Assembly: GCA_965215005.1 (NCBI GenBank)
Contig: CBDCCZ010000018.1
Location: forward strand, 64,001 to 128,000
Direction of reading: 5' to 3'
DNA: 64,000 nt
Source of the DNA: Kofleriaceae bacterium
GTDB lineage: Bacteria > Myxococcota_A > Polyangia > Haliangiales > Haliangiaceae
The notes under the pieces are model-generated. The model was not told where the DNA came from. It did no database searches and saw only the letters and a list, made by a program, of their open reading frames with translations. Position 1 is the first letter of the stretch, and each line of letters opens with the position of its first letter. Shown here piece by piece: positions 1 through 64,000 of this stretch. The position numbers and the translations under genes are program-made.

Positions 1-2
1 AT

Positions 3-191
3 GTAGAAGAGCAGCGCCGCGCGTATCGGGCCACGATGGCAGCCTGGAGCGGCGTTGCAGAGCTAACCGGCGTGTTCTTCTGGAACTGGAATGGCGCCGG
101 TGGGCTCAACGATGAAGACTATACGCCGCGCGGCAAACCCGCGGAGGCGCTGCTGCGTGCCTGGTTCCATCACGATTGCTCAGTCGATTAG
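3..191 (+). CDS. C-terminal fragment of a probable glycoside hydrolase (GH113-like TIM barrel); partial at window edge
   Basis: Frame 3 reads [29 protein letters not shown]...[17 protein letters not shown]..., stop TAG 189-191; GxFxWxW and YTPxGKPAE..L..W resemble GH113 C-termini. Confidence 0.6.
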
Positions 192-1330
192 TTTGCCGAT
201 GCGCTCGAAGCGATAGCCACCGGCCTTCGCCGGGCTCGTGGACCGCCAAATGAACATCGCCTTGCCCTTGATGTTTTCCAGCGGCACCGGTCCCCACACC
301 CGCGAATCTTGCGAATTGGCGCGATTGTCGCCCATGACAAAGACGTGTCCTTCGGGCACGACGTAATGGACCTGCGGCTCGCACGCACCGGCACTAGCCG
401 CGTTGGACGCCGGCTCGAGTCGACCGAGCGCCGCCTGTCGCTGGGCCTCGGTGCGATCCTTGTCGGGACCGAGGCACCGCGGGACCGTCGGCAGCTCCTC
501 CATCTCATCGGCGCGCTCCGGTAGCCGCGGAAAGTCGTCCCTGCTGCGATACTCGCGATAGGTCGGCGTTGCATCTGCCGCGCGCTCGGCATCGTCCTCG
601 GGGCGCTCGGCCCGATGCATGACGCTGTAGTTTCGATCGCCGACGGTCTCGCGATAGCGGCTACAGCTGCGCTCGTTCCATTGCCCGAAGGTCTCGTCGT
701 GATCCCAATAGCTACACTCTTGCCCGTCTTGCAGGAGCTCATGAGGCACGGGCTTGCCGTTGACGTAGAGGATGTCGCACCGGACCTCGACCGAGTCTCC
801 GGCCACCGCTACCACGCGCTTGATGAAGTCTTTCTCCGGCTCGCACGGCATGATGAAGACGATGACCTCACCGCGTTCGGGGGCACGCACCTCGAAGAAT
901 TTGGTCATCGTGAACGGGATGCGGATCCCGTAGAGAAACTTGTTCACGAAGATGTGGTCGCCGATTTCCAACGTCGGGATCATCGAGCCCGACGGGATCT
1001 TGAACGCCTCGACCACGAACGCGCGCAACAGCAACGCGATCAGCACCGCTTTGCCGATAGAGGCCGCGTATTCGTGAAGCGTTGATTTGCGAGCAAAGGC
1101 AAGGTGCTCGTCAGCCAGGGCATCGAGCACGCTCAGCTCGCGCTTGATGCCGTCGTCATCGCCATGCTCGAGGGCACTCTGCAGGCGATTTGCGTGTGTC
1201 TCGAGCTCCGAGCGAACGACCGCGGGAACCCGGTCTGGGTGCCGGAGCAAGCCGCGGCGCACCTCGTGTAGCAGCGCTTTGCCCTCACGGCGAACCTGCC
1301 GTTCCAAAGAGCGAGGATTCGCGCCGGCCA

Positions 1331-1331
<1 letters not shown>
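180..1331 (-). CDS. lepB: Signal peptidase I with N-terminal helical extension
   Basis: [10 protein letters not shown] (catalytic Ser), DFIKRVV (catalytic Lys), [14 protein letters not shown] box; ATG at 1329-1331 overlaps the corrected lepA stop (TGATG). Confidence 0.93.
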
Positions 1332-3134
<1,803 letters not shown>

Positions 3135-3168
3135 GCTCGGCGGGTCTACCGCAATTCCCACTGGGAAG

Positions 3169-3366
3169 CTAGCGCGGCTCGTCGGTACGCCACGGCGGCG
3201 AGAGCCACGGCAGGGCCGCCGCAGCCCGGTGCTTCTCGAGGATCAGGTCGATGCCTTGGCGAATGTACTCGGCGACCGGTACCTTGGTGCGCGCGTGCAG
3301 CTCCTTGAGCTGCCGATCCTGCTCCGGGGTCAGGTAAACCGTCGTCGAGATCTTCCGGCGCGCCAC
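3169..3366 (-). CDS. Small ribbon-helix-helix DNA-binding protein
   Basis: [46 protein letters not shown] fits the RHH strand-helix-helix pattern; TATGGT box 7 nt before the GTG. Confidence 0.8.
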
Positions 3367-3493
3367 GCTCGCTACCATACGAGGCGCTTGCCGGGTGGTC
3401 AAACGTGCGAAAGCGCCGCCGCGTGCCGAGGCGGCGGCGGTAGTGACGCGGGCACCTTGCGCGCGCCGGTGGCGCCGTTTAACCTCCAAAATC

Positions 3494-4276
3494 ATGGGGA
3501 AATCCTCGACTTATCGCCTCGTTTCGGTTGCGGCAGCGGTGCTCTTGATCGTCGGCTGCGGCGGCAAGAACAAGCAGTCTGCAAACGATCCCAAGCGCAT
3601 GGCGGGCGGCGACGGCATGGTGCCCGCGGTCGACCCCACCTTGTGCGAGACCTCGGGCAAGCGGGTGGAGACGTTCGATCTCAACCGCGACCAGCGCCCC
3701 GATGTTTGGAAGCTCTACGCCACCATTGAAGAAGGTGGCGCGCGGCTCGAGATCTTGACCTGCAAGCAGGTCGACTTTGACCACGACGGCTCAAAAGACT
3801 ACGTCGTCGCCTACAACAAGAAGGGCGCGCGCGTCTTCGAAAAATACGACTACGACTTCGACGGCGTGTTCGACTCGTTTGCCCAGTTCGACGAGAAGTC
3901 GGGCGCTATCGTCGAAGTGCAGTCGGACAGCGACTTCGACGGCAAGTACGACATCCTCGAGATCTACGGCACCGATGGGCAGCTCAAGTCGCTGCGCCGT
4001 GACCGCAACGCCGACGAAAAGCCTGACCTGTGGGAGCAGTACGAACGCGGCCAGCTCGTGGCGATCCTTTACGACGAGGACTACGACGGCAAGGTCGATC
4101 GCCGCGAGGAGTCGCCAGGCAACACCGCGCCCAACGAAATGCCCCAGCCGCAGCCGGTGGACGGCCAAGATCTCGACACCGGGGCGGACACCAGCGCGGA
4201 CACCGCCGAGCCCCAAGAAGGCGCCGACAGCGCCGACGCGCCGGCGACCACCGAGCCCGCAACCAACACCCCGTGA
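3494..4276 (+). CDS. Lipoprotein with six DxDxDG-type putative Ca2+-binding repeats and an acidic tail
   Basis: Lipobox LIVGC; repeats DLNRDQRPD, DFDHDGSKD, DYDFDGVFD, DSDFDGKYD, DRNADEKPD, DEDYDGKVD. Confidence 0.8.
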   Translation: MGKSSTYRLVSVAAAVLLIVGCGGKNKQSANDPKRMAGGDGMVPAVDPTLCETSGKRVETFDLNRDQRPDVWKLYATIEEGGARLEILTCKQVDFDHDGSKDYVVAYNKKGARVFEKYDYDFDGVFDSFAQFDEKSGAIVEVQSDSDFDGKYDILEIYGTDGQLKSLRRDRNADEKPDLWEQYERGQLVAILYDEDYDGKVDRREESPGNTAPNEMPQPQPVDGQDLDTGADTSADTAEPQEGADSADAPATTEPATNTP

Positions 4277-4316
4277 GGCGCCGCCGTCGCGGCCCCAGTC
4301 GCGCCGGCCTCGCCCG

Positions 4317-5839
4317 TTAACGGAACTGCCGCCCGAGCAACGCTTTCATCGTCCGCAACAGCACGCGGAATTTGCGGTCGGAGTACGGGTACCACCAAAG
4401 CTCTTTCTTCGGTGCGAGCCGGTCGTAATTGACGTGGCGAACTTGGCAGAGGTCTCGCAACCCAATGATGGAGTGGGTGCGACCCACGCCGCTCATCTTG
4501 AGCCCACCCCACGGCGTTTCGGGGCACGCGAAGGTGTTGAGGACATCGTTGACCATTACGGTGCCGACCTCGAGCCGCTCTGCGAGCCGCTTGCCGCGTC
4601 GGCGATCTTTGGTGAACACGTAGCCAAGCAACCCCAGATGCGAATCATTGGCCAGCTCGATGGCTTCCGCCTCCGAGCCCACCTTCATTATCGGTATCAC
4701 CGGCCCGAAGATCTCCTTCTTCATCACCTCCATCGACGGCTCGCAGTCAGTGAGCACCGTGGGTGGATAGAAGAGGCCCGGTCCGCTCGCACGCTCACCG
4801 CCGGTGCGAATGCGCGCGCCGGCAGCGACGGCGCTACGCACCAACCGTTCGACCTCATCGAGCTGCCGATCCCAGGTAATGGCTCCCACGTCGACCTCGG
4901 CGGCCCCCGCATCCCCTTGCCGCAGTGACTGCGTGAGAGCGACGATGCGCTCGACCAGCTCGTCGTGCACGGCGTGGTGCGCATAGACCCGCTCCACCGA
5001 CGCGCACACCTGGCCAGCGTTGGCGAATCCGCCCCAGACGATGGCGCTCGCGGTGCGCTCGAGATCGGCATCGGCACAGACGATGGCTGGCGCCTTGCCG
5101 CCGAGCTCGAGCGTGCACGGAATCAGCCGTTGTCCGCACGCCGCGCCAACCTTTTGGCCCGTGGCCACCGAACCGGTGAACACGCAGTAGTCGATCCCTG
5201 CATCGATGAGCGCGGCGCCGGCAGGACCGCGTCCGGTGACCACTTGCAGAAGGTCCGCCGGCAGCCCGCAGTCATCGAAGAGCTTCTTGCCGAGAAGCGC
5301 GATGAGCGGCGTCACCTCGGAGGGCTTGAGCACCACGCCGTTGCCCGCCAAAACCGCCATCATGACCTCGCCCATCGGGATCGAAAACGGGAAGTTCCAC
5401 GGCGAGATCACGCCGACCACGCCGCGCGGCGCGTAGTGGATGTAGCTGCGGCGGTGACGCAAAAGATGCAAGTCGATGCGCTCGGGCGCGAGCATCCGCG
5501 GCGCCTGCTTGCTGAAGTAGTTGACCAAATCGGCGACCACCGCCACTTCGGTGCCAAGCGCTTCCCGAGGGCGTCTTGCCGGCTTCTTTGACGAGCAGCT
5601 CGATGACTTCATCGGCGCGCGCCATGAGCACTTTGCTGAATCGCCGCACCTGCCGACACCGGTCTTCGAGCGCGACCTCGCCCCACTCGAGCTGCGCCGC
5701 GCGCGCCCGCCGGACCGCCCTCGCGCACCTCGTCTTCAGTTGCATCTGGCACATCGCCGAGCGGCACGCCGGTGGCTGGATTGACGCTAACGATTCGATC
5801 TCGTTTGCTGGCTCGCGCCGCGGCATTCATCGCGCCCAT
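4317..5839 (-). CDS. NAD(P)-dependent aldehyde dehydrogenase, split by two +1 indels (~5570, ~5719)
   Basis: SVNPATG, SPWNFP, LKPSEVTP, FTGS, LELGGK, GQVCAS, EIFGPV spread over three frames; removing one base from each of two 3-base runs restores a single ORF. Confidence 0.9.
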
Positions 5840-5930
5840 GGCCGCGACGGTAGCTGCAGCCACTGCCAACGGTCAACGCGGGCTTCCTGCTCAACGACTG
5901 CGCCTCGCGGGTCGAGCGCCCGACGAACCG

Positions 5931-6218
5931 TCAATACGGGTGATGATGCCCGTCGGGGCCCGAGAGGTGCGGGTGCGGGTGCGGGTGGTGGTGATGGCCG
6001 CTGGTGCCATGCGGATGCGCGTGCTCGTGCTCGTGCGGCTCATGGCCAGGTTTTCGGCTCGCGCGCGCAGGCCGCGATTTGCGCGCTTTGCCGGCGGAGG
6101 GCTCGACGCGCCACTTGCGCGCTCGCGGCCGTTTCCCCAAATCGCCGCACGCCCAAAGCCCCACCGCCATCAGGACGACGATGAGCCAAACCAGCCGCCC
6201 ACCGCGCGCTCGGGTCAC
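5931..6218 (-). CDS. Small putative lipoprotein with basic linker and His/Pro-rich C-terminus
   Basis: Hydrophobic signal ending LWAC; tail HEPHEHEHAHPHGTSGHHHHPHPHPHLSGPDGHHHPY; GTG overlaps the upstream stop (GTGA). Confidence 0.65.
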   Translation of the reverse strand: MTRARGGRLVWLIVVLMAVGLWACGDLGKRPRARKWRVEPSAGKARKSRPARASRKPGHEPHEHEHAHPHGTSGHHHHPHPHPHLSGPDGHHHPY

Positions 6219-7862
6219 GGACGCTTCTTCTTCTGCGCCATCTTGCGCTTGAGCGCCTCGAGCTCGTCGTCCACCGTATTCTCCGGTTTGGGCGGCTTTG
6301 CCGAGGCACGCGGCGCCTCGCCTTGCCGCCGTTTCAAATCGGCAAGCATGTCGTCGATAGACGCTTTGGGCGGCGCGGATGGCGGCGGTGGACGGCGCGC
6401 AGCGGCGCCGCGCGGCGCCGCTGCGACACGACGCGCGGCGGTCTCGAGCCGCTGCATCTCGCCTTCTAGCTCGGCCATCTCGCGCAAGGCCGCGTGCATG
6501 CGGGTTCGGGCTTCGTCGGCGCGGCGCTGCGCGGCCTGAGCTGCCTCTTCACGGCCATGCCCGCGCTCGCTCGCGGCTTCGCGATCGGCGGCATCGGCGG
6601 CTTGCCGAGCGCGTGTCATCGCCTGGCCAGCGGCGGCGAGTCGGGTTTTGACCTCGCTGCGCAGGCGCGCCAGCTCCGCGGCATCGGGAATCGATTGCGC
6701 CGGCGGCGGGCTGCCACCGAGATCCTCTAGCTCGCCCGGCATTGCCGAGGTTCGCGCCGCCGCCTCCGCGGCGTCTGCCGCCGCATGCACCCTCTCGCGC
6801 GTTTGCGAGCCGTGCACGCGCCGCCGCTGCTCGAGGATCGCCAGGCGCTCACGACCGACGATCCACGCGATGTCCGCGGCCGTGCGCGCGCCGTCGAGAC
6901 CGACCCGCCGATCGGCCACCTCGGGTTGTTTTAGCAGTGGCTCGAGCGCAGAGGAAAGCAGCAGCGCATTATCGGCAGTGGCGCCGCGCTGCCGCTCGAG
7001 GAGTGCCTTGGCGGCGGCTTCTTCGTCCGGCCCTTCCGGCAAAAACGAAACGACTCGCGCACCAACCATCAGCGCACGCTGCACCGCCGCCTCGCGCGGA
7101 CGGGCGATCACGACCTCCGCAGCGCGCCACAACGCCGGCGTGTCGGCGGTGGCACCAAACAACTTGGCGCGCAGCTCGAGCGTCGGCACCTGCCGCCGCA
7201 GCGCGGTGGCGGCCTCGGCGTCGGTTCCCGCATCGAAGAGATACGTGACCGCCCCGCCTCCCAACAGCGACAGCTGAAGCGCGATCTGCTGCGCGCGATC
7301 ATAGCCAAAGCCGGCGACCTCGACGACGACCACCGCGCCCGCGGCAATTTGAAAGCGCGTCCGCAGCTCCGCCCGCGCAGTAGCCGCCGCACGGGCAAAG
7401 GCGTGCTCGCAAAATGGGCCGACCGGCAGGATGCGCTCGCCCTGCGACGCCGAGCTCGCTCAGCGCGACCGCTGCCTCATCATCGACAGTGAGGTAGCGA
7501 TCGCAGTCGGTGGCGCCCCATTCTCTCGACGGCGCGAGCTCGGTCGCAATGCCGATCACCGGCGCTGGATGACGCGACTGATCGCGCGCCACCGACAGCG
7601 CAGCCGCCGTGCCCGGATCGAAGCACACGCACACCTGGGGCGGGTTGAGCTCGATCTCGCGCGCCAGTCGCCGCTCGGCGAGCTCGCCCACAATCGCGTG
7701 GAACATGCGCTCCACCGCGCCCTCGTGGCGCGCGCCGATGCGGCCCGAGTCGATCGCGCGCACACGACAACCCGCCGCTTCGAGCGCCGCCAACACCGGC
7801 GTGACCGCCACCTCCGAGGCCCCCGGACTGGTCACCAAAAGCACCCGTGGCTCGTCGCTCAA
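6215..7862 (-). CDS. GT-B glycosyltransferase-like protein (MGDG synthase/GT28-like) with a C-terminal coiled coil; +1 indel at ~7441
   Basis: Rossmann-like start RVLLVTSPG, DRYLTVDDEA, ERILPVGP, AAEVVIARP; C-terminus ends VDDELEALKRKM; TTG overlaps the upstream stop. Confidence 0.6.
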
Positions 7863-8813
7863 GAAACCACCTCGGGGTTAACGACGTGGCTGGGCCGACG
7901 CCCCGCAAGCACTGCACTTACCGCCTCTGCACACATCTCGGCCATTCGTCTTCTGGCGGTAGTGGTAGCCGATCCAATGTGCGGCGCCAAGATCACCCGG
8001 CGATTGCCGAGTAGCGCCGGCTGCACCCGCGGCTCATCGGCAAAAACATCGAGTCCCGCGCCGGCGAGCGCGCCAGCCTCGAGCGCCGCCGCCAGCGCCG
8101 CTTCATCGACGCAGCGGCCGCGGGCGGTGTTAATGAGGATCGCGGTCGGCTTCATGGCGGCCAGCGCGGCAGCGTCGATTAGGCCTTCCGTGTCACTATT
8201 GAGCGGGCAGTGCAAGCTCACGAAGTCTGCTTCGCGCAGCAGCGCCGACAGCGGCACGGCAACCGCGCCGCGCGCAACCTCAGCGGGTGCCGGCGACGGC
8301 GCCGCATATAGCACCCGCATCGCAAAGCCCTCGGCGCGCCGCGCCACCGCCTGACCAATGCGCCCGAAGCCGACGATCCGAGCGTCCGCCGCGCGACGTC
8401 GACGCCAAGCAGCTGATCTGGCGCCCAGCCGTGCCAGCCGCCGCTGCGCACCAGCGCGTCGCCTTCGACGAGCCGCCGCGCGGCCGCGAGCAGCAGCGCG
8501 AACGTCAAATCCGCGGTCGCATCGGTCAGCACGTCGGGCGTGTTGGTGACGATGATCCCGCGCCGAGTCGCGGCAGCCACATCGATGTTGTCGTAGCCGA
8601 CCGCGTAGTTCGCGACGACCCGTAACCGCGGGGCGGCCGCGAGAAGCTCGTCGTCGACGCGATCGCTAACCAAGGTGATCAACGCGTCGGCCGCGCCCAC
8701 CGAAGCCACCAGCTGGTCGCGCTCGAGTCGTCCGCTCGCGGGCACCCGCAGCTCGACCTCGCCGAGCAGCGCCGCCAAGTCGATCGTAACGCGGCGGAGG
8801 AAACCACGAGCAT
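7859..8813 (-). CDS. D-glycerate/2-hydroxyacid dehydrogenase (glyoxylate reductase family); two apparent -1 indels (~8379, ~8786)
   Basis: VANYAVGYDNID, TNTPDVLTDATAD, G(x)IVGFGRIG, SLHCPL, LINTARG, GLDVFADEP, PHIGSAT. Confidence 0.9.
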
Positions 8814-8938
8814 GACCGGCGCAGGGTAGCACGCAGGTTCGCGTGCTTGCGTCACCGCGCCGACCTTGACTCGCTCGACGGCGACAGTAAGCAATGCCGC
8901 TGATTCACCAGACGTCGTTCTTCGCCACATCGTCCGAA

Positions 8939-8968
8939 TTGACAGAGCAGTCTGACCTCTTCTAGCGT
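8939..8968 (+). promoter_or_regulatory. Candidate sigma70-type promoter for the STAND-TPR gene
   Basis: TTGACA-N18-TAGCGT. Confidence 0.45.
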
Positions 8969-9023
8969 GCGTCCGCGAGGTGGTGGCGCGGGCGCCGCCG
9001 ATCGGCCGCGGGACGCGGGTGGG

Positions 9024-11894
9024 ATGGCGATGGAAAAAATTGATGCGAAGGAGCTCGAGGGCGGTTGGCAACCCGGCGCAGGTTTGATGCAGCGCGACCG
9101 CAGCGATGGCGCGTGGCCGGATACCGGCGACAAGCGAGCACCCTACTTCGACCTCGACGAGTCGTTTCACGACGATGCGACGGTGGTGCAAGCGGTGCCG
9201 TACCCATTGCACGCGCCGCTGATCGGCCGCAGCGCGGTGTTCGAACGCCTGCAACGAGGATGGGACGACGTGCGGGCGTCGCGCCAGCCGGCGTTCTTCC
9301 TGCTGCTCGGCGAGGCAGGAATGGGCAAGCGCCGCATCCTCGAAGAGCTTACCAGCAGCGTTACGACCGCCGTGCCCCAGGCGCGCCTGTTGGTCATCGC
9401 CGGCGAAGGTCGTGAATCACTCGAAGCGCCGCCGTCGCCGGGGGAGACATCGGAAGCCAGGCTCGAGCAGCGTCATGACCTTCGCGGCGGTGTATCGGTG
9501 GCCACCGCCGAAACCGATCACGCTCCACTCGCGGCGATTGCCCGGCTGCTCGCGGGGCTGCTCGAGCTCGACGCCGAGGACGATGCTGGTGTCATGCAGG
9601 CCAAGATTCTGGCCTCGGTGAGCGCTCGCCTTCCCGCGCCACAGGTCCGGCAGGTGGCGCATCTTCTGAGCCATCTGTTGCGGGTGCCACTGCCTGCGGG
9701 CGCCGCCGAGGAGATCTCGGAGTCGCCACAGCGACTGGCGAGTCGCACCTTTCTAGCGGTACGCAATCTGATTGCGGCCGAAGCCGCGAGCCGGCCGCTG
9801 CTGGTGTGTCTCGAGCACCTCGAGCGAGCCAGCGCACACCTCGTCAACCTACTGCTCTACCTCGCTGCGGGTCTTTCTGGCAGTCCGGTGCTCCTTTTGG
9901 CAACGGCGCAGCCGTGCGTCCTCGAGCGTCACCCGAGCTTGCGCAACGCGGACGTTCAGCGGCTCGAGCTGCTTCCTTTGCAAGACGCCGACGCAGAGAC
10001 GCTGCTGCGCGAGCTGTGCCGTCCGCTCGGGCAGGTGCCGTCGCGGCTGGTCGCGCACGCTCGCAAGCTCGGTGGCGCGCCGCGCGCGTTGGTCGAGCTG
10101 ATGCATCTGCTCTTGGAAACCGACGTCATCGTCCGCAGCGGCCCGGTGAGCTGGCGTCTCGACTCGCTCGCGCTGGCGCGCACCCAGTTTCCAAGTGACT
10201 ACGATGAGCTGGTGGCGGCACGGCTGGCGGCCATGGAACCGGCGCCGCGTCGAGTGCTCGAGTACGCCGCAGTTCTCGGCGAAGGCGTTGCGCTCGACGC
10301 CGTGCTCGCCCTCGAGCGCGGCAGCGATGCAGCGAGCGACCCCGATGGTCCACCGCTGCCGCACATCACGGGTCGCGACGAAGCGCGCTTGGCGGTCGAA
10401 GCGGCGCTCACGCACCTCGAGCTCGGCGGATGGCTAGCGCCTGGCGATGGCGCGCGCTGCTATCGGTTCGTCGACAGCGCCCTGGTGGAGCGCATCGCGG
10501 CGCGCCTTCCCGAGCAGCGAGCGCGCCGTCTGCACCGCATTGCCGCCCAGTGGCTCGAGCTTCGACCTTCCGGCCGCGGCCGCCTCGATCAGCAGCGGAT
10601 CGCCCATCATCTCGAGCGCGCTGGCGATCTCGCTGGTGCCGCTGCTCGGTATCGCCGAGCCGCTCACGCGGCGCGTGCGGCGTACTCGAGCGCGGAGGCC
10701 ATCGATCTATATCAGCGAGCGTTTGCGTGTCTGGATCGCGACGAGGTCGTCCTGCGCCTCCACCTCTGGCATGACCTCGGCACGGTCTATGAGCGCACCG
10801 GCGACTTCCAAGCGGCGCGGGCCGCCTACGAGCGCATGTTGCGGCTGTCGTGGCGGATCGCGGCGCGCGCCAAAGCCGCCGTAGCCTGCAACAAGATCGG
10901 TCGGGTGTGGCGTCGGCAAGGCGCGCTGCGTCTGGCACTCGAGTACCTCGAGCGCGCAGCGGCGCTATTCGAGCAGGCCCGCGATGAGCGCGGCATCACC
11001 GGCTCACTCGACGACATCGGACACACGCTCTACCTGCTCGGCCGCTATGATGAAGCCGAGGCCAGAATTTCAGCCGCACTGGCGCGGCGCGGGCGCGACG
11101 GCGATGCGCGCAGCTTGGCAGCGTCGCTGTCCAATCTGGGCAACCTTCAGACCTCGCGTGGGCGCTATCTTGAGGCCCATCGCAGCCATCAAGAAGCGCT
11201 CGCACTGTGGCGCGCCGCCGGCGATCGCTCCGGCATCATCCTGTCGCAAAGCAACTTGGCGTGGCTTGCCCATCATCGCGGCGAGCTCGACGCCGCGCGG
11301 CGCGGCTGGCGACGGGCGGTCGCCGACGCCGTCGCCATCGGCGCCACACCGCTGCAGGCGCTCGCGCTGGCGCATTTGGGCGAGCTGGCCGTGACGGTGG
11401 GGCACCCTGATGAAGCCAGGAGCTTGCTCGAAGAGGCGCTCGAGCTCGCCCACGATCTCGACGACCGCCGACTCACCGCGATGATCACTGGCAACCTGGC
11501 GTTGGTCGAGAACGCGGCAGGCAATCTCGCTGCCGCCGAGCGACTAGCGCGCCAGGCCCATGCAGTGGCGGCGGCCGCGGAGCTGCGCGAAGCCGAGGGT
11601 CGAGCGCTCATCACGCTTGGCGAGGTCCTCTCGGCCAGCCTGTTCGACGCCGAACACGCTGCCGCGCCCGATACCGAGCGCGCCGCAGCGAGCTTCGACG
11701 CGGGCCTGGCGGTGCTGCGCCAGCTCGGCAACCCGTCCGAGCTCGGCCGCGGCCTCGAGCGCTATGGCCGCTTCCTGGCCGAGCGCGGCGATATCGGCGC
11801 CGCCAAGGACCTCCTGCGCGAGGCACTCCTTTTGTACACCAAGCTCGGTACCGGCCGGGCGCAAGAGGTAGAGCGACTGCTTCAGGCAGTGTAG
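9024..11894 (+). CDS. STAND/AAA_16-type P-loop protein with a C-terminal TPR array
   Basis: PLIGR...LLLGEAGMGKRR (Walker A-like), LLVCLEHLE (Walker B position), multiple TPR helices; start could be 9024 or 9030. Confidence 0.85.
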   Translation: MAMEKIDAKELEGGWQPGAGLMQRDRSDGAWPDTGDKRAPYFDLDESFHDDATVVQAVPYPLHAPLIGRSAVFERLQRGWDDVRASRQPAFFLLLGEAGMGKRRILEELTSSVTTAVPQARLLVIAGEGRESLEAPPSPGETSEARLEQRHDLRGGVSVATAETDHAPLAAIARLLAGLLELDAEDDAGVMQAKILASVSARLPAPQVRQVAHLLSHLLRVPLPAGAAEEISESPQRLASRTFLAVRNLIAAEAASRPLLVCLEHLERASAHLVNLLLYLAAGLSGSPVLLLATAQPCVLERHPSLRNADVQRLELLPLQDADAETLLRELCRPLGQVPSRLVAHARKLGGAPRALVELMHLLLETDVIVRSGPVSWRLDSLALARTQFPSDYDELVAARLAAMEPAPRRVLEYAAVLGEGVALDAVLALERGSDAASDPDGPPLPHITGRDEARLAVEAALTHLELGGWLAPGDGARCYRFVDSALVERIAARLPEQRARRLHRIAAQWLELRPSGRGRLDQQRIAHHLERAGDLAGAAARYRRAAHAARAAYSSAEAIDLYQRAFACLDRDEVVLRLHLWHDLGTVYERTGDFQAARAAYERMLRLSWRIAARAKAAVACNKIGRVWRRQGALRLALEYLERAAALFEQARDERGITGSLDDIGHTLYLLGRYDEAEARISAALARRGRDGDARSLAASLSNLGNLQTSRGRYLEAHRSHQEALALWRAAGDRSGIILSQSNLAWLAHHRGELDAARRGWRRAVADAVAIGATPLQALALAHLGELAVTVGHPDEARSLLEEALELAHDLDDRRLTAMITGNLALVENAAGNLAAAERLARQAHAVAAAAELREAEGRALITLGEVLSASLFDAEHAAAPDTERAAASFDAGLAVLRQLGNPSELGRGLERYGRFLAERGDIGAAKDLLREALLLYTKLGTGRAQEVERLLQAV

Positions 11895-11923
11895 GCTCGG
11901 CGCAACCACGAAAGGCGATTGTG

Positions 11924-12427
11924 ATGAAACCACTCGTTTGCTTCGTACTCTTGGCCCTCACCAGCATTGGCTGCGGCGGCGATGACTCGCTCAGCGACAA
12001 GCTCGACGATCAGCAGGCGGTTGCGCGTGAGTTGGCCGAGAAGCTCTGCAACTGCCTGCCCGGCGAAGTTGCTCAGACCTGCATCGACAGCTTCGATGAG
12101 CTGTATACACCTGCCGAGCGTTCGTGCCTTCTCGAGGTGCTCGAGATGGACGAAGAAGCCAGCCGCGCCTCGCTCGACTGCATCCAGAATCTCTCGAACA
12201 ACTACTTGGACTGTCTCGACGAGGAGTTCGACTGCGACCTAACCGGGGAGACGCTCTCCTGCGCTCCCGACGACGATGACTGGAAGGACTGCGAGCTACC
12301 TCCCGACATGGAAGCTGCGGCCGACGCGTGTACCGGGGACGACGAGAATGATGATGATGACGATGGCAGCTTCGCCGCTCGCGCGCTCTCGACTCTGACC
12401 CGCATCCGGCTCCTGCCGCTGCGCTAA
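11924..12427 (+). CDS. Cys-rich acidic lipoprotein of unknown function
   Basis: Lipobox SIGC; many Cys; Asp-rich. Confidence 0.75.
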   Translation: MKPLVCFVLLALTSIGCGGDDSLSDKLDDQQAVARELAEKLCNCLPGEVAQTCIDSFDELYTPAERSCLLEVLEMDEEASRASLDCIQNLSNNYLDCLDEEFDCDLTGETLSCAPDDDDWKDCELPPDMEAAADACTGDDENDDDDDGSFAARALSTLTRIRLLPLR

Positions 12428-12438
12428 CGTCGGCGCCC

Positions 12439-12789
12439 ATGCCCTGCCCTCTCGCCCGCCTCGTCGCCGCCGGTATGCTGCTCGCAGCGTGCAAAACCAC
12501 GCCGCCGCCAGCCGATGAGCCCGCCGCCAGCTACGCGGTGCGCGGGACCATCGAGGGCCTGCCGCAAACCACCGGCGACTCCGTGTACATCCATCACGAG
12601 GCCATTCCCACGTTTGTCGACAAGCAAGGCGTGGTCGTGGGAATGCCGGCGATGACGATGCCCTTTGGCGTCGCCGACACCGTCGAGCTAGGCGGGTTCA
12701 CCGTGGGCCAAAACGTCGAGTTTCGCTTTGACGTCTATTGGGATCGCAGCCCGCCCACCGTCATTCGCGCGCTAACGCCGGCGCCCTGA
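12439..12789 (+). CDS. CusF-like copper-binding lipoprotein
   Basis: Lipobox LAAC; IHHEAIP...GMPAMTMPF motif typical of the CusF OB fold. Confidence 0.8.
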   Translation: MPCPLARLVAAGMLLAACKTTPPPADEPAASYAVRGTIEGLPQTTGDSVYIHHEAIPTFVDKQGVVVGMPAMTMPFGVADTVELGGFTVGQNVEFRFDVYWDRSPPTVIRALTPAP

Positions 12790-12834
12790 GGGGGCCGCCG
12801 GCGCTCCTGTGAGGGCGCGCAACGCCCACCTGAC

Positions 12835-14223
12835 CTACTTCTGCTTCTGCCGCTGCTGGAAGGAATAGGGCCGATAGCTCGGACCCTTGTTGCGCGCATC
12901 GTCGCTGGCGCTGCCGTTGCCGTCGCCCGCGATGAGCTCTTCTGGCGGCTGCTCGTGGCCCTCGCGAAACTTGATGTTGTCGAGCGGGTTCTCCGCCACC
13001 AACACCTGGGTTTGCTGATCGAGAACGTCTGCCAGACCCTCGAGCTTATCGATGTCATCGAGGATGTCATCGACGGTGTTGTAGCGCTCGCCGCGTGAGT
13101 CGCGGGTCATGCGATCGAAGATGTCGTCGATTCCCTTGGGCAGCCGGGCGTTGACCTGCGACGGCATTGGCGAGCGCCGGCCGGGCAACTTGCGCGTGAG
13201 GAGCTCGTAAAAGATGATCCCGAGCGCGTAGATGTCCGCCTGCGGGCCCGCGCTGCCCGGATCATTGTAGAGCTCGGGCGCCATGTACGCGATGTTGCCC
13301 ATGCCCACGTAGACCTGGCGAATCACCGCGGTGTCGCGCTCGACGATGCGACCAAAGCCAAAGTCGGTGACCTTGACGTTGCCGTACGCGTCGATGAGGA
13401 GCTGCTCGGGCTTGAGCCCGCGGTGGTAGACCCGCTTGGCATGCGCCGCGCGCAGCGCGTGCAGCGTTTGCAGCAGGTACTTCATCGCCAGGTCGACGGG
13501 GATCTCTTCGGCGTCGTTGATCAGTCGCCGCGCTGAGCCATTGGGCGCCAGCTCGTTGACCACATACGGGAAGTCACGCTCGAGGTTGACGTCGTGAATG
13601 GGCAGGATGTTGGGGTGCGCGAGGTTGGCGGCGGCGCGAATCACATCGGTGAAACGGCGGATGATTTCGCCGCGTTGATCTTCGCTGAAGAACCCAAACA
13701 GGTCGCGAATCTCCTTGAGCGCAACCTCACGGTTGAGCGGCACCTGGCGGGCCCGGAACACGGTTCCAATGCCACCCGTGCCGATGCTGGCCAGCTTTTC
13801 GTAGCGACTATCGACGATCTCGCTCGAGGTCTGAATCTCGCCGCCCACGGTTGCCGTCGGTCTTCCGCCTGAGGTGTGAATCTTAGACACCCGGCTCTCC
13901 TCTTTACGACGGCGTACGCGAGCATTCTTGAAGTGCGACACGGCGCGCTCCGTGAGCTCAGTCAAGTTGCCGCCGTTGACAATGCCTTCGCCGTCAGGAG
14001 TGATCTCCAGTGACTCGCTCACCGGATCCTGTCGGAGGTAACCGGCTTTCTCCAAGAAGCCGATGTACTCGGGGAATGGGATGGACACCGCGCCTTCGCA
14101 AACGCGACGAATATCCTCGTAACGGTTCTGCCGTCCATAGCGGGCTTCCGCCATGACGTTGGCGAGGATGAAACGGGACTCCTCGCAGAGAACCTCTTTA
14201 GTGACCTTGGTTCTCCCCTCCAT
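12835..14223 (-). CDS. Hanks-type Ser/Thr kinase-fold protein, probably a pseudokinase, with an extra N-terminal domain
   Basis: GTGGIGTV, VALKEI, DFG, YMAPE, DIYALG present; catalytic loop reads HRGLKPEQ. Confidence 0.88.
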   Translation of the reverse strand: MEGRTKVTKEVLCEESRFILANVMAEARYGRQNRYEDIRRVCEGAVSIPFPEYIGFLEKAGYLRQDPVSESLEITPDGEGIVNGGNLTELTERAVSHFKNARVRRRKEESRVSKIHTSGGRPTATVGGEIQTSSEIVDSRYEKLASIGTGGIGTVFRARQVPLNREVALKEIRDLFGFFSEDQRGEIIRRFTDVIRAAANLAHPNILPIHDVNLERDFPYVVNELAPNGSARRLINDAEEIPVDLAMKYLLQTLHALRAAHAKRVYHRGLKPEQLLIDAYGNVKVTDFGFGRIVERDTAVIRQVYVGMGNIAYMAPELYNDPGSAGPQADIYALGIIFYELLTRKLPGRRSPMPSQVNARLPKGIDDIFDRMTRDSRGERYNTVDDILDDIDKLEGLADVLDQQTQVLVAENPLDNIKFREGHEQPPEELIAGDGNGSASDDARNKGPSYRPYSFQQRQKQK

Positions 14224-14286
14224 GCGTTTGAAAAGTGTACGAGGTGCGCGATCCGGTGGTCAAACGTCGCGCACCGCAATCGCGCA

Positions 14287-14718
14287 TCAGCACCAACGCG
14301 GCAGCCCCTCACGGGCCAATCGCTCCACGAATCCGCGGTCCGCGGCGACGATATTGAGCTCGGCAAGGCCTTCCGGAGCACACCACGCGATGTCGGCAAC
14401 CGCCACACATCGCGGCACGCCGCGAGCGATGCGACACCGGTACACCAGCATCAGCAAGTCGAATTCCGGGTACGGATGGAACAGGACTTCCCAAATCCTG
14501 CCAACTGCCACCTCGATACCGAGCTCCTCCTCGAGCTCGCGTACCAACGCGACTTGCGGGCCTTCGCCTGGTTCTACCTTGCCCCCGGGAAGCTCCCACT
14601 GCAGCGGCAACGACTGATCGGCGCGCCGTTGGCTCAATAGGGTGCGTCCGTCCTCCCCCAAAATCAGCCCTGCCACCACCAGCGTTCGTCTTCGCGCATG
14701 GTTCTCCCTTTGTGACAT
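14287..14718 (-). CDS. NUDIX hydrolase, MutT/NudG-like
   Basis: Nudix box WELPGGKVEPGEGPQVALVRELEEELG. Confidence 0.9.
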   Translation of the reverse strand: MSQRENHARRRTLVVAGLILGEDGRTLLSQRRADQSLPLQWELPGGKVEPGEGPQVALVRELEEELGIEVAVGRIWEVLFHPYPEFDLLMLVYRCRIARGVPRCVAVADIAWCAPEGLAELNIVAADRGFVERLAREGLPRWC

Positions 14719-14746
14719 CGGTGCCGAGCATAGCGCTCCTGTTACC

Positions 14747-14775
14747 TTGACAGCGACTTAGGCCGCGCCTAAGGT
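14747..14775 (+). promoter_or_regulatory. sigma70-type promoter for the DUF507-like gene
   Basis: TTGACA-N17-TAAGGT, 13 nt before ATG 14789. Confidence 0.65.
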
Positions 14776-14788
14776 CCCCGGCGTATAA

Positions 14789-15304
14789 ATGAAGCTCTAC
14801 GCCGCCAAAGTCGACAGCATCGCGGGTGAGATCATCTCGCGTCTCACCGCCGAGGGCGACATCGAGGTCGCGAGCGGTCCCGAAGCCGAGCTCGATGTCG
14901 CGTCGGTGCTCAAGGAATACCTTCGCGTTGATCGCGAGCTCACCGAGCGCACCAAGGACCTGCTCGAAATCCGCGGCTTGTCACACAGTCAGTTTGGCCG
15001 CACCAAGCGCTCCCTCGCCGAACAGAAAGACTTTGGCCTCGGCGAAGAAGGCATCAACTGGATCTGCACGCAGCTCCTCGAGACCTTCATGCAGTCGGCC
15101 CACGTCGAAGAGATCTTCGCCGAAGACGCGACTCTGCGGCGCAAACTCAAAGACATCCTCAAGAAGCACATGGCCGTGGACGAAGAGCTCGATCGCGAAG
15201 TTCGCCAGCGCATCAAGAACCTCCAAGAGGGCACTCAAAGCTGGGAAATCGAGTACGGCCGCGTCATGGATCAGATGAAGCGAACCCGCGGCCTCGAAGA
15301 GTAG
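14789..15304 (+). CDS. DUF507-like protein
   Basis: Internally duplicated helical pattern (YLRVDRELTERTKDLL / HMAVDEELDREVRQRI) resembling DUF507. Confidence 0.7.
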   Translation: MKLYAAKVDSIAGEIISRLTAEGDIEVASGPEAELDVASVLKEYLRVDRELTERTKDLLEIRGLSHSQFGRTKRSLAEQKDFGLGEEGINWICTQLLETFMQSAHVEEIFAEDATLRRKLKDILKKHMAVDEELDREVRQRIKNLQEGTQSWEIEYGRVMDQMKRTRGLEE

Positions 15305-15401
15305 CGTCCCTCACGGCAGAGTAGCGCTTCCAGGTGGGCTGCGACCTGTGCGCCCGCCGCTGTAGACGACTTTGTGCCCCGAGTCGTCCAGCTCGCACTG
15401 C

Positions 15402-17003
15402 CTACAACCGTCGCGGTGCCGCGGCGGTCGGCAGCGGCGACATCAGGTCCTCGAGCTCCGGCGCGTCGCAGAGGCCGGTGCTCTGGTTGCACACCAGATA
15501 CTTCCACGGAAGGCTCGGATCCGGATCGGCGCCGGGACCGTACCAGCCGCAGTCGAGGTCGGTCTGACATCTCTGAACGCAGCCGGTCACGCTCGGCTCC
15601 TCGGGATCGCTCACGCAGCTCGAGCCCGGCTTGATCGCCTGGCAATCGGCGTCGGTTTGGCAGCCGAGCTCGGTGCAGAACCAGTTATCCGCGGCGTTGG
15701 CGCCAAACTCGAACAAGATGCAGAAAGCGCCAGCGGCGCAGTCTTCATCCTCGGAGTCGCATACCGAGCCCGTCGGCAGGCTGTTCTTGCCGTCGATGAA
15801 TTCGCAGGCGCCGGTGCTGGCGTTGCAGTCGCCGCGAAACCATTGGGTCGTGAATTCATCATCGCAGTCGGCGACGCTACGGCAGCCCTGGGATGTCTCG
15901 CGGCTCACAGTGAGGCTGTAAGGGACGGATTCGGCGCTGGGCTCGTACGCTGGATCGAGTGACAAGACCGATCGCGCCACAGCCAAGTAGTAGTCACCCG
16001 CTGGGAGGTTGGTTAAGCGCACGACCTCGGGCTGTCGCTTGAAGGAAAATCCGTAAGTCGTGCCATCGGGGTCTCCTATCGCCCAACTCTCCCGACCGTT
16101 GGTGACCACGAGATCGAGATCGGCATTGCCTTGCCAGGCCAGCTCGATGTCCAGCGAGTCGGCGTCTGCCACGGTCACCCTGTGCCAATCGAGCTCATCT
16201 CGGGGCGCGTCGCAGATGGCTGCCGTGACGGTGACGGACGCGCCAACGGCGGGGGTTATATCCGTGGCGCCAACCGGACCGTCGTTGGCAGGCTCGCCCG
16301 CATCGTCGTCTGTGCAGGAATCAAAGCTCACGCACTGCCCCAAGTCACACGACGGCTGCCCGGCACTACAGTCGAACGTGTCGCTGCATTCAGCGAGCTC
16401 GAAGGCGATCTCGTAGGGCGTAGCGGCGTTCCTACTGGGGCCGATACCGGTCACGTAGAGATAATAGGTACCCGCTCCAAAGCGCGGCAGGTGGGTACGC
16501 TGCGGGTACTGAGAGTATGCGGCGGGAAAGCCAAGCTCAGAGCCGCGGCCGTTTGCGGTCAAGAACCCAACGGCGACGTCGCCGCTCACCACTCGAGCTG
16601 TATAGGCTTGGCTGCCATCGAGCTCGACTTTGTAGAAATCGTACTCGGTTGCACCGTCGGTATTGCAGGTCTCGCCGGTAACGGTCGTCGCCGCGCTCGC
16701 CGTCGGTGACGCGATGGCGGTCGCTCCGGCCGGTCCATCGTCGCCGGGCTCCCCTTCGTCGTCGTCCTCGCACGTGGGTCCAGCGACGCACAGGCCTTCT
16801 TCGCCGCACGTTGGCGCGCTGGCGCTCGTGCAGTCGAGGAGGGTTTGGCAAGCCGACACCGCCGGCTCGCCGCCATCGGGATTCGCCGCCGGCCCCGCGT
16901 CGGGACGACCGGCATCCGGCGTCGCGGAGTGAGAATCATCATCGCCACACGCTGCTACCAGCATGCAGAAGAGCGAGAGAGTCGCCAGGGTGGATATACG
17001 CAT
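15402..17003 (-). CDS. Secreted lipoprotein with two Cys-knot plus PPC-like modules and a Cys-rich C-terminus
   Basis: Lipobox VAAC; repeated C..DDDxGEPxxDGPxGATxI followed by DFY/DWH...GxYYLxV PPC-like strands. Confidence 0.75.
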   Translation of the reverse strand: MRISTLATLSLFCMLVAACGDDDSHSATPDAGRPDAGPAANPDGGEPAVSACQTLLDCTSASAPTCGEEGLCVAGPTCEDDDEGEPGDDGPAGATAIASPTASAATTVTGETCNTDGATEYDFYKVELDGSQAYTARVVSGDVAVGFLTANGRGSELGFPAAYSQYPQRTHLPRFGAGTYYLYVTGIGPSRNAATPYEIAFELAECSDTFDCSAGQPSCDLGQCVSFDSCTDDDAGEPANDGPVGATDITPAVGASVTVTAAICDAPRDELDWHRVTVADADSLDIELAWQGNADLDLVVTNGRESWAIGDPDGTTYGFSFKRQPEVVRLTNLPAGDYYLAVARSVLSLDPAYEPSAESVPYSLTVSRETSQGCRSVADCDDEFTTQWFRGDCNASTGACEFIDGKNSLPTGSVCDSEDEDCAAGAFCILFEFGANAADNWFCTELGCQTDADCQAIKPGSSCVSDPEEPSVTGCVQRCQTDLDCGWYGPGADPDPSLPWKYLVCNQSTGLCDAPELEDLMSPLPTAAAPRRL

Positions 17004-17147
17004 GCCGGTTAGGACCGCCAGCGCGTGACCTCGGCATGACCACCCGGTGGATTACGACCATGGCGTCGGCGGGCCAACGGAGCAGGCCGTGGCCTCGCCG
17101 GTGAGCTCGACAGAACGCGGGGTTCGAGATGCGATAGAGTCGCGGCG

Positions 17148-18257
17148 ATGTTGGCCCGAACGGACGTGGTGATCGCACTGCTGCTTGTGAGTGGCGCTGT
17201 TGGGGGCTGTGAGAAGGCAGCGCCCAAGCAGGAAGCGCCGACAGTAGACAAAGCGGCGGTGGAAGTAGCTACCGACCAAGCGCCCAAAGATTCCCGGCCG
17301 CAAGTAGCGCGTGCGGAAGAGGACTCGAAGCCTCGCATCGGCGATCCCAAGTCCGTACCGCCGCCGCCGGTGGTGAAGAAGACCAAGAAGGGCGACTGCT
17401 CGATCGACTATGCGCCGCGGCCAGAGCGGGATCCAAGCCCGATGTGCAAGATCGCCGGCGGCACCTTCATGATGGGCAGCGCCGACGATGATCCGCTGGC
17501 CCACGATGACGAGAAGCCGCAGCACCAGGTGACACTGTCACCCTTCTACATTGATCAATTCGAGGTGACCGTTGCCCAGTACCTGCTGTTTCTGAACACG
17601 GCGGGTGGCCACGAATTCTGCGAGAGCGCGATGAACAGCGAGTGCGTGGGAGTCCGACCGAGCTATGAGCATGGAATGATCGAGAAGCGGGACGGGCAGT
17701 ACGTGGCGGTGGAAGGGAGGGAGCTATATCCGATATCGGGGGTGACCCTTGGGGGGGCTCAGCTGTATTGCGACTGGGTGGGGAAGACGCTACCGACGGA
17801 GGCGCAGTGGGAGTTTGCCGCCCGTCATGACCCAAAGACCGGTGAAGATCTCGTGTATCCATGGGGCAACGGATTCGACCTGCGTCGCGTCTATTGCGGC
17901 GACGACTGCGGAATCGCACTGCCTCTTGCTCGCATCGCACCAGTGGGCTCATTCGATGGCTCGTCGGCCGCGAAGGGTGATGGGTCGTCGCCGCATGGGC
18001 TCTTCGACATGGCAGCCAACGTTTCTGAGATGGTGGCAGATTGCTATCTTCTCAAGCATCAGGCGTGCGATGGAAGTTGCCTGGATCCAATCCAGAAGCT
18101 TCCCAATCGGTGCGGCGGTGTCACCAAGGGGATCTTGACGCGGAAAAAAGGCTTAGAGCGGATCGTACGGGCTGCGAATCGCGCACCAGGAGATGGCTCG
18201 ACCCCCTCCAGCGCTGTCGGCTTTCGATGCGCACGAGTTGAGGATCAGCGCGACTGA
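17148..18257 (+). CDS. FGE-sulfatase/SUMF1 (CLec-fold) domain lipoprotein, non-catalytic
   Basis: Lipobox VGGC; GGTFMMGS, FYIDQFEVTVAQY, LPTEAQWEFAAR, YPWG, GLFDMAANVSE, VGFRCAR; FGE active-site Cys motif absent. Confidence 0.85.
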   Translation: MLARTDVVIALLLVSGAVGGCEKAAPKQEAPTVDKAAVEVATDQAPKDSRPQVARAEEDSKPRIGDPKSVPPPPVVKKTKKGDCSIDYAPRPERDPSPMCKIAGGTFMMGSADDDPLAHDDEKPQHQVTLSPFYIDQFEVTVAQYLLFLNTAGGHEFCESAMNSECVGVRPSYEHGMIEKRDGQYVAVEGRELYPISGVTLGGAQLYCDWVGKTLPTEAQWEFAARHDPKTGEDLVYPWGNGFDLRRVYCGDDCGIALPLARIAPVGSFDGSSAAKGDGSSPHGLFDMAANVSEMVADCYLLKHQACDGSCLDPIQKLPNRCGGVTKGILTRKKGLERIVRAANRAPGDGSTPSSAVGFRCARVEDQRD

Positions 18258-21200
18258 TCCAGCGTAATCACACACACCGTTTTTACGAACTCATCTTCTC
18301 TTAGTCGGGCGTAGCTTCCGTCGCGCAACATCCGCCAGGCGTGCTCTCTCACCTCTGTCGGTGCTATCGTGACCGTTACGTCATACCGCACGGTTCCCGC
18401 GGCCTCGCGGGTGTCAATCGATATTACTTCGAGGATCTCCGCGTCGTAGTGCTCTAGCTGCACGGTTCTCGTCTTGCCTAGCTGGACGCGATCGACGCCG
18501 TCGCGGTGGGGGAAGAGGAGGATGTCTCTGAGAGACTCGGCGAGGTCGTCGTTGAAGTCGTAGAAGGCGCCGGGGCTGTCGCCGCCTTTGGCGGGGGCTT
18601 CGAAGGCCAGTCGGCGGTAGATGACGTCTCCGACTTCACCTTGCTCGGTTTGCACAGCTAAAATCAGGGCCACCTTGAAGGAGTAGATGTTGTCGTCGGG
18701 GACGGAAGAGAGGCCGCTCTCGCTGACCTCGGCCCTCGCCGTTGTCATTCTAACTGCGTAGCCTTCCGCGGTTTGCAGCGGCAGTTGGCGGAGCTGGTCG
18801 AGGTGGTCTTCATCCACCACGAGGCTCGTGCCGTTCCAGCGCACGGCTTGCTCGAAGACGTTGGCCGGTAGGCCGACGTAGTGCAAGCCCAGGACTGCGC
18901 TAACAATGCCGCCTTGAGGCGCTGGCTCCGCGCCTGCGGCGCCGGCGCCCTTGCCTTCTGACTCTCCAGCTTCGCTGCCGAGCTCCTCATTTAGCTCGGT
19001 GAGCTCCTCGAGCTCATTGCCGACTCCTCCTCCGCGGCCGCTGCCACTCGCGCCACTGCCACTGCCACTGCCACTGCCACTGCCACTGCCACTGCCACTG
19101 CCGCTCGCATACTCGGGATGCTCGATCCAGTCGCGCTTGCCCTCAGCGGCCTCCGCGCCTTGTTTGGCCTCGGTCGAGGAGACCGCACGAAGCGCGTTGC
19201 CGGTGCGCCAGAGAGCGACCGCGCGCTCGTCGCTGTCGGCATCGAGCGCAGCGCCGCCTTCCACGGCAACCGGGTCGACGCCCATCACCACCATCCATAG
19301 ATGACGCACGAATGAGCGCTCGTCCTCGGTCATGGTAATCGGCGCGGAGCCGGGCCCGGCACATTGACCGGTGGTGAGGAGGGAGGCGAGGCGCTCGGCA
19401 TCGAGAGCCGCGTACTTCTGCACCAGGTAATCGCGCTGGAAATCCGCGACGCGATGGCCGCGGGAGAACAGGGCTTCGGCGCGAGCGCGTTCTTCCGCGG
19501 TGGGCTCGTCGAAGTCGGCAACATTGGTGAGAGCTCCATCGGGGCGGCGAACGTCCAGCGTCCCTTCCGAGGCCAGCTCGTCGACGAGCTCGGGGTCTTT
19601 GGACTTACTCGCGCGAGTGCCCACGTCGGCGTACTCGCGCAACAGCGCGTCGAGCCGCAGCGCTTGTTGCCGGAACTCATCGCTGTCATCGCCCCGTTCT
19701 GCGCCCGTCTTGGCGGCGACGTAGCCCGCTTGCACGACCTTGATGGTCATCTCGTAGTGCTCGAGGTCAGCGGTGGCGCGAACCGGGTCGAACGTGGCCG
19801 CATCGATCTCCCCGACCTCGATGCCGAGCCGCTGCATCTCCATTTCGATCGCTCGCAGCTGCCCGAGCTTGCTCTGATTGGCAGAATACCAATCGACGAG
19901 CTTGGCAATAAGCTCGGGGTCCGCCTGCATGTTGTTGCGAAATTGCGCGAGCGAGCGCGGATTGCTCAAGTCCAGCAGCCCAGCTCCTTCCAGCGCCTCG
20001 ATAGCGCGCATCGCGCGCACGCCTTCTTTGATACCAATGTCGCTGACGGCGAACATCGTGGCGACATCAGCGATTGTCATGTCCTCCCAAGGAACGTTGC
20101 CGAGAACCTCGCCGCCGTCGCGCAGCATCCGGTACATCGCTTCGGGCGCGTGAACGATGCCCTCGAGAGTGCCAACCGGATCTTCGATGACGTCCGCGGC
20201 GAGGCCCGCCAGCTTGATGGCGGTGCCGATGGCTGGCAGGAAGCGGGCGAGCTTGAGGAGCACTTGATACGAGAGCGCCAACTGCAATGAATAGGTAGCG
20301 GTGCGGCGACCCGTGGTCGAGGGAATGGCCAACGTCGCGGTGGCGATGGGTAGAAATCCGCCCTGCATGACCTCGACCAGGAGCGTGTCGAGATCATCTG
20401 GCAGCTCGAGGTAGAGGCTTGCGCCATCGGCGGCCGCGGGGCCAAAAATCTGGCTCAGGGCGCTGGTGAAGCCGGGGATGGCGGCGACGGGAACTGGCTC
20501 GGCCGCAGGCACCGCACCTTCACCAACGGTAAAGGTGAGCGAGAACGAGGTCGTCGTGACGGTGCCGGCGATAGAAGTGGGCACGAGCAGCGTCGGGTCG
20601 GCTAGCAGCTCCTCGCGCTGGTGCAGGAGAATCTCCAGAAGCGTCTGCAAGCTCCATCCGGCCTGCAATGCAAAGGTCTTGGCGTCGGCGCCGCGGCCGC
20701 GGGTGCCGGAGAAGCGCAGCTCCACACCGGTGGGCGCATCGTCACCGGTGAAGCCGAGGGCAACGCCGCTAGCTTGCTTGCGGTGGCGCGCGTGCAGCAG
20801 ACGCTGATAGACCGACTGCGGCAAGAAGGTGCGCAGGACCAGCTCGATATTCATCGCCGCGCGGAGCTCGATGCCGGCGCCAATGGTGCCGTCGGGCTCG
20901 CCGCGATACACCTGGCCGACGATACTGGCGTCCTCGCCCTCGCCCAGCGAGCTGCGTGCCGGGTCCAAGCGCAGCCAGTCTCCAGCGCCGACGGACACCG
21001 CAGCGAGCGGCTCTTGCAAGAGCGACGGCAAATCACCCACCCTGCGCGCCCACGCATCCGCCGCAAGCTCCTCGACCTTGGGCAACGCATCGGGCGGCAA
21101 GGATTGGGCCTCGAGCGCCATGCCTTTGCCCGCGATGCGGAAGTGCGCCGGAAGCAGCTCCGCGGGCTCGGCATTGCCGGCCAAGGCGCCAATAAGAGTG

Positions 21201-24200
21201 GGATAGTCGTAGACTAGGAAGTTTTCTTCGCGGCGATCGGCAATGCGCAGGCCGCTGGCCGTGAAGCTTACGTCGATGGATTCGATTGCGGCGGACGCGC
21301 CGCGGCGCGCCAACCGGTCGATGGTGCGACGCGCGCCGGCGAGCTTCTCGCTCAGCTGCGCGCGCAAGTCTTCGAGAAAGGCGCGCCGCAAATCGAGGCG
21401 CAGGCCGGGGGCGGTCGCGGCCTCGCCGGTGCCCGCCGCAACGGTGGTGAGCGAAACGTCGCCCCCGCCCGCGAGACCTTTGCCGTAGACGTCCACGGCC
21501 TCGGTGCCAATGGAATCGGCAAGCCAGCCCGGCAGGCGAACGGTTTCGGCAAGCGCCCTGCCCTTGTCGCGCGTGGAGATGCCGGCGCCGAGGGTGAGCC
21601 CAAACTGCGCAGCGCGCTCGACGTGGAGCTCGTCGGGGATCAAGTCGCTGGCGGACAAGCCGTTGGCAATCACGCGATCCAAGCGGTAGACGACGAATCC
21701 GGTCGTTTGGGCGCCTTTCTCGCCGCCGCCAAAGCGGACCGCGAGGCCCGCTTTCTGGCGGCACAGGCGTGGATCGATGCGAATGCTATCGCCGGCCTCG
21801 GCCAGCCCCGCCACGGGAAGCTGCACGCGCTCCCGCAGTGCCGCCGCCAGGCGCTCGACCTCGACGCGTAACAACAAGCCGCGACCGCCGAGATTGGCGA
21901 AGATCTCGGCGCGGTCATCCGGCAAGAACAGCTCGGTGGCGACGCGCTTGCCGACCTCGGGCAGGTGCGCTGCCAGCCATGCCGGCGCCGGAACGTTCAC
22001 GGCAACGATTGAATCACCGCTCGGGCGCGCCACCACAAGCTCGTCGGAAGGCGCCTCGCTCGCTGCTTCGGAGGCGCCGAAGAGAACCTCGCCGACTCCT
22101 TCGTTGCCAAGACGCAGCTCGACGGGGATCAAGTCGCTCGGCTCGATACCGTCGAGAAGCCGCAGAAGATCGAAGGCGACATGCGCGCTGCCAGGATCGC
22201 TTGCGTCATAGATGCGCAGCACGCCATCGCTGCCGAGGTGCAGATAGCGCTGTGCGCCAGCAAGACCTTTCTGCGCGGCGGCGCGCATGCGGCTGGCGAG
22301 GCCGGAAGCGGCGTCGCCGAGGCGGTCGAGCAAGCCGGCGACATCAAACTCAAAGCCGAGCTGGCCGCCCGGAAACGAAGGCAGCAACTCGGTGAGCGCG
22401 CTGAGATCGATGCCAAAGCCCAGGCGCAGGTCCGGCAACAGCTCGAGCGCGGCGCGAACGTCGGGAAGCGGCACGCTCGGCAGCTCCACGGCAAGCGCAC
22501 GCAAAAAGGTCTGCAAGCGCTCGGCAGCGAACTCGACGCTGCCGAGGCCGCCTTCGCCGGTGAACCACGGAATCCGCGGTAGCGCCGAGATGGCGATGCC
22601 ATCGAGCTCGAAATGCAGCCCGCTTGGGATCAGCCTGCCGAGGTCGAAGCCGCCCTCGAGCAAGCTGCCCAAGCGCGCCACCAGATCGAACTCGACGAAG
22701 CCCTCGCCGCACTCGAGCCGCAGGGCGCCGTCGATGACGCGCAGCGCCTTGCGGCCGACCGTGCGGAGCGCCGCGAGCAAACGCTGAGCGGCGGCCTTAC
22801 CGGCGCGACCGAGCTGCTCGAGCTTGGTGAGCAGAAACTGCACGTCGACCGACGCGATCACGCCTTTGTCGGCATCGGCGGAGGCCAGCAGCGCCAGCGA
22901 GAAGTGCTGGTCGGCGTAGAACGGCTGCAGCCAGAGGCTGCCTTCGTCTTTGCCCACAAGCGTGCGCGCAATGGCAGGCGGGGTCTCGAGCTCGAGCGGC
23001 TCGCACAGCGGCTCGCCTTTTCCGGCCAGCGCGGCGGCGGTGTTGACGCCCAAACCAACGGTGCCGACGCCAGCAACATTGAGCAAGACCTCTTCGGGAA
23101 CCAGGCTCGCGAGCGCCAGCCCGCCGGGCTGCAGGAGCCGATCGACGCGCCAGAGAGCATATCCAGTGGCAGCACCTGCACCATCTCCGCCGACGAAGCG
23201 CAGCGCGAACGCGCTGTCGACGCAACGCTCGCGGTCGATCTCGACCGTGGCGGTGATCGGCAGGGTCAGGCCAGGAATCTGGATTCGGCTGCCGAGAGCC
23301 GCTCCCAGGGCCTCTGCGTTGAGGGTAACGAGGATGCCGCGCGCGGTGTCTGCCTCGCCGCGACCAAAGAGGCGCGCGGTGTGGCCGTCGATGAAGAGCT
23401 CGACGGTCATCGTGCCGCTGCTAGCGATGGCGGCGCCGCCCGCGCTGAGGTGAGGGGCGAGCCACGCGGGCGCGGCGATGCCGGTCATAGTGACGACCGG
23501 CGCGCCATCGGGACGCGTTGCTAGCAGCCGATCTGCGACCTGCGTATCAGGACGGGTCGCATCGGTAGCAACCGCGCCCATCTCGATGCTGCCGAGGTCT
23601 CCCGCAGCCGCGCGCAGCTCGACCGGCACCAAGTCGGCCGCATCGGCGCCATCGACGAGGCGCAGGAGGTCAAAGCCCACCTGCACGCCGCCGGGCGCGC
23701 GCGCATCATAAAGCCGCAGGATGCCGTCGCTGCCAAGGTGCAGGTAGCGGCGCGCCAGCGCCATGCCCTTGCCCAGCGCCGCGCGCACGCGGCTCGCAAG
23801 CGTGCCGGCGACCTCGCCCACTCGCTCGAGAAGGCTAGCGAGGTCGAGCTCGAAGCCGAGCTGAACCCCGCGCAGCGAAGGCAGCTGCTCGGCCAAGGCA
23901 TCGAGATCGAAGCCGAGCCCGATCCCGCCGCCGGGAACCAGCTCGAGCAGAGCCCGCACGTTTGGCAACGGCACCTGGGGCAGCTCGAGCGACATGTCGC
24001 GGAGCAGCTGCGCGAGCCGCTCGGTTGGCAGCGCAAACCCGCCGAGCGCGCCATGCTGCAGCCAAGGAATCTGGGGCAGCGACAGCACCGACAAGCCCTC
24101 GAGGTGCAGCTCGAAGCGCGATACCGCTAGCGCCGTCGCATCGAAGCCGCTCTCAACCAGCCGCCCGAGCTGCGCGGCGATATCGAACTCGACCGAGCCG

Positions 24201-27200
24201 CGCTCGCCCAGCGAGAGTTGCAACGCGCCGCGCACCATGGACAGCGCGCGCGATGACACGTCCTGCACGCGCTCCATTGCCTGATCCGCCACGCGCGCGG
24301 CCGCCTTGCCCAGGCGTGCGATGGCCGCGCGAAGCATCGGCAGGTGCACCAATGCCACCACCCCCGTCGCCGACGCTTTCTCGGGCAGAACCGCCAGGGC
24401 CACATCGTCTGCGCCCCAGAACGCCTGCAGCCACACGCTGCCGTCGGGCTTGCCGACCAGATCGAGCACCGCTTTGGGCGGCGCCGTGATCTCGAAGGGC
24501 GGCGCGAGCGGCTCGCCGCGGCCAGCGACGGTCGCGAGAACCTCGACGCCGCGACCGACGACGCCGGCGCCAGGCACGTCGATCATCAGCTCATCGGGCA
24601 CGACGCTCGACAGCCCCTCCTCGAGAAGACGCGGCAGCTGCCATAGCGCATAGCCGCGCGGTCCATCGGCGGCTTGCGGCACCCAGCGAAGCGCCAACGC
24701 GCCATTCTTGCAGCGCTCGCGGTCAACCTCCACCGAACTGAGCAGCGCGGGTGCGCCAGCCAGCGCGGGAGATGCGTTGGCCGCCGCCGTGGCCAGGGCA
24801 TCGAGCTGGAGCATGAAACGCAAGCCGCGGCCTCGCTCGTGTTGCGCAGCGGCATATAGCTCGAGCCGATTGTCCGCAGCGAACAGCTCAATCGTGACCG
24901 CATCGGCGGGCATGCCCAGAAGCCGGGAAGCCAACTCCGGCAGCGGCGCACTGCGCACGCCGCCGGCAGCCATCAGGTGCGGACGCAGCCAGTCGGGCGC
25001 GGCGATATTGGGCAGCGTGACCAGCGGCTCGCCCGCGGGCCGCGCCACCAAAACTTGATCGACGGCGCCGGTAGCCGCTGATGCGCCAGCGCCCATCTCG
25101 ATGGAGCCAAGTTCACCGCCGAGCTGCAGCTCGACCGGCACCAGGTCCATTGGGTCGGCGCCATCGAGGAGCGCCCACAGGTTGAAACCGACGAGCGGCC
25201 CCGGATCGAGGGCTTCGGCGTCGTAGATGCGCAGGATGCCGTCGCTACCCAAGTGCAGCCAGCGCCGCAGCGACTCGAATCCCGCCTCGGCAACCTCGCG
25301 GACGCGAACACCAAATCCTGCCAATGGACCGGTGAGGCGCCCGAGCAGCGCGGGCAGGTCGAGCTCGAAGCCGAGCTGGCGAGGGCCGAGTTGTGGCAGA
25401 AGGTCTGCGAGAAACGCGACGTCGATGCCGAGGCCGAGCCGCAGCGCCGGCGCGTCGATGGCGCAAAGGCGGCCCCAGATCGCGCCAACTGGCACGTCCG
25501 GTAGCGCGGGCAGCGCGCCGCTGAGGCGCGCCAGATAGGATTTGACCCGCGGCCAGGGAATCTCGAACTGGCTCAGTCTCGGCGCCTCCAGCCATGGCAG
25601 CTCGGGCAGCGACCACGCCGCACCCGCGCCGAGCTCGAGGCGGAAGCTTGGCAACCCGAGCCAACTGGGGTCCCATGGCCGAAATTTCGGCCCGTGGAGA
25701 TTGAGGTCGAACTCGAACCACGAGCCATCGAGCTCGAAGCGCAACCGGCCGCGCACGAACGAGAGCAGCCGGCGTCCGCCGCGCGCGAGCGCCTCCACCA
25801 GACGATCGGCCAGCCTCGCCGCCGAGGCGCCCAGCCGCCGCAACAGCGACAACAGGTAGTCGACGCCCACCGTCACCACCACGCCGCGCTCGGCTTTGGC
25901 GTGCAGCTGCAGCGCCAGCGTGCCGCTTCCCCAATAGATCGAAAGCCAAACCGGCCCCGGCTCCGCATCGCCGAGCACGGTTTGGCGCAATTGCTCGGCG
26001 CCCGGCAACTGCCATGCGTCCCCCACCTGCGCAACGCCTGGTGGCAGCACCGACGCGCCGCTCATGGTGCCGCCGTCGTAGTGGCTTACGCTGCCAGCTC
26101 TGCCAAGGTGCAGGCTCAGCTCGACCGGTCGAAGCCCACTAACGTCGCCACGCACCGCCGCTGCGACGACGCGGGCCGCGTCAAACACGACGAAGCTGTC
26201 ACGCTCTCCCAGCCTGCCCAAATCCAGCTGCACGCGCCCCGGCGCCGGACTCGACCAACGCGAGACCCAAGCCGCCAGCCACGGCGCGCTCGCCGGCACC
26301 AGCGCCTCGAGCTCCGCGGCCGTGAGCGCTGCGACCCGTGCGACGCCGGCGAGGATCTCGCCTGGCGTTAGCGTGACGACGTAGCCGCCCGGAGCTCCTT
26401 GCTCTTGAACGAACGCAATGAGCTCGCGGTTGGTCGCCACTACGATCAGCTCAACGTCTGCGTCGGCAATTGCCAGCCCGAGCGCATCCGACAGCGCGCG
26501 AGCCCGCGTGAGCTCGACGCCGGCAGGTGGTGCGTGGACGCGAGCAAGTCGCATCCCGCGAGCACCTATAATGCCGAGAAATCCTCCTTTGGGCACCGCC
26601 AAGGCTTCTGCCGCCGCGGACGTCTCCGTCGCCTCCGCGCTTCGCTGCTGCACCGCGAGCGCGGTCGACTCGTTGGGCGTCGCGACGGCGTCGGCGGCGT
26701 CGGCGGCGTGCAGCTTCCAGTCATCGTTCTGCGGCACCGCCGGCGGCGCGGCATTCGTCGATGGCCCCTGCACCACGCGCGCCGCCAGCGCGTCCGCGTC
26801 GCGCTCATAGGCATCACCGGCCTCGCCAACGCCGCCCTCGAGCTGCACGCCGCGGCGCTGTTGAAGGACGTGCGCGACCTCGTGCGCGGTCGTCTCTAAC
26901 GCGGGACTCTGGCCAAACACGATGTGCTCGCCACTGGCGTACGCCTCGGCACCCATGGCGCGCGCTGATCGTGCTGCGTCCGCACCGGTGTGCGCTTGAA
27001 TCGACGATAGGTCTTGGTCGACAAACGCCGGCTGCAGTCGCTCTAAGAAGGGCAGCGGCTCACTTGCGGTGCGGATTCCATCGGCGGCCGCTGCGTGCAC
27101 TTGCCCGGGCAACGCCGGATGCCGCCCCTTGCGCTGCACCTCCTCGTGCCGCGCCGGCGCGTGCTCCCGAGCCGACGGTGCGGCGTCGGTAGCCAGCGGA

Positions 27201-27670
27201 TGCTCGGCTTCGTCCGCAGGCAACCGCTGCGCCTGCTCTGCAGCTGACCCAGCAAGCGCGCCGTGGAGCTCCTCGACGCCAGCCTCGCCCAGCCGCCTAT
27301 GAAGCGCGCGCACGACTTCATCCTCGAATCGAGGTGTAGCCAAGCGCCGCTCGAGGAGCGCCTTATCCGCCGCGCTCAGCTGGCGTAACAAATACGACAG
27401 CGCCGCTGGATTGCTCGCAGCGCCAACGTTGACGATCATGGCCAGCGATCCGCTTGTAACCACGTCTAGAATGCGTGCAGCCGCCTCGCTGTCACTGGAA
27501 ACGGCCGCCTCGGCGCCGCTTCGCTGCACGGGGCTCCTGCCGCGACGCTGCGCGTTCTGAATAGCCGCCTCTCTCGCCACCCGAGTCGACTTGCCCGGAA
27601 CTCCGCGCGAGCCGAAAGAGTGCCCTTGCGGCTCCTCCTCCTTGTCGCTATCCGGCCGATATCGCCGCAT
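18245..27670 (-). CDS. Giant (~3,140 aa) DUF4157/eCIS-core domain protein with large internal repeats; candidate polymorphic effector
   Basis: Uninterrupted 9.4-kb ORF; DUF4157 signature LPF..RLQ..F..DLS.IQAHT...ARAMGAEAYASGEHIVF....TTAHEVAHVLQQ..YERDAD (~26780-27060); VQR motifs; start chosen at ATG 27670 (ORF is open to 27793). Confidence 0.85.
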   Translation of the reverse strand: MRRYRPDSDKEEEPQGHSFGSRGVPGKSTRVAREAAIQNAQRRGRSPVQRSGAEAAVSSDSEAAARILDVVTSGSLAMIVNVGAASNPAALSYLLRQLSAADKALLERRLATPRFEDEVVRALHRRLGEAGVEELHGALAGSAAEQAQRLPADEAEHPLATDAAPSAREHAPARHEEVQRKGRHPALPGQVHAAAADGIRTASEPLPFLERLQPAFVDQDLSSIQAHTGADAARSARAMGAEAYASGEHIVFGQSPALETTAHEVAHVLQQRRGVQLEGGVGEAGDAYERDADALAARVVQGPSTNAAPPAVPQNDDWKLHAADAADAVATPNESTALAVQQRSAEATETSAAAEALAVPKGGFLGIIGARGMRLARVHAPPAGVELTRARALSDALGLAIADADVELIVVATNRELIAFVQEQGAPGGYVVTLTPGEILAGVARVAALTAAELEALVPASAPWLAAWVSRWSSPAPGRVQLDLGRLGERDSFVVFDAARVVAAAVRGDVSGLRPVELSLHLGRAGSVSHYDGGTMSGASVLPPGVAQVGDAWQLPGAEQLRQTVLGDAEPGPVWLSIYWGSGTLALQLHAKAERGVVVTVGVDYLLSLLRRLGASAARLADRLVEALARGGRRLLSFVRGRLRFELDGSWFEFDLNLHGPKFRPWDPSWLGLPSFRLELGAGAAWSLPELPWLEAPRLSQFEIPWPRVKSYLARLSGALPALPDVPVGAIWGRLCAIDAPALRLGLGIDVAFLADLLPQLGPRQLGFELDLPALLGRLTGPLAGFGVRVREVAEAGFESLRRWLHLGSDGILRIYDAEALDPGPLVGFNLWALLDGADPMDLVPVELQLGGELGSIEMGAGASAATGAVDQVLVARPAGEPLVTLPNIAAPDWLRPHLMAAGGVRSAPLPELASRLLGMPADAVTIELFAADNRLELYAAAQHERGRGLRFMLQLDALATAAANASPALAGAPALLSSVEVDRERCKNGALALRWVPQAADGPRGYALWQLPRLLEEGLSSVVPDELMIDVPGAGVVGRGVEVLATVAGRGEPLAPPFEITAPPKAVLDLVGKPDGSVWLQAFWGADDVALAVLPEKASATGVVALVHLPMLRAAIARLGKAAARVADQAMERVQDVSSRALSMVRGALQLSLGERGSVEFDIAAQLGRLVESGFDATALAVSRFELHLEGLSVLSLPQIPWLQHGALGGFALPTERLAQLLRDMSLELPQVPLPNVRALLELVPGGGIGLGFDLDALAEQLPSLRGVQLGFELDLASLLERVGEVAGTLASRVRAALGKGMALARRYLHLGSDGILRLYDARAPGGVQVGFDLLRLVDGADAADLVPVELRAAAGDLGSIEMGAVATDATRPDTQVADRLLATRPDGAPVVTMTGIAAPAWLAPHLSAGGAAIASSGTMTVELFIDGHTARLFGRGEADTARGILVTLNAEALGAALGSRIQIPGLTLPITATVEIDRERCVDSAFALRFVGGDGAGAATGYALWRVDRLLQPGGLALASLVPEEVLLNVAGVGTVGLGVNTAAALAGKGEPLCEPLELETPPAIARTLVGKDEGSLWLQPFYADQHFSLALLASADADKGVIASVDVQFLLTKLEQLGRAGKAAAQRLLAALRTVGRKALRVIDGALRLECGEGFVEFDLVARLGSLLEGGFDLGRLIPSGLHFELDGIAISALPRIPWFTGEGGLGSVEFAAERLQTFLRALAVELPSVPLPDVRAALELLPDLRLGFGIDLSALTELLPSFPGGQLGFEFDVAGLLDRLGDAASGLASRMRAAAQKGLAGAQRYLHLGSDGVLRIYDASDPGSAHVAFDLLRLLDGIEPSDLIPVELRLGNEGVGEVLFGASEAASEAPSDELVVARPSGDSIVAVNVPAPAWLAAHLPEVGKRVATELFLPDDRAEIFANLGGRGLLLRVEVERLAAALRERVQLPVAGLAEAGDSIRIDPRLCRQKAGLAVRFGGGEKGAQTTGFVVYRLDRVIANGLSASDLIPDELHVERAAQFGLTLGAGISTRDKGRALAETVRLPGWLADSIGTEAVDVYGKGLAGGGDVSLTTVAAGTGEAATAPGLRLDLRRAFLEDLRAQLSEKLAGARRTIDRLARRGASAAIESIDVSFTASGLRIADRREENFLVYDYPTLIGALAGNAEPAELLPAHFRIAGKGMALEAQSLPPDALPKVEELAADAWARRVGDLPSLLQEPLAAVSVGAGDWLRLDPARSSLGEGEDASIVGQVYRGEPDGTIGAGIELRAAMNIELVLRTFLPQSVYQRLLHARHRKQASGVALGFTGDDAPTGVELRFSGTRGRGADAKTFALQAGWSLQTLLEILLHQREELLADPTLLVPTSIAGTVTTTSFSLTFTVGEGAVPAAEPVPVAAIPGFTSALSQIFGPAAADGASLYLELPDDLDTLLVEVMQGGFLPIATATLAIPSTTGRRTATYSLQLALSYQVLLKLARFLPAIGTAIKLAGLAADVIEDPVGTLEGIVHAPEAMYRMLRDGGEVLGNVPWEDMTIADVATMFAVSDIGIKEGVRAMRAIEALEGAGLLDLSNPRSLAQFRNNMQADPELIAKLVDWYSANQSKLGQLRAIEMEMQRLGIEVGEIDAATFDPVRATADLEHYEMTIKVVQAGYVAAKTGAERGDDSDEFRQQALRLDALLREYADVGTRASKSKDPELVDELASEGTLDVRRPDGALTNVADFDEPTAEERARAEALFSRGHRVADFQRDYLVQKYAALDAERLASLLTTGQCAGPGSAPITMTEDERSFVRHLWMVVMGVDPVAVEGGAALDADSDERAVALWRTGNALRAVSSTEAKQGAEAAEGKRDWIEHPEYASGSGSGSGSGSGSGSGSGASGSGRGGGVGNELEELTELNEELGSEAGESEGKGAGAAGAEPAPQGGIVSAVLGLHYVGLPANVFEQAVRWNGTSLVVDEDHLDQLRQLPLQTAEGYAVRMTTARAEVSESGLSSVPDDNIYSFKVALILAVQTEQGEVGDVIYRRLAFEAPAKGGDSPGAFYDFNDDLAESLRDILLFPHRDGVDRVQLGKTRTVQLEHYDAEILEVISIDTREAAGTVRYDVTVTIAPTEVREHAWRMLRDGSYARLREDEFVKTVCVITLDQSR
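19052..19102. repeat. (GCCACT)8 hexamer microsatellite encoding a (Gly-Ser)n linker
   Basis: Eight perfect copies plus a partial, read directly. Confidence 0.95.
21480..25960 (-). repeat. Three diverged ~1.5-kb (~500 aa) tandem repeats inside the giant ORF
   Basis: LHLGSDG(I/V)LR(I/L)YDA at ~25240, ~23725 and ~22225; GPVWLSIYW, GSVWLQAFW and GSLWLQPFY at ~25940, ~24430 and ~22930. Confidence 0.9.
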
Positions 27671-27726
27671 CGCTGTACTTTCGCATTTCGAGCTGGTTTC
27701 GGCGCGCCGCGCGCTCGGTTGCTTCT

Positions 27727-27779
27727 GTCCGGCTGCCCGGCTGGCGAACGGGGACCGGACGGCCGGCGGACACCCGGAC
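27727..27779. promoter_or_regulatory. Imperfect inverted repeat, candidate enhancer (UAS) for a sigma-54 activator
   Basis: GTCCGGCTGCCCG ... CGGACACCCGGAC (11/13 complementary), ~50-100 nt upstream of the -24/-12 site. Confidence 0.55.
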
Positions 27780-27826
27780 GCTGCAACTCGCACGGGTAAC
27801 TATCTGATTTTGTGGGCACCCCGCCG

Positions 27827-27841
27827 TGGCACGCGGCGTGC
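27827..27841 (+). promoter_or_regulatory. sigma-54 (-24/-12) promoter of the exporter operon
   Basis: TGGCACGCGGCGTGC = GG-N10-GC with a perfect TGGCACG; the operon encodes its own sigma-54 activator. Confidence 0.75.
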
Positions 27842-27870
27842 CTAGTGCTCCGTCGTGAGCATCGGCCAGC

Positions 27871-29145
27871 ATGCCGACGCCGATTCGCGATACCGCCGCT
27901 CAGGACCGCCCGCTCGAGCCGGCGCGGCGTTTCACACGCCGGCGTTTGTTCACCGCGTTGGCCGGCATCGCGGTTGTCGCAGCCGTATCCCTTGCCGGCG
28001 GCCGTTGGCTGTCCGGGGAGGGCTCGGTGGCAGCGGAGCGACTGCGCACCGCCAAGGTCACCCGCGGCACGCTGGTACGCGACGCGGCGGTTAGCGGACG
28101 AGTCGTCGCGGCGGTTAGCCCAACGCTGTATGCGCCGGTCGCGAGCACGGTGTCGCTCAAGGCGCGCGCCGGCGACACCGTCGCCGCGGGGGACGTGTTG
28201 GCGCAGCTGGCCTCGCCGGAGCTGGCCGGCGAGCTCGAGCGCGAGAAGGCGCGGCTCGAAGAGCTGCAAGCCCAACTCGGCAGCGCAAACATTGCCGCCG
28301 AGCAGCAGCGGCTGCTGGCGCGCCAGGAGGCGGATGAAGCAGCCATCGCCCTCACCACCGCACGGCGCGAGCTGCAAGGCACCGGGCGCGCGTGGAAAAA
28401 GGGAGCGGTACCACAGCTCGATTATCTGCGCGCCCAAGACGCTCTCGAGAGCGCCCAGGTGCGGCACGACAATGCCCGCGCCGCCGCCAAGCTCGGTGCC
28501 GAGAGCACCGTGTTTGAATTGGCGACGGTTGCGCAGCAAGTAACGCGACAGCGCCTGGCGGTCGCCGAGCTCGAGCGTCGCATCGCCGCTCTGGAGGTGC
28601 GCGCGCCGGTGAGCGGCATCGTCGGCACCATCGCGGTCGCCGATCGCGCGGTGGTCAGCCCCAATACGCCGCTGATGACGCTGGTCGACCTCAGCCAGCT
28701 CGAGGTCGAGCTCGAGGCTCCGGAAACGTATGCCGAAGAGCTCGGCATCGGCATGCCGGTCGAGATCCGCATCGGTAGCGACACCGCGAAAGGCACGGTC
28801 TCGGCGCTGTCGCCGGAGGTGGTCGACAACCGCGTGCTTGCGCGGGTGCGCTTTGCCGGTACGCAGCCGCCCGGGCTACGGCAGAGCCAGCGGGTCAGCG
28901 CGCGGATTCTCATGGACGAACGTCCAGGCGTGGTCATGGTCCCGCGCGGGCCGTTCCTCGAGGCCCATGGCGGCCGCTTCATCTACGTGGTCGAAGGCGC
29001 GCGAGCGGTTCGTCGAGCAATAGAGATCGGCGCCACCAGCGTGGAGAACGTGGAGGTCGCCAGCGGCCTGCAGCCGGGTGAGGTGGTGGTGATCGCCGGC
29101 AGCGATACCTTCGAAGACGCGTCCGCGGTGCGGCTCACTCATTGA
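27871..29145 (+). CDS. Periplasmic adaptor/membrane fusion protein (MacA/HlyD family)
   Basis: N-terminal TM, lipoyl-like halves (GDTVAAGDVLA; VRAPVSGIV), coiled hairpin, GLQPGEVVVI. Confidence 0.9.
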   Translation: MPTPIRDTAAQDRPLEPARRFTRRRLFTALAGIAVVAAVSLAGGRWLSGEGSVAAERLRTAKVTRGTLVRDAAVSGRVVAAVSPTLYAPVASTVSLKARAGDTVAAGDVLAQLASPELAGELEREKARLEELQAQLGSANIAAEQQRLLARQEADEAAIALTTARRELQGTGRAWKKGAVPQLDYLRAQDALESAQVRHDNARAAAKLGAESTVFELATVAQQVTRQRLAVAELERRIAALEVRAPVSGIVGTIAVADRAVVSPNTPLMTLVDLSQLEVELEAPETYAEELGIGMPVEIRIGSDTAKGTVSALSPEVVDNRVLARVRFAGTQPPGLRQSQRVSARILMDERPGVVMVPRGPFLEAHGGRFIYVVEGARAVRRAIEIGATSVENVEVASGLQPGEVVVIAGSDTFEDASAVRLTH

Positions 29146-29161
29146 AGTCAAGGAGCGCGAG

Positions 29162-29869
29162 ATGTTGGTGATGAAGAACCTCAGCAAACTGTATCGAACC
29201 GAGATGATCGAGACCCACGCGCTGCGCGGCATCGACCTCGAGGTGCGCGACGGCGAGTTCGTGGCGGTGACCGGACCATCGGGATCGGGGAAGACCACCT
29301 TCCTAAACATCGCTGGGCTCCTCGAGGAGCTGAGCGACGGCGAGTATCTGCTCGATGGCCAAGACGTGCGCGGCCTCGGCGACAACGTCCGCTCACGCCT
29401 GCGCAACGAGAAGATCGGCTTCATCTTCCAGGGCTTCAATCTGATCCCGGATCTAAACGTCTTCGACAACGTCGATGTGCCGCTGCGCTATCGCCGCATG
29501 GGCGGCAAGGAGCGCAAGCAGCGCATCGAACAGGCGCTCGAGCGGGTCGGGCTATCGTCGCGTCAGAAGCATTATCCGGCCGAGCTCTCGGGCGGTCAGC
29601 AACAGCGCGTCGCCATCGCGCGTGCGCTCGCTGGCGCCCCGCGCTTCCTGCTCGCCGATGAACCGACCGGCAATCTCGACTCGCAGATGGCCCGCAGCGT
29701 CCTCGAGCTACTCGAGGAGATCAACGCCGACGGAACCACGATCCTCATGGTCACCCACGATCCGGAGCTAGCGGCCCGAGCGCAGCGCAACGTCCACGTC
29801 GTCGACGGCCAGGTGAGCGACTTCATCGTTGAGCCGGTGCACCACTCGCTGCGCGCTAGCGCCGATTGA
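29162..29869 (+). CDS. ABC transporter ATP-binding protein (MacB/LolD type)
   Basis: GPSGSGKTT, LSGGQQQRVAIARAL, LLADEPTGNLD, VTHD. Confidence 0.95.
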   Translation: MLVMKNLSKLYRTEMIETHALRGIDLEVRDGEFVAVTGPSGSGKTTFLNIAGLLEELSDGEYLLDGQDVRGLGDNVRSRLRNEKIGFIFQGFNLIPDLNVFDNVDVPLRYRRMGGKERKQRIEQALERVGLSSRQKHYPAELSGGQQQRVAIARALAGAPRFLLADEPTGNLDSQMARSVLELLEEINADGTTILMVTHDPELAARAQRNVHVVDGQVSDFIVEPVHHSLRASAD

Positions 29870-29879
29870 GGAGATGCAG

Positions 29880-31203
29880 ATGCTCGCCTATTACCTGCGT
29901 CTAGGCTTCCTTCAACTGCGGTCAAGTCCGTTGCTGACGGCGCTGATGGTGCTCACGCTCGCCGTCGGCATCGCCGCCAGCATGTCGACGTTCGCGATCT
30001 TATACGCGATGTCGGGAGATCCCATTCCGCACAAGAGCGACCGCCTGTTCGTGCCGCTCCTGGACGTTCGCCCCGCCGACGAGCCCGACTCGGATCCCGA
30101 ACCGCCGACCCAGCTTACCTATCGCGACGCCATGGCACTCAGGGCCGCCGACAACGTCCTGCGACGCACCGCGATCATCGGTATCTCGCCGGCGGTCGAG
30201 CCCAATATCTCCTCGGAGAAGCCGTTTTTCGCTCACGGCGCCGCGGTCGACGCCGACTTCTTCGCCATGTTCGAGGTGCCGCTGGTGGCCGGCGGGCCAT
30301 GGTCGCGGGTGGATGACGAGCGCGGCGCCAAGGTCGTCGTCCTCCGCGAATCTCTCGCACGGCGGACGTTTGGCGGCGCCGATCCAATCGGCAAGAGCCT
30401 CGTTGTCGCCGCGGAGGAGTATGTCGTGAGCGGCGTCGTCGACGATGACTGGCAGCCGCTGCCGCGCTTCTAACCGGCTGATCGCCGGGCCGAGCGCCTT
30501 CGATGACCCCGAGATGATCTTCCTTCCCTTCACCACCGCGGTAGCGGCCGAAATGGAACCGCAGGGTAGCGTCGACTGCTACGGCACTCGCTCAGACGAT
30601 TTGCAGGGCTACCGCGCGCTCACCGAAGGGGAGTGCGTATGGATTCAGTTCTGGGTCGAGCTGGATTCCGCTGCGGCAGCTGCCGGGCACAGCGACTATC
30701 TCGCCGGTTACGTAGCTCAGCAGCGGGAGCTGGGACGGTTTTCGCGCCCCAATAACAACCGACTGCACAACGTCATGAGCTGGCTCGAAGAAAACGACGT
30801 GGTGTCAAGCGATGCGCGGCTGCAGACCTACCTGGCCTTTGGCTTCCTCTTGGTCTGTCTGGTCAATACGATCGGTCTCTTGTTGGCCAAGTTCACCGCC
30901 CGCGCCGGTGACATCGGCGTGCGCCGGGCCCTGGGCGCGCCGCGCCGCGCCATCTTCCAGCAGTACTTGCTCGAGGCAGGGGTCGTTGGGCTCGCCGGTG
31001 GATTGCTCGGCCTGCTGCTGACCTTCGGCTGTCTATGGCTCGTTGGCCGCCAATCCGATGAGCTGGGCAACTTGGCAAAGCTCGATTGGCTACTGCTCGT
31101 CATCACCTTCGTCCTTGCCGTGTCGGCCAGCTTTCTGGCGGGTTTGTTTCCAACCTGGCGCGCCTGTCAGGTGCAACCGGCGGCGCAGCTCAAGTCGCAG
31201 TAG
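29880..31203 (+). CDS. MacB/FtsX-family ABC permease; +1 indel at ~30472
   Basis: MacB periplasmic core plus DIGVRRALGA; TTC TAAC CGG becomes F-Y-R if one A is removed; SD GAGGAG 6 nt upstream. Confidence 0.88.
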
Positions 31204-31226
31204 CCAGCTCGAGAAGGGATATGACC

Positions 31227-32444
31227 ATGGAGATTCGGCCCATCCTCTCAGCGCTGCTGCGCTCCAAGACCGGCGCGGTCCTGATCGCAGCGCAGGTCGC
31301 CCTTACCCTCGCCATTATCGCCAATGCGCTGCACGTGGTAGAGGAACGCCTCGCCACCGCCGCGCGCCCCACCGGCGCTGATGAGCAGGGGCTATTTCAG
31401 CTCTACTATATGGCGGTCGGAGAGGTCGATGACCCAGCCGCGATGAAGCAGCGCGATCTAGAAATCCTGCGCGCCATTCCCGGTGTCATCGCCGCCGCCA
31501 GCATCAGTCAGGTGCCGCTCGGCCGCAGCGGCTGGAACATGGCCTTCACGGCCGATCCCAAGAACGATGCGACAAGCGCGTCGTTTTATTTTGGTGGCGC
31601 GGCGATGGTCGACGCCCTCGGCGTCACGCTGGGCGAGGGACGCGCCTTCACCGAGGACGACGTGGTCGAGATTGATTCGCAGCGGGCGAGGCCGGAGGCG
31701 GAGGTCGCGATGGTGACGCGCCATCTCGCCCAGCAGCTGTGGCCAACGGAGGGCTCGGTGGTCGGCAATACCATCTATCTTGGCTCGGGCGCCGACGCCA
31801 AGCCGATGCGCGTGATCGGGGTGCTCGACATGCTGATGAACCCCTGGGGACAGGTCTCTGACGAGGCGTACAAGGCGGTATTGATACCGGTGAATCATTT
31901 AACCAGCTCCGCCCAATATGTGGTTCGCGCCGAGCCCGGCCAGCGCGCGCGGGCGATGGCGGCGGCAGAGGAGCAGCTCAGCGCGCTGCGGGATGACCGC
32001 ATCCTTCTATCCAACCGCACGATGGACGAGCTGCGCACCGAGCGCTACCGCAATGAGCGGACGGGCGCCGGCCTGCTCATCGCCGTGAGCATTGGCCTGC
32101 TCCTGATCACCGGCAGCGGCATCGTCGGCGTCGCCAGCCTGTGGGTGAATCAACGGCGCAAGCAGATCGGTGTGCGCCGCGCCCTCGGCGCCCGGCGCAT
32201 CGACATCTTGCGCTACTTCGTTACTGAGAACCTGCTCATCACCACTGGCGGCACGGTTCTCGGCGTGGCCCTGGCCATCGTCCTCAATCAACTGTTGATC
32301 ACGCGCTTGGAGCTGGCGCCGCTGCCGCTCCGATATGTCGCCGCCTGCATGGTCTGCCTATGGGCACTCGGAATCGCCGCGGTGCTCGGTCCCGCTTGGC
32401 GCGCAGCAGCGGTTCCGCCGGCGGTGGCAACCCGCAGCGCCTGA
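31227..32444 (+). CDS. Second MacB/FtsX-family ABC permease
   Basis: MEIRPILSAL start, QIGVRRALGA, ENLLIT. Confidence 0.9.
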   Translation: MEIRPILSALLRSKTGAVLIAAQVALTLAIIANALHVVEERLATAARPTGADEQGLFQLYYMAVGEVDDPAAMKQRDLEILRAIPGVIAAASISQVPLGRSGWNMAFTADPKNDATSASFYFGGAAMVDALGVTLGEGRAFTEDDVVEIDSQRARPEAEVAMVTRHLAQQLWPTEGSVVGNTIYLGSGADAKPMRVIGVLDMLMNPWGQVSDEAYKAVLIPVNHLTSSAQYVVRAEPGQRARAMAAAEEQLSALRDDRILLSNRTMDELRTERYRNERTGAGLLIAVSIGLLLITGSGIVGVASLWVNQRRKQIGVRRALGARRIDILRYFVTENLLITTGGTVLGVALAIVLNQLLITRLELAPLPLRYVAACMVCLWALGIAAVLGPAWRAAAVPPAVATRSA

Positions 32445-32460
32445 GCGCTAAGCTCGCACG

Positions 32461-33810
32461 ATGGCGACGACACCAACGGTGCTGGTTGTCGATGACAACC
32501 CAGCGGTAGCCACGGCGCTCGACGTCCTGCTCTCGCTCCACGACGTCCGCACCGTTAGCGCCGCCTCGCCTCAGCAGGCGCTCGAGCTGCTCGCTCGACA
32601 GACGGTCGACCTGGTCATCCAGGACATGAACTTCTCGACCGACACCACCTCTGGACAGGAGGGCGAGACGCTGTTCCGCGCCATCCGCGACCGCCATCCC
32701 GACTTGCCGGTCATCCTCCTCACCGCCTGGACGCACCTCGAGGCCGCGGTTGACCTTGTCAAGGAAGGAGCAGCCGATTATCTGGCCAAGCCGTGGGACG
32801 ACGAACGCTTGGTCGCCAGCGTGCGTAACCTCATCGAGCTCGGCGAGGCCAACCGCGTGCTGACGCAAGGTCGCGCGCGCGAGCGCCGCCAACGCCATGC
32901 GCTCGAGCACTACGATCTGTGCGGCCTGGTGTTCGCCGATCCGGCGATGGAGCGGGTGGTGTCGCTTGCTTGCAAGGTTGCGCGCGCCGATGTGCCGGTG
33001 CTCATCACCGGGCCGAACGGCGCCGGCAAGGAGCGCATCGCCGCCATCGTTTGCGCCAACTCGAGTGTCGCCAAGGGTCCGTTCATCACCCTCAACTGCG
33101 GCGCCTTGCCTTCGGAGTTGGTCGAGGCCGAGTTGTTTGGCGTCGAGGCCGGCGCCTATACCGGCGCCACCCGGGCGCGCGAGGGCAAGTTCGAAGCCGC
33201 CGACCGCGGCACCTTGTTCCTCGATGAAATCGGCAATCTGTCGCCAGCGGCGCAGATGAAGCTGCTACGCGTGCTCGAAACTGGCCGCTTCCAGCGCCTG
33301 GGCAGCAACCGCGAACAGGAGGTCAAGGTGCGCCTGATTAGCGCCACCAACGCCGAGCTGCCGCAGATGATCGCGGCTGGCAGCTTTCGCGAAGATCTCT
33401 ACTACCGCCTCAACGTCATCGAGATCGGCGTGCCGCCGCTGGCCGAGCGACCGCGCGACCTTTTGCCGCTGGCCGAATCGTTCCTGCCGCCGGGCACACG
33501 GCTCGGTGAGGACGCCAAGCGCGCCCTCGCAAGGCACCATTGGCCAGGCAACGTTCGCGAGCTGCGCAACAAGATGCAGCGCGCGGCGTTGCTCGCGCAG
33601 AACCAGGAGCTTGACGCCGCCGATCTCGGGTTGGCCGGTGCAACAGCGCCCCCCAGCGGCGACGCCGACCTCGACCGCGAGGCGATCGAGCGCGCCTTGG
33701 CCGCGGCCGGCGGCGTCGTTAGCCAGGCCGCCGCCGAGCTGGGACTCAGTCGGCAGGCGCTGTACCGGCGCATGGAACGGCTCGGAGTCGGGCGCCGCGA
33801 GATCAAATGA
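32461..33810 (+). CDS. NtrC-family sigma-54-dependent response regulator
   Basis: Receiver domain (VVDD, IQDMN), GPNGAGKE, GAYTGA, FLDEIG, WPGNVREL, Fis-type HTH. Confidence 0.95.
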   Translation: MATTPTVLVVDDNPAVATALDVLLSLHDVRTVSAASPQQALELLARQTVDLVIQDMNFSTDTTSGQEGETLFRAIRDRHPDLPVILLTAWTHLEAAVDLVKEGAADYLAKPWDDERLVASVRNLIELGEANRVLTQGRARERRQRHALEHYDLCGLVFADPAMERVVSLACKVARADVPVLITGPNGAGKERIAAIVCANSSVAKGPFITLNCGALPSELVEAELFGVEAGAYTGATRAREGKFEAADRGTLFLDEIGNLSPAAQMKLLRVLETGRFQRLGSNREQEVKVRLISATNAELPQMIAAGSFREDLYYRLNVIEIGVPPLAERPRDLLPLAESFLPPGTRLGEDAKRALARHHWPGNVRELRNKMQRAALLAQNQELDAADLGLAGATAPPSGDADLDREAIERALAAAGGVVSQAAAELGLSRQALYRRMERLGVGRREIK

Positions 33811-35120
33811 GGGCGCCGCGCCAGTTCTCGGTGGCGGGCAAGCTCGCGGCCCTGGGCGCCGCGCCGCTGCTCATCGCCATCGTCTTCGCCGCCCTCCTCG
33901 CCCAGTGGACCGAGCCGGTGCTGGCGATGCTGGTGGCAGCGCTGCTCGCAGTCCCGCTGTGGACGTGGCTGGTCGCACGCGCCGTCACGCCAGTAATCGC
34001 ACTGTTTCGCGCGCTGGCGGGTACGACGAGCAGTTACCGCGACGGCGACTTCAACTTCAGCATCCGCTGGGATGCGCGCGACGAGCTCGGTGAGTTGGTC
34101 GCGGCGCACAACGACCTCGGCGCGATGCTGCGCCAGCAGCGCATCGGCCTGGTCCAGCGCGAGCTCTTGCTCGATACCATGGTGCAGCACACCCCGGTGG
34201 CGATGGTGCTGGTCGATGCGAGCCGGCGCATCATCTACGCCAATCTGGCCGCGCGTCGGCTCTTGCATGGCGGCCGCCGCCTGGAGGGGCAGGCGCTCGA
34301 GGCGGTGCTAGCCGCCGCACCAGAGCCGCTGCGTGATGCCGTCGCCAGCGGGGGCGATAGCCTGTTCACGGTGGACGCAGGCGACGAAGAAGAGGTCTAT
34401 CACTTGGCGCGGCGCGGCTTTCGCCTCAACGGCCGCGGCCATGAGCTCTATTTGATTCGGCACTTGACGCCGGAGCTGCGCCGCCAGGAAGTGCAGACCT
34501 GGAAGAAAGTCATTCGCGTCATCAGCCACGAGCTCAACAACTCGCTCGCGCCGGTGGCCTCATTAGCGCACTCGGGCGCCGAGCTGCTTCGCCGCGGCGA
34601 GCATCAGCGCCTCGGGCAGATCTTCGTGACCATCGAAGAGCGGGCCCGACACCTGGAATCGTTCATTCGCGGCTACGCGCGCTTCGCCAAGCTGCCGACG
34701 CCGCGGCGTGAGCCGGTGGCGTGGGCCGAGCTAATCGAGCGGCTGCGCGCGCAGATGCCCTTCGAGGGCCAAGCGCCGCCGGCCGACTGGATCGGCCGCG
34801 TCGACATCGCGCAGCTCGAGCAAGCCGTGCTCAACCTCCTCAAAAACGCCAACGAGTCCGGCTCGGCGGCCGAGGCAATCGAGCTGCGCATCCACCGGGC
34901 TCCGGGCTGGTATCGCCTCGAAGTGCTCGATCGCGGCACCGGCATGAGCGAAGCCACCTTGGCCCACGCGCTAACGCCGTTTTACTCCACCAAGCGCACC
35001 GGCACCGGCTTAGGCTTGGCCTTGGCGCGCGAGATCGCCGAGGCCCACGGCGGCTACATCGCCTTGGCCAACCGCCCCGACGGCGGCCTGCGAGTGACCT
35101 TGACCATTCCCGACCCCTGA
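33807..35120 (+). CDS. Sensor histidine kinase (TM-HAMP-PAS-HisKA-HATPase)
   Basis: ISHELNNSL H-box, NLLKNA, DRGTG, FYSTK..GTGLGL; ATGA overlap with the regulator. Confidence 0.95.
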   Translation: MRAPRQFSVAGKLAALGAAPLLIAIVFAALLAQWTEPVLAMLVAALLAVPLWTWLVARAVTPVIALFRALAGTTSSYRDGDFNFSIRWDARDELGELVAAHNDLGAMLRQQRIGLVQRELLLDTMVQHTPVAMVLVDASRRIIYANLAARRLLHGGRRLEGQALEAVLAAAPEPLRDAVASGGDSLFTVDAGDEEEVYHLARRGFRLNGRGHELYLIRHLTPELRRQEVQTWKKVIRVISHELNNSLAPVASLAHSGAELLRRGEHQRLGQIFVTIEERARHLESFIRGYARFAKLPTPRREPVAWAELIERLRAQMPFEGQAPPADWIGRVDIAQLEQAVLNLLKNANESGSAAEAIELRIHRAPGWYRLEVLDRGTGMSEATLAHALTPFYSTKRTGTGLGLALAREIAEAHGGYIALANRPDGGLRVTLTIPDP

Positions 35121-35268
35121 GCAGCGCGCGGCAGCAACGCTGGCGGATTCTTCGAGCCATCGAACAGCGCGCGCCGGAGATCCCGATGAACAGGGCCCGT
35201 CCATGCCGGCAGGCTCAACCTACTGGCCAGTGCGCACTTCTGTGTTGCTGTTAGTCGATGTACCGACC

Positions 35269-35910
35269 TTATCGAAGACGCAACCTGAGCTCACCTTCAT
35301 AGTCGAGCTCGCCTTCTTCATTCCCGTCGACGCTAAGCACGAACTCATCGCGCAGCGCTTCTGCGAAGCACTCACACTCCGCGGCAACGTCGGGCGTCGG
35401 AGACGCTATCTCGCAACCCCAACCGCTCACGCTCACTTCCGAGCGACGAATTTCCGCATAGGTGGTTAGAGATACATCTTGCGATGACTCTCGCGCTCCA
35501 TGTATTCGGCACCTGTCGAGAGCCGTTGCGACTCCTGGAGTGGTGGAGTCACCTCCCCAGACGCGCTGTAGCCCAGCCATCGACGCGACAGCCAACTCTA
35601 CCTCGAGGGCGAACTGCGTATGCAGATAACGAAAACGGCCCCATTCCGAGCTGGTGGATAGTCGCACCGAATCGCCGTCCTCCAGCGCCTGCACGGCGGG
35701 CTGCGGTTGCGGTGCAGAAACTTTGCTACTCCTCAATTTGTACTGCGAAGTTGATCCTTGCCCGACGTCTAGATCAGCTGTCGCCGGGGCATCGGAAACA
35801 TCGATCTTCTTTGCATGTGTTGACAGCGAGTCATTTCCGCGCCTCATGTACCAAATCAGCATGACGACTGCAGCGAACACCACAGCGATACTGGAGAGAC
35901 GACGAAACAC
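35269..35910 (-). CDS. Hypothetical membrane-anchored protein
   Basis: N-terminal TM helix and Cys-containing C-terminal domain; 7 nt downstream of a co-oriented gene. Confidence 0.6.
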   Translation of the reverse strand: MFRRLSSIAVVFAAVVMLIWYMRRGNDSLSTHAKKIDVSDAPATADLDVGQGSTSQYKLRSSKVSAPQPQPAVQALEDGDSVRLSTSSEWGRFRYLHTQFALEVELAVASMAGLQRVWGGDSTTPGVATALDRCRIHGARESSQDVSLTTYAEIRRSEVSVSGWGCEIASPTPDVAAECECFAEALRDEFVLSVDGNEEGELDYEGELRLRLR

Positions 35911-35917
35911 CGCGCCT

Positions 35918-36616
35918 TCACTCCTTTGCTGCAGGAGGCAAGTCGCCGTAGGCTTCTAGCCACCGTTCATACGTTGCTTGATCTCTTCGCTCCTTGCCAA
36001 ACACGAGCCACGTGGTGAACCTCCGCCCATGTTCCCCGTCCTCGACTCCTCCCACCTCTGCCGCATCACCCAACGTGTAAGGCTGGAGCGCCGCAAGAGC
36101 GGCATCCAACTCATCCGCCGATGCCCCGTTCATCACCACGTCGACCCGGCAAGTTCCTGTGAAGCATGTGGTAGTGAACTCCACATTCGCTTCTTCTAGT
36201 GCTTCTGCACGAAACGACAGAACCTCCTTCAAGGTAGCCTCCCGAGCCGAAGCAAACACCTCATCGCGAGGTTCCTTCGCGGCTAAGCGGCTAATGGGCT
36301 CGCCGCGCAACAGCATAAGAGCATGAGCGTCGTATCCGGGCGACGTCGGATCCACCTCGGCAACGAGATCAAGATCCTCGTCGTTCTGCACTGGTAGCCC
36401 CGGTCGCATCTGGCTCCTCGAGCTGTCTTGCTTGCTCAAGCGTTGGCTGCCAGCGGCCGGTTCCTCGAGAGAGCGACCCACCGGTGAAGAGTCACTGCAA
36501 GGGGACGAGCTGCTGCATGGGTTTGGCCGCTTGACCTGCGCGGCTAGAGAAACAGCGATTGCGACACAAATCGCAGCAGCGACGAGAGCTGTGATGACTA
36601 TGGAACGACTACGCAT
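35918..36616 (-). CDS. Hypothetical membrane-anchored/secreted protein
   Basis: N-terminal hydrophobic helix; EPRDEVFA...CFTGTCRV; TACTAT box 8 nt before ATG. Confidence 0.65.
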   Translation of the reverse strand: MRSRSIVITALVAAAICVAIAVSLAAQVKRPNPCSSSSPCSDSSPVGRSLEEPAAGSQRLSKQDSSRSQMRPGLPVQNDEDLDLVAEVDPTSPGYDAHALMLLRGEPISRLAAKEPRDEVFASAREATLKEVLSFRAEALEEANVEFTTTCFTGTCRVDVVMNGASADELDAALAALQPYTLGDAAEVGGVEDGEHGRRFTTWLVFGKERRDQATYERWLEAYGDLPPAAKE

Positions 36617-36633
36617 GACACTCTATAGTAGCG

Positions 36634-38880
36634 CTAACGCTGCGATGAATCGCCGAGGCGCTTGCGCAGCTCTTCTAGGTTGAGGTCGATCGACTTCTTC
36701 GATTGCATGAGGCGCTCGAGCGGGTCCCGGGAGGTTGCGCTGCGGCGCAGGCGTGGACGCGCCTCTAGAAGCCCGGACAACGCATCGCGCAGGTGGGCCG
36801 GCAAGACGCTGTCGAGGTATTCGAGAGCGGTGCCGCGAAGGCTGTCGTCATCGGTTTGCAGGCCGCGAAATGCGACTTGCAGCGGCGCTTTGGGCAACAC
36901 CAGTGACAGCAACGTGAATAAATGCTCGAGGCTGTAGCTCTCGCGTGTTCGCTCGGCTGCGTTGATGAACAAGGATTCGTCGTGGTCATCGAGCAGGCGG
37001 CGGCTTTCCCAGACCCGGCGGTCGACTTGGACCTCGCGCTCGAGAGCGGCAAAGAGCACCGCGCGCGTGGGTGCGAGCTCAGGGCGCTGTCGCAAGAGCG
37101 CTGCCAAGGCCCGACCGGCCTGAAAGCGCACTTCGAAGCGTTTGTCCTCGAGCGCGGCCAGAAGGCCGGCCACGGCGCGCTGGTTGGCGGAATTGCCTAG
37201 AACCCGTGGGATGCGCCGGCGAATGGCGAATTCTTGGCCGGGGTCGAGCAGCGCGTCGAGAAGCTGACCGGTGCAGCGCTCGCTGAGCGGTCGCAGCGCC
37301 GCGACAGCCGCGGCGCTCACCTCGTCCCACGCGAGCAGCGGGATGACGTGGCCAATTAGCTCTGGCGACAAGGATCCCGATAGCGCCCTCATAACGCGCA
37401 CGCTGTCGCCGGAGCGCAACGCGGTGACTTGCATCAGCAGCTCATCGCTGCGTGATGAGGGCGCTAAAGGCGCCTCTGAAGGAGCGCGCTGAGCCACTGC
37501 TGGCAGCTCTCGGCTCTCACGCACGGAGATGTCGCGGGCCAAAAGCTCGGCCCCAGAGTCGCGCCCGAAGGCTTGCGAAAGGTTGATAGCGCCGATCGTC
37601 TGCATGACGGAGTTGCGCCCGGTGAAGTCGCGGCTGCGGCTCAGGTCGAGCTCGCCAGCGCGGTGTAATAGGCTCTTTTCGAGCGCCCGCACGTACCCCC
37701 GCTGCAGCCCCACGGCGACCAATACCGCCACCAACCCAACCGCTGCCGCCGCGCTCAGCAGCACAGCCGCCGCCGCGGCAGGCGCTATCAAGAGCAGCAC
37801 GAGCCTGGTAAAGCCGCCGCCGATGGCATCGCCGACGCGGTCGACGCCGACGTCGATGATGGTCTTGGTGGCGCGCTTTTGCTGCGGCGAGATGGGCGTG
37901 TAGAGCAGCTCGTAACCGGAGCGGAATAGCGATCCGCGAAGAATCGACTCAGCGGCGAACGCAGCGCCTGCCGCGCCGATACCCGGCAAGATGATGACGC
38001 TGAGGCTGCCGCCGACCAACGCGGCGGGCAAGATGGTCACGGTCCGCGCCAACCCGAGCTTCTCTAGGGCTACGCGTGACACCAAGGCTTGCACCAAAAA
38101 GGTCAATGCGCCAATCGCGGTATAGAAGACTGCAAAGAAACGCAGCAGCGCGTCGCCTTCGTAACGAGCAGCGGCATGCGACTTGAAAACGAAGTCGAGA
38201 AACGCGGCGCTAAGGGTGAGAAGAAACACCAGCAGCGCGATGCGGCGCAGATAAGGATTCCGAGCCAGGCTATCGACAGCCGAGGTATTCGGAGGCGGTT
38301 CTTGCACTCGTGCCGCCCCACGCAGCGCCAGGACCACCAAGGCGCAGACCCCGTGCATGATCGCGAGTCCCGGCAACATCGCTGAAATGCTGCTCGCCAT
38401 AGCGCCGACGCGCTCGGCGATGATTCCCCCAAGCAGCCCTCCGAGCGTGGCGCCGCCGGCGATCCGGCCGATGCTCTGTTTGGCGGTGTGTGGGTCGAAT
38501 CGCTCGTTGACAAGCGACCAGAATCCTGACACTAGCGTCGCTCCAAGCGCGGCGACGTGCAGAAACAAGACGATCGCGACAGTTCGCGGCGCCTGCTCGA
38601 TAACCAACCACTCCCCGACGAAACCCGCGGCACTGACGCCGAAGATGGCCGGCACGAGCAATCCTGGACCGCGCCGAGCCATCAGCTTGGAGATCGCCAG
38701 AACCACCACCAACGACACCAACGAGGATGCAATGAGCATCGTCGGCAAGTCGGTCACCGGAAAGTGCGAAAGAAACAGCGCATCGCGAGTGGCTTTGCTC
38801 GCCACTTGATTGGCGATCATCAGCACCGCACCGACGGTGGCGGCGCTCACTGCAGTGGCGGTTGTCTTGGCGCGGGCCAT
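36634..38880 (-). CDS. TLC/NTT-like (MFS-fold) transporter fused to HEAT repeats
   Basis: KATRDALFLS, FWSLVNERFD, RSGYELLYTPI..KRATKTIIDVGVDRVGD; HEAT motifs (LEDKRFEVRFQAGRAL). Confidence 0.8.
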   Translation of the reverse strand: MARAKTTATAVSAATVGAVLMIANQVASKATRDALFLSHFPVTDLPTMLIASSLVSLVVVLAISKLMARRGPGLLVPAIFGVSAAGFVGEWLVIEQAPRTVAIVLFLHVAALGATLVSGFWSLVNERFDPHTAKQSIGRIAGGATLGGLLGGIIAERVGAMASSISAMLPGLAIMHGVCALVVLALRGAARVQEPPPNTSAVDSLARNPYLRRIALLVFLLTLSAAFLDFVFKSHAAARYEGDALLRFFAVFYTAIGALTFLVQALVSRVALEKLGLARTVTILPAALVGGSLSVIILPGIGAAGAAFAAESILRGSLFRSGYELLYTPISPQQKRATKTIIDVGVDRVGDAIGGGFTRLVLLLIAPAAAAAVLLSAAAAVGLVAVLVAVGLQRGYVRALEKSLLHRAGELDLSRSRDFTGRNSVMQTIGAINLSQAFGRDSGAELLARDISVRESRELPAVAQRAPSEAPLAPSSRSDELLMQVTALRSGDSVRVMRALSGSLSPELIGHVIPLLAWDEVSAAAVAALRPLSERCTGQLLDALLDPGQEFAIRRRIPRVLGNSANQRAVAGLLAALEDKRFEVRFQAGRALAALLRQRPELAPTRAVLFAALEREVQVDRRVWESRRLLDDHDESLFINAAERTRESYSLEHLFTLLSLVLPKAPLQVAFRGLQTDDDSLRGTALEYLDSVLPAHLRDALSGLLEARPRLRRSATSRDPLERLMQSKKSIDLNLEELRKRLGDSSQR

Positions 38881-38892
38881 AGCCGTGCGGTG

Positions 38893-39105
38893 CTAGAAAC
38901 GGCGCGCGAGCAGTAGCAGCGCCAGCACGATCAGCACTCCGGTGATAATGGTGCCAATCCAACGCGCCTTGCGCGACGCGCTGGGTCGACCGGTGGCGGC
39001 CCCTGCGACGTCTTTGAAGCCGCTGCGCATGCCCATCATCATCCCGCGCTTGCGCGGAGCAGACGCGTTGCGCCGGCGTTTACGAGGTCGTTTAGAACGC
39101 GACAT
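38893..39105 (-). CDS. Small basic protein with a C-terminal TM helix
   Basis: 70 aa; WIGTIITGVLIVLALLLLARRF; TATACT box 6 nt before ATG. Confidence 0.65.
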   Translation of the reverse strand: MSRSKRPRKRRRNASAPRKRGMMMGMRSGFKDVAGAATGRPSASRKARWIGTIITGVLIVLALLLLARRF

Positions 39106-39246
39106 GGCGGCAGTATACGTGCGCTCTTCTCATAAAGGTCCGCCGCAGTCGAGGCGGTCGAGTGAGCGTGAGCTGCATCGCGCCGAGCGAGCTCGTCGGC
39201 TCCAAGCGCTCAGGTCACTACGCGCGTTGCAGCTGCCGAAACGCCG

Positions 39247-40149
39247 TCATCGTCCAGTGCTTCCGCGGCAGCTGGCAACCAACGCGCGGAGGCGGGGCAC
39301 CGCATCGACGCTTCGCGCCCCATACCAGAAGAGATCGGCGCCATCGCAAAAGCGCACTCCGTCTGCGCCTGCCGGTATCGCCAGCTCGCGAAACACCTCC
39401 GCCTCGGTTTCGGAGAATGGATACGGCTCGCTCGGCAGCAGCACCAGGGCGGGCGCACGCGCCTCGACCTCGGCAAGCGTGATGCGCGGATAGCGAACAT
39501 CGCGCCCGGCAACGCGTTCTTCGGGCAGCGGCTCTGCCTTGCCCAGATCCGCGGCGAGAGGATAGTAGCGAATGCGATCGGCGAACACGTTGCGAGCGCC
39601 GGCGATGGTGAGCATGTCGCTGCCAAACGTGTCGCCGCCAAGCGTCATGAGCGGGTCCATCCAAATCGGCAAGAACGTCGCAACCGGCTCGCCTGCCGCC
39701 GCCTGCTCGGCGTCCTTGACGATCGCATACCCGCGGCGAATGAGCTCGGCCGCCGCGGGATCACTTGCAACGCCGAGCATGCGAGCGAGACGCGCGAGAT
39801 GGGCGACGCCGTCGGCGACGCGTTTGGGCAGTGAGACGTAGACGTTGACGCCCCTTTGGGCGAGTTTCTCGAGCGCGGGGCGCGCGTTCTCTTCCTGATT
39901 CGCCACCACCAGATCGGGCGCCAAGGCGAGCACCGCATCGACGTCAGCGTCCTTGGTACCGCCCACGGTAGGAATCGCCGCCACGCCCTCGACTGGCTCC
40001 ACGCAATACGTCGTGCGCCCCACGACACGTTCGCCAGCACCGAGACGAAACAGGCTGTAGGTGTCGCTCGGCACCAGCGACACGATGCGTCGCGGCGGAT
40101 GATAGAAGATGACGTCGCGCCCTAGGGCATCTCTGACTCGGATGGCCAC
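39247..40149 (-). CDS. BtuF/TroA-like helical-backbone cobalamin/Fe-siderophore-binding protein
   Basis: RRIVSLVPSDT, VGRTTYC, VGGTKD, PDLVVANQEEN, LLPSEPYPF, FWYGAR. Confidence 0.85.
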   Translation of the reverse strand: MAIRVRDALGRDVIFYHPPRRIVSLVPSDTYSLFRLGAGERVVGRTTYCVEPVEGVAAIPTVGGTKDADVDAVLALAPDLVVANQEENARPALEKLAQRGVNVYVSLPKRVADGVAHLARLARMLGVASDPAAAELIRRGYAIVKDAEQAAAGEPVATFLPIWMDPLMTLGGDTFGSDMLTIAGARNVFADRIRYYPLAADLGKAEPLPEERVAGRDVRYPRITLAEVEARAPALVLLPSEPYPFSETEAEVFRELAIPAGADGVRFCDGADLFWYGARSVDAVPRLRALVASCRGSTGR

Positions 40150-40212
40150 GAGCGGCAGGGTACACGAGCCGGCACCCGCGTGTTAGCGTCCGCACGCGGC
40201 AGCGACAGACGA

Positions 40213-41655
40213 ATGTTCAATACAGTCACGATCACCTTCTTTCTCTTTATCGGCGCGTTCACGGGCGTCGGACTCTGGGCAGCAACTCGCAAGCAAGAAA
40301 CGCCCGAGGATTATCTTCTGGCGAGCCGTAACGTGAGCCCCTGGCTCACCGCGCTGTCGGCGGTATCGACGCAAAACAGCGGCTTCATGTTCGTGGGTCT
40401 CACCGGCTCCGCCTACGCTGGTGGCGTCGCCGCTTCGGTATGGATGATGGCCGGCTGGGTGATTGGCGATTATGCCGCGTGGCTATTCATCCACCGGCGG
40501 GTGCGCGAAACCAGCCTCGAGGTCAACACCGTGCCTGGATTCCTCGGCCACGGCATTCCCGGCGGCCGTGTGGTGATCGTGTTGGCCGGCCTCATCACCT
40601 TTGCGTTTCTGGGCGTGTACGCCGCAGCGCAGCTCACCGCTGGCCGCAAAGCGCTCGAGACCTTCGGCATCGACGGAATCATCGGCGTCACCATCGGCGC
40701 CGCCATGGTCGCCATCTACTGTTTTTCCGGCGGCATCCGCGCGTCCATCTGGACCGACGCCGCGCAGTCGATCGTGATGATCCTGGCGATGCTGCTGCTC
40801 GTGGTCGTCGCACTCGATCGCTTGGGCGGCTTTAGCGGCCTCGCTACAGGCCTGCACGCCGCAGACCCGGGCCTCACGACGTGGTTTCCCGAGAGCTATG
40901 CGTTTGGCTTTGGTCCGTTCTTCTTCGGCTGGATCGCCGCTGGCTTTGGTGTCGTCGGGCAGCCGCACATCATGGTTCGCATCATGGCCATCGAGTCGCC
41001 GCAAGCGCTGCGCTCCGCCCGACGCGTTTACATGCTGTGGTTCATTCTGTTTTCCGCGGCTTGCATCTTAGTCGGGCTGAGCGCGCGGGTGCTGCTTCCT
41101 GAGCTCGTTGGCGGCGACGCCGAGCTGGCGTTCCCGTTGCTATCGCGCGCCGTGCTCCCCGGTGTGCTGGTAGGCGTGATGCTTGCCGGGCTATTTGCTG
41201 CCACCATATCCACCGCTGATTCACAGGTTTTGGCCTGCTCCGCGGCCATCACTCAAGACCTCGTGCCGGGCTGGGCGAAATCGTATGTGGCGGTCAAGGC
41301 GGCTACACTCACGATCACCATCATCGCCGCCGCCATCGCGATTATCGCGATTGATTCGCCAGACCTTTCCGATAGCGTCTTCACGCTGGTGATCTTTGCC
41401 TGGTCAGGCCTTGCCTCCGCGCTCGGCCCGCTGCTGGTGGTGCGGGCCTTTCGGCTGCCGATTTCCGCCTCGGTCGCCACCACGATGATCGCAGTCGGGC
41501 TTGCGACGGTACTGATCTGGATGTTCGTCTTAAAGTACTCTAGTGGCGTCTACGAAGCCCTACCCGGGCTCCTCGCCGGCGGCATCATCTACGCCGTGAG
41601 CTATCCTTCTCTCTGCCGAGCACGTCATGAGCAAGCTTCCCCGCGGCGCCGATAA
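40213..41655 (+). CDS. putP: Sodium:solute symporter, PutP-like
   Basis: DYLLASR, GGIRASIWTD..Q, GQPHIMVR, AATISTADSQ; about 13 TM segments. Confidence 0.8.
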   Translation: MFNTVTITFFLFIGAFTGVGLWAATRKQETPEDYLLASRNVSPWLTALSAVSTQNSGFMFVGLTGSAYAGGVAASVWMMAGWVIGDYAAWLFIHRRVRETSLEVNTVPGFLGHGIPGGRVVIVLAGLITFAFLGVYAAAQLTAGRKALETFGIDGIIGVTIGAAMVAIYCFSGGIRASIWTDAAQSIVMILAMLLLVVVALDRLGGFSGLATGLHAADPGLTTWFPESYAFGFGPFFFGWIAAGFGVVGQPHIMVRIMAIESPQALRSARRVYMLWFILFSAACILVGLSARVLLPELVGGDAELAFPLLSRAVLPGVLVGVMLAGLFAATISTADSQVLACSAAITQDLVPGWAKSYVAVKAATLTITIIAAAIAIIAIDSPDLSDSVFTLVIFAWSGLASALGPLLVVRAFRLPISASVATTMIAVGLATVLIWMFVLKYSSGVYEALPGLLAGGIIYAVSYPSLCRARHEQASPRRR

Positions 41656-42046
41656 TCGTCCCGACCCACGCGAGCTGGCCAAGCAGGCGTTCGAAAAAGA
41701 CGCCAATCCCGCGATCGAAGAGGCGCTGCGCGAGCTCACGCCCGAGGAAGCGGCCCTGTTCGTCGGCCTGCTCGAGGTCGCGATGAAGAAGCGCCGCCTC
41801 ATGCTGTTTGGCTATCTGCTGGCTCTCGCGGTGTTCTTCTCCGGCATGTTGCTAGCCCTCTTCGTCTACGGCACCCGTGAGCCGGGGCAGGTCCTAGAAT
41901 GGGTGTTTCTGGTGCCATTCACGGGCGTGGGCGCGGTGCTCTATCTCTTTGGCCGCTGGTCCAAGAGCATCGAGCAGCCGACCGCTGAATCGATACACGC
42001 CGATATTGAGGCACGCGCCAACGCGGCGCCCTCCTCGCGATCCTGA
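41627..42046 (+). CDS. Hypothetical two-TM membrane protein
   Basis: Two hydrophobic segments; lies within the operon. Confidence 0.65.
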   Translation: MSKLPRGADNRPDPRELAKQAFEKDANPAIEEALRELTPEEAALFVGLLEVAMKKRRLMLFGYLLALAVFFSGMLLALFVYGTREPGQVLEWVFLVPFTGVGAVLYLFGRWSKSIEQPTAESIHADIEARANAAPSSRS

Positions 42047-42070
42047 GCCCAGAACGCTGGCTGACGCTGC

Positions 42071-42943
42071 ATGACCACTCCAACTTCACGCCGTATCGGG
42101 CTCGATACCGGCCTCACACTGCACGTGCTCGAGTGGCAGCCGCAGAAGAGCTGCGAGCACACCGTGGTGTTGGTTCACGGCTTTCTGGATTCGGCGTGGG
42201 GCTGGCAGCCAATGATGCAAACGGGGTTGCTCTCGCACCTGCACGTACTAGCCCCCGACATGCGCGGCCACGGCGACTCTGACTGGGTCGGCGCCGGCGG
42301 CTACTACCATTTCCTCGACTACCTCGCGGACTTGCGCTCGCTTCTTGCCCGGCTCGGCCGCACCCGCATCTCGCTCGTCGGTCACTCCATGGGCGGCACC
42401 ATCTGCGGCTACTACGCCGGCGCGTTTGCCGATGAGATCTACAAGCTCGCGCTCTTGGAGGGCCTGGGGCCGCCGCAAACGCAAACCCCTGTACCCGAGC
42501 GCGTACGCAACTGGACCGACGGTTGGCGACGAGCTCGCACCGCTGCGAGCCGCACCTACCCTTCCCTCGATGATGCGGCCGCGCGGCTGCGTCACCACGA
42601 CCCGCTCCTAGACGCTGAGCTAGCGCGCTGGATCGCTGAGAAAAGCACTGTCGCCGACACCACAGGCTTCCGCTTCAAGCACGACCCACTTCATCTCACC
42701 CGCGGTCCCTATCCGTTTCGCCTCGACGTCGCTCAAGAGTTTTGGCAGCGCGTTCGCTGCCCCGTGCTGCTCATCGACGCCGAGAAATCCTTCGTTCGCA
42801 CCGCCGATGACGAGATGCGCCGGCGAGCAGCCAACTTCAAAGCGCCCGAGCACGCGCTCTTGGCCAACGCTGCCCACATGATGCAGCGCCACCAGCCACG
42901 CGCACTTGCCGAGCGGCTCACAACGTTCCTGACCGACGACTAG
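42071..42943 (+). CDS. Alpha/beta fold hydrolase
   Basis: VHGFLD, PDMRGHGDS, GHSMGG nucleophile elbow, AHMM. Confidence 0.92.
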   Translation: MTTPTSRRIGLDTGLTLHVLEWQPQKSCEHTVVLVHGFLDSAWGWQPMMQTGLLSHLHVLAPDMRGHGDSDWVGAGGYYHFLDYLADLRSLLARLGRTRISLVGHSMGGTICGYYAGAFADEIYKLALLEGLGPPQTQTPVPERVRNWTDGWRRARTAASRTYPSLDDAAARLRHHDPLLDAELARWIAEKSTVADTTGFRFKHDPLHLTRGPYPFRLDVAQEFWQRVRCPVLLIDAEKSFVRTADDEMRRRAANFKAPEHALLANAAHMMQRHQPRALAERLTTFLTDD

Positions 42944-43062
42944 CAACTCGCCAGGCAAATCGCTAGCGGTTCACGGAGGCGTCGTACTGGTCGCCTGCCG
43001 CTAGCGCCTCGCACGCCGCAAAGGCGCGCCGGTGCTACCGGCTTGCGGTACCATCGATCGCC

Positions 43063-45855
43063 GTGGAACCGCTCGACGCCCTGCTCTGGAACAATCCCGC
43101 TTACGTCGACGACCTGTACCGCCGGTATCAGCGCGATCCATCCGCGGTCGATGCCTCCTGGCGGGCGGTGTTCGCGACCCTGGCGCGCGATCCGAGTCAT
43201 CGCGCGCCACCGCTGTTTCTCACCACCAGCGGCGGGTTGCCCGATGGTCTGCGCAAAGAGAGCCTCGAGGCCGGCATTCAGATCTACGACCTGGTGCACA
43301 CCTTTCGCGAGTACGGCCATTTGATCGCGCAGATCGATCCTCTGGGCCGCGGCGCCACCAGGCACCCCTTCCTCGATCTCGGCGCGTTTGGCTTTAGCGA
43401 AGAGGATCTCGACCAGGTCGTGCAGTGTGAAGGCTTTCACGGCGCCGAGTCCGCGACGGTTCGCGAGTTCATCGACATCCTCCGCGAGACCTACTGCGGT
43501 CCCATCGGCGTCGAGTACATGGACCTCATGGATAAGGATCAGCGCGATTGGCTGCAAGCGCGCATGGAGCCGCTGCGCAACCGTCCGCAGTTATCGAGCG
43601 CCAAGAAGCGCGCCTTGCTCGAACGGGTCGTCGCCGCCGACACGTTCGAAGAGACGCTCCATCGCATGTACCCGGGCGCCAAGCGCTTCTCTCTCGAAGG
43701 TGGCACCACTCTCGTCACCTTGCTCGATGAGATTCTCGAAGCGGCGGGCGATGACGTCGTTGAGCAAATCGTCGTCGGGATGGCGCATCGCGGCCGACTC
43801 AACGTGCTGCATCACATCCTCCGCAAGCCCATCGAGTACCTCTTGAGCGAGTTCGAAGGTCGACCGCTGGCCAGTCAGATGCAGGGCTATGGCGACGTCA
43901 AGTATCACATGGGCTATTCGTCGGACTGGACCGCCCCGAGCGGCCGCGTCCTGCATTTGTCCATGGCGTTCAACCCGAGTCACCTCGAGGTCGTCAATCC
44001 CGTCGTAGAAGGAATGGTGCGCGCCAAGCAGGCACAGCTCGGCGATGACGACCGCGCCAAAGTAGTGCCTATCCTGCTGCACGGCGACGCAGCATTTCCT
44101 GGCCAAGGCGTCGTCGCCGAGACCTTCACCCTCGCTGGGCTCGATGGCTACTGCACCGGCGGCACCGTCCACATCATCGTTAACAATCAGGTCGGCTTCA
44201 CCGCCAATCCCGACGAAAGCCGCTCGACTCGCTATGCGTCCGATCTGGCGAAGATCGTCCGCGCGCCGGTGTTTCACGTCAACGCAGATCATCCCGAGGC
44301 AGTCGCGCTGGTGGCCAAGCTCGCGTTCGGCTACCGGCAAACCTTTCACCACGACGTCGTCATCGATCTGGTGTGCTTTCGGCGTCATGGCCACAACGAG
44401 ATGGACGACACCACCTTCACTCAGCCGGTGATGGCCTCACTCATTCGCCGCCATCCCAGCGTCTCCGCTTGCTATGCGACCAAGCTCGAGCGCGCAGACA
44501 TTCTCACGGCCGCCGACACCGAGGCGATGCGGCAGCGCGTGCGCGACGGTATGCGCACGGCCCGGGAAACCGCGCGTACCATGCCGGCGCAGGTGCTTCA
44601 GCGATTCGGCGGCGCGTGGAAGGGGCTCCGCGAGGCGGGAACCGAGTGGGATGCCGACACCGCGGTTTCGGCCGAGGTGCTGCAACATATCGCCGAATCG
44701 CTGGTGCGAGTCCCCGAGGGCTGGAACTGGCACCAGCGCCTCAAGCGACTCATGGAAGAACGAGCCGCGATGGTCACCGAGGCCGGAAATCTGGACTGGG
44801 GCTGCGCCGAAGCGATGGCTCTGGGCTCGCTGCTACTCGAATCCACGCCGGTTCGCGTCTCCGGCCAAGATGCTGGCCGCGGCACCTTTAGTCATCGCCA
44901 CGCGATCTATGCCGACCTGGTGACGGGGGCGCGCCACGTGCCACTCAACCACATCGCGTCCCAGCAAGCCGCGCTCGAAATTCTCAACAGTCCACTCTCA
45001 GAAGAGGCCGTGCTCGGCTTCGAGTACGGCTATTCCACCGCGGATCCTTGGACGTTGGTGGTTTGGGAGGCGCAGTTCGGCGACTTCGCCAATGGCGCCC
45101 AAGTCATCATCGATCAGCTCATCGCCAGCTGTGAGTACAAATGGGGCCGCATGTCGGGGCTGGTGCTGCTGTTGCCGCACGGCTATGAAGGTCAGGGGCC
45201 TGAGCACTCCTCGGCGCGCCTCGAGCGCTTCCTCGAGCTGTGCGCCGAGAACAACATGCAGGTCTGCAATCTCACCACTCCGGCGCAGTACTTCCACGTC
45301 TTGCGTCGCCAGATGCACCGGCCGTTTCGCAAGCCGCTCATCATCATGAGCCCCAAGAGCTTGTTGCGTCATCCACAGGCGGTATCGCCGCTGTCGGCGC
45401 TCACCGACGGCAGCTTTGCTCCCATCATTGCCGACGATTCCATCGCCGATCACGACGACGTCGAGCGCGTGTTGATGTGCTCCGGCAAGATCTATTATCC
45501 ACTCCTACAGGCGCGGCAGGAGCGCGGGATCACCGACGTGCCTATCGTTCGCCTCGAGCAGCTCTACCCCTACCCTCTGGACGATGCGAGCCGCATCTTG
45601 GCGAGCTATCCCAATCTTCACACGCTGGTATGGGTGCAAGAAGAGCCACGCAACATGGGTGCATGGCGCAATCTGTTGCATCGCTTCGAGCAGAGCCTAC
45701 CGCCGGGCGTGGCGCTCGAGTACGCGGGTCGCGACTCGCGCGCCACCCCAGCCACCGGCATGGTCGAGGTGCATCGCAGCGAAGAAGCCGAGCTGGTCGA
45801 GCTCGCATTGACCCCCGGCCAGCACGCTCGCTTGGTGCGGCGGCGAGTCGGCTGA
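43063..45855 (+). CDS. sucA: 2-oxoglutarate dehydrogenase E1 component
   Basis: KRFSLEG, GMAHRGRLN, GDVKYH, NPSHLE, HGDAAF.GQG, GHNE.D, WEAQFGDF, LPHGYEGQGPEHSSARLERFL. Confidence 0.95.
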   Translation: MEPLDALLWNNPAYVDDLYRRYQRDPSAVDASWRAVFATLARDPSHRAPPLFLTTSGGLPDGLRKESLEAGIQIYDLVHTFREYGHLIAQIDPLGRGATRHPFLDLGAFGFSEEDLDQVVQCEGFHGAESATVREFIDILRETYCGPIGVEYMDLMDKDQRDWLQARMEPLRNRPQLSSAKKRALLERVVAADTFEETLHRMYPGAKRFSLEGGTTLVTLLDEILEAAGDDVVEQIVVGMAHRGRLNVLHHILRKPIEYLLSEFEGRPLASQMQGYGDVKYHMGYSSDWTAPSGRVLHLSMAFNPSHLEVVNPVVEGMVRAKQAQLGDDDRAKVVPILLHGDAAFPGQGVVAETFTLAGLDGYCTGGTVHIIVNNQVGFTANPDESRSTRYASDLAKIVRAPVFHVNADHPEAVALVAKLAFGYRQTFHHDVVIDLVCFRRHGHNEMDDTTFTQPVMASLIRRHPSVSACYATKLERADILTAADTEAMRQRVRDGMRTARETARTMPAQVLQRFGGAWKGLREAGTEWDADTAVSAEVLQHIAESLVRVPEGWNWHQRLKRLMEERAAMVTEAGNLDWGCAEAMALGSLLLESTPVRVSGQDAGRGTFSHRHAIYADLVTGARHVPLNHIASQQAALEILNSPLSEEAVLGFEYGYSTADPWTLVVWEAQFGDFANGAQVIIDQLIASCEYKWGRMSGLVLLLPHGYEGQGPEHSSARLERFLELCAENNMQVCNLTTPAQYFHVLRRQMHRPFRKPLIIMSPKSLLRHPQAVSPLSALTDGSFAPIIADDSIADHDDVERVLMCSGKIYYPLLQARQERGITDVPIVRLEQLYPYPLDDASRILASYPNLHTLVWVQEEPRNMGAWRNLLHRFEQSLPPGVALEYAGRDSRATPATGMVEVHRSEEAELVELALTPGQHARLVRRRVG

Positions 45856-45876
45856 CGGCTCGCCGCGGCCGTTGCG

Positions 45877-46359
45877 CTACGCAGCCGGGCTGGTCTCGGA
45901 GCTTCCCGGCGCCGCGCCGAGGTGACGCTCGAGGAGTCTGCCGAGCTCGGGCACGGCCTCGACCACGTTCTTTTTCGCCGAGCCGCGAATCTTTTGATAC
46001 GCCTTGCGCGCCGTGGTGTGACGCGTGGTCTCTGCTCGGGCGTCGGTGACCGCCAGCAGCTCTTCGGCAACGTCCTCGGAGCGGGCAGTCACCAGCTCAG
46101 CGAACGAGCCGCCGCCGGCTTGCCACTTCTCATAATACGGTTGCAGCTTCACCAGCCAATCATCGAGCAGCGCGTCGATGACCTCGGGGACGAACTGCTT
46201 CTTGATCGCCTTGATGCTGCCGTACGCGCCCTTGATGGCGAGTCCAGACAGGCCGCTCTTGGCGCGAACCTGCGCATCCACGAGCGTCACGCATTCTGCG
46301 ATCACGCGCGAGCGCGCTGGCTCGCTTCCAAGACGCTCTTTCAAGCTCTGCTCGGACAT
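45877..46359 (-). CDS. DUF6918-like helical protein
   Basis: [38 protein letters not shown] pattern recalled for this family; purine-rich SD. Confidence 0.65.
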
Positions 46360-46429
46360 CGGATTCCCTTCCTGTTGCTCTCGGTGCTCGCCGAGCACCC
46401 ATCATGGGCACGGCCATCGGCGCGCGGCG

Positions 46430-47014
46430 TCATAGCTCAAATCCATATCGTTCACACCGGCGACGCATCTGCATTTGGTCGCGCTCCGGCAGTCGCTCGT
46501 TGTGCGCCTTGGCCACCTCGATCTCACCCATCATGCACGCCGAGGATACGACGACGCGAAGCATACGGCTGTTCTGGGGCTCGCGCTCTAGGAGCTCGAG
46601 CGCGGCCTCCATGGCGCCTTCATAGTCGCGGCGGTCGTAGAGCGCATTGGTTTCGTCCATCGCGGTGGTGAGATCTGCGGACGCCACTGGCTCGCCGCGC
46701 TCGATGGTCGGCGGCAAAGCGATGGCCGGAGCCTCCGCAGCGATCGACGGTGCCGTCGCATCGTCGCGCTCGTCTGAAGCGCTAGCCACGACCCGCGCCT
46801 TCGGCGAGGACTCGAAGGCCGGCGTGGTCGCGGGTGCAGGCGCTTGTTGCCGCCGCTGAAACTCTGCTTGGGCGCGGGCAAGCGCGTCAGCATCGGGCTG
46901 CATCGCGGGCTGAGCACCGACGCGAACGAGCAACACGCCGAGCGCGACGACTACCAATGCCCCGGTCAGGGGGAGCATGAAGTTGCGGGGTTGCATGACT
47001 TCGAACCTCGCCAA
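46430..47014 (-). CDS. Membrane-anchored protein with a C-terminal TPR-like domain
   Basis: TM segment, Pro/Ala linker, LYDRRDYEGAMEAALELLEREP..ACMMG; start uncertain (TTG 47014 after AGGAGG, or ATG 46996). Confidence 0.6.
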   Translation of the reverse strand: MARFEVMQPRNFMLPLTGALVVVALGVLLVRVGAQPAMQPDADALARAQAEFQRRQQAPAPATTPAFESSPKARVVASASDERDDATAPSIAAEAPAIALPPTIERGEPVASADLTTAMDETNALYDRRDYEGAMEAALELLEREPQNSRMLRVVVSSACMMGEIEVAKAHNERLPERDQMQMRRRCERYGFEL

Positions 47015-47230
47015 GCGACCTCCTTTTGTACCACGCGGCCGTTGCGCCATCCACGCCTGCTGGGCGCGGCAGCAGTGCCGCACGCCCGCGGCGGCTCGCG
47101 AGACAGCGGCCCGAATCGCCGGGGATCGCGCACCAGGACCGCTACGAGTCTGAAATGCCATGAAAACGCCTGACTAGAGCGGCTCCCGCCGACTTGGCGC
47201 CGGTGGGTGAGGCGAGTATGCTGCCGCGCG

Positions 47231-48784
47231 ATGAGACAGCTGGCCAGCTATGTCAACGGCGCCTGGTTCCGCGGTAGCGGCTCGGCGCAGACCCTCGTCA
47301 ACCCCTCCACCGAGGAGCCCATCGCAGAGACCTCCACCGCGGGCATCGATTTTGCCTCGGTCGTCGACTACGCGCGCCATAAAGGAGGTCCGGCCCTGCG
47401 CGAGCTCACCTTTGCGGAGCGAGGGGCGCTCCTCGATGCGATGGCCAAGGCGATTTCCACGGGGCGCGAAGAGCTCATCGCGCTCGCGCTGGAGAACGGC
47501 GGCAACACCCGCGGGGACGCGAAGTTCGACATCGATGGCGCCGGCGTGACGCTGGCGTACTACGCCGAGCTCGGTCGCTCGCTCGGCGATACCCGGGTGA
47601 TCGTCGATGGCGACGGCGAGCAGGTCGGACGAACCGCGCGCCTCTATGGGCAACATATCCTCACGCCGCGGCAAGGCGTGGCCGTGCACATCAACGCGTT
47701 CAACTTCCCTGCTTGGGGTCTGGCTGAAAAAGCAGCCGTGGCGCTGCTAGCAGGTATGCCGGTCGTCTCGAAGCCCGCTACCGCCACCGCGGTGGTCGCG
47801 CACCGGATGATGGAGCTATTCGTCGAGGCCAAGATTCTGCCCGACGGCGCGCTGTCGTTCCTTTGCGGCGGCGTCGGTGACCTGCTGACGCATCTTCGCG
47901 GGCAGGACGTTCTCGCGTTCACCGGGTCGAGCGATACGGCGATGAAGCTGCGCAGCGGTGAGTCGGTGCTGTCGCACTCGGTGCACGTCAACATCGAGGC
48001 CGACAGCCTCAACGCTGCGGTGCTCGGACCAGATGTCGAGCCAGGCTCGGAAACGGAGCAGCTGTTCTTCGCTGATGTCGTTCGCGACATAACGCAGAAG
48101 ACCGGGCAGAAGTGCACGGCGATTCGTCGGGTCTACGTCCCCGCCAAACGAGCGGCCGCCGTTGGCGAAGAGCTGGCGGCACGATTGCGTGAGATCGTGG
48201 TCGGCGACCCGGCGACCGAAGGCGTGCGAATGGGACCGCTGGCGACGGCACAACAGCTTCGCGACGTCCGCAGTGGCATTGCGAGACTGGCCGAGGCAAC
48301 CAAGGAAGTCATGGGCGGCTCGGGCGACATCAGCGCCAAGAGCGTACCGGCGGGAAAAGGCTACTTTTGCGGTCCTGTGCTGCGTCACACCGATGATCCG
48401 GCCAGCTGCGCTCCGCTCAACGAGCACGAGGTGTTCGGACCGGTGGCCACGATTGGAAGCTACTCGGGCAGCGCGAAAGACGCGGCGCGGCTGGTGCAGC
48501 TCGGTGCCGGCGGCTTGGTCGCTTCGGTGTACAGCGACGAGCGCGCGTTCTTGACCGAAATCGTGCCGGCGCTGGCGGCGTTTCACGGGCGGCTGTATCT
48601 GGGGTCGGCGAAGATGGCTTCGCAGTCGCCGGGCCCGGGCACGGTGCTACCGATGCTCACGCACGGCGGGCCAGGACACGCCGGCGGCGGCGAGGAGCTC
48701 GGTGGTGTTCGCGGGATGGCGCTCTATCAGCAGCGCACGGCTCTGCAAGGCGACAAAGGAATCCTCAAGAAGCTGATTGAGTGA
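47231..48784 (+). CDS. 3,4-dehydroadipyl-CoA semialdehyde dehydrogenase / PaaZ-type ALDH without a MaoC domain
   Basis: [54 protein letters not shown]. Confidence 0.88.
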
Positions 48785-48790
48785 TTGCGC

Positions 48791-48822
48791 AAAGAGCCGG
48801 GTGGTCGCGTCCGGCTCTTTTC
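48791..48822 (+). terminator. Intrinsic terminator, possibly bidirectional
   Basis: AAAGAGCCGG-N10-CCGGCTCTTTT directly after the stop at 48784. Confidence 0.75.
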
Positions 48823-49049
48823 AACTTGCATGCAACGCGAGGGCGAGCGGCGAGCCAGAAATCTAGCCTCGCGCAGGATGCGGCGTCGTTCTTCCGCTGC
48901 GGGGCGCCCCACCAGTGAGGCCCGACAGGATTGACTCTTGTCGTTCCGCCACAGTGTGCCGCTCCGCATCCTGGGGTATTCCCTTCATTTTGTTCGCGTC
49001 GTGCCGCGCTGCGCCATCGCGCTGCGCCGTAGCGTCGGTCGCTCTGCGG

Positions 49050-49065
49050 TGGTGTCGGCCTTGCA
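49050..49065 (+). promoter_or_regulatory. Candidate sigma-54 promoter for the BON-domain gene
   Basis: TGGTGTCGGCCTTGCA (GG-N10-GC, perfect TTGCA). Confidence 0.55.
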
Positions 49066-49125
49066 ACCAGCGTGGCCACTCGCTGAAGCAGCGAGCACAG
49101 ACACCTCCGAACAAAGGAGCGAATC

Positions 49126-51039
49126 ATGTACGAAACGAATCAGTCGGACGATCGCCGCTATCGTCCTTATCGCGAATATGAGTTTGGCTATGAGCAACGT
49201 GGATCCCGCGGCATGCCACGGCGAGAACGGCGCGGCCTTCTCCGCTCGGTTGCTCACGGGCTTGGCTCCTTTCTTCAGCGGTGGGCCAACCGCGGTGCCG
49301 AGCAGATGTATCGCGTCGGTAATTGGGCGGAGCGAGGTGGCGAGCGCGCTCAGGAGTGGGCTGAGCGCGGTGGTCATCAGCTCGAACGAATGGGTGAGAA
49401 TGGCGGCGAGCAAATCGAGCGCATGGGCGAGCGCGCCGCGCAGATGGGCGAAGGATCCATGCACGGTGAGCAGCGCCAGCGCGTTCCGGTGGGCTACGTG
49501 CGCGAGTACTACGACGAGTCGGGAAGGTATGAGCAACCGCCGATTCACTATGGCCGGCAGAGGAATGAGGGGCGCTATCGCAACTTGAGCTACGGCGGCG
49601 GGCGCGACGGAAGCGAGGGCGAAGAGCGCTTCGGCTCGAGCCGCATGAGCGGCAGCGACGACAGCGACCGCTCCTACAGCCGCGGCTACGAAGGCTACGG
49701 CTACGGCCGCGACCAGCGCTTCGGCTCGAGCCGCATGAGCGGCAGCGACGACAGCGATCGCTCCTACAGCCGCGGCTACGAAGGCTACGGCTACGGCCGC
49801 GACCAGCGCTTCGGCTCTAACCGCATGAGCGGCAGCGACGACAGCGACCGCTCCTACAGCCGCGGCTACGAAGGCTACGGCTACGGCCGCGACCAGCGCT
49901 TCGGCTCTAACCGCATGAGCGGCAGCGACGATAACGACCGCTCCTACGACTACGGCATCGGCTCGCAGTCCCGCGGAGTTGGCTACGACAGAGCCGATCG
50001 CGAGCAAGAGCGCGAATTCTCGCGTCAACGTGGTCGTGAAACCGGCGGCTATAGAGCCCAGCAACGCGGCAACCAGGACCTCGATCTCGAGCGCTACGCG
50101 GAGACCGAACAGCCTCGGTTCACTCCCAACATGAGTGACGGAGGCCGCCGAGGGCAGTATGAGAGCTTCGGCTACGAAGGACGGCAACAGGGCTACGGCC
50201 AGGACTTCGGCCAGCAAGGCATCTCGGGGCAAGGCATGTCAGGACGGGGCTACGGCCAGAATCTCGGCCAGGGCATGTCAGGCCAGGGCTACGGCCAAGG
50301 CATGTCAGGCCAAGGCTACGGCCAAGGCATGTCAGGCCAAGGCTACGGCCAAGGCATGTCAGGCCAAGGCTACGGCCAAGGCATGTCAGGCCAAGGCTAC
50401 GGCCAAGGCATGTCAGGCCAAGGCATGTCGAGCCAAGGCTACGGCCAGGGCATGTCGAGCCAAGGCTACGGCCAGGGCATGTCGAGCCAAGGCTACGGCC
50501 AAGGCATGTCAGGCCAAGGCTACGGCCAAGGCATGTCAGGCCAAGGCTACGGCCAGAATCTCGGCCAAGGCATGTCGCTCTCGGGGTCCGGGCGAGACAT
50601 GAGCCAACAGCTCGGGGGACAGGACTCCAACCAGGGCGAGCAGCAGTCGTCGCTAACCGGCGTCTCCGGGCAGATGATGCGTGGCCCGCACACCGGCCGC
50701 GGCCCCAAGGGCTATCGGCGCAGCGACGAGCGCATCCGCGAGGATGTTAACGAGGCGCTATCGAGCGGGAGCGTTGATGCCAGCGACATCGAGGTCGAAG
50801 TAGACCAAGGCGAAGTGACGCTCAAAGGCAACGTCTCGCGCCGCGATTGGAAGCGGATCGCCGAAGATCTCTGCGCTGAGGTAAGCGGCGTAAGCGATGT
50901 GCGCAATGAGATTCGGGTGAAGACGGAGCAGCAGAGCACCACCGACGAAACCAAATCAAGCGTCTCGATTGGCCCCCGCATCAACGAGAAGAGCTCGAGC
51001 TTCGAAGCCCTCTCCGAGACTGTGCGCGAACGTCACTAG
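49126..51039 (+). CDS. Cytoplasmic BON-domain protein with a long G/Q/S/Y/R low-complexity repeat region
   Basis: SD AAGGAG; no signal peptide; C-terminal [22 protein letters not shown]...[26 protein letters not shown]. Confidence 0.88.
49625..49947 (+). repeat. 90-nt tandem repeat, ~3.6 near-identical copies ([30 protein letters not shown])
   Basis: Copies begin at 49625, 49715, 49805 and 49895. Confidence 0.95.
50227..50577 (+). repeat. 27-nt tandem repeat GGCCAAGGCATGTCAGGCCAAGGCTAC (GQGMSGQGY), roughly a dozen units with variants
   Basis: Read directly; in frame within the BON gene. Confidence 0.95.
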
Positions 51040-51075
51040 ACGCGCCCACTACCGCAGAACCGCACTAGAGCGGGT

Positions 51076-51108
51076 GAGCCGATGGCATCTGCCGTCGGCT
51101 CTTTATTT
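51076..51108 (+). terminator. Intrinsic terminator after the BON gene
   Basis: GAGCCGATGGC-ATCT-GCCGTCGGCTC followed by TTTATTT. Confidence 0.8.
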
Positions 51109-51179
51109 GCGAGGCAACCGCGACCAGGCGGCAGAATCAAGCCAACGCGAGTGCGACAGCGTCCTCAACGCGTTCACAA

Positions 51180-51872
51180 TCAAGGCGCTCGCTGCTCGAG
51201 TAACGTCGAGACCTTCGTGGTCGAGGGTTGCGGGAAGAACAGATAGTTGGCGGTATGGGGCTCAGTGCCGTAGAGACTCGTATAGACACCTGCAGTGAAG
51301 CCGACTGGTGGCGCGGAGATTTCGCCAAAATCGAGGTGCGCGATGCCGTAGGCCGGCAAGATCGACACCAATCGCTGAAACCGCCGCAGCAGCGGTGCAT
51401 CGTACACTCCTGGCCGCGGCACCTCGACCACGAGGTCGCCATCTCCAGCCTCTAGAGACATTGCGGTTTGTTGGACCGCCGCGACCCTCGCCATGTGCGA
51501 GAGGCACACCCGGAGGTACTGCTCGCGGATGACTTCGCCCGCGCCAACTTCAGCGGGCATGGCCACCTCGCCATCGCGCAGCTGAACCAGGCACGGCTCG
51601 CGGCCCACGCACAGCACATAGATGTAGTCGCAGTACTCCTCTGGCCCTCCGGGACGATAGAACGTCGCGGCGCGCAGCTCGGAAGCGAGCTCCTCAGCCA
51701 AAGCGTGGCCGTCGCGCTCATCAACACCGGCGCCGAATCGCGCCAAATCATCGGGTTCGCCCCACGTGCGGCTTGGGTAAAGCCGCGTCAGCTCCTCCTC
51801 GATGCGATGAAACATGACGCCCTTGCGATCGTCACAGCCACTCTTGGACTTGCAGTTGGTGCAGCCAGCCAT
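51180..51872 (-). CDS. Hypothetical protein with an N-terminal CxxC-x5-C motif
   Basis: [26 protein letters not shown] box 9 nt upstream. Confidence 0.75.
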
Positions 51873-51919
51873 CGGTGGCAGACCCTAGCACGGCAGCAGG
51901 CTGCTACAATGGCGCCTAG

Positions 51920-52597
51920 ATGCTCGACAAAGAGCTCAAGGACATCCTCCGTCAGACGTTGCAGGCCACTGGCGCGCGCGCCGCGCGCGTGGTTCACGAT
52001 GAGCCCGCCGCCGTGGGCCACATTCGCCCGCTCGGCGCCGGCGCCTTCTTGCACGTCGAGCTCGATACCGAGCTCGAGGAGCTCGAGCCGCTTGGAGCCG
52101 CGCTCGAGCGCACCGCTCGAGCACTTCGGGCTTGCGCTCGCCGCTATGCAGTCTCCCCGGTTCCCGAAATCGCGGTGTCTCCCGGCGACAACACCCCGCG
52201 CGAACGGGTGCTCGAACGAGTAAAGGCCTACCTGAGCGCGCTCTGCAACGTTCAGTACACCCTCAACACGGCGGTGGTGCATCACGGCAACTTGGTGAGC
52301 ACCGCGCACGAGCTCGACGAGCTCCAGGAATCGCGGCTCCCCTTCCTGGTGCGTCTGGTCGACGCCGAGTCGCAGAAGCGCAGCGCCAGCTCACACGCCG
52401 ACGTCTGGGGCCAAGACTATTACGCGCGCAGCTTCTACTACGGCGCCTGCATCATCGCCTTCTTCGACGGTCCATTCGCGCTGGACTTCTTTCGCCATCG
52501 CACCCGCATGGTGGCCCGTGAGCTGTGCGCGCTGTTGCCGATGCTCGACGACCCGCCACCGAGCCCCGCCCAGATCGCGCCGCGGCCTCAAGACTGA
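51920..52597 (+). CDS. Hypothetical protein
   Basis: Clean 225-aa ORF with typical codon usage; TGC-TACAAT box 9 nt upstream. Confidence 0.75.
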   Translation: MLDKELKDILRQTLQATGARAARVVHDEPAAVGHIRPLGAGAFLHVELDTELEELEPLGAALERTARALRACARRYAVSPVPEIAVSPGDNTPRERVLERVKAYLSALCNVQYTLNTAVVHHGNLVSTAHELDELQESRLPFLVRLVDAESQKRSASSHADVWGQDYYARSFYYGACIIAFFDGPFALDFFRHRTRMVARELCALLPMLDDPPPSPAQIAPRPQD

Positions 52598-52608
52598 CAC
52601 CCCGCCGC

Positions 52609-53238
52609 TCATAGGCGAAAGATCAGCCGCACGATGATCGGAATCTCGGCCAGCGGATCGATTCGCACGCCGTTCTCGCGCGCTTCGAAGTGCAAGTGTG
52701 GGCCGGTGGAGCGACCGGAGGTGCCGACGTTGCCGAGCAGCTGCCCCGCTGTCAGCGTAGAGCCGACCGCCACCCTCACCCGCGCGAGATGCGCATAGTA
52801 GGTCTCGAGCCCATCGCCGTGATCAACGATGACGATGCGGCCGTAACCACTCATCCACCCCGCCTTCACCACGGTTCCAGCCGCAGCGCTGCGCACCGGT
52901 GCTCCGTAGCGTGCGGCGAAATCGATGCCGCCATGGAATCGTCGCCGGTGGCGCAGCGGGTCACGCCGATAGCCAAAGCTCGACGATAGCTCCCCGGCCA
53001 CAGGAACCAACATCAGACGCGGCGCACGCGTCTGACGCTCGAACCAATCCTGCTTGGCGGCGAGACGGATGAGAAACGAGCGAAACGGCAGCGCTGCCAG
53101 CGCGGCGCCGGCCTCGGCGAGCGTGGCCTCGACCGCGAGCAACCTAGGAGCGGCGGGTCGCGCACCGGCAGGCGCGCCTAGGAGCATACCGATCAGCACC
53201 GTCGCACAAGTCACCGCAGATAAACCAAAGCGCTGCAT
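52609..53238 (-). CDS. M23 family metallopeptidase (LytM-type)
   Basis: SSSFGYRRDP, FHGGIDF, YGRIVIVDHG, YAHL, GRSTGPHLHFE. Confidence 0.92.
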   Translation of the reverse strand: MQRFGLSAVTCATVLIGMLLGAPAGARPAAPRLLAVEATLAEAGAALAALPFRSFLIRLAAKQDWFERQTRAPRLMLVPVAGELSSSFGYRRDPLRHRRRFHGGIDFAARYGAPVRSAAAGTVVKAGWMSGYGRIVIVDHGDGLETYYAHLARVRVAVGSTLTAGQLLGNVGTSGRSTGPHLHFEARENGVRIDPLAEIPIIVRLIFRL

Positions 53239-53253
53239 GATGCAGCGGCCCTG

Positions 53254-53269
53254 TGCAGCGGATGTGCCA
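53254..53269 (-). promoter_or_regulatory. sigma-54 promoter candidate for the M23 gene
   Basis: Minus strand TGGCACATCCGCTGCA (GG-N10-GC). Confidence 0.6.
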
Positions 53270-53376
53270 CGCGCGAAGGCCACCGATTCCGCGTCGATTT
53301 AGCCGCCCTGGTCGCGCGGACTGTTCGAAATTCGGAAGGTCCTGCCGAATTCCGAAGGGTTGCCCACCGTGTAGCG

Positions 53377-54615
53377 CTAAGGCTCCGCGCGCTCTTGCGG
53401 CGGCAGATGCAGGCCGAAGCCATCGTGCAACGTGCGCAGCGCGAGCTCGGCATACTTCTCGGCGATGACGCAGCTGATCTTGATCTCGCTCGTGGAGATC
53501 AGCTGAATGTTGATGTTCTCGTGCGCCAACAGTTGAAACATCCTCTTCGCTACGCCGGCGTGGGAGCGCATCCCGACGCCGACGATCGATACTTTGGCGA
53601 TCTGATCGTCGTAAGCGAGCCGGTCCTCGCCCACCAGCGCTTCGGCTTCGGTACGTAAGATGTCGATGGCCCGTTTGCGGTCGCCGCGCGGCACCGTGAA
53701 CGTCATGTCGGTCGAGCCATCGGAGCTCATGTTCTGGATGATCATGTCGACCACGATCTGGGCGTCGGCCAGCGGCGCGAAGATCTTGGCCGCGACGCCG
53801 GAAACGTCGGGAACGCCGCGCAGCGTGATCTTGGCTTCGTCGCGCACGACGGTGACTCCGGTGACGAGGACTTGTTCCATGGCTTGGTCCTCCGGCACTA
53901 CCCAGGTGCCAGGCTCGAGCTTGAACGCCGATCGCACATGAATAGGAACGCCGTATTTCATGCCGAACTCGACGGAGCGAATCTGCAACACCTTGGCGCC
54001 GAGCGAGGCGAGCTCGAGCATCTCTTCGTAGCTGATTCGATCGATCTTGCGCGCAGTGGGCACCACGTTGGGGTCGGTGGTGTAGACGCCGTCGACGTCG
54101 GTGTAGATCTCACACGCGTCAGCGCGCAGCGCAGCGGCAATGGCAACGCCCGTGGTGTCGGAGCCGCCGCGGCCGAGCGTGGTGATGTTTCCCTGGTCGT
54201 CGATGCCTTGAAATCCGGCGATAACCGCAATCTTGTCGGCGGCAAAACACTGATGAAGCGCGTCCGCGTCGATAGAACGAATTCGCGCGCGCGAGTGCAT
54301 GCTGTCGGTCGTGATCTTGACTTGATGGCCGAGAAACGACTGCGCTTGACCGCCGAGCTGACGTATCGCCAACGCCAACAGCCCGACCGTCACTTGCTCG
54401 CCCGTAGCGACGATGACATCGACCTCGCGGTCGTTGGGATCCTCGCGCATCTGCCGCGCCAAGGCTAAGAGGCGATTGGTCTCACCCGCCATTGCCGATA
54501 CCACCACCGCCACCTGGTTGCCCGCCCGCTGGGTTGCAAGGCAGCGCTCAGCCACGTGACGAATGCGCTCGCTGTTGGCCACTGAGGTGCCGCCATACTT
54601 TTGCACCACGAGCAT
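53377..54615 (-). CDS. lysC: Aspartate kinase with two ACT domains
   Basis: [51 protein letters not shown]. Confidence 0.97.
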
Positions 54616-54705
54616 CGTGCTCAAAGCATACACGGAGCCGAGGTTCGCGCGATACCGGCGGCTCGGCTGCCAGCGGCCTCGCCAGCGCGTCCCTTACAAT
54701 GCAGC

Positions 54706-55029
54706 ATGGCAACCGATACGTTGATCGTCTACGTCACCTTTCCTGCCGGCAAAGGCGCCGAGGTCGCACGAGTCTTGGTCCAAGAGCAGCTGGTCGCCTG
54801 CGTCAATCTCGTTGCCCCCGTCCGCTCGATCTACGCATGGCAAGGCCAGGTGCATGATGATGCCGAAGAGCTCGCAGTCATGAAGACCACCGCGCAGCGC
54901 TACGCTGCACTGACCACTCGCGTGCTCGAGCTGCATCCGTATGACGTTCCCGAGATCATCGCGACGGATATCGACCGCGGCCACCCGCCCTACTTGGACT
55001 GGCTCATCGCGCAGACGGCGCCGCGCTAG
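54706..55029 (+). CDS. cutA: Divalent cation tolerance protein CutA
   Basis: LVACVNL, SIYAWQG, LHPYDVPEII, YLDWL. Confidence 0.93.
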   Translation: MATDTLIVYVTFPAGKGAEVARVLVQEQLVACVNLVAPVRSIYAWQGQVHDDAEELAVMKTTAQRYAALTTRVLELHPYDVPEIIATDIDRGHPPYLDWLIAQTAPR

Positions 55030-55079
55030 TCAACCACGCGAGGAGCTGCCGCGCTGCTCATTCATTTTCTTCGAGCCGC

Positions 55080-56354
55080 TCATGCGAATACCTCGCGAGC
55101 GCGCCGCGCAAGTCCCCACGCTACCGACGTGAGCTCCTCGCCGCCCACCACTCGCTCTTGCCCAAAACGCCGCGCGAGCAGCGCGTGCACCGCCGGCACC
55201 AATGACGAGCCGCCGGTGGCGAATACTCGCTCGACCTCGGCGGCCCCCACGCCAGCGCGAGCCAGAACCTCGTCGAGCGCCGCTTCGATGCGAACCAGGT
55301 CGCGCTCGATCCAGTCTTCGAAGTCGCTGCGAGTGAGCTCCGCGTGAACTTCGAGCGGCCAATGCACCAGCTCGAAGGGCGCGCGCTGCCCCAGCGAGAC
55401 GCCGAGCTTGCTGGCTTCGATCGACCGGTGCAGCGGCAATCCCAAGTCGTTCTCGACCAGGTGTACGAACCGCTGTATCTGTTCCGGCTCATCCGCTCCT
55501 TGCTGAATGCGCTCGAGCAGCTGGAGGGCCTTCGGAGTGCGCAAGAACGACAACTGATGCCAACGGCGAAGCTGGGCGAACAGCCACGCAGGCACCGGCG
55601 CAGTCCCCGACATGGGAACAGAAAACTGGCTTCCCTTGCCGAGCAGCGGCGCGATCAAGTGGTCGATGATGCGCCCGTCGAAGGTGTCACCGCCGATGCC
55701 GACACCGCTGGTCGCCAGCACCTCAGCACCCCCGCGATTCACCGACGGACCGACCTTGGCGAGCGAAAAGTCGCTGGTGCCGCCGCCAAAGTCGGCGATG
55801 AGAACCAGCTCGTCGTGATCGAGTCGACAGGAGTAGCGGTGCGCTGCAGCCACTGGCTCGTACTCGAAAACGATATCGACGAATCCGGCGAGCTCGAGCG
55901 CCTTGCGCATCCGCGCCACCGCCCGCGCATCATCGGCATCATCGCGCGCGCCCCAGTAGCGCACCGGCCGGCCGCACACGACCCGATCTCCGAGCTCGCG
56001 GCCAGCCGCTTGTCGAAGCCGCATCAGAAAGCTGGCGATGAGCTCTTCGAGAGTCCATCGCCTGCCCGCAATCATCGTGCTCGTAAAGCTCGAGCTCGCC
56101 AGGTGGGACTTGATCGACTGCACCAGCCGACCCTCGCCTTCGGCGGCGATGAATCGCTCGATGGCGGCAGGGCCAGCGAAGACATTATCGCTGCGGCGGT
56201 CACCGGCTTCGATGAACAAGATGCTGCGCCAGGTGCCAAGTGTGGCCCCCGCGGGATCGGGCAACGCGACGAGCTCGGTCGCGCCGCCGTCGGTGGTGAG
56301 CGCCACAGCGCTGTTGGTGGTGCCAAAGTCGAGGCCGAGGTACTGCTGGTTCAA
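55080..56354 (-). CDS. Hsp70-family protein, YegD-like (no substrate-binding lid)
   Basis: GLDFGTTNS, YEPVAAA, ADFGGGTSDFS, IGGDTFD, TGGSSLVP; TTG start suggested by an upstream TAGGTT box. Confidence 0.9.
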   Translation of the reverse strand: MNQQYLGLDFGTTNSAVALTTDGGATELVALPDPAGATLGTWRSILFIEAGDRRSDNVFAGPAAIERFIAAEGEGRLVQSIKSHLASSSFTSTMIAGRRWTLEELIASFLMRLRQAAGRELGDRVVCGRPVRYWGARDDADDARAVARMRKALELAGFVDIVFEYEPVAAAHRYSCRLDHDELVLIADFGGGTSDFSLAKVGPSVNRGGAEVLATSGVGIGGDTFDGRIIDHLIAPLLGKGSQFSVPMSGTAPVPAWLFAQLRRWHQLSFLRTPKALQLLERIQQGADEPEQIQRFVHLVENDLGLPLHRSIEASKLGVSLGQRAPFELVHWPLEVHAELTRSDFEDWIERDLVRIEAALDEVLARAGVGAAEVERVFATGGSSLVPAVHALLARRFGQERVVGGEELTSVAWGLARRAREVFA

Positions 56355-56411
56355 AGCTCGCAAACCTACTAGCGACGCAACACACAGAGCTCTGGCGACA
56401 ACGGCTGGCGT

Positions 56412-57056
<645 letters not shown>

Positions 57057-57097
57057 CTAGCTCCTGCTCCTGGCCCCGTTTCCGGTGGGCCATCCTA

Positions 57098-58507
57098 TCA
57101 TTGATTTTTCCCACTCTCCGCCAACCGATCCAGGTTCTTGGCAACCATTTCGGCGCGTTCGCCGACCGTGGGATCGGCCTTGCGCTCGCCGCGCGCAGCA
57201 TCGGCCTGCTCACCCCACCAACCACGTAGGCGGGTTCGGTCAGAAACCAGCGCTCGGACGCGGCTTGCGTCAGCAGCCGCACTGCTGGCCAATCCGAGTG
57301 AATTGAGAATCTCGATTCCGGTGACGCGAGCGTAAGGATTTGCCGAGGCGAGCAGCGTGCGTGCACGAGCCGCGACCTCTGCGCGTGATTCCATGGCCAC
57401 CGCAGAGCGCCAAATAGCGCCCTCGAGCTGCGCCCGTTCGAGCGCTGCCGCGGCCGGCAACGCCTCGGCCACCGGGATGATGGCCTCGACGCCGCCGCAG
57501 CGCAGTGCGGCGTTGGCGCCGACCCAGCGCAGCTGTGCATCGCCGGGTTGCGCGATGAGCTCGACCAAGCCCGCAAAGCACGCCGGCGCCCCCACCGCAC
57601 CCACGAGCTCGACCGCATCGTTCACGATTCTTGCGGAGTACTTGCGCCCATTGGCGAGCGCCAGCAGTCGTCGCACGTGCGGCGCAAGGCCACGAGCGCC
57701 ATCCGCCGCTTTGAACAGCCCATCGGGGTCGATATACGCCGTGTGAAGCGCCGCCATCGCGCGCTCGGGCAGCGTCGGATCGATGCGGTCAGCTTCGACC
57801 AAATCGAGCAGCAAGCCGGTCGCGTCGGGATGGCCGACCACCGCTAAACCGAGCAGGAGGTCGTCCTCGACTTTGTTACGGCGGCCCGCACTGTCGGGCG
57901 GCGTTGCAAGGAGTGCGTTCGCGCGCCGCACGATGCCCTCGCTGGCAGCAGTGGCGTTGGGCCCGTGGGCGATCGCCGCGAGGATCTGCGAGCCGAGGAA
58001 GCGGCCCGTCTGTGCGCGACCGCTGTAGTAGCCGCCGGTGAGCCACTCGATGAGTAGCTCGTCGATGCGCCGCTGGTTGTCGGTGTCGGCGAGCGCGCGA
58101 AGCTCGAACAGGGCGTCTTTGGCGACGATCTGGGCCGGCGCTGGAACACCTCGTTCTGCATCCATTCGAGCATCGCTCCAAAGCCGTGGCACAAGCGCGG
58201 CAACGACCGGCTGCCGCGCTTCCTCGCGCATCGACGCGAGCCGCTCGAGCACCTTGGCAGCCGCGTCGCGATGGATGAGGTTTTGTGCCGCGTGCGCGCG
58301 AAGGTCGGCATCGAGCTCGGCGTCATTGAGCGCATCGGCTAGCTTGCCTGGGCCTTTTTTGGTCTGCGCCCAGTCGTCGATTTTTTCGTGGCTCGGTTGC
58401 CCGCAGCCGCCTGCCATCGTGCTCAACGAGAGCACCAAGCCAGCGGCTATCAGCGCCCCCCGGCGCCGCCAAGTACTACCCACCATGACGCTGCCAGATA
58501 CTTGCAA
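57098..58507 (-). CDS. Alpha-helical (HEAT-like) lipoprotein
   Basis: SD AGGAG 6 nt before TTG; lipobox AGGC; repeated LRAHAAQNL / LRWVGANAAL / YARVTGIEIL helices. Confidence 0.7.
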   Translation of the reverse strand: MQVSGSVMVGSTWRRRGALIAAGLVLSLSTMAGGCGQPSHEKIDDWAQTKKGPGKLADALNDAELDADLRAHAAQNLIHRDAAAKVLERLASMREEARQPVVAALVPRLWSDARMDAERGVPAPAQIVAKDALFELRALADTDNQRRIDELLIEWLTGGYYSGRAQTGRFLGSQILAAIAHGPNATAASEGIVRRANALLATPPDSAGRRNKVEDDLLLGLAVVGHPDATGLLLDLVEADRIDPTLPERAMAALHTAYIDPDGLFKAADGARGLAPHVRRLLALANGRKYSARIVNDAVELVGAVGAPACFAGLVELIAQPGDAQLRWVGANAALRCGGVEAIIPVAEALPAAAALERAQLEGAIWRSAVAMESRAEVAARARTLLASANPYARVTGIEILNSLGLASSAAADASRVRALVSDRTRLRGWWGEQADAARGERKADPTVGERAEMVAKNLDRLAESGKNQ

Positions 58508-58630
58508 GTGTCTCTCCTGACTAAGGAAAACGCGCGGCGGATGATACGGGGCAGCCCCAGGCGAGTCAATTGCTGGCGCCGCAGCGGCGCAGCTGGGAGC
58601 GCGGCGCGAAATCGTCTACTGTGTCGGTTC

Positions 58631-60040
58631 ATGCGGCCCTGGGTGATCCTCGCGCAGCTCGCGCTGCTTAGCCGCCTCGCCGTCGCTGCGCCCCTCGAGG
58701 ACACCACGGTCGGCGGCGCCGTGTTCACCGGCCCAACGCAGGCCCATCCCACCGCGATTCAAGTCAACCCAGCAGCGCTCGGGCTCGGCACCCGCGGCAG
58801 CTGGACCCTCTACATCGCCGGCAGCTTGCAGCTCGATCAAATCGGCATCGACCGTCGCAAGGTCGACGCCACCGGCACCGCTGTCGCGGACGAGAACGTG
58901 AGCGCGCGGGTGTTTTCGCCCGCCGGCACGATTGCGGTCTACAAGGTGCTCTCGACCAACGTAGCGCTCGGCGTCTCGTTTGGCCTTCCGCTCAGCGAGA
59001 GCTTCATCGCAGATCGCGACGCGCTTCGCTACCACACCCTTGGCGGCTATTTTCGCCAGTGGTCGCCAAACGTCGCGGTGTCGTTTCGACCCACGGAGCG
59101 CCTCTACGTTGGCCTCGGCACGTCCCTGGCGCGCGGCTCGCTGCGGCTGCAGTTCGCCCGCGACACCGCGCTCGAGGCCGGCACACCTGGGGTCCAGAGC
59201 GACTGCGGCGGCGCCCCTTGCGGTGTTGAAAATCCCCTCGCGAGCGAGACCTACACGATCGACACCCGCGGCCCGTGGATCTCCAGCACCAACATCGCGC
59301 TCACCGCGGGGCTGGTTTTTCAGCTTGCCGAACGCTGGTGGCTGGGCGCCGCCTACCAAAGCCCTCCTGGGTTCTTATCGGCGCTGCGCCTCGACGGGGA
59401 GGTCACGGTCGAGCGCGCGCCCCGCGATGGCGGCGGAACCCTCAAAGGCAGCGCCGAGGTCGTGTATCGCTTGCCGCAGACGTTCTGGCTGGGCCTGCGG
59501 GGAGCGGTGCTGCCAGGGTTCGAGCTCGTCATCGCGGCGCGTTATCAAAATCTATCGGAACAGAATCGGTTCGACGTGCGGCTGTTCGGTGGCGAGCTCG
59601 TGGGCACCGATATTCCAGAGTTCTATCCGCGCTATCGCGGCTTGGCCGATACCGTGGCCGTCGACCTCGGCCTCGAACAAACCGAGCGCGCCGCCCTGCG
59701 ACTGGGCGGCCGCCTTCGTTTTGAATCGGCAGGTGCCGAGACCGAAGCGCTTTCGCCGTTGCAAGTTGCCATGCACAACGTGACCGCCAGCGTCGGCGCC
59801 GAGCTGCGGCTCAGCCCGCGCGTCGTCCTCACCGCCAGCTACGGGCTCAGCTATTTTCTGCCAACCACCGGCGGCAGCGGCTTTGATCCGCTGGCGCGCA
59901 TCGCCTGTGTCGATAGCAACTTCGAGCTCGAGGCGTGCCGCGCAGCCGCCGAAGGGCGCGCACTTCCCACCGCGCTTGCTGACTACGAGCGCATCTCTCA
60001 CGCGCTGCGACTCTCCCTGCGCGTGCCGTTGAGTTTTTGA
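58631..60040 (+). CDS. Outer-membrane beta-barrel, FadL/OMPP1-like
   Basis: Signal peptide, AIQVNPAALG (FadL NPA motif), amphipathic strands, terminal Phe. Confidence 0.75.
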   Translation: MRPWVILAQLALLSRLAVAAPLEDTTVGGAVFTGPTQAHPTAIQVNPAALGLGTRGSWTLYIAGSLQLDQIGIDRRKVDATGTAVADENVSARVFSPAGTIAVYKVLSTNVALGVSFGLPLSESFIADRDALRYHTLGGYFRQWSPNVAVSFRPTERLYVGLGTSLARGSLRLQFARDTALEAGTPGVQSDCGGAPCGVENPLASETYTIDTRGPWISSTNIALTAGLVFQLAERWWLGAAYQSPPGFLSALRLDGEVTVERAPRDGGGTLKGSAEVVYRLPQTFWLGLRGAVLPGFELVIAARYQNLSEQNRFDVRLFGGELVGTDIPEFYPRYRGLADTVAVDLGLEQTERAALRLGGRLRFESAGAETEALSPLQVAMHNVTASVGAELRLSPRVVLTASYGLSYFLPTTGGSGFDPLARIACVDSNFELEACRAAAEGRALPTALADYERISHALRLSLRVPLSF

Positions 60041-60042
60041 TT

Positions 60043-61137
60043 ATGACCACTGTCTTCCTCTATGGTGCCACCGGATTCACCGGCGGCCTGGTTGCCCACG
60101 CTCTCGCCAAGGCCGGCCATCGCCTGATCCTGTCGGCGCGAGATCCGGCTCGTCTAGAAGCGTGTGCTGGCGAGCTCGGCGGCGACGTCGAGCTGCGCTC
60201 CGCGCAGATTCACGACGCGGCAGGCCTAACAGCGGCAATGCGCGACGCGACCGTGGTGGTGAACTGCGCCGGTCCGTTCACCAAGTTGGCCGAGCCCATG
60301 GTCCGCGCAGCGATCGCAGTGGGCGCCAGCTATCTCGATACCGCCGGCGAGCAGCACGTCTTGCGCGGCATCTACGAGCGCTGCGAAGCAGCCGCCCGTC
60401 ACGCCGGCGTCACCGTGGTCAACGGCATGGCGTTTGAAATCGCACTAGGTGATTGGGCGGCCGCGCTGGCGGCTAGCGCGTGCCCCGGAGCGGAACCCTT
60501 CGACGAAATCGCCGTGAGCTACGCGCTCAGCCGGTTTCGGCCGACTCGCGGCACCCGCCTGGCGATGCTCGACAGCGTCGCCGGCGATGGCTCGGTGTGG
60601 AGCGAAGACCGCTGGGTGCCGAGCGCCCCGGCGGCCGAGCGCCGAGTCATCAACTTCGCCCCTGGCGCCGGCGAGCTGCCGGCGGTGTCGTTTCCCTCCG
60701 GCGAGGTCATCACCGTACCGCGCCACGTCGCCACCCGGCGCGTGCAGACGTTCCTAGCACTGGAAGACGCGCCGCAGCTGGCCTCGCTGTCGAGCCTGAT
60801 GTCGCCGGTATTAGGGCTCTTGGCCAAGTCGCCACTTGGCTCCTACGCTCGCGCCCTCGCCGGAGGCGGACCGGCGGCGCCGTCTGAGCTCGATCGCCAT
60901 CACAATCGCTTCGCGATCGTCGCCGAGGCACGGCGCGGATTTCACCGCGAGCGCGTCGCGATCAGCGGCCGGGATATCTATGGTGTGACCGCGGAGCTCA
61001 TCGCTTTGGGCGTGCACGCGCTTTGCACCGGCGCGCCCGCCGCGGGGATCTTGGCGCCTGCGGAGCTGGCCGACCCCGACGAATCTCTGCGCGCGCTCGC
61101 GAGCCGCGCCGAGCTGACTGTGACAACCTCGTTCTGA
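60043..61137 (+). CDS. Saccharopine dehydrogenase-like oxidoreductase
   Basis: [24 protein letters not shown]. Confidence 0.88.
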
Positions 61138-62429
61138 TGTCGTGGACTCTGGAAACCGAGCATGCCTTCGGCAGCCGAAGCATGATTCGCCGCTTCGCCC
61201 TGCCCTCCGGTCTCAAAGTGATTCATCTGCGGCAGACCTCCGCGCCGCTATTTTCCTATCAAACCTGGTTTCGCGTCGGCTCGCGTCACGAGCGCCCCGG
61301 CCGCACTGGCATGGCGCATTACTTCGAGCACCTCATGTTCAATCGCACCGAGAGTCGCGAGCAAGGCGAGTTCGATCGGTTAATCGAGCGCACCGGCGGC
61401 GACACCAACGCCGCCACGTGGGTCGACTGGACCTACTACCGCGACTCGTTGCCAGCGCGCGACTTCGAGCTCGCTGTCAGTCTCGAGGCCGATCGCATGC
61501 AGCATCTGCTTCTCGAAGACGAGCAGCTCGAGTCAGAGCGCGAGGTGATCATCAACGAGCGACTCGAGAGCGTGGAAGACGATGTCGATGGCTTCCTCGA
61601 CGAGCAGCTGTTTGCCCACGCCTTCACCTGCCATCCATATCGCTGGTCGACCATCGGTTGGATGGAGGACATCCGCGCCCTCGCCAAGCCCGACGTCCAC
61701 GCCTTCTATCGCACCTTCTATGCGCCGAACAACGCGACGATCATCGTCGTCGGCGATGTCGAAGAGGCGCGCGTTCTGGACACCATTGCCCGCGGCTACG
61801 GCGACATCGCCGCCGCCGAGCTGCCCAGCGAGGAGCACGTGGTCGAGCCCGAACAGCACGGCGAGCGCCGGGTGCGCTTCGCCAAGCCAGTGGTCGCCGA
61901 GCGCGCGATCATCGGCTTCAAATCGCCGGGACAAGCGCATCCCGACTGGCCGGTGCTCGAGCTGATCGCTGCGATCTTGGCAGGCGGACCGTCGTCTCGG
62001 CTGCATCGGCGACTCGTCATCGACACGCAGATGTGCTCGGCGCTCGACGCCGCGGTGATGCCGTTTCGCGACCCGTCGCTGTTTCGCGTGGGCGTCAATA
62101 TGGCGCGCGGTCATCGGCTCGAGGCCGCCGAAGCCGAGCTCGACGCAGCGGTTGCGGCGCTCGCGGCACGCCAGCTCGACACCGCCGAGCTCGACAAAGT
62201 GCGCAGCGGGGTCGAGACCGATTTCTGGTCCGCGATGCAAGACGTCGACGGCAAGGCCGAGAATCTCGGTCACTTCGAGACCACGCTCGGCGATTTTGCG
62301 GAGCTGTTTGCGCAGGCTGGCCGCCTTGCCGCAGTGACCACTGACGACGTCGCTCGGGTCGCGGCCACCTACTTGACCCCAGCGCGACGCACTGTCGTGG
62401 TCGCTGAGCCCGACGGGGAGGCGGCCTGA
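61137..62429 (+). CDS. M16 (pitrilysin) zinc peptidase, catalytic subunit
   Basis: [20 protein letters not shown] (HxxEH), [21 protein letters not shown] coupling. Confidence 0.93.
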
Positions 62430-63724
62430 TGTGGCTCGAAGCGGTCCGCGGCTGTCCGATCTTCGTCGATAGCGCCGATGACGTACCACTGGTGTGGTTT
62501 CAGGTGGCCATCCGCGGCGGCGCCGCAGCCGATCCTGTCGACCTCGAAGGCTTCACCAATCACGCCATGCAGCTCGCGCGCTACGGTGCCGGCCACCGCG
62601 GTCGCAGCGCGCTCGACGAAGCGCTCGACACCGTGGGCGCGAGTCTCGATGCGGTGGTCGCCCGCGACTACAGCGCCCTCTCGGGGCTGTGCCTGGCGCG
62701 TCACCTCGATGCGGTCGTTGCCATCGCGGCCGATATTCTGGCTCGCCCGCTGATGCACGAGGACGAGCACGACCGCCTGTTGGCCGAAACCGCCCTCGCT
62801 TTAGATGATCTTCGCGACGACGACAGCTCGCTGGCCACGCGTTACTTCGATCGCCACTGCGTGCCCGGCCATCCCTACGCGCGCGCGGTGTGGGGAACCG
62901 CGGCCTCGCTCGGCAAGATCGAGCTCGCCGAGGCGCGGCAAGCGTATCGGCGAGCGCTAGTGCCAGCGAATCTCGTCATCGGCTTTGCTGGCGATGTCGC
63001 TCCAGCCCGCGCTCGAGCGCTGGCCCAACGACTCGTTGCTGACTTGCCCGACGGCTCGCCACCGGCGCCGCAGCTGGCGTGGCCGAGCGCCTCCCCTGGT
63101 CGCCGCCTGATCGTGGTCGACAAGCCCGAGCGCAGCCAGACGCAAGTGCGCATCGGCCATCCCACTCCGCGCTACGGAACCGCGGATGCCCTGGCGCTCA
63201 CGTTTATCGAGATCATCTTCGGCGGCACCTTCACCTCGCGCCTCATGCAAGAGATTCGCGCCAAGCGCGGCTGGTCGTACGGCGCCGGCTGTCAAATGCT
63301 GCGCTCGCGTGCCGCGCATTGGCTGCGCGTCTATCTCTCGCCGGCAGCAGACGTCACGCCCGAGGCGCTTGCGCTCACCATGGAGCTCTTCGAGGAGCTC
63401 GCCGCGCACGGCATTACCGACGAAGAGCTGGGATTTGCACGCGATTATTTGCTCGGCAGCGCGCCCTTTCACCGCGCAACGCCCCGACAACGCCTGCAGA
63501 CCGCCGTTCGCAACGAGATCTTCGACTTGCCGCGCGACTACAGCGACCGACTCCCCGAGCGCGTCGAGTCGGTAACGCTCGCTGCCATCGAGCAGGCACG
63601 CGCGGCGTGGCTGCGACCAAGCGAGGCGCTCACGGTTCTCGTCGCCACCGCCGATACCATGGTGCCGCGCGTCGAGAACCTGGGCCTTGGCCCCGTCCAG
63701 GTGCTCGCTCACGATTCCTACTAG
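62429..63724 (+). CDS. M16 family peptidase, non-catalytic partner subunit
   Basis: HxxEH degenerate (NHAMQL); SRLMQEIRAKRGWSY; TGATG coupling. Confidence 0.88.
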   Translation: MWLEAVRGCPIFVDSADDVPLVWFQVAIRGGAAADPVDLEGFTNHAMQLARYGAGHRGRSALDEALDTVGASLDAVVARDYSALSGLCLARHLDAVVAIAADILARPLMHEDEHDRLLAETALALDDLRDDDSSLATRYFDRHCVPGHPYARAVWGTAASLGKIELAEARQAYRRALVPANLVIGFAGDVAPARARALAQRLVADLPDGSPPAPQLAWPSASPGRRLIVVDKPERSQTQVRIGHPTPRYGTADALALTFIEIIFGGTFTSRLMQEIRAKRGWSYGAGCQMLRSRAAHWLRVYLSPAADVTPEALALTMELFEELAAHGITDEELGFARDYLLGSAPFHRATPRQRLQTAVRNEIFDLPRDYSDRLPERVESVTLAAIEQARAAWLRPSEALTVLVATADTMVPRVENLGLGPVQVLAHDSY

Positions 63725-63730
63725 CTCCTA

Positions 63731-64000
63731 CTAGCGCTCGACAACCGCTACAGCCCGGCGCGCGCGAGCCGGATCATTGGTGATGATCGCGTCGACGCCA
63801 AGCTCGGCGAGATGACGAATGCGCGTTTCCTCATCGACCGTCCAGGCATTGACCAACAGACCGCGGCGCTGCCAACGGCGCAGCGATTGCCGGTTGATCA
63901 GCTCGTGATCCGGGTGCACCGCCGCTAAGCCCAACATCATTGCGGGCCAGCCGCGCCGGAGCGCCAACGACTGGCGACGGTGGCAGAGATAGCCACACGG
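63731..64000 (-). CDS. Glycerophosphodiester phosphodiesterase, C-terminal part; partial at window edge
   Basis: VNAWTVDE...LGVDAIITNDP. Confidence 0.85.
   Translation of the reverse strand, partial: PCGYLCHRRQSLALRRGWPAMMLGLAAVHPDHELINRQSLRRWQRRGLLVNAWTVDEETRIRHLAELGVDAIITNDPARARRAVAVVER

Follow-up and report, generated by a model that had tools for sequence, protein, structure and literature searches.

We propose, at about even odds (a probability of roughly 0.5), that a giant protein encoded in the window (the whole 64,000-nucleotide stretch of DNA that was analysed) is cargo of an extracellular contractile injection system (eCIS), loaded via its N-terminal leader and ejected on contraction. 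The gene is single and intact, and lies on the minus strand at 18245..27670 (contig position C18:82245-91670). Its product, with a predicted mass of 330 kDa, possesses a leader, a DUF4157 domain and a very long body containing three copies of a large module. If loaded, it would rank with the largest eCIS cargos, well-folded and modular, and would bear on the amount and kind of protein carried by an eCIS tube, which is relevant to engineered delivery tools.

Architecture of the giant protein

The minus-strand open frame extends over 18245..27793, and initiation at the in-frame upstream GTG at 27793 would yield 3,182 amino acids. We prefer the ATG at 27670 since two paralogues in the same genome start with MKRYRP, which compares with MRRYRP in the giant protein. 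From this codon there are 3,141 codons plus the stop, which bears out the ORF of ~3,140 amino acids reported in the first-pass annotation.

The N-terminal leader (residues 1-~205; 27056..27670, minus strand), defined by alignment with the paralogues on contigs C10, C23 and C49, is hydrophilic and contains MRRYRP and VPGKSTR. The motifs described earlier were all recovered, namely PGKSTR (27581-27598), VQR (27521-27529 and 27131-27139) and the HEVAH of the DUF4157 domain. A charge-hydropathy plot places residues 1-60 on its disordered side, and residues 1-47 show 45% identity in the alignment to the C10 paralogue. Among the 4,510 open frames of at least 300 amino acids in the genome, the leader motif [VIW]P[GC]K..R occurs in eight; six of these are long DUF4157 frames, and only 2 of the 4,504 other frames possess it. 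As had been claimed, the protein lacks a signal peptide. Its N-terminal 60 residues are hydrophilic, the 19-residue hydropathy reaches at most 1.61 in any part of the sequence, and neither a clear membrane helix nor a lipobox is present. Nor was a known export signal recognised using Pfam and NCBIfam.

The leader is followed by the DUF4157 (eCIS_core, PF13699) domain at residues 211-274 of the ATG form (26849..27040, minus strand), which lies within the interval 26780-27060 where a match had been expected. The Pfam profile scores the full protein at 56 bits (cut-off 22, E-value=4.6e-15, profile positions 9-78 of 79) and the N-terminal slice at 60.5 bits (E-value=1.8e-16). The HExxH motif is intact as HEVAH (residues 263-267; 26870-26884), and the domain is 65-74% identical to those of the C10 and C23 paralogues. 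DUF4157 is described as strongly eCIS-specific and as preceding toxins N-terminally, with "linkers" which may exceed 1,000 amino acids (PMC8213781).

A pre-repeat region (residues 331-509; 26144..26680, minus strand), conserved in the family (A3 consensus) and without a Pfam match, leads into the ~1,500 amino acids of large repeats that had been noticed previously. These resolve into three ~500-residue units over residues 510-~2000, all on the minus strand: R1 (residues 510-1010; 24641..26143), R2 (1010-1510; 23141..24643) and R3 (1510-~1998; 21677..23143). The units share 35-43% protein identity and are also detectable as DNA repeats, with a spacing of 1,497-1,527 nucleotides and 68-78% identity. 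An AlphaFold2 model of R2 (pLDDT 80.6, pTM 0.76, from a 21-row alignment) predicts a mixed beta/alpha structure of several subdomains, for which the fold search returned no convincing structural match. Because the model is confident and without a recognisable relative, the repeat module is a candidate new domain family.

Beyond the repeats is a post-repeat beta/alpha region (residues ~1999-2467; 20270..21676, minus strand) which is conserved in relatives. The helical region, linker and ~220-residue beta-rich tip of the first-pass annotation were each present when the C-terminal 1,200 amino acids were modelled with AlphaFold2. At the start of the helical region (residues ~2468-2844; 19139..20269, minus strand) is the motif FLPAIGTAIKLAG...EDPVGT, which is better conserved than any other in the C-terminal half; P2479, G2482, D2497 and P2498 are invariant in 16 sequences. 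The hydropathy of this region, 1.60, falls short of that of a clear membrane helix. The segment previously noted near ~20230, LARFLPAIGTAIKLAG, was located at 20204-20251. The Gly/Ser-rich acidic linker (residues ~2845-2921; 18908..19138, minus strand), with its (GS)n stretch at 19067-19102, is of low confidence in the model and is predicted to be disordered. It is followed by the tip (residues ~2922-3141; 18248..18907, minus strand), modelled as beta over ~2922-3138, the first half of which has a weak NTF2/VirB8-like resemblance (Z 3.6-4.7). Searches of Pfam, NCBIfam, PHROGs and PDB returned nothing for the body; the view that body and tip are unrecognised holds across every library and fold search run.

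A rare body family with a homologous tip

The body family is very rare, with 17 matches among 1.84 billion representatives, and occurs in 6 of the 147 genomes of the order; its members contain one to four repeat modules. DUF4157 was found, at the same N-terminal position, in 4 of 21 scanned relatives, the remaining 17 being without it, although several of those are N-terminally incomplete. Judged from these sequences, DUF4157 appears to be an optional addition to the body family and not its defining feature, which corrects the emphasis of the earlier description. Because members exist with and without DUF4157, the family constitutes a natural experiment on what this domain and the leader contribute.

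The first-pass annotation had suggested a polymorphic effector, that is, toxin domains exchanged at the C-terminus of a conserved delivery body. The tip is indeed the fastest-evolving part of the protein (10-21% identity to relatives) and has the lowest G+C of the gene (0.619, compared with 0.681 for the remainder). The C-terminal ~220 amino acids are divergent yet homologous at the profile level: a profile built from the tips of 13 relatives scores that of the giant protein at 15.4 bits (E-value=2.8e-4), against a maximum of 6.0 bits in 500 shuffles. The relatives' tips also open with a common W-[DN]...L.L.E pattern, and P0014, instead of having a different tip, carries this tip type twice. 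No co-oriented immunity gene is present. By sequence, the tip is homologous across relatives and not swapped, and the polymorphic interpretation is largely refuted and very improbable.

Injection system, neighbouring genes and competing interpretations

An eCIS or another export route had been suspected elsewhere in the genome, and a complete eCIS, with sheath, tube and spike genes, was found on contigs C40 and C25, which probably adjoin. On C40 are the genes for Pvc16_N, two sheaths, tube proteins, CIS_tube, a GPD hub, two Phage_base_V spikes and gp25; those for Baseplate_J, an AAA ATPase and a small eCIS_core protein are on C25. The genome yielded no T6SS sheath (VipB), which favours the cargo interpretation by removing a rival machine. 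Also in its favour, the homologue in genome G136 lies two genes after a CIS_tube gene (PF19266, E-value=5.9e-20), and a WHD-AAA ATPase adjoins the giant-gene homologue in three of five relatives (G122, G115 and G154). Sheath genes are present in all six carrier genomes, but also in 124 of the 138 genomes of the family; the co-occurrence therefore says nothing about a cargo role, and the check proposed earlier, for homologues in genomes without an injection system, is uninformative.

Against cargo, the giant gene on C18 is far from the eCIS operon, and a scan of 27 ORFs around it in the window found no CIS gene; in published sets, 88% of eCIS toxins are reported within ten genes of the operon (PMC11297309). 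The adjacent AAA ATPases of relatives show no similarity to the eCIS-locus AAA at E 1e-5 (tblastn) and belong to another subfamily than it does, and no WHD-AAA ATPase adjoins the giant gene in the window. Furthermore, a well-folded structure is predicted for the body, which is very large, whereas known lumen cargos are smaller or largely disordered.

It had been noted that no co-oriented gene follows the giant gene, and this is correct, since the minus-strand ORFs there overlap 17148-18257; what had been overlooked is a conserved convergent gene at that position. This plus-strand gene (17148..18257) codes for a 369 amino acid FGE-sulfatase-like lipoprotein (PF03781, E-value=1.1e-39), and its end overlaps the stop of the giant gene by 13 nucleotides. 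Orthologues are likewise placed tail-to-tail with the giant-gene homologue in G154 (50% identity; abutting) and G115 (42%; ~2 nucleotide overlap), and the arrangement is thus seen in three of three close contexts with 3' flank, the window included. A signal peptide and a lipobox can be read from the protein sequence, and we regard it as a probable conserved exported partner of the giant gene, newly recognised here. Human formylglycine-generating enzyme (FGE) has a catalytic cysteine pair after its RGGS motif. Within the alignment of the three partner orthologues, no conserved C-x4-C was seen at that place. The window's divergent MacA/MacB genes are not conserved beside relatives.

Perhaps the two genes form a toxin-immunity pair, a sub-case of the cargo interpretation in which the C-terminal part would poison neighbouring bacterial cells in their periplasm and the lipoprotein would protect against it. 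Tail-to-tail packing in all three close contexts fits this, as does export of the partner, periplasmic immunity proteins being exported, and in genome G000 two of only 3-4 FGE-sulfatase genes are beside long DUF4157 genes. However, the giant protein has no recognised toxin domain, DUF4157 and FGE genes are not generally adjacent in G115 or G154, and two distant family members have no FGE-like neighbour within the DNA fetched. The partner is also 42-50% identical between genomes, compared with 10-31% for parts of the giant protein (A1), and such conservation is unusual for a co-evolving immunity protein. We consider the pairing unlikely. Immunity genes are described as mostly missing beside published eCIS toxins (PMC8213781), and in this respect the conserved exported partner is a concrete immunity candidate.

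An exported lipoprotein partner suits an envelope-located function equally well. The giant protein might be the producer's own surface protein, an elongated structural or adhesive element which is not injected; the WHD-AAA ATPase would help in its assembly, the FGE-like outer-envelope lipoprotein would receive or anchor it, DUF4157 would serve as maturation peptidase and the variable tip would bind ligands. The modular body with its copy number of one to four, as in rod-like surface proteins, the rapidly evolving tip behind a flexible linker, the absence of DUF4157 from most family members and the distance to the eCIS operon are all consistent with this. Its probability is nevertheless rather low, since the giant protein has no signal peptide, lipobox, clear membrane helix or recognised export signal, the MacA/MacB genes are not conserved beside relatives, and the leader is specifically common to DUF4157 proteins. 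The linkage of three genes in relatives would also suit a cytoplasmic conflict or defence module, comprising the giant protein, the WHD-AAA ATPase and a sensor-like FGE-domain protein inside or at the producer's membrane. This we consider quite improbable, as the FGE-like protein is an exported one, the window has no such AAA gene next to the giant gene, and the leader and DUF4157 point to an eCIS.

Returning to the preferred interpretation, eCIS cargo, the circumstantial evidence for it is the order of parts, which is that of AlgoCIS cargo, the near exclusivity of the leader motif to DUF4157 proteins and the presence of an eCIS in the genome; on the other side stand the location of the operon on other contigs and the 17 of 21 scanned relatives without DUF4157. 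We infer the following course of loading and injection. The leader (MRRYRP...VPGKSTR), common to the genome's other long DUF4157 proteins, would act as a system-specific loading sequence; an AAA+ ATPase would unfold the protein and thread it into the tube lumen, with DUF4157 (HEVAH) as an accessory part in handling or processing. Upon contraction the 330-kDa protein would be expelled and would then refold into an elongated body of three ~500-residue beta/alpha modules, the helical region and the fast-evolving tip, and the FGE-like lipoprotein might serve either as an immunity-like protector in the periplasm or as a binding factor. Tentatively, the giant protein, lipoprotein and WHD-AAA ATPase may make up an undescribed three-gene module of Kofleriaceae-type myxobacteria, possibly a new effector class, giant, folded and modular, that would come with an unfoldase of its own and a periplasmic protector or receptor, and in which the eCIS link was gained in some lineages by adding leader and DUF4157.

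Comparison with known systems

The Serratia antifeeding prophage carries a very large toxin, Afp18, inside its eCIS tube lumen; Afp18 is not known to contain DUF4157 or repeats like those of the giant protein. Tme of Streptomyces davawensis (2,247 amino acids; PMC11126660) is likewise very long and DUF4157-first, and is CIS-associated. It is described as ~70% disordered, with several predicted membrane helices and tape-measure and nuclease homology, its gene having a constant position within the CIS cluster (PMC11126660). A Tme-like tape-measure-related effector was considered and rejected: the giant gene lies outside the cluster, and its product is predicted to be folded (repeat model pLDDT 80.6), has no clear membrane helix (hydropathy of at most 1.61) and gave no PHROGs or Pfam match beyond DUF4157. 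It may have a remote tape-measure similarity.

In the published descriptions of DUF4157-bearing eCIS-associated toxins (EATs; Geller et al. 2021, PMC8213781; Danov et al. 2024, PMC11297309), an N-terminal DUF4157 is sometimes followed by more than 1,000 amino acids before the C-terminal domain, as here, and immunity genes are often missing. EATs are mostly encoded within ten genes of the operon, as described there, whereas the giant gene is an orphan; they end in recognisable or short toxin domains, unlike the giant protein, in which no toxin domain was recognised and the "linker" consists of three copies of a conserved, folded module.

The closest parallel is with the AlgoCIS cargo Cgo1 and Cgo2, described in a preprint (bioRxiv 10.64898/2026.05.27.728243) as comprising a disordered NTD, DUF4157 and a large CTD. 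Compared by description only, these are proteins of 498 and 1,228 residues whose genes accompany their eCIS, whereas the giant protein has 3,141 residues and is encoded on another contig; its C-terminal part, unlike theirs as described, is a repeated module family which also occurs without DUF4157. According to the preprint, loading requires the AlgoCIS NTD, and cargos that share a system have similar NTDs. By analogy, the leader of the giant protein is a putative system-specific loading sequence: the protein shows the same order of leader, predicted to be disordered, DUF4157 and larger folded C-terminal part, and its leader motif is common to six long DUF4157 proteins of the genome.

The giant gene and its surroundings

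The minus-strand frame at 18245..27793 is uninterrupted and specifies 3,182 amino acids when counted from a GTG codon, or 3,141 from the ATG at 27670, the start given in the first-pass annotation. We prefer the ATG since two paralogues in the source genome (G000) begin MKRYRP, compared with MRRYRP here. All of the motifs which the annotation had named lie where it placed them, and the DUF4157 domain that it described as intact was recovered as a PF13699 (eCIS_core) match at 26849-27040 (E=4.6e-15; 56 bits against a cut-off of 22) enclosing the HEVAH motif at 26870-26884. The protein is thus a member of PF13699, the sole Pfam family across its entire length. As had been noted, it has no signal peptide; nor was a clear membrane helix seen anywhere in the whole protein (top 19-residue hydropathy 1.61).

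The large repeats claimed for the protein are also real. Self-comparison revealed three units of approximately 500 amino acids (residues 510-1010, 1010-1510 and 1510-~2000, minus strand) which are 35-43% identical. At the DNA level they recur with a spacing of 1,497-1,527 nt and 68-78% identity, and they are an old triplication rather than an assembly artefact. The body, the helical region and the tip (residues ~2922-3141) are each present in G000 as a single copy.

Upstream of the giant gene, and divergent from it, 27871-32444 carries a MacA/HlyD-like gene, an ABC ATPase gene and MacB/FtsX permease genes. This MacA/MacB operon was considered as an export route for the giant protein and rejected, since it is not conserved beside the genes of relatives. 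Next to the ABC ATPase, the MacB-like permease falls into two overlapping ORFs, MacB_PCD (29829-30473, +) and FtsX (30445-31203, +), perhaps through a frameshift, and a complete second MacB_PCD+FtsX gene then follows (region 29829-32444, +). At 180-3161 (-) a single 993 amino acid frame comprises LepA (GTP_EFTU, LepA_C) followed after residue ~697 by a signal peptidase I domain (Peptidase_S26); this is either a lepA-lepB fusion or the result of a missing stop codon between them. No contractile-system genes were found among the 27 window ORFs scanned.

A rare body family with a homologous tip

The body had been called unrecognised, and seven slices of the protein run against Pfam at E-values up to 10 likewise returned only DUF4157. 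There were no matches to the giant protein in NCBIfam or PHROGs, and a PDB sequence-profile search gave nothing under E 0.1. A word-indexed search with the whole protein scored none of 2,634 candidates, and with the repeat profile, against longer proteins, it gave just two matches (P0011 and P0019). When 60 relatives were searched with 2,811 amino acids of the protein under a strict filter only two chance-level matches of ~18 bits resulted; a pattern scan (A2) of genome contigs found no relative, and tblastn of the second repeat (R2) against phage and plasmid collections found no match.

A full HMMER scan with the last 1,200 amino acids identified 17 proteins at E ≤0.001 (10 of them at ≤1e-30) among 1.84 billion representatives. 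These are mostly 1,734-3,191 amino acids long, possess one to four copies of the repeat module, and keep the whole plan of repeats, post-repeat region, helical region, acidic/Gly-rich linker and tip; all are labelled "hypothetical protein" or are nameless. They have in common the motif FLP..G...K.A......DP.GT, in which P2479, G2482, D2497 and P2498 are invariant in 16 sequences. Within the C-terminal half no motif is better conserved than these invariant P..G and DP.GT residues, at window 20177-20236 (residues 2479-2498), and the region is modelled at low confidence (pLDDT under 50). The DP.G pattern may bear a faint resemblance to the Rhs cleavage motif.

By the repeat profile, the family occurs in six of the 147 genomes of the order, G000 included, and its carriers all belong to one taxonomic family (5/137 without G000). 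An even sample of the phylum yielded only distant relatives, in 2 of 400 other genomes, and the named records of the family are Kofleriaceae MAGs. DUF4157 is present in four of the 21 relatives scanned (P0003, P0013, P0014 and the gene of relative G154), several of the others being N-terminally incomplete. Since most scanned relatives are without it, DUF4157 is optional, added at the N-terminus of a body family that exists independently of it.

The AlphaFold2 model of the last 1,200 residues (16-row alignment; mean pLDDT 64.2) shows beta/alpha structure to residue ~2467, helices at ~2468-2844, a low-confidence Gly/Ser-acidic linker and a beta-rich tip at ~2922-3138. R2, modelled with confidence (pLDDT 80.6, pTM 0.76) from a 21-row alignment including parts of relatives, is predicted to be a string of small beta/alpha subdomains. 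Foldseek against the PDB gave nothing convincing for either model, with TM-scores ≤0.2; the few matches at E ≤0.001 were to PCNA and nuclear-pore chains, with rmsd above 20. In VIA-align wide R2 reached a top Z of 5.6 (UL44 clamp, 69 residues) and the C-terminal model one of 5.2; neither attains the stated background of 7-8. The same search of the C-terminal model likened the first half of the tip to NTF2/VirB8-like cones (Z 3.6-4.7), a common arrangement. That model had no match in BFVD at E ≤0.001, and in the ESM Atlas R2 was without a usable match and the tip had a top score of 0.77. The tip was folded as part of the C-terminal model, and it is not put forward here as a novel fold.

The first-pass annotation had proposed a polymorphic effector, with C-termini that vary behind a conserved body. 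The tip is indeed the least conserved part of the protein (10-21% identity versus 21-46% elsewhere), and has its lowest G+C content (0.619 versus 0.681 for the gene). A profile built from 13 relatives' tips nevertheless recognises this one, with 15.4 bits (E=2.8e-4) compared with ≤6.0 bits for 500 shuffles. Judged by this profile it is the same domain type in all relatives, and such homology contradicts the picture of a swapped C-terminal domain. P0014 bears two copies of the tip. A diversity-generating retroelement acting on the tip was also considered and rejected, as no repeat pairs with the tip region.

The injection system and DUF4157 proteins of the genome

The G000 assembly (6.2 Mb, 62 contigs, 92.8% complete; the window is C18:64001-128000) contains one eCIS locus, on contigs C40 and C25, in agreement with the earlier proposal of an injection system elsewhere in the genome. 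On C40 the order is Pvc16_N, sheath, gp19-like, sheath, tube, a 1,359 amino acid ORF of no family, CIS_tube, GPD hub, two Phage_base_V spike genes and gp25. C25 has a Baseplate_J fragment at the contig end, then FHA-domain genes, an AAA ATPase and a 200 amino acid eCIS_core protein; we infer that the two contigs adjoin. The part on C25 (10986-16076 and 45-2775) is interleaved with four FHA-domain genes and has a Ser/Thr kinase and a PP2C phosphatase at its flanks, an arrangement suggestive of phospho-regulation. Stand-alone T4 gp19 tube-like genes, with one or two domains, lie distant from this locus at C23:133968-135221 (418 amino acids) and C4:45411-46466 (352 amino acids). Delivery by a T6SS was rejected, the T6SS sheath protein VipB not having been found in G000.

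PF13699 matches occur at nine places in G000; the genome of G154 (9.5 Mb) has 52, a very large DUF4157 repertoire. Small DUF4157 proteins of G000 are encoded on C25 and C60, and long ones on C10 (1,405 and 855 amino acids), C23 (1,428, plus a 607 amino acid remnant), and C49 and C37 (two near-identical copies of 1,735). The DUF4157 domain of the giant protein shares 65-74% identity with its counterparts on C10 and C23. Only eight of 4,510 open frames of at least 300 amino acids have the leader motif [VIW]P[GC]K..R within their first 250 residues, and six of these are the long DUF4157 frames.

The remnant (C23:109383-111206) directly follows the 1,428 amino acid gene, is without a leader, reads ASHVHEVTHVL in the motif region and, from its sequence, looks like a decayed duplicate. 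The 1,735 amino acid proteins (C49:168512-173719 and C37:92702-97909) match DUF4157 weakly and carry two PGKRTR motifs; an exported FGE-sulfatase gene is located just upstream of the C49 copy, and tblastn found none beside the C37 copy. The 1,405 amino acid paralogue (C10:97682-101899) has GWGT[ND]ED-type repeats, annexin-like by eye, and a HEIAH motif at its end. A paper on bacterial annexins reportedly mentions DUF4157.

Conserved neighbours and a possible role for the giant protein

The convergent gene at 17148-18257 (+), which overlaps the stop of the giant gene by 13 nt, encodes an FGE-sulfatase-like protein (PF03781, E=1.1e-39). The same tail-to-tail layout is found with two homologues that are complete and lie on long contigs, in G154 (C7; 2,573 amino acids, with DUF4157), where the stop codons abut, and in relative G115 (C230; 2,440 amino acids, without DUF4157), where they overlap by ~2 nt; linkage is therefore 3/3 among close contexts having a 3' flank. 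The three partners are 42-50% identical and all open with a signal peptide and lipobox cysteine, as read from sequence. The neighbour is the top genome match in G154 (E=1.9e-72; next 1.2e-14) and one of two near-equal top matches in G115. G000 has only three to four PF03781 genes, the second being that beside the 1,735 amino acid DUF4157 gene on C49. No partner orthologue was detected at E 1e-10 in three MAGs whose gene is cut by contig ends, and no FGE-like gene is adjacent in two distant phylum members. A general DUF4157-FGE adjacency was rejected, as it is not seen in G115 or G154. Among the papers searched (main texts only) nothing joins FGE-sulfatase or formylglycine with contractile injection, eCIS or DUF4157; neither term occurs in the main text of Geller et al. 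(PMC8213781).

An ATPase with PF22977 and PF00004 (WHD-AAA) adjoins the homologue in 3/5 contexts (relative G122, G115 and G154); it is not adjacent to the giant gene in the window. G000 has three WHD-AAA paralogues, including one that lies 1.5 kb away from the small C60 DUF4157 gene, and the WHD-AAA ATPase shows no similarity at E 1e-5 to the AAA protein of the eCIS locus. In relative G136 the homologue is preceded, two genes upstream, by a CIS_tube gene (PF19266, E=5.9e-20). This genome (also G063) has seven PF19266 matches, of which one adjoins the giant homologue and several are on contigs separate from those bearing the sheath matches; these may represent orphan tube-cargo islands. The conserved neighbours of the body family, the FGE-like lipoprotein and the WHD-AAA ATPase, are new here.

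The giant gene is real and unusual, combining a DUF4157 cargo-type architecture with a novel, rare, modular body and a conserved exported partner. The best-supported reading, to which we give a probability of about one half, is that its product belongs to a new body family and serves as an orphan eCIS cargo. This is favoured because a leader together with DUF4157 is what marks published cargos, and because G000 encodes a machine and the genes of relatives lie close to an AAA unfoldase or CIS tube gene. Sheath genes are present in 6/6 carrier genomes, but also in 124/138 genomes of the family (a tally that includes G087 and G088, both positive; 122/136 without them), so that this co-occurrence is uninformative.

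Against cargo stand the size and foldedness of the body, the lack of DUF4157 in most relatives, and the distance of the gene from the operon, since 88% of known eCIS toxins lie within ten genes of theirs (PMC11297309). Of the features of eCIS-associated toxins, it has the domain and a genome that encodes an eCIS, and it lacks the operon proximity. The exported partner suits equally well a producer-envelope or surface protein, which is the main rival, though an improbable one. Still less probable is a sub-case of the cargo reading in which the FGE-like partner serves as the immunity protein of a toxin-immunity pair; the far stronger conservation of this partner, compared with every part of the giant protein, tells against it.

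Among known systems, orphan cargo finds a parallel in AlgoCIS, whose cargos are reported (bioRxiv 10.64898/2026.05.27.728243) to begin with a disordered loading sequence, similar among cargos of one system, and to continue with a DUF4157 that can be dispensed with and a C-terminal part that varies. The leader motif shared by the long DUF4157 frames of G000 fits that report. By analogy, the giant protein would work as Cgo1/Cgo2 of AlgoCIS do, and as do the toxins with N-terminal DUF4157 described by Geller et al. It is unlike Tme of Streptomyces davawensis (PMC11126660), which is disordered, membrane-spanning and fixed inside its own cluster.
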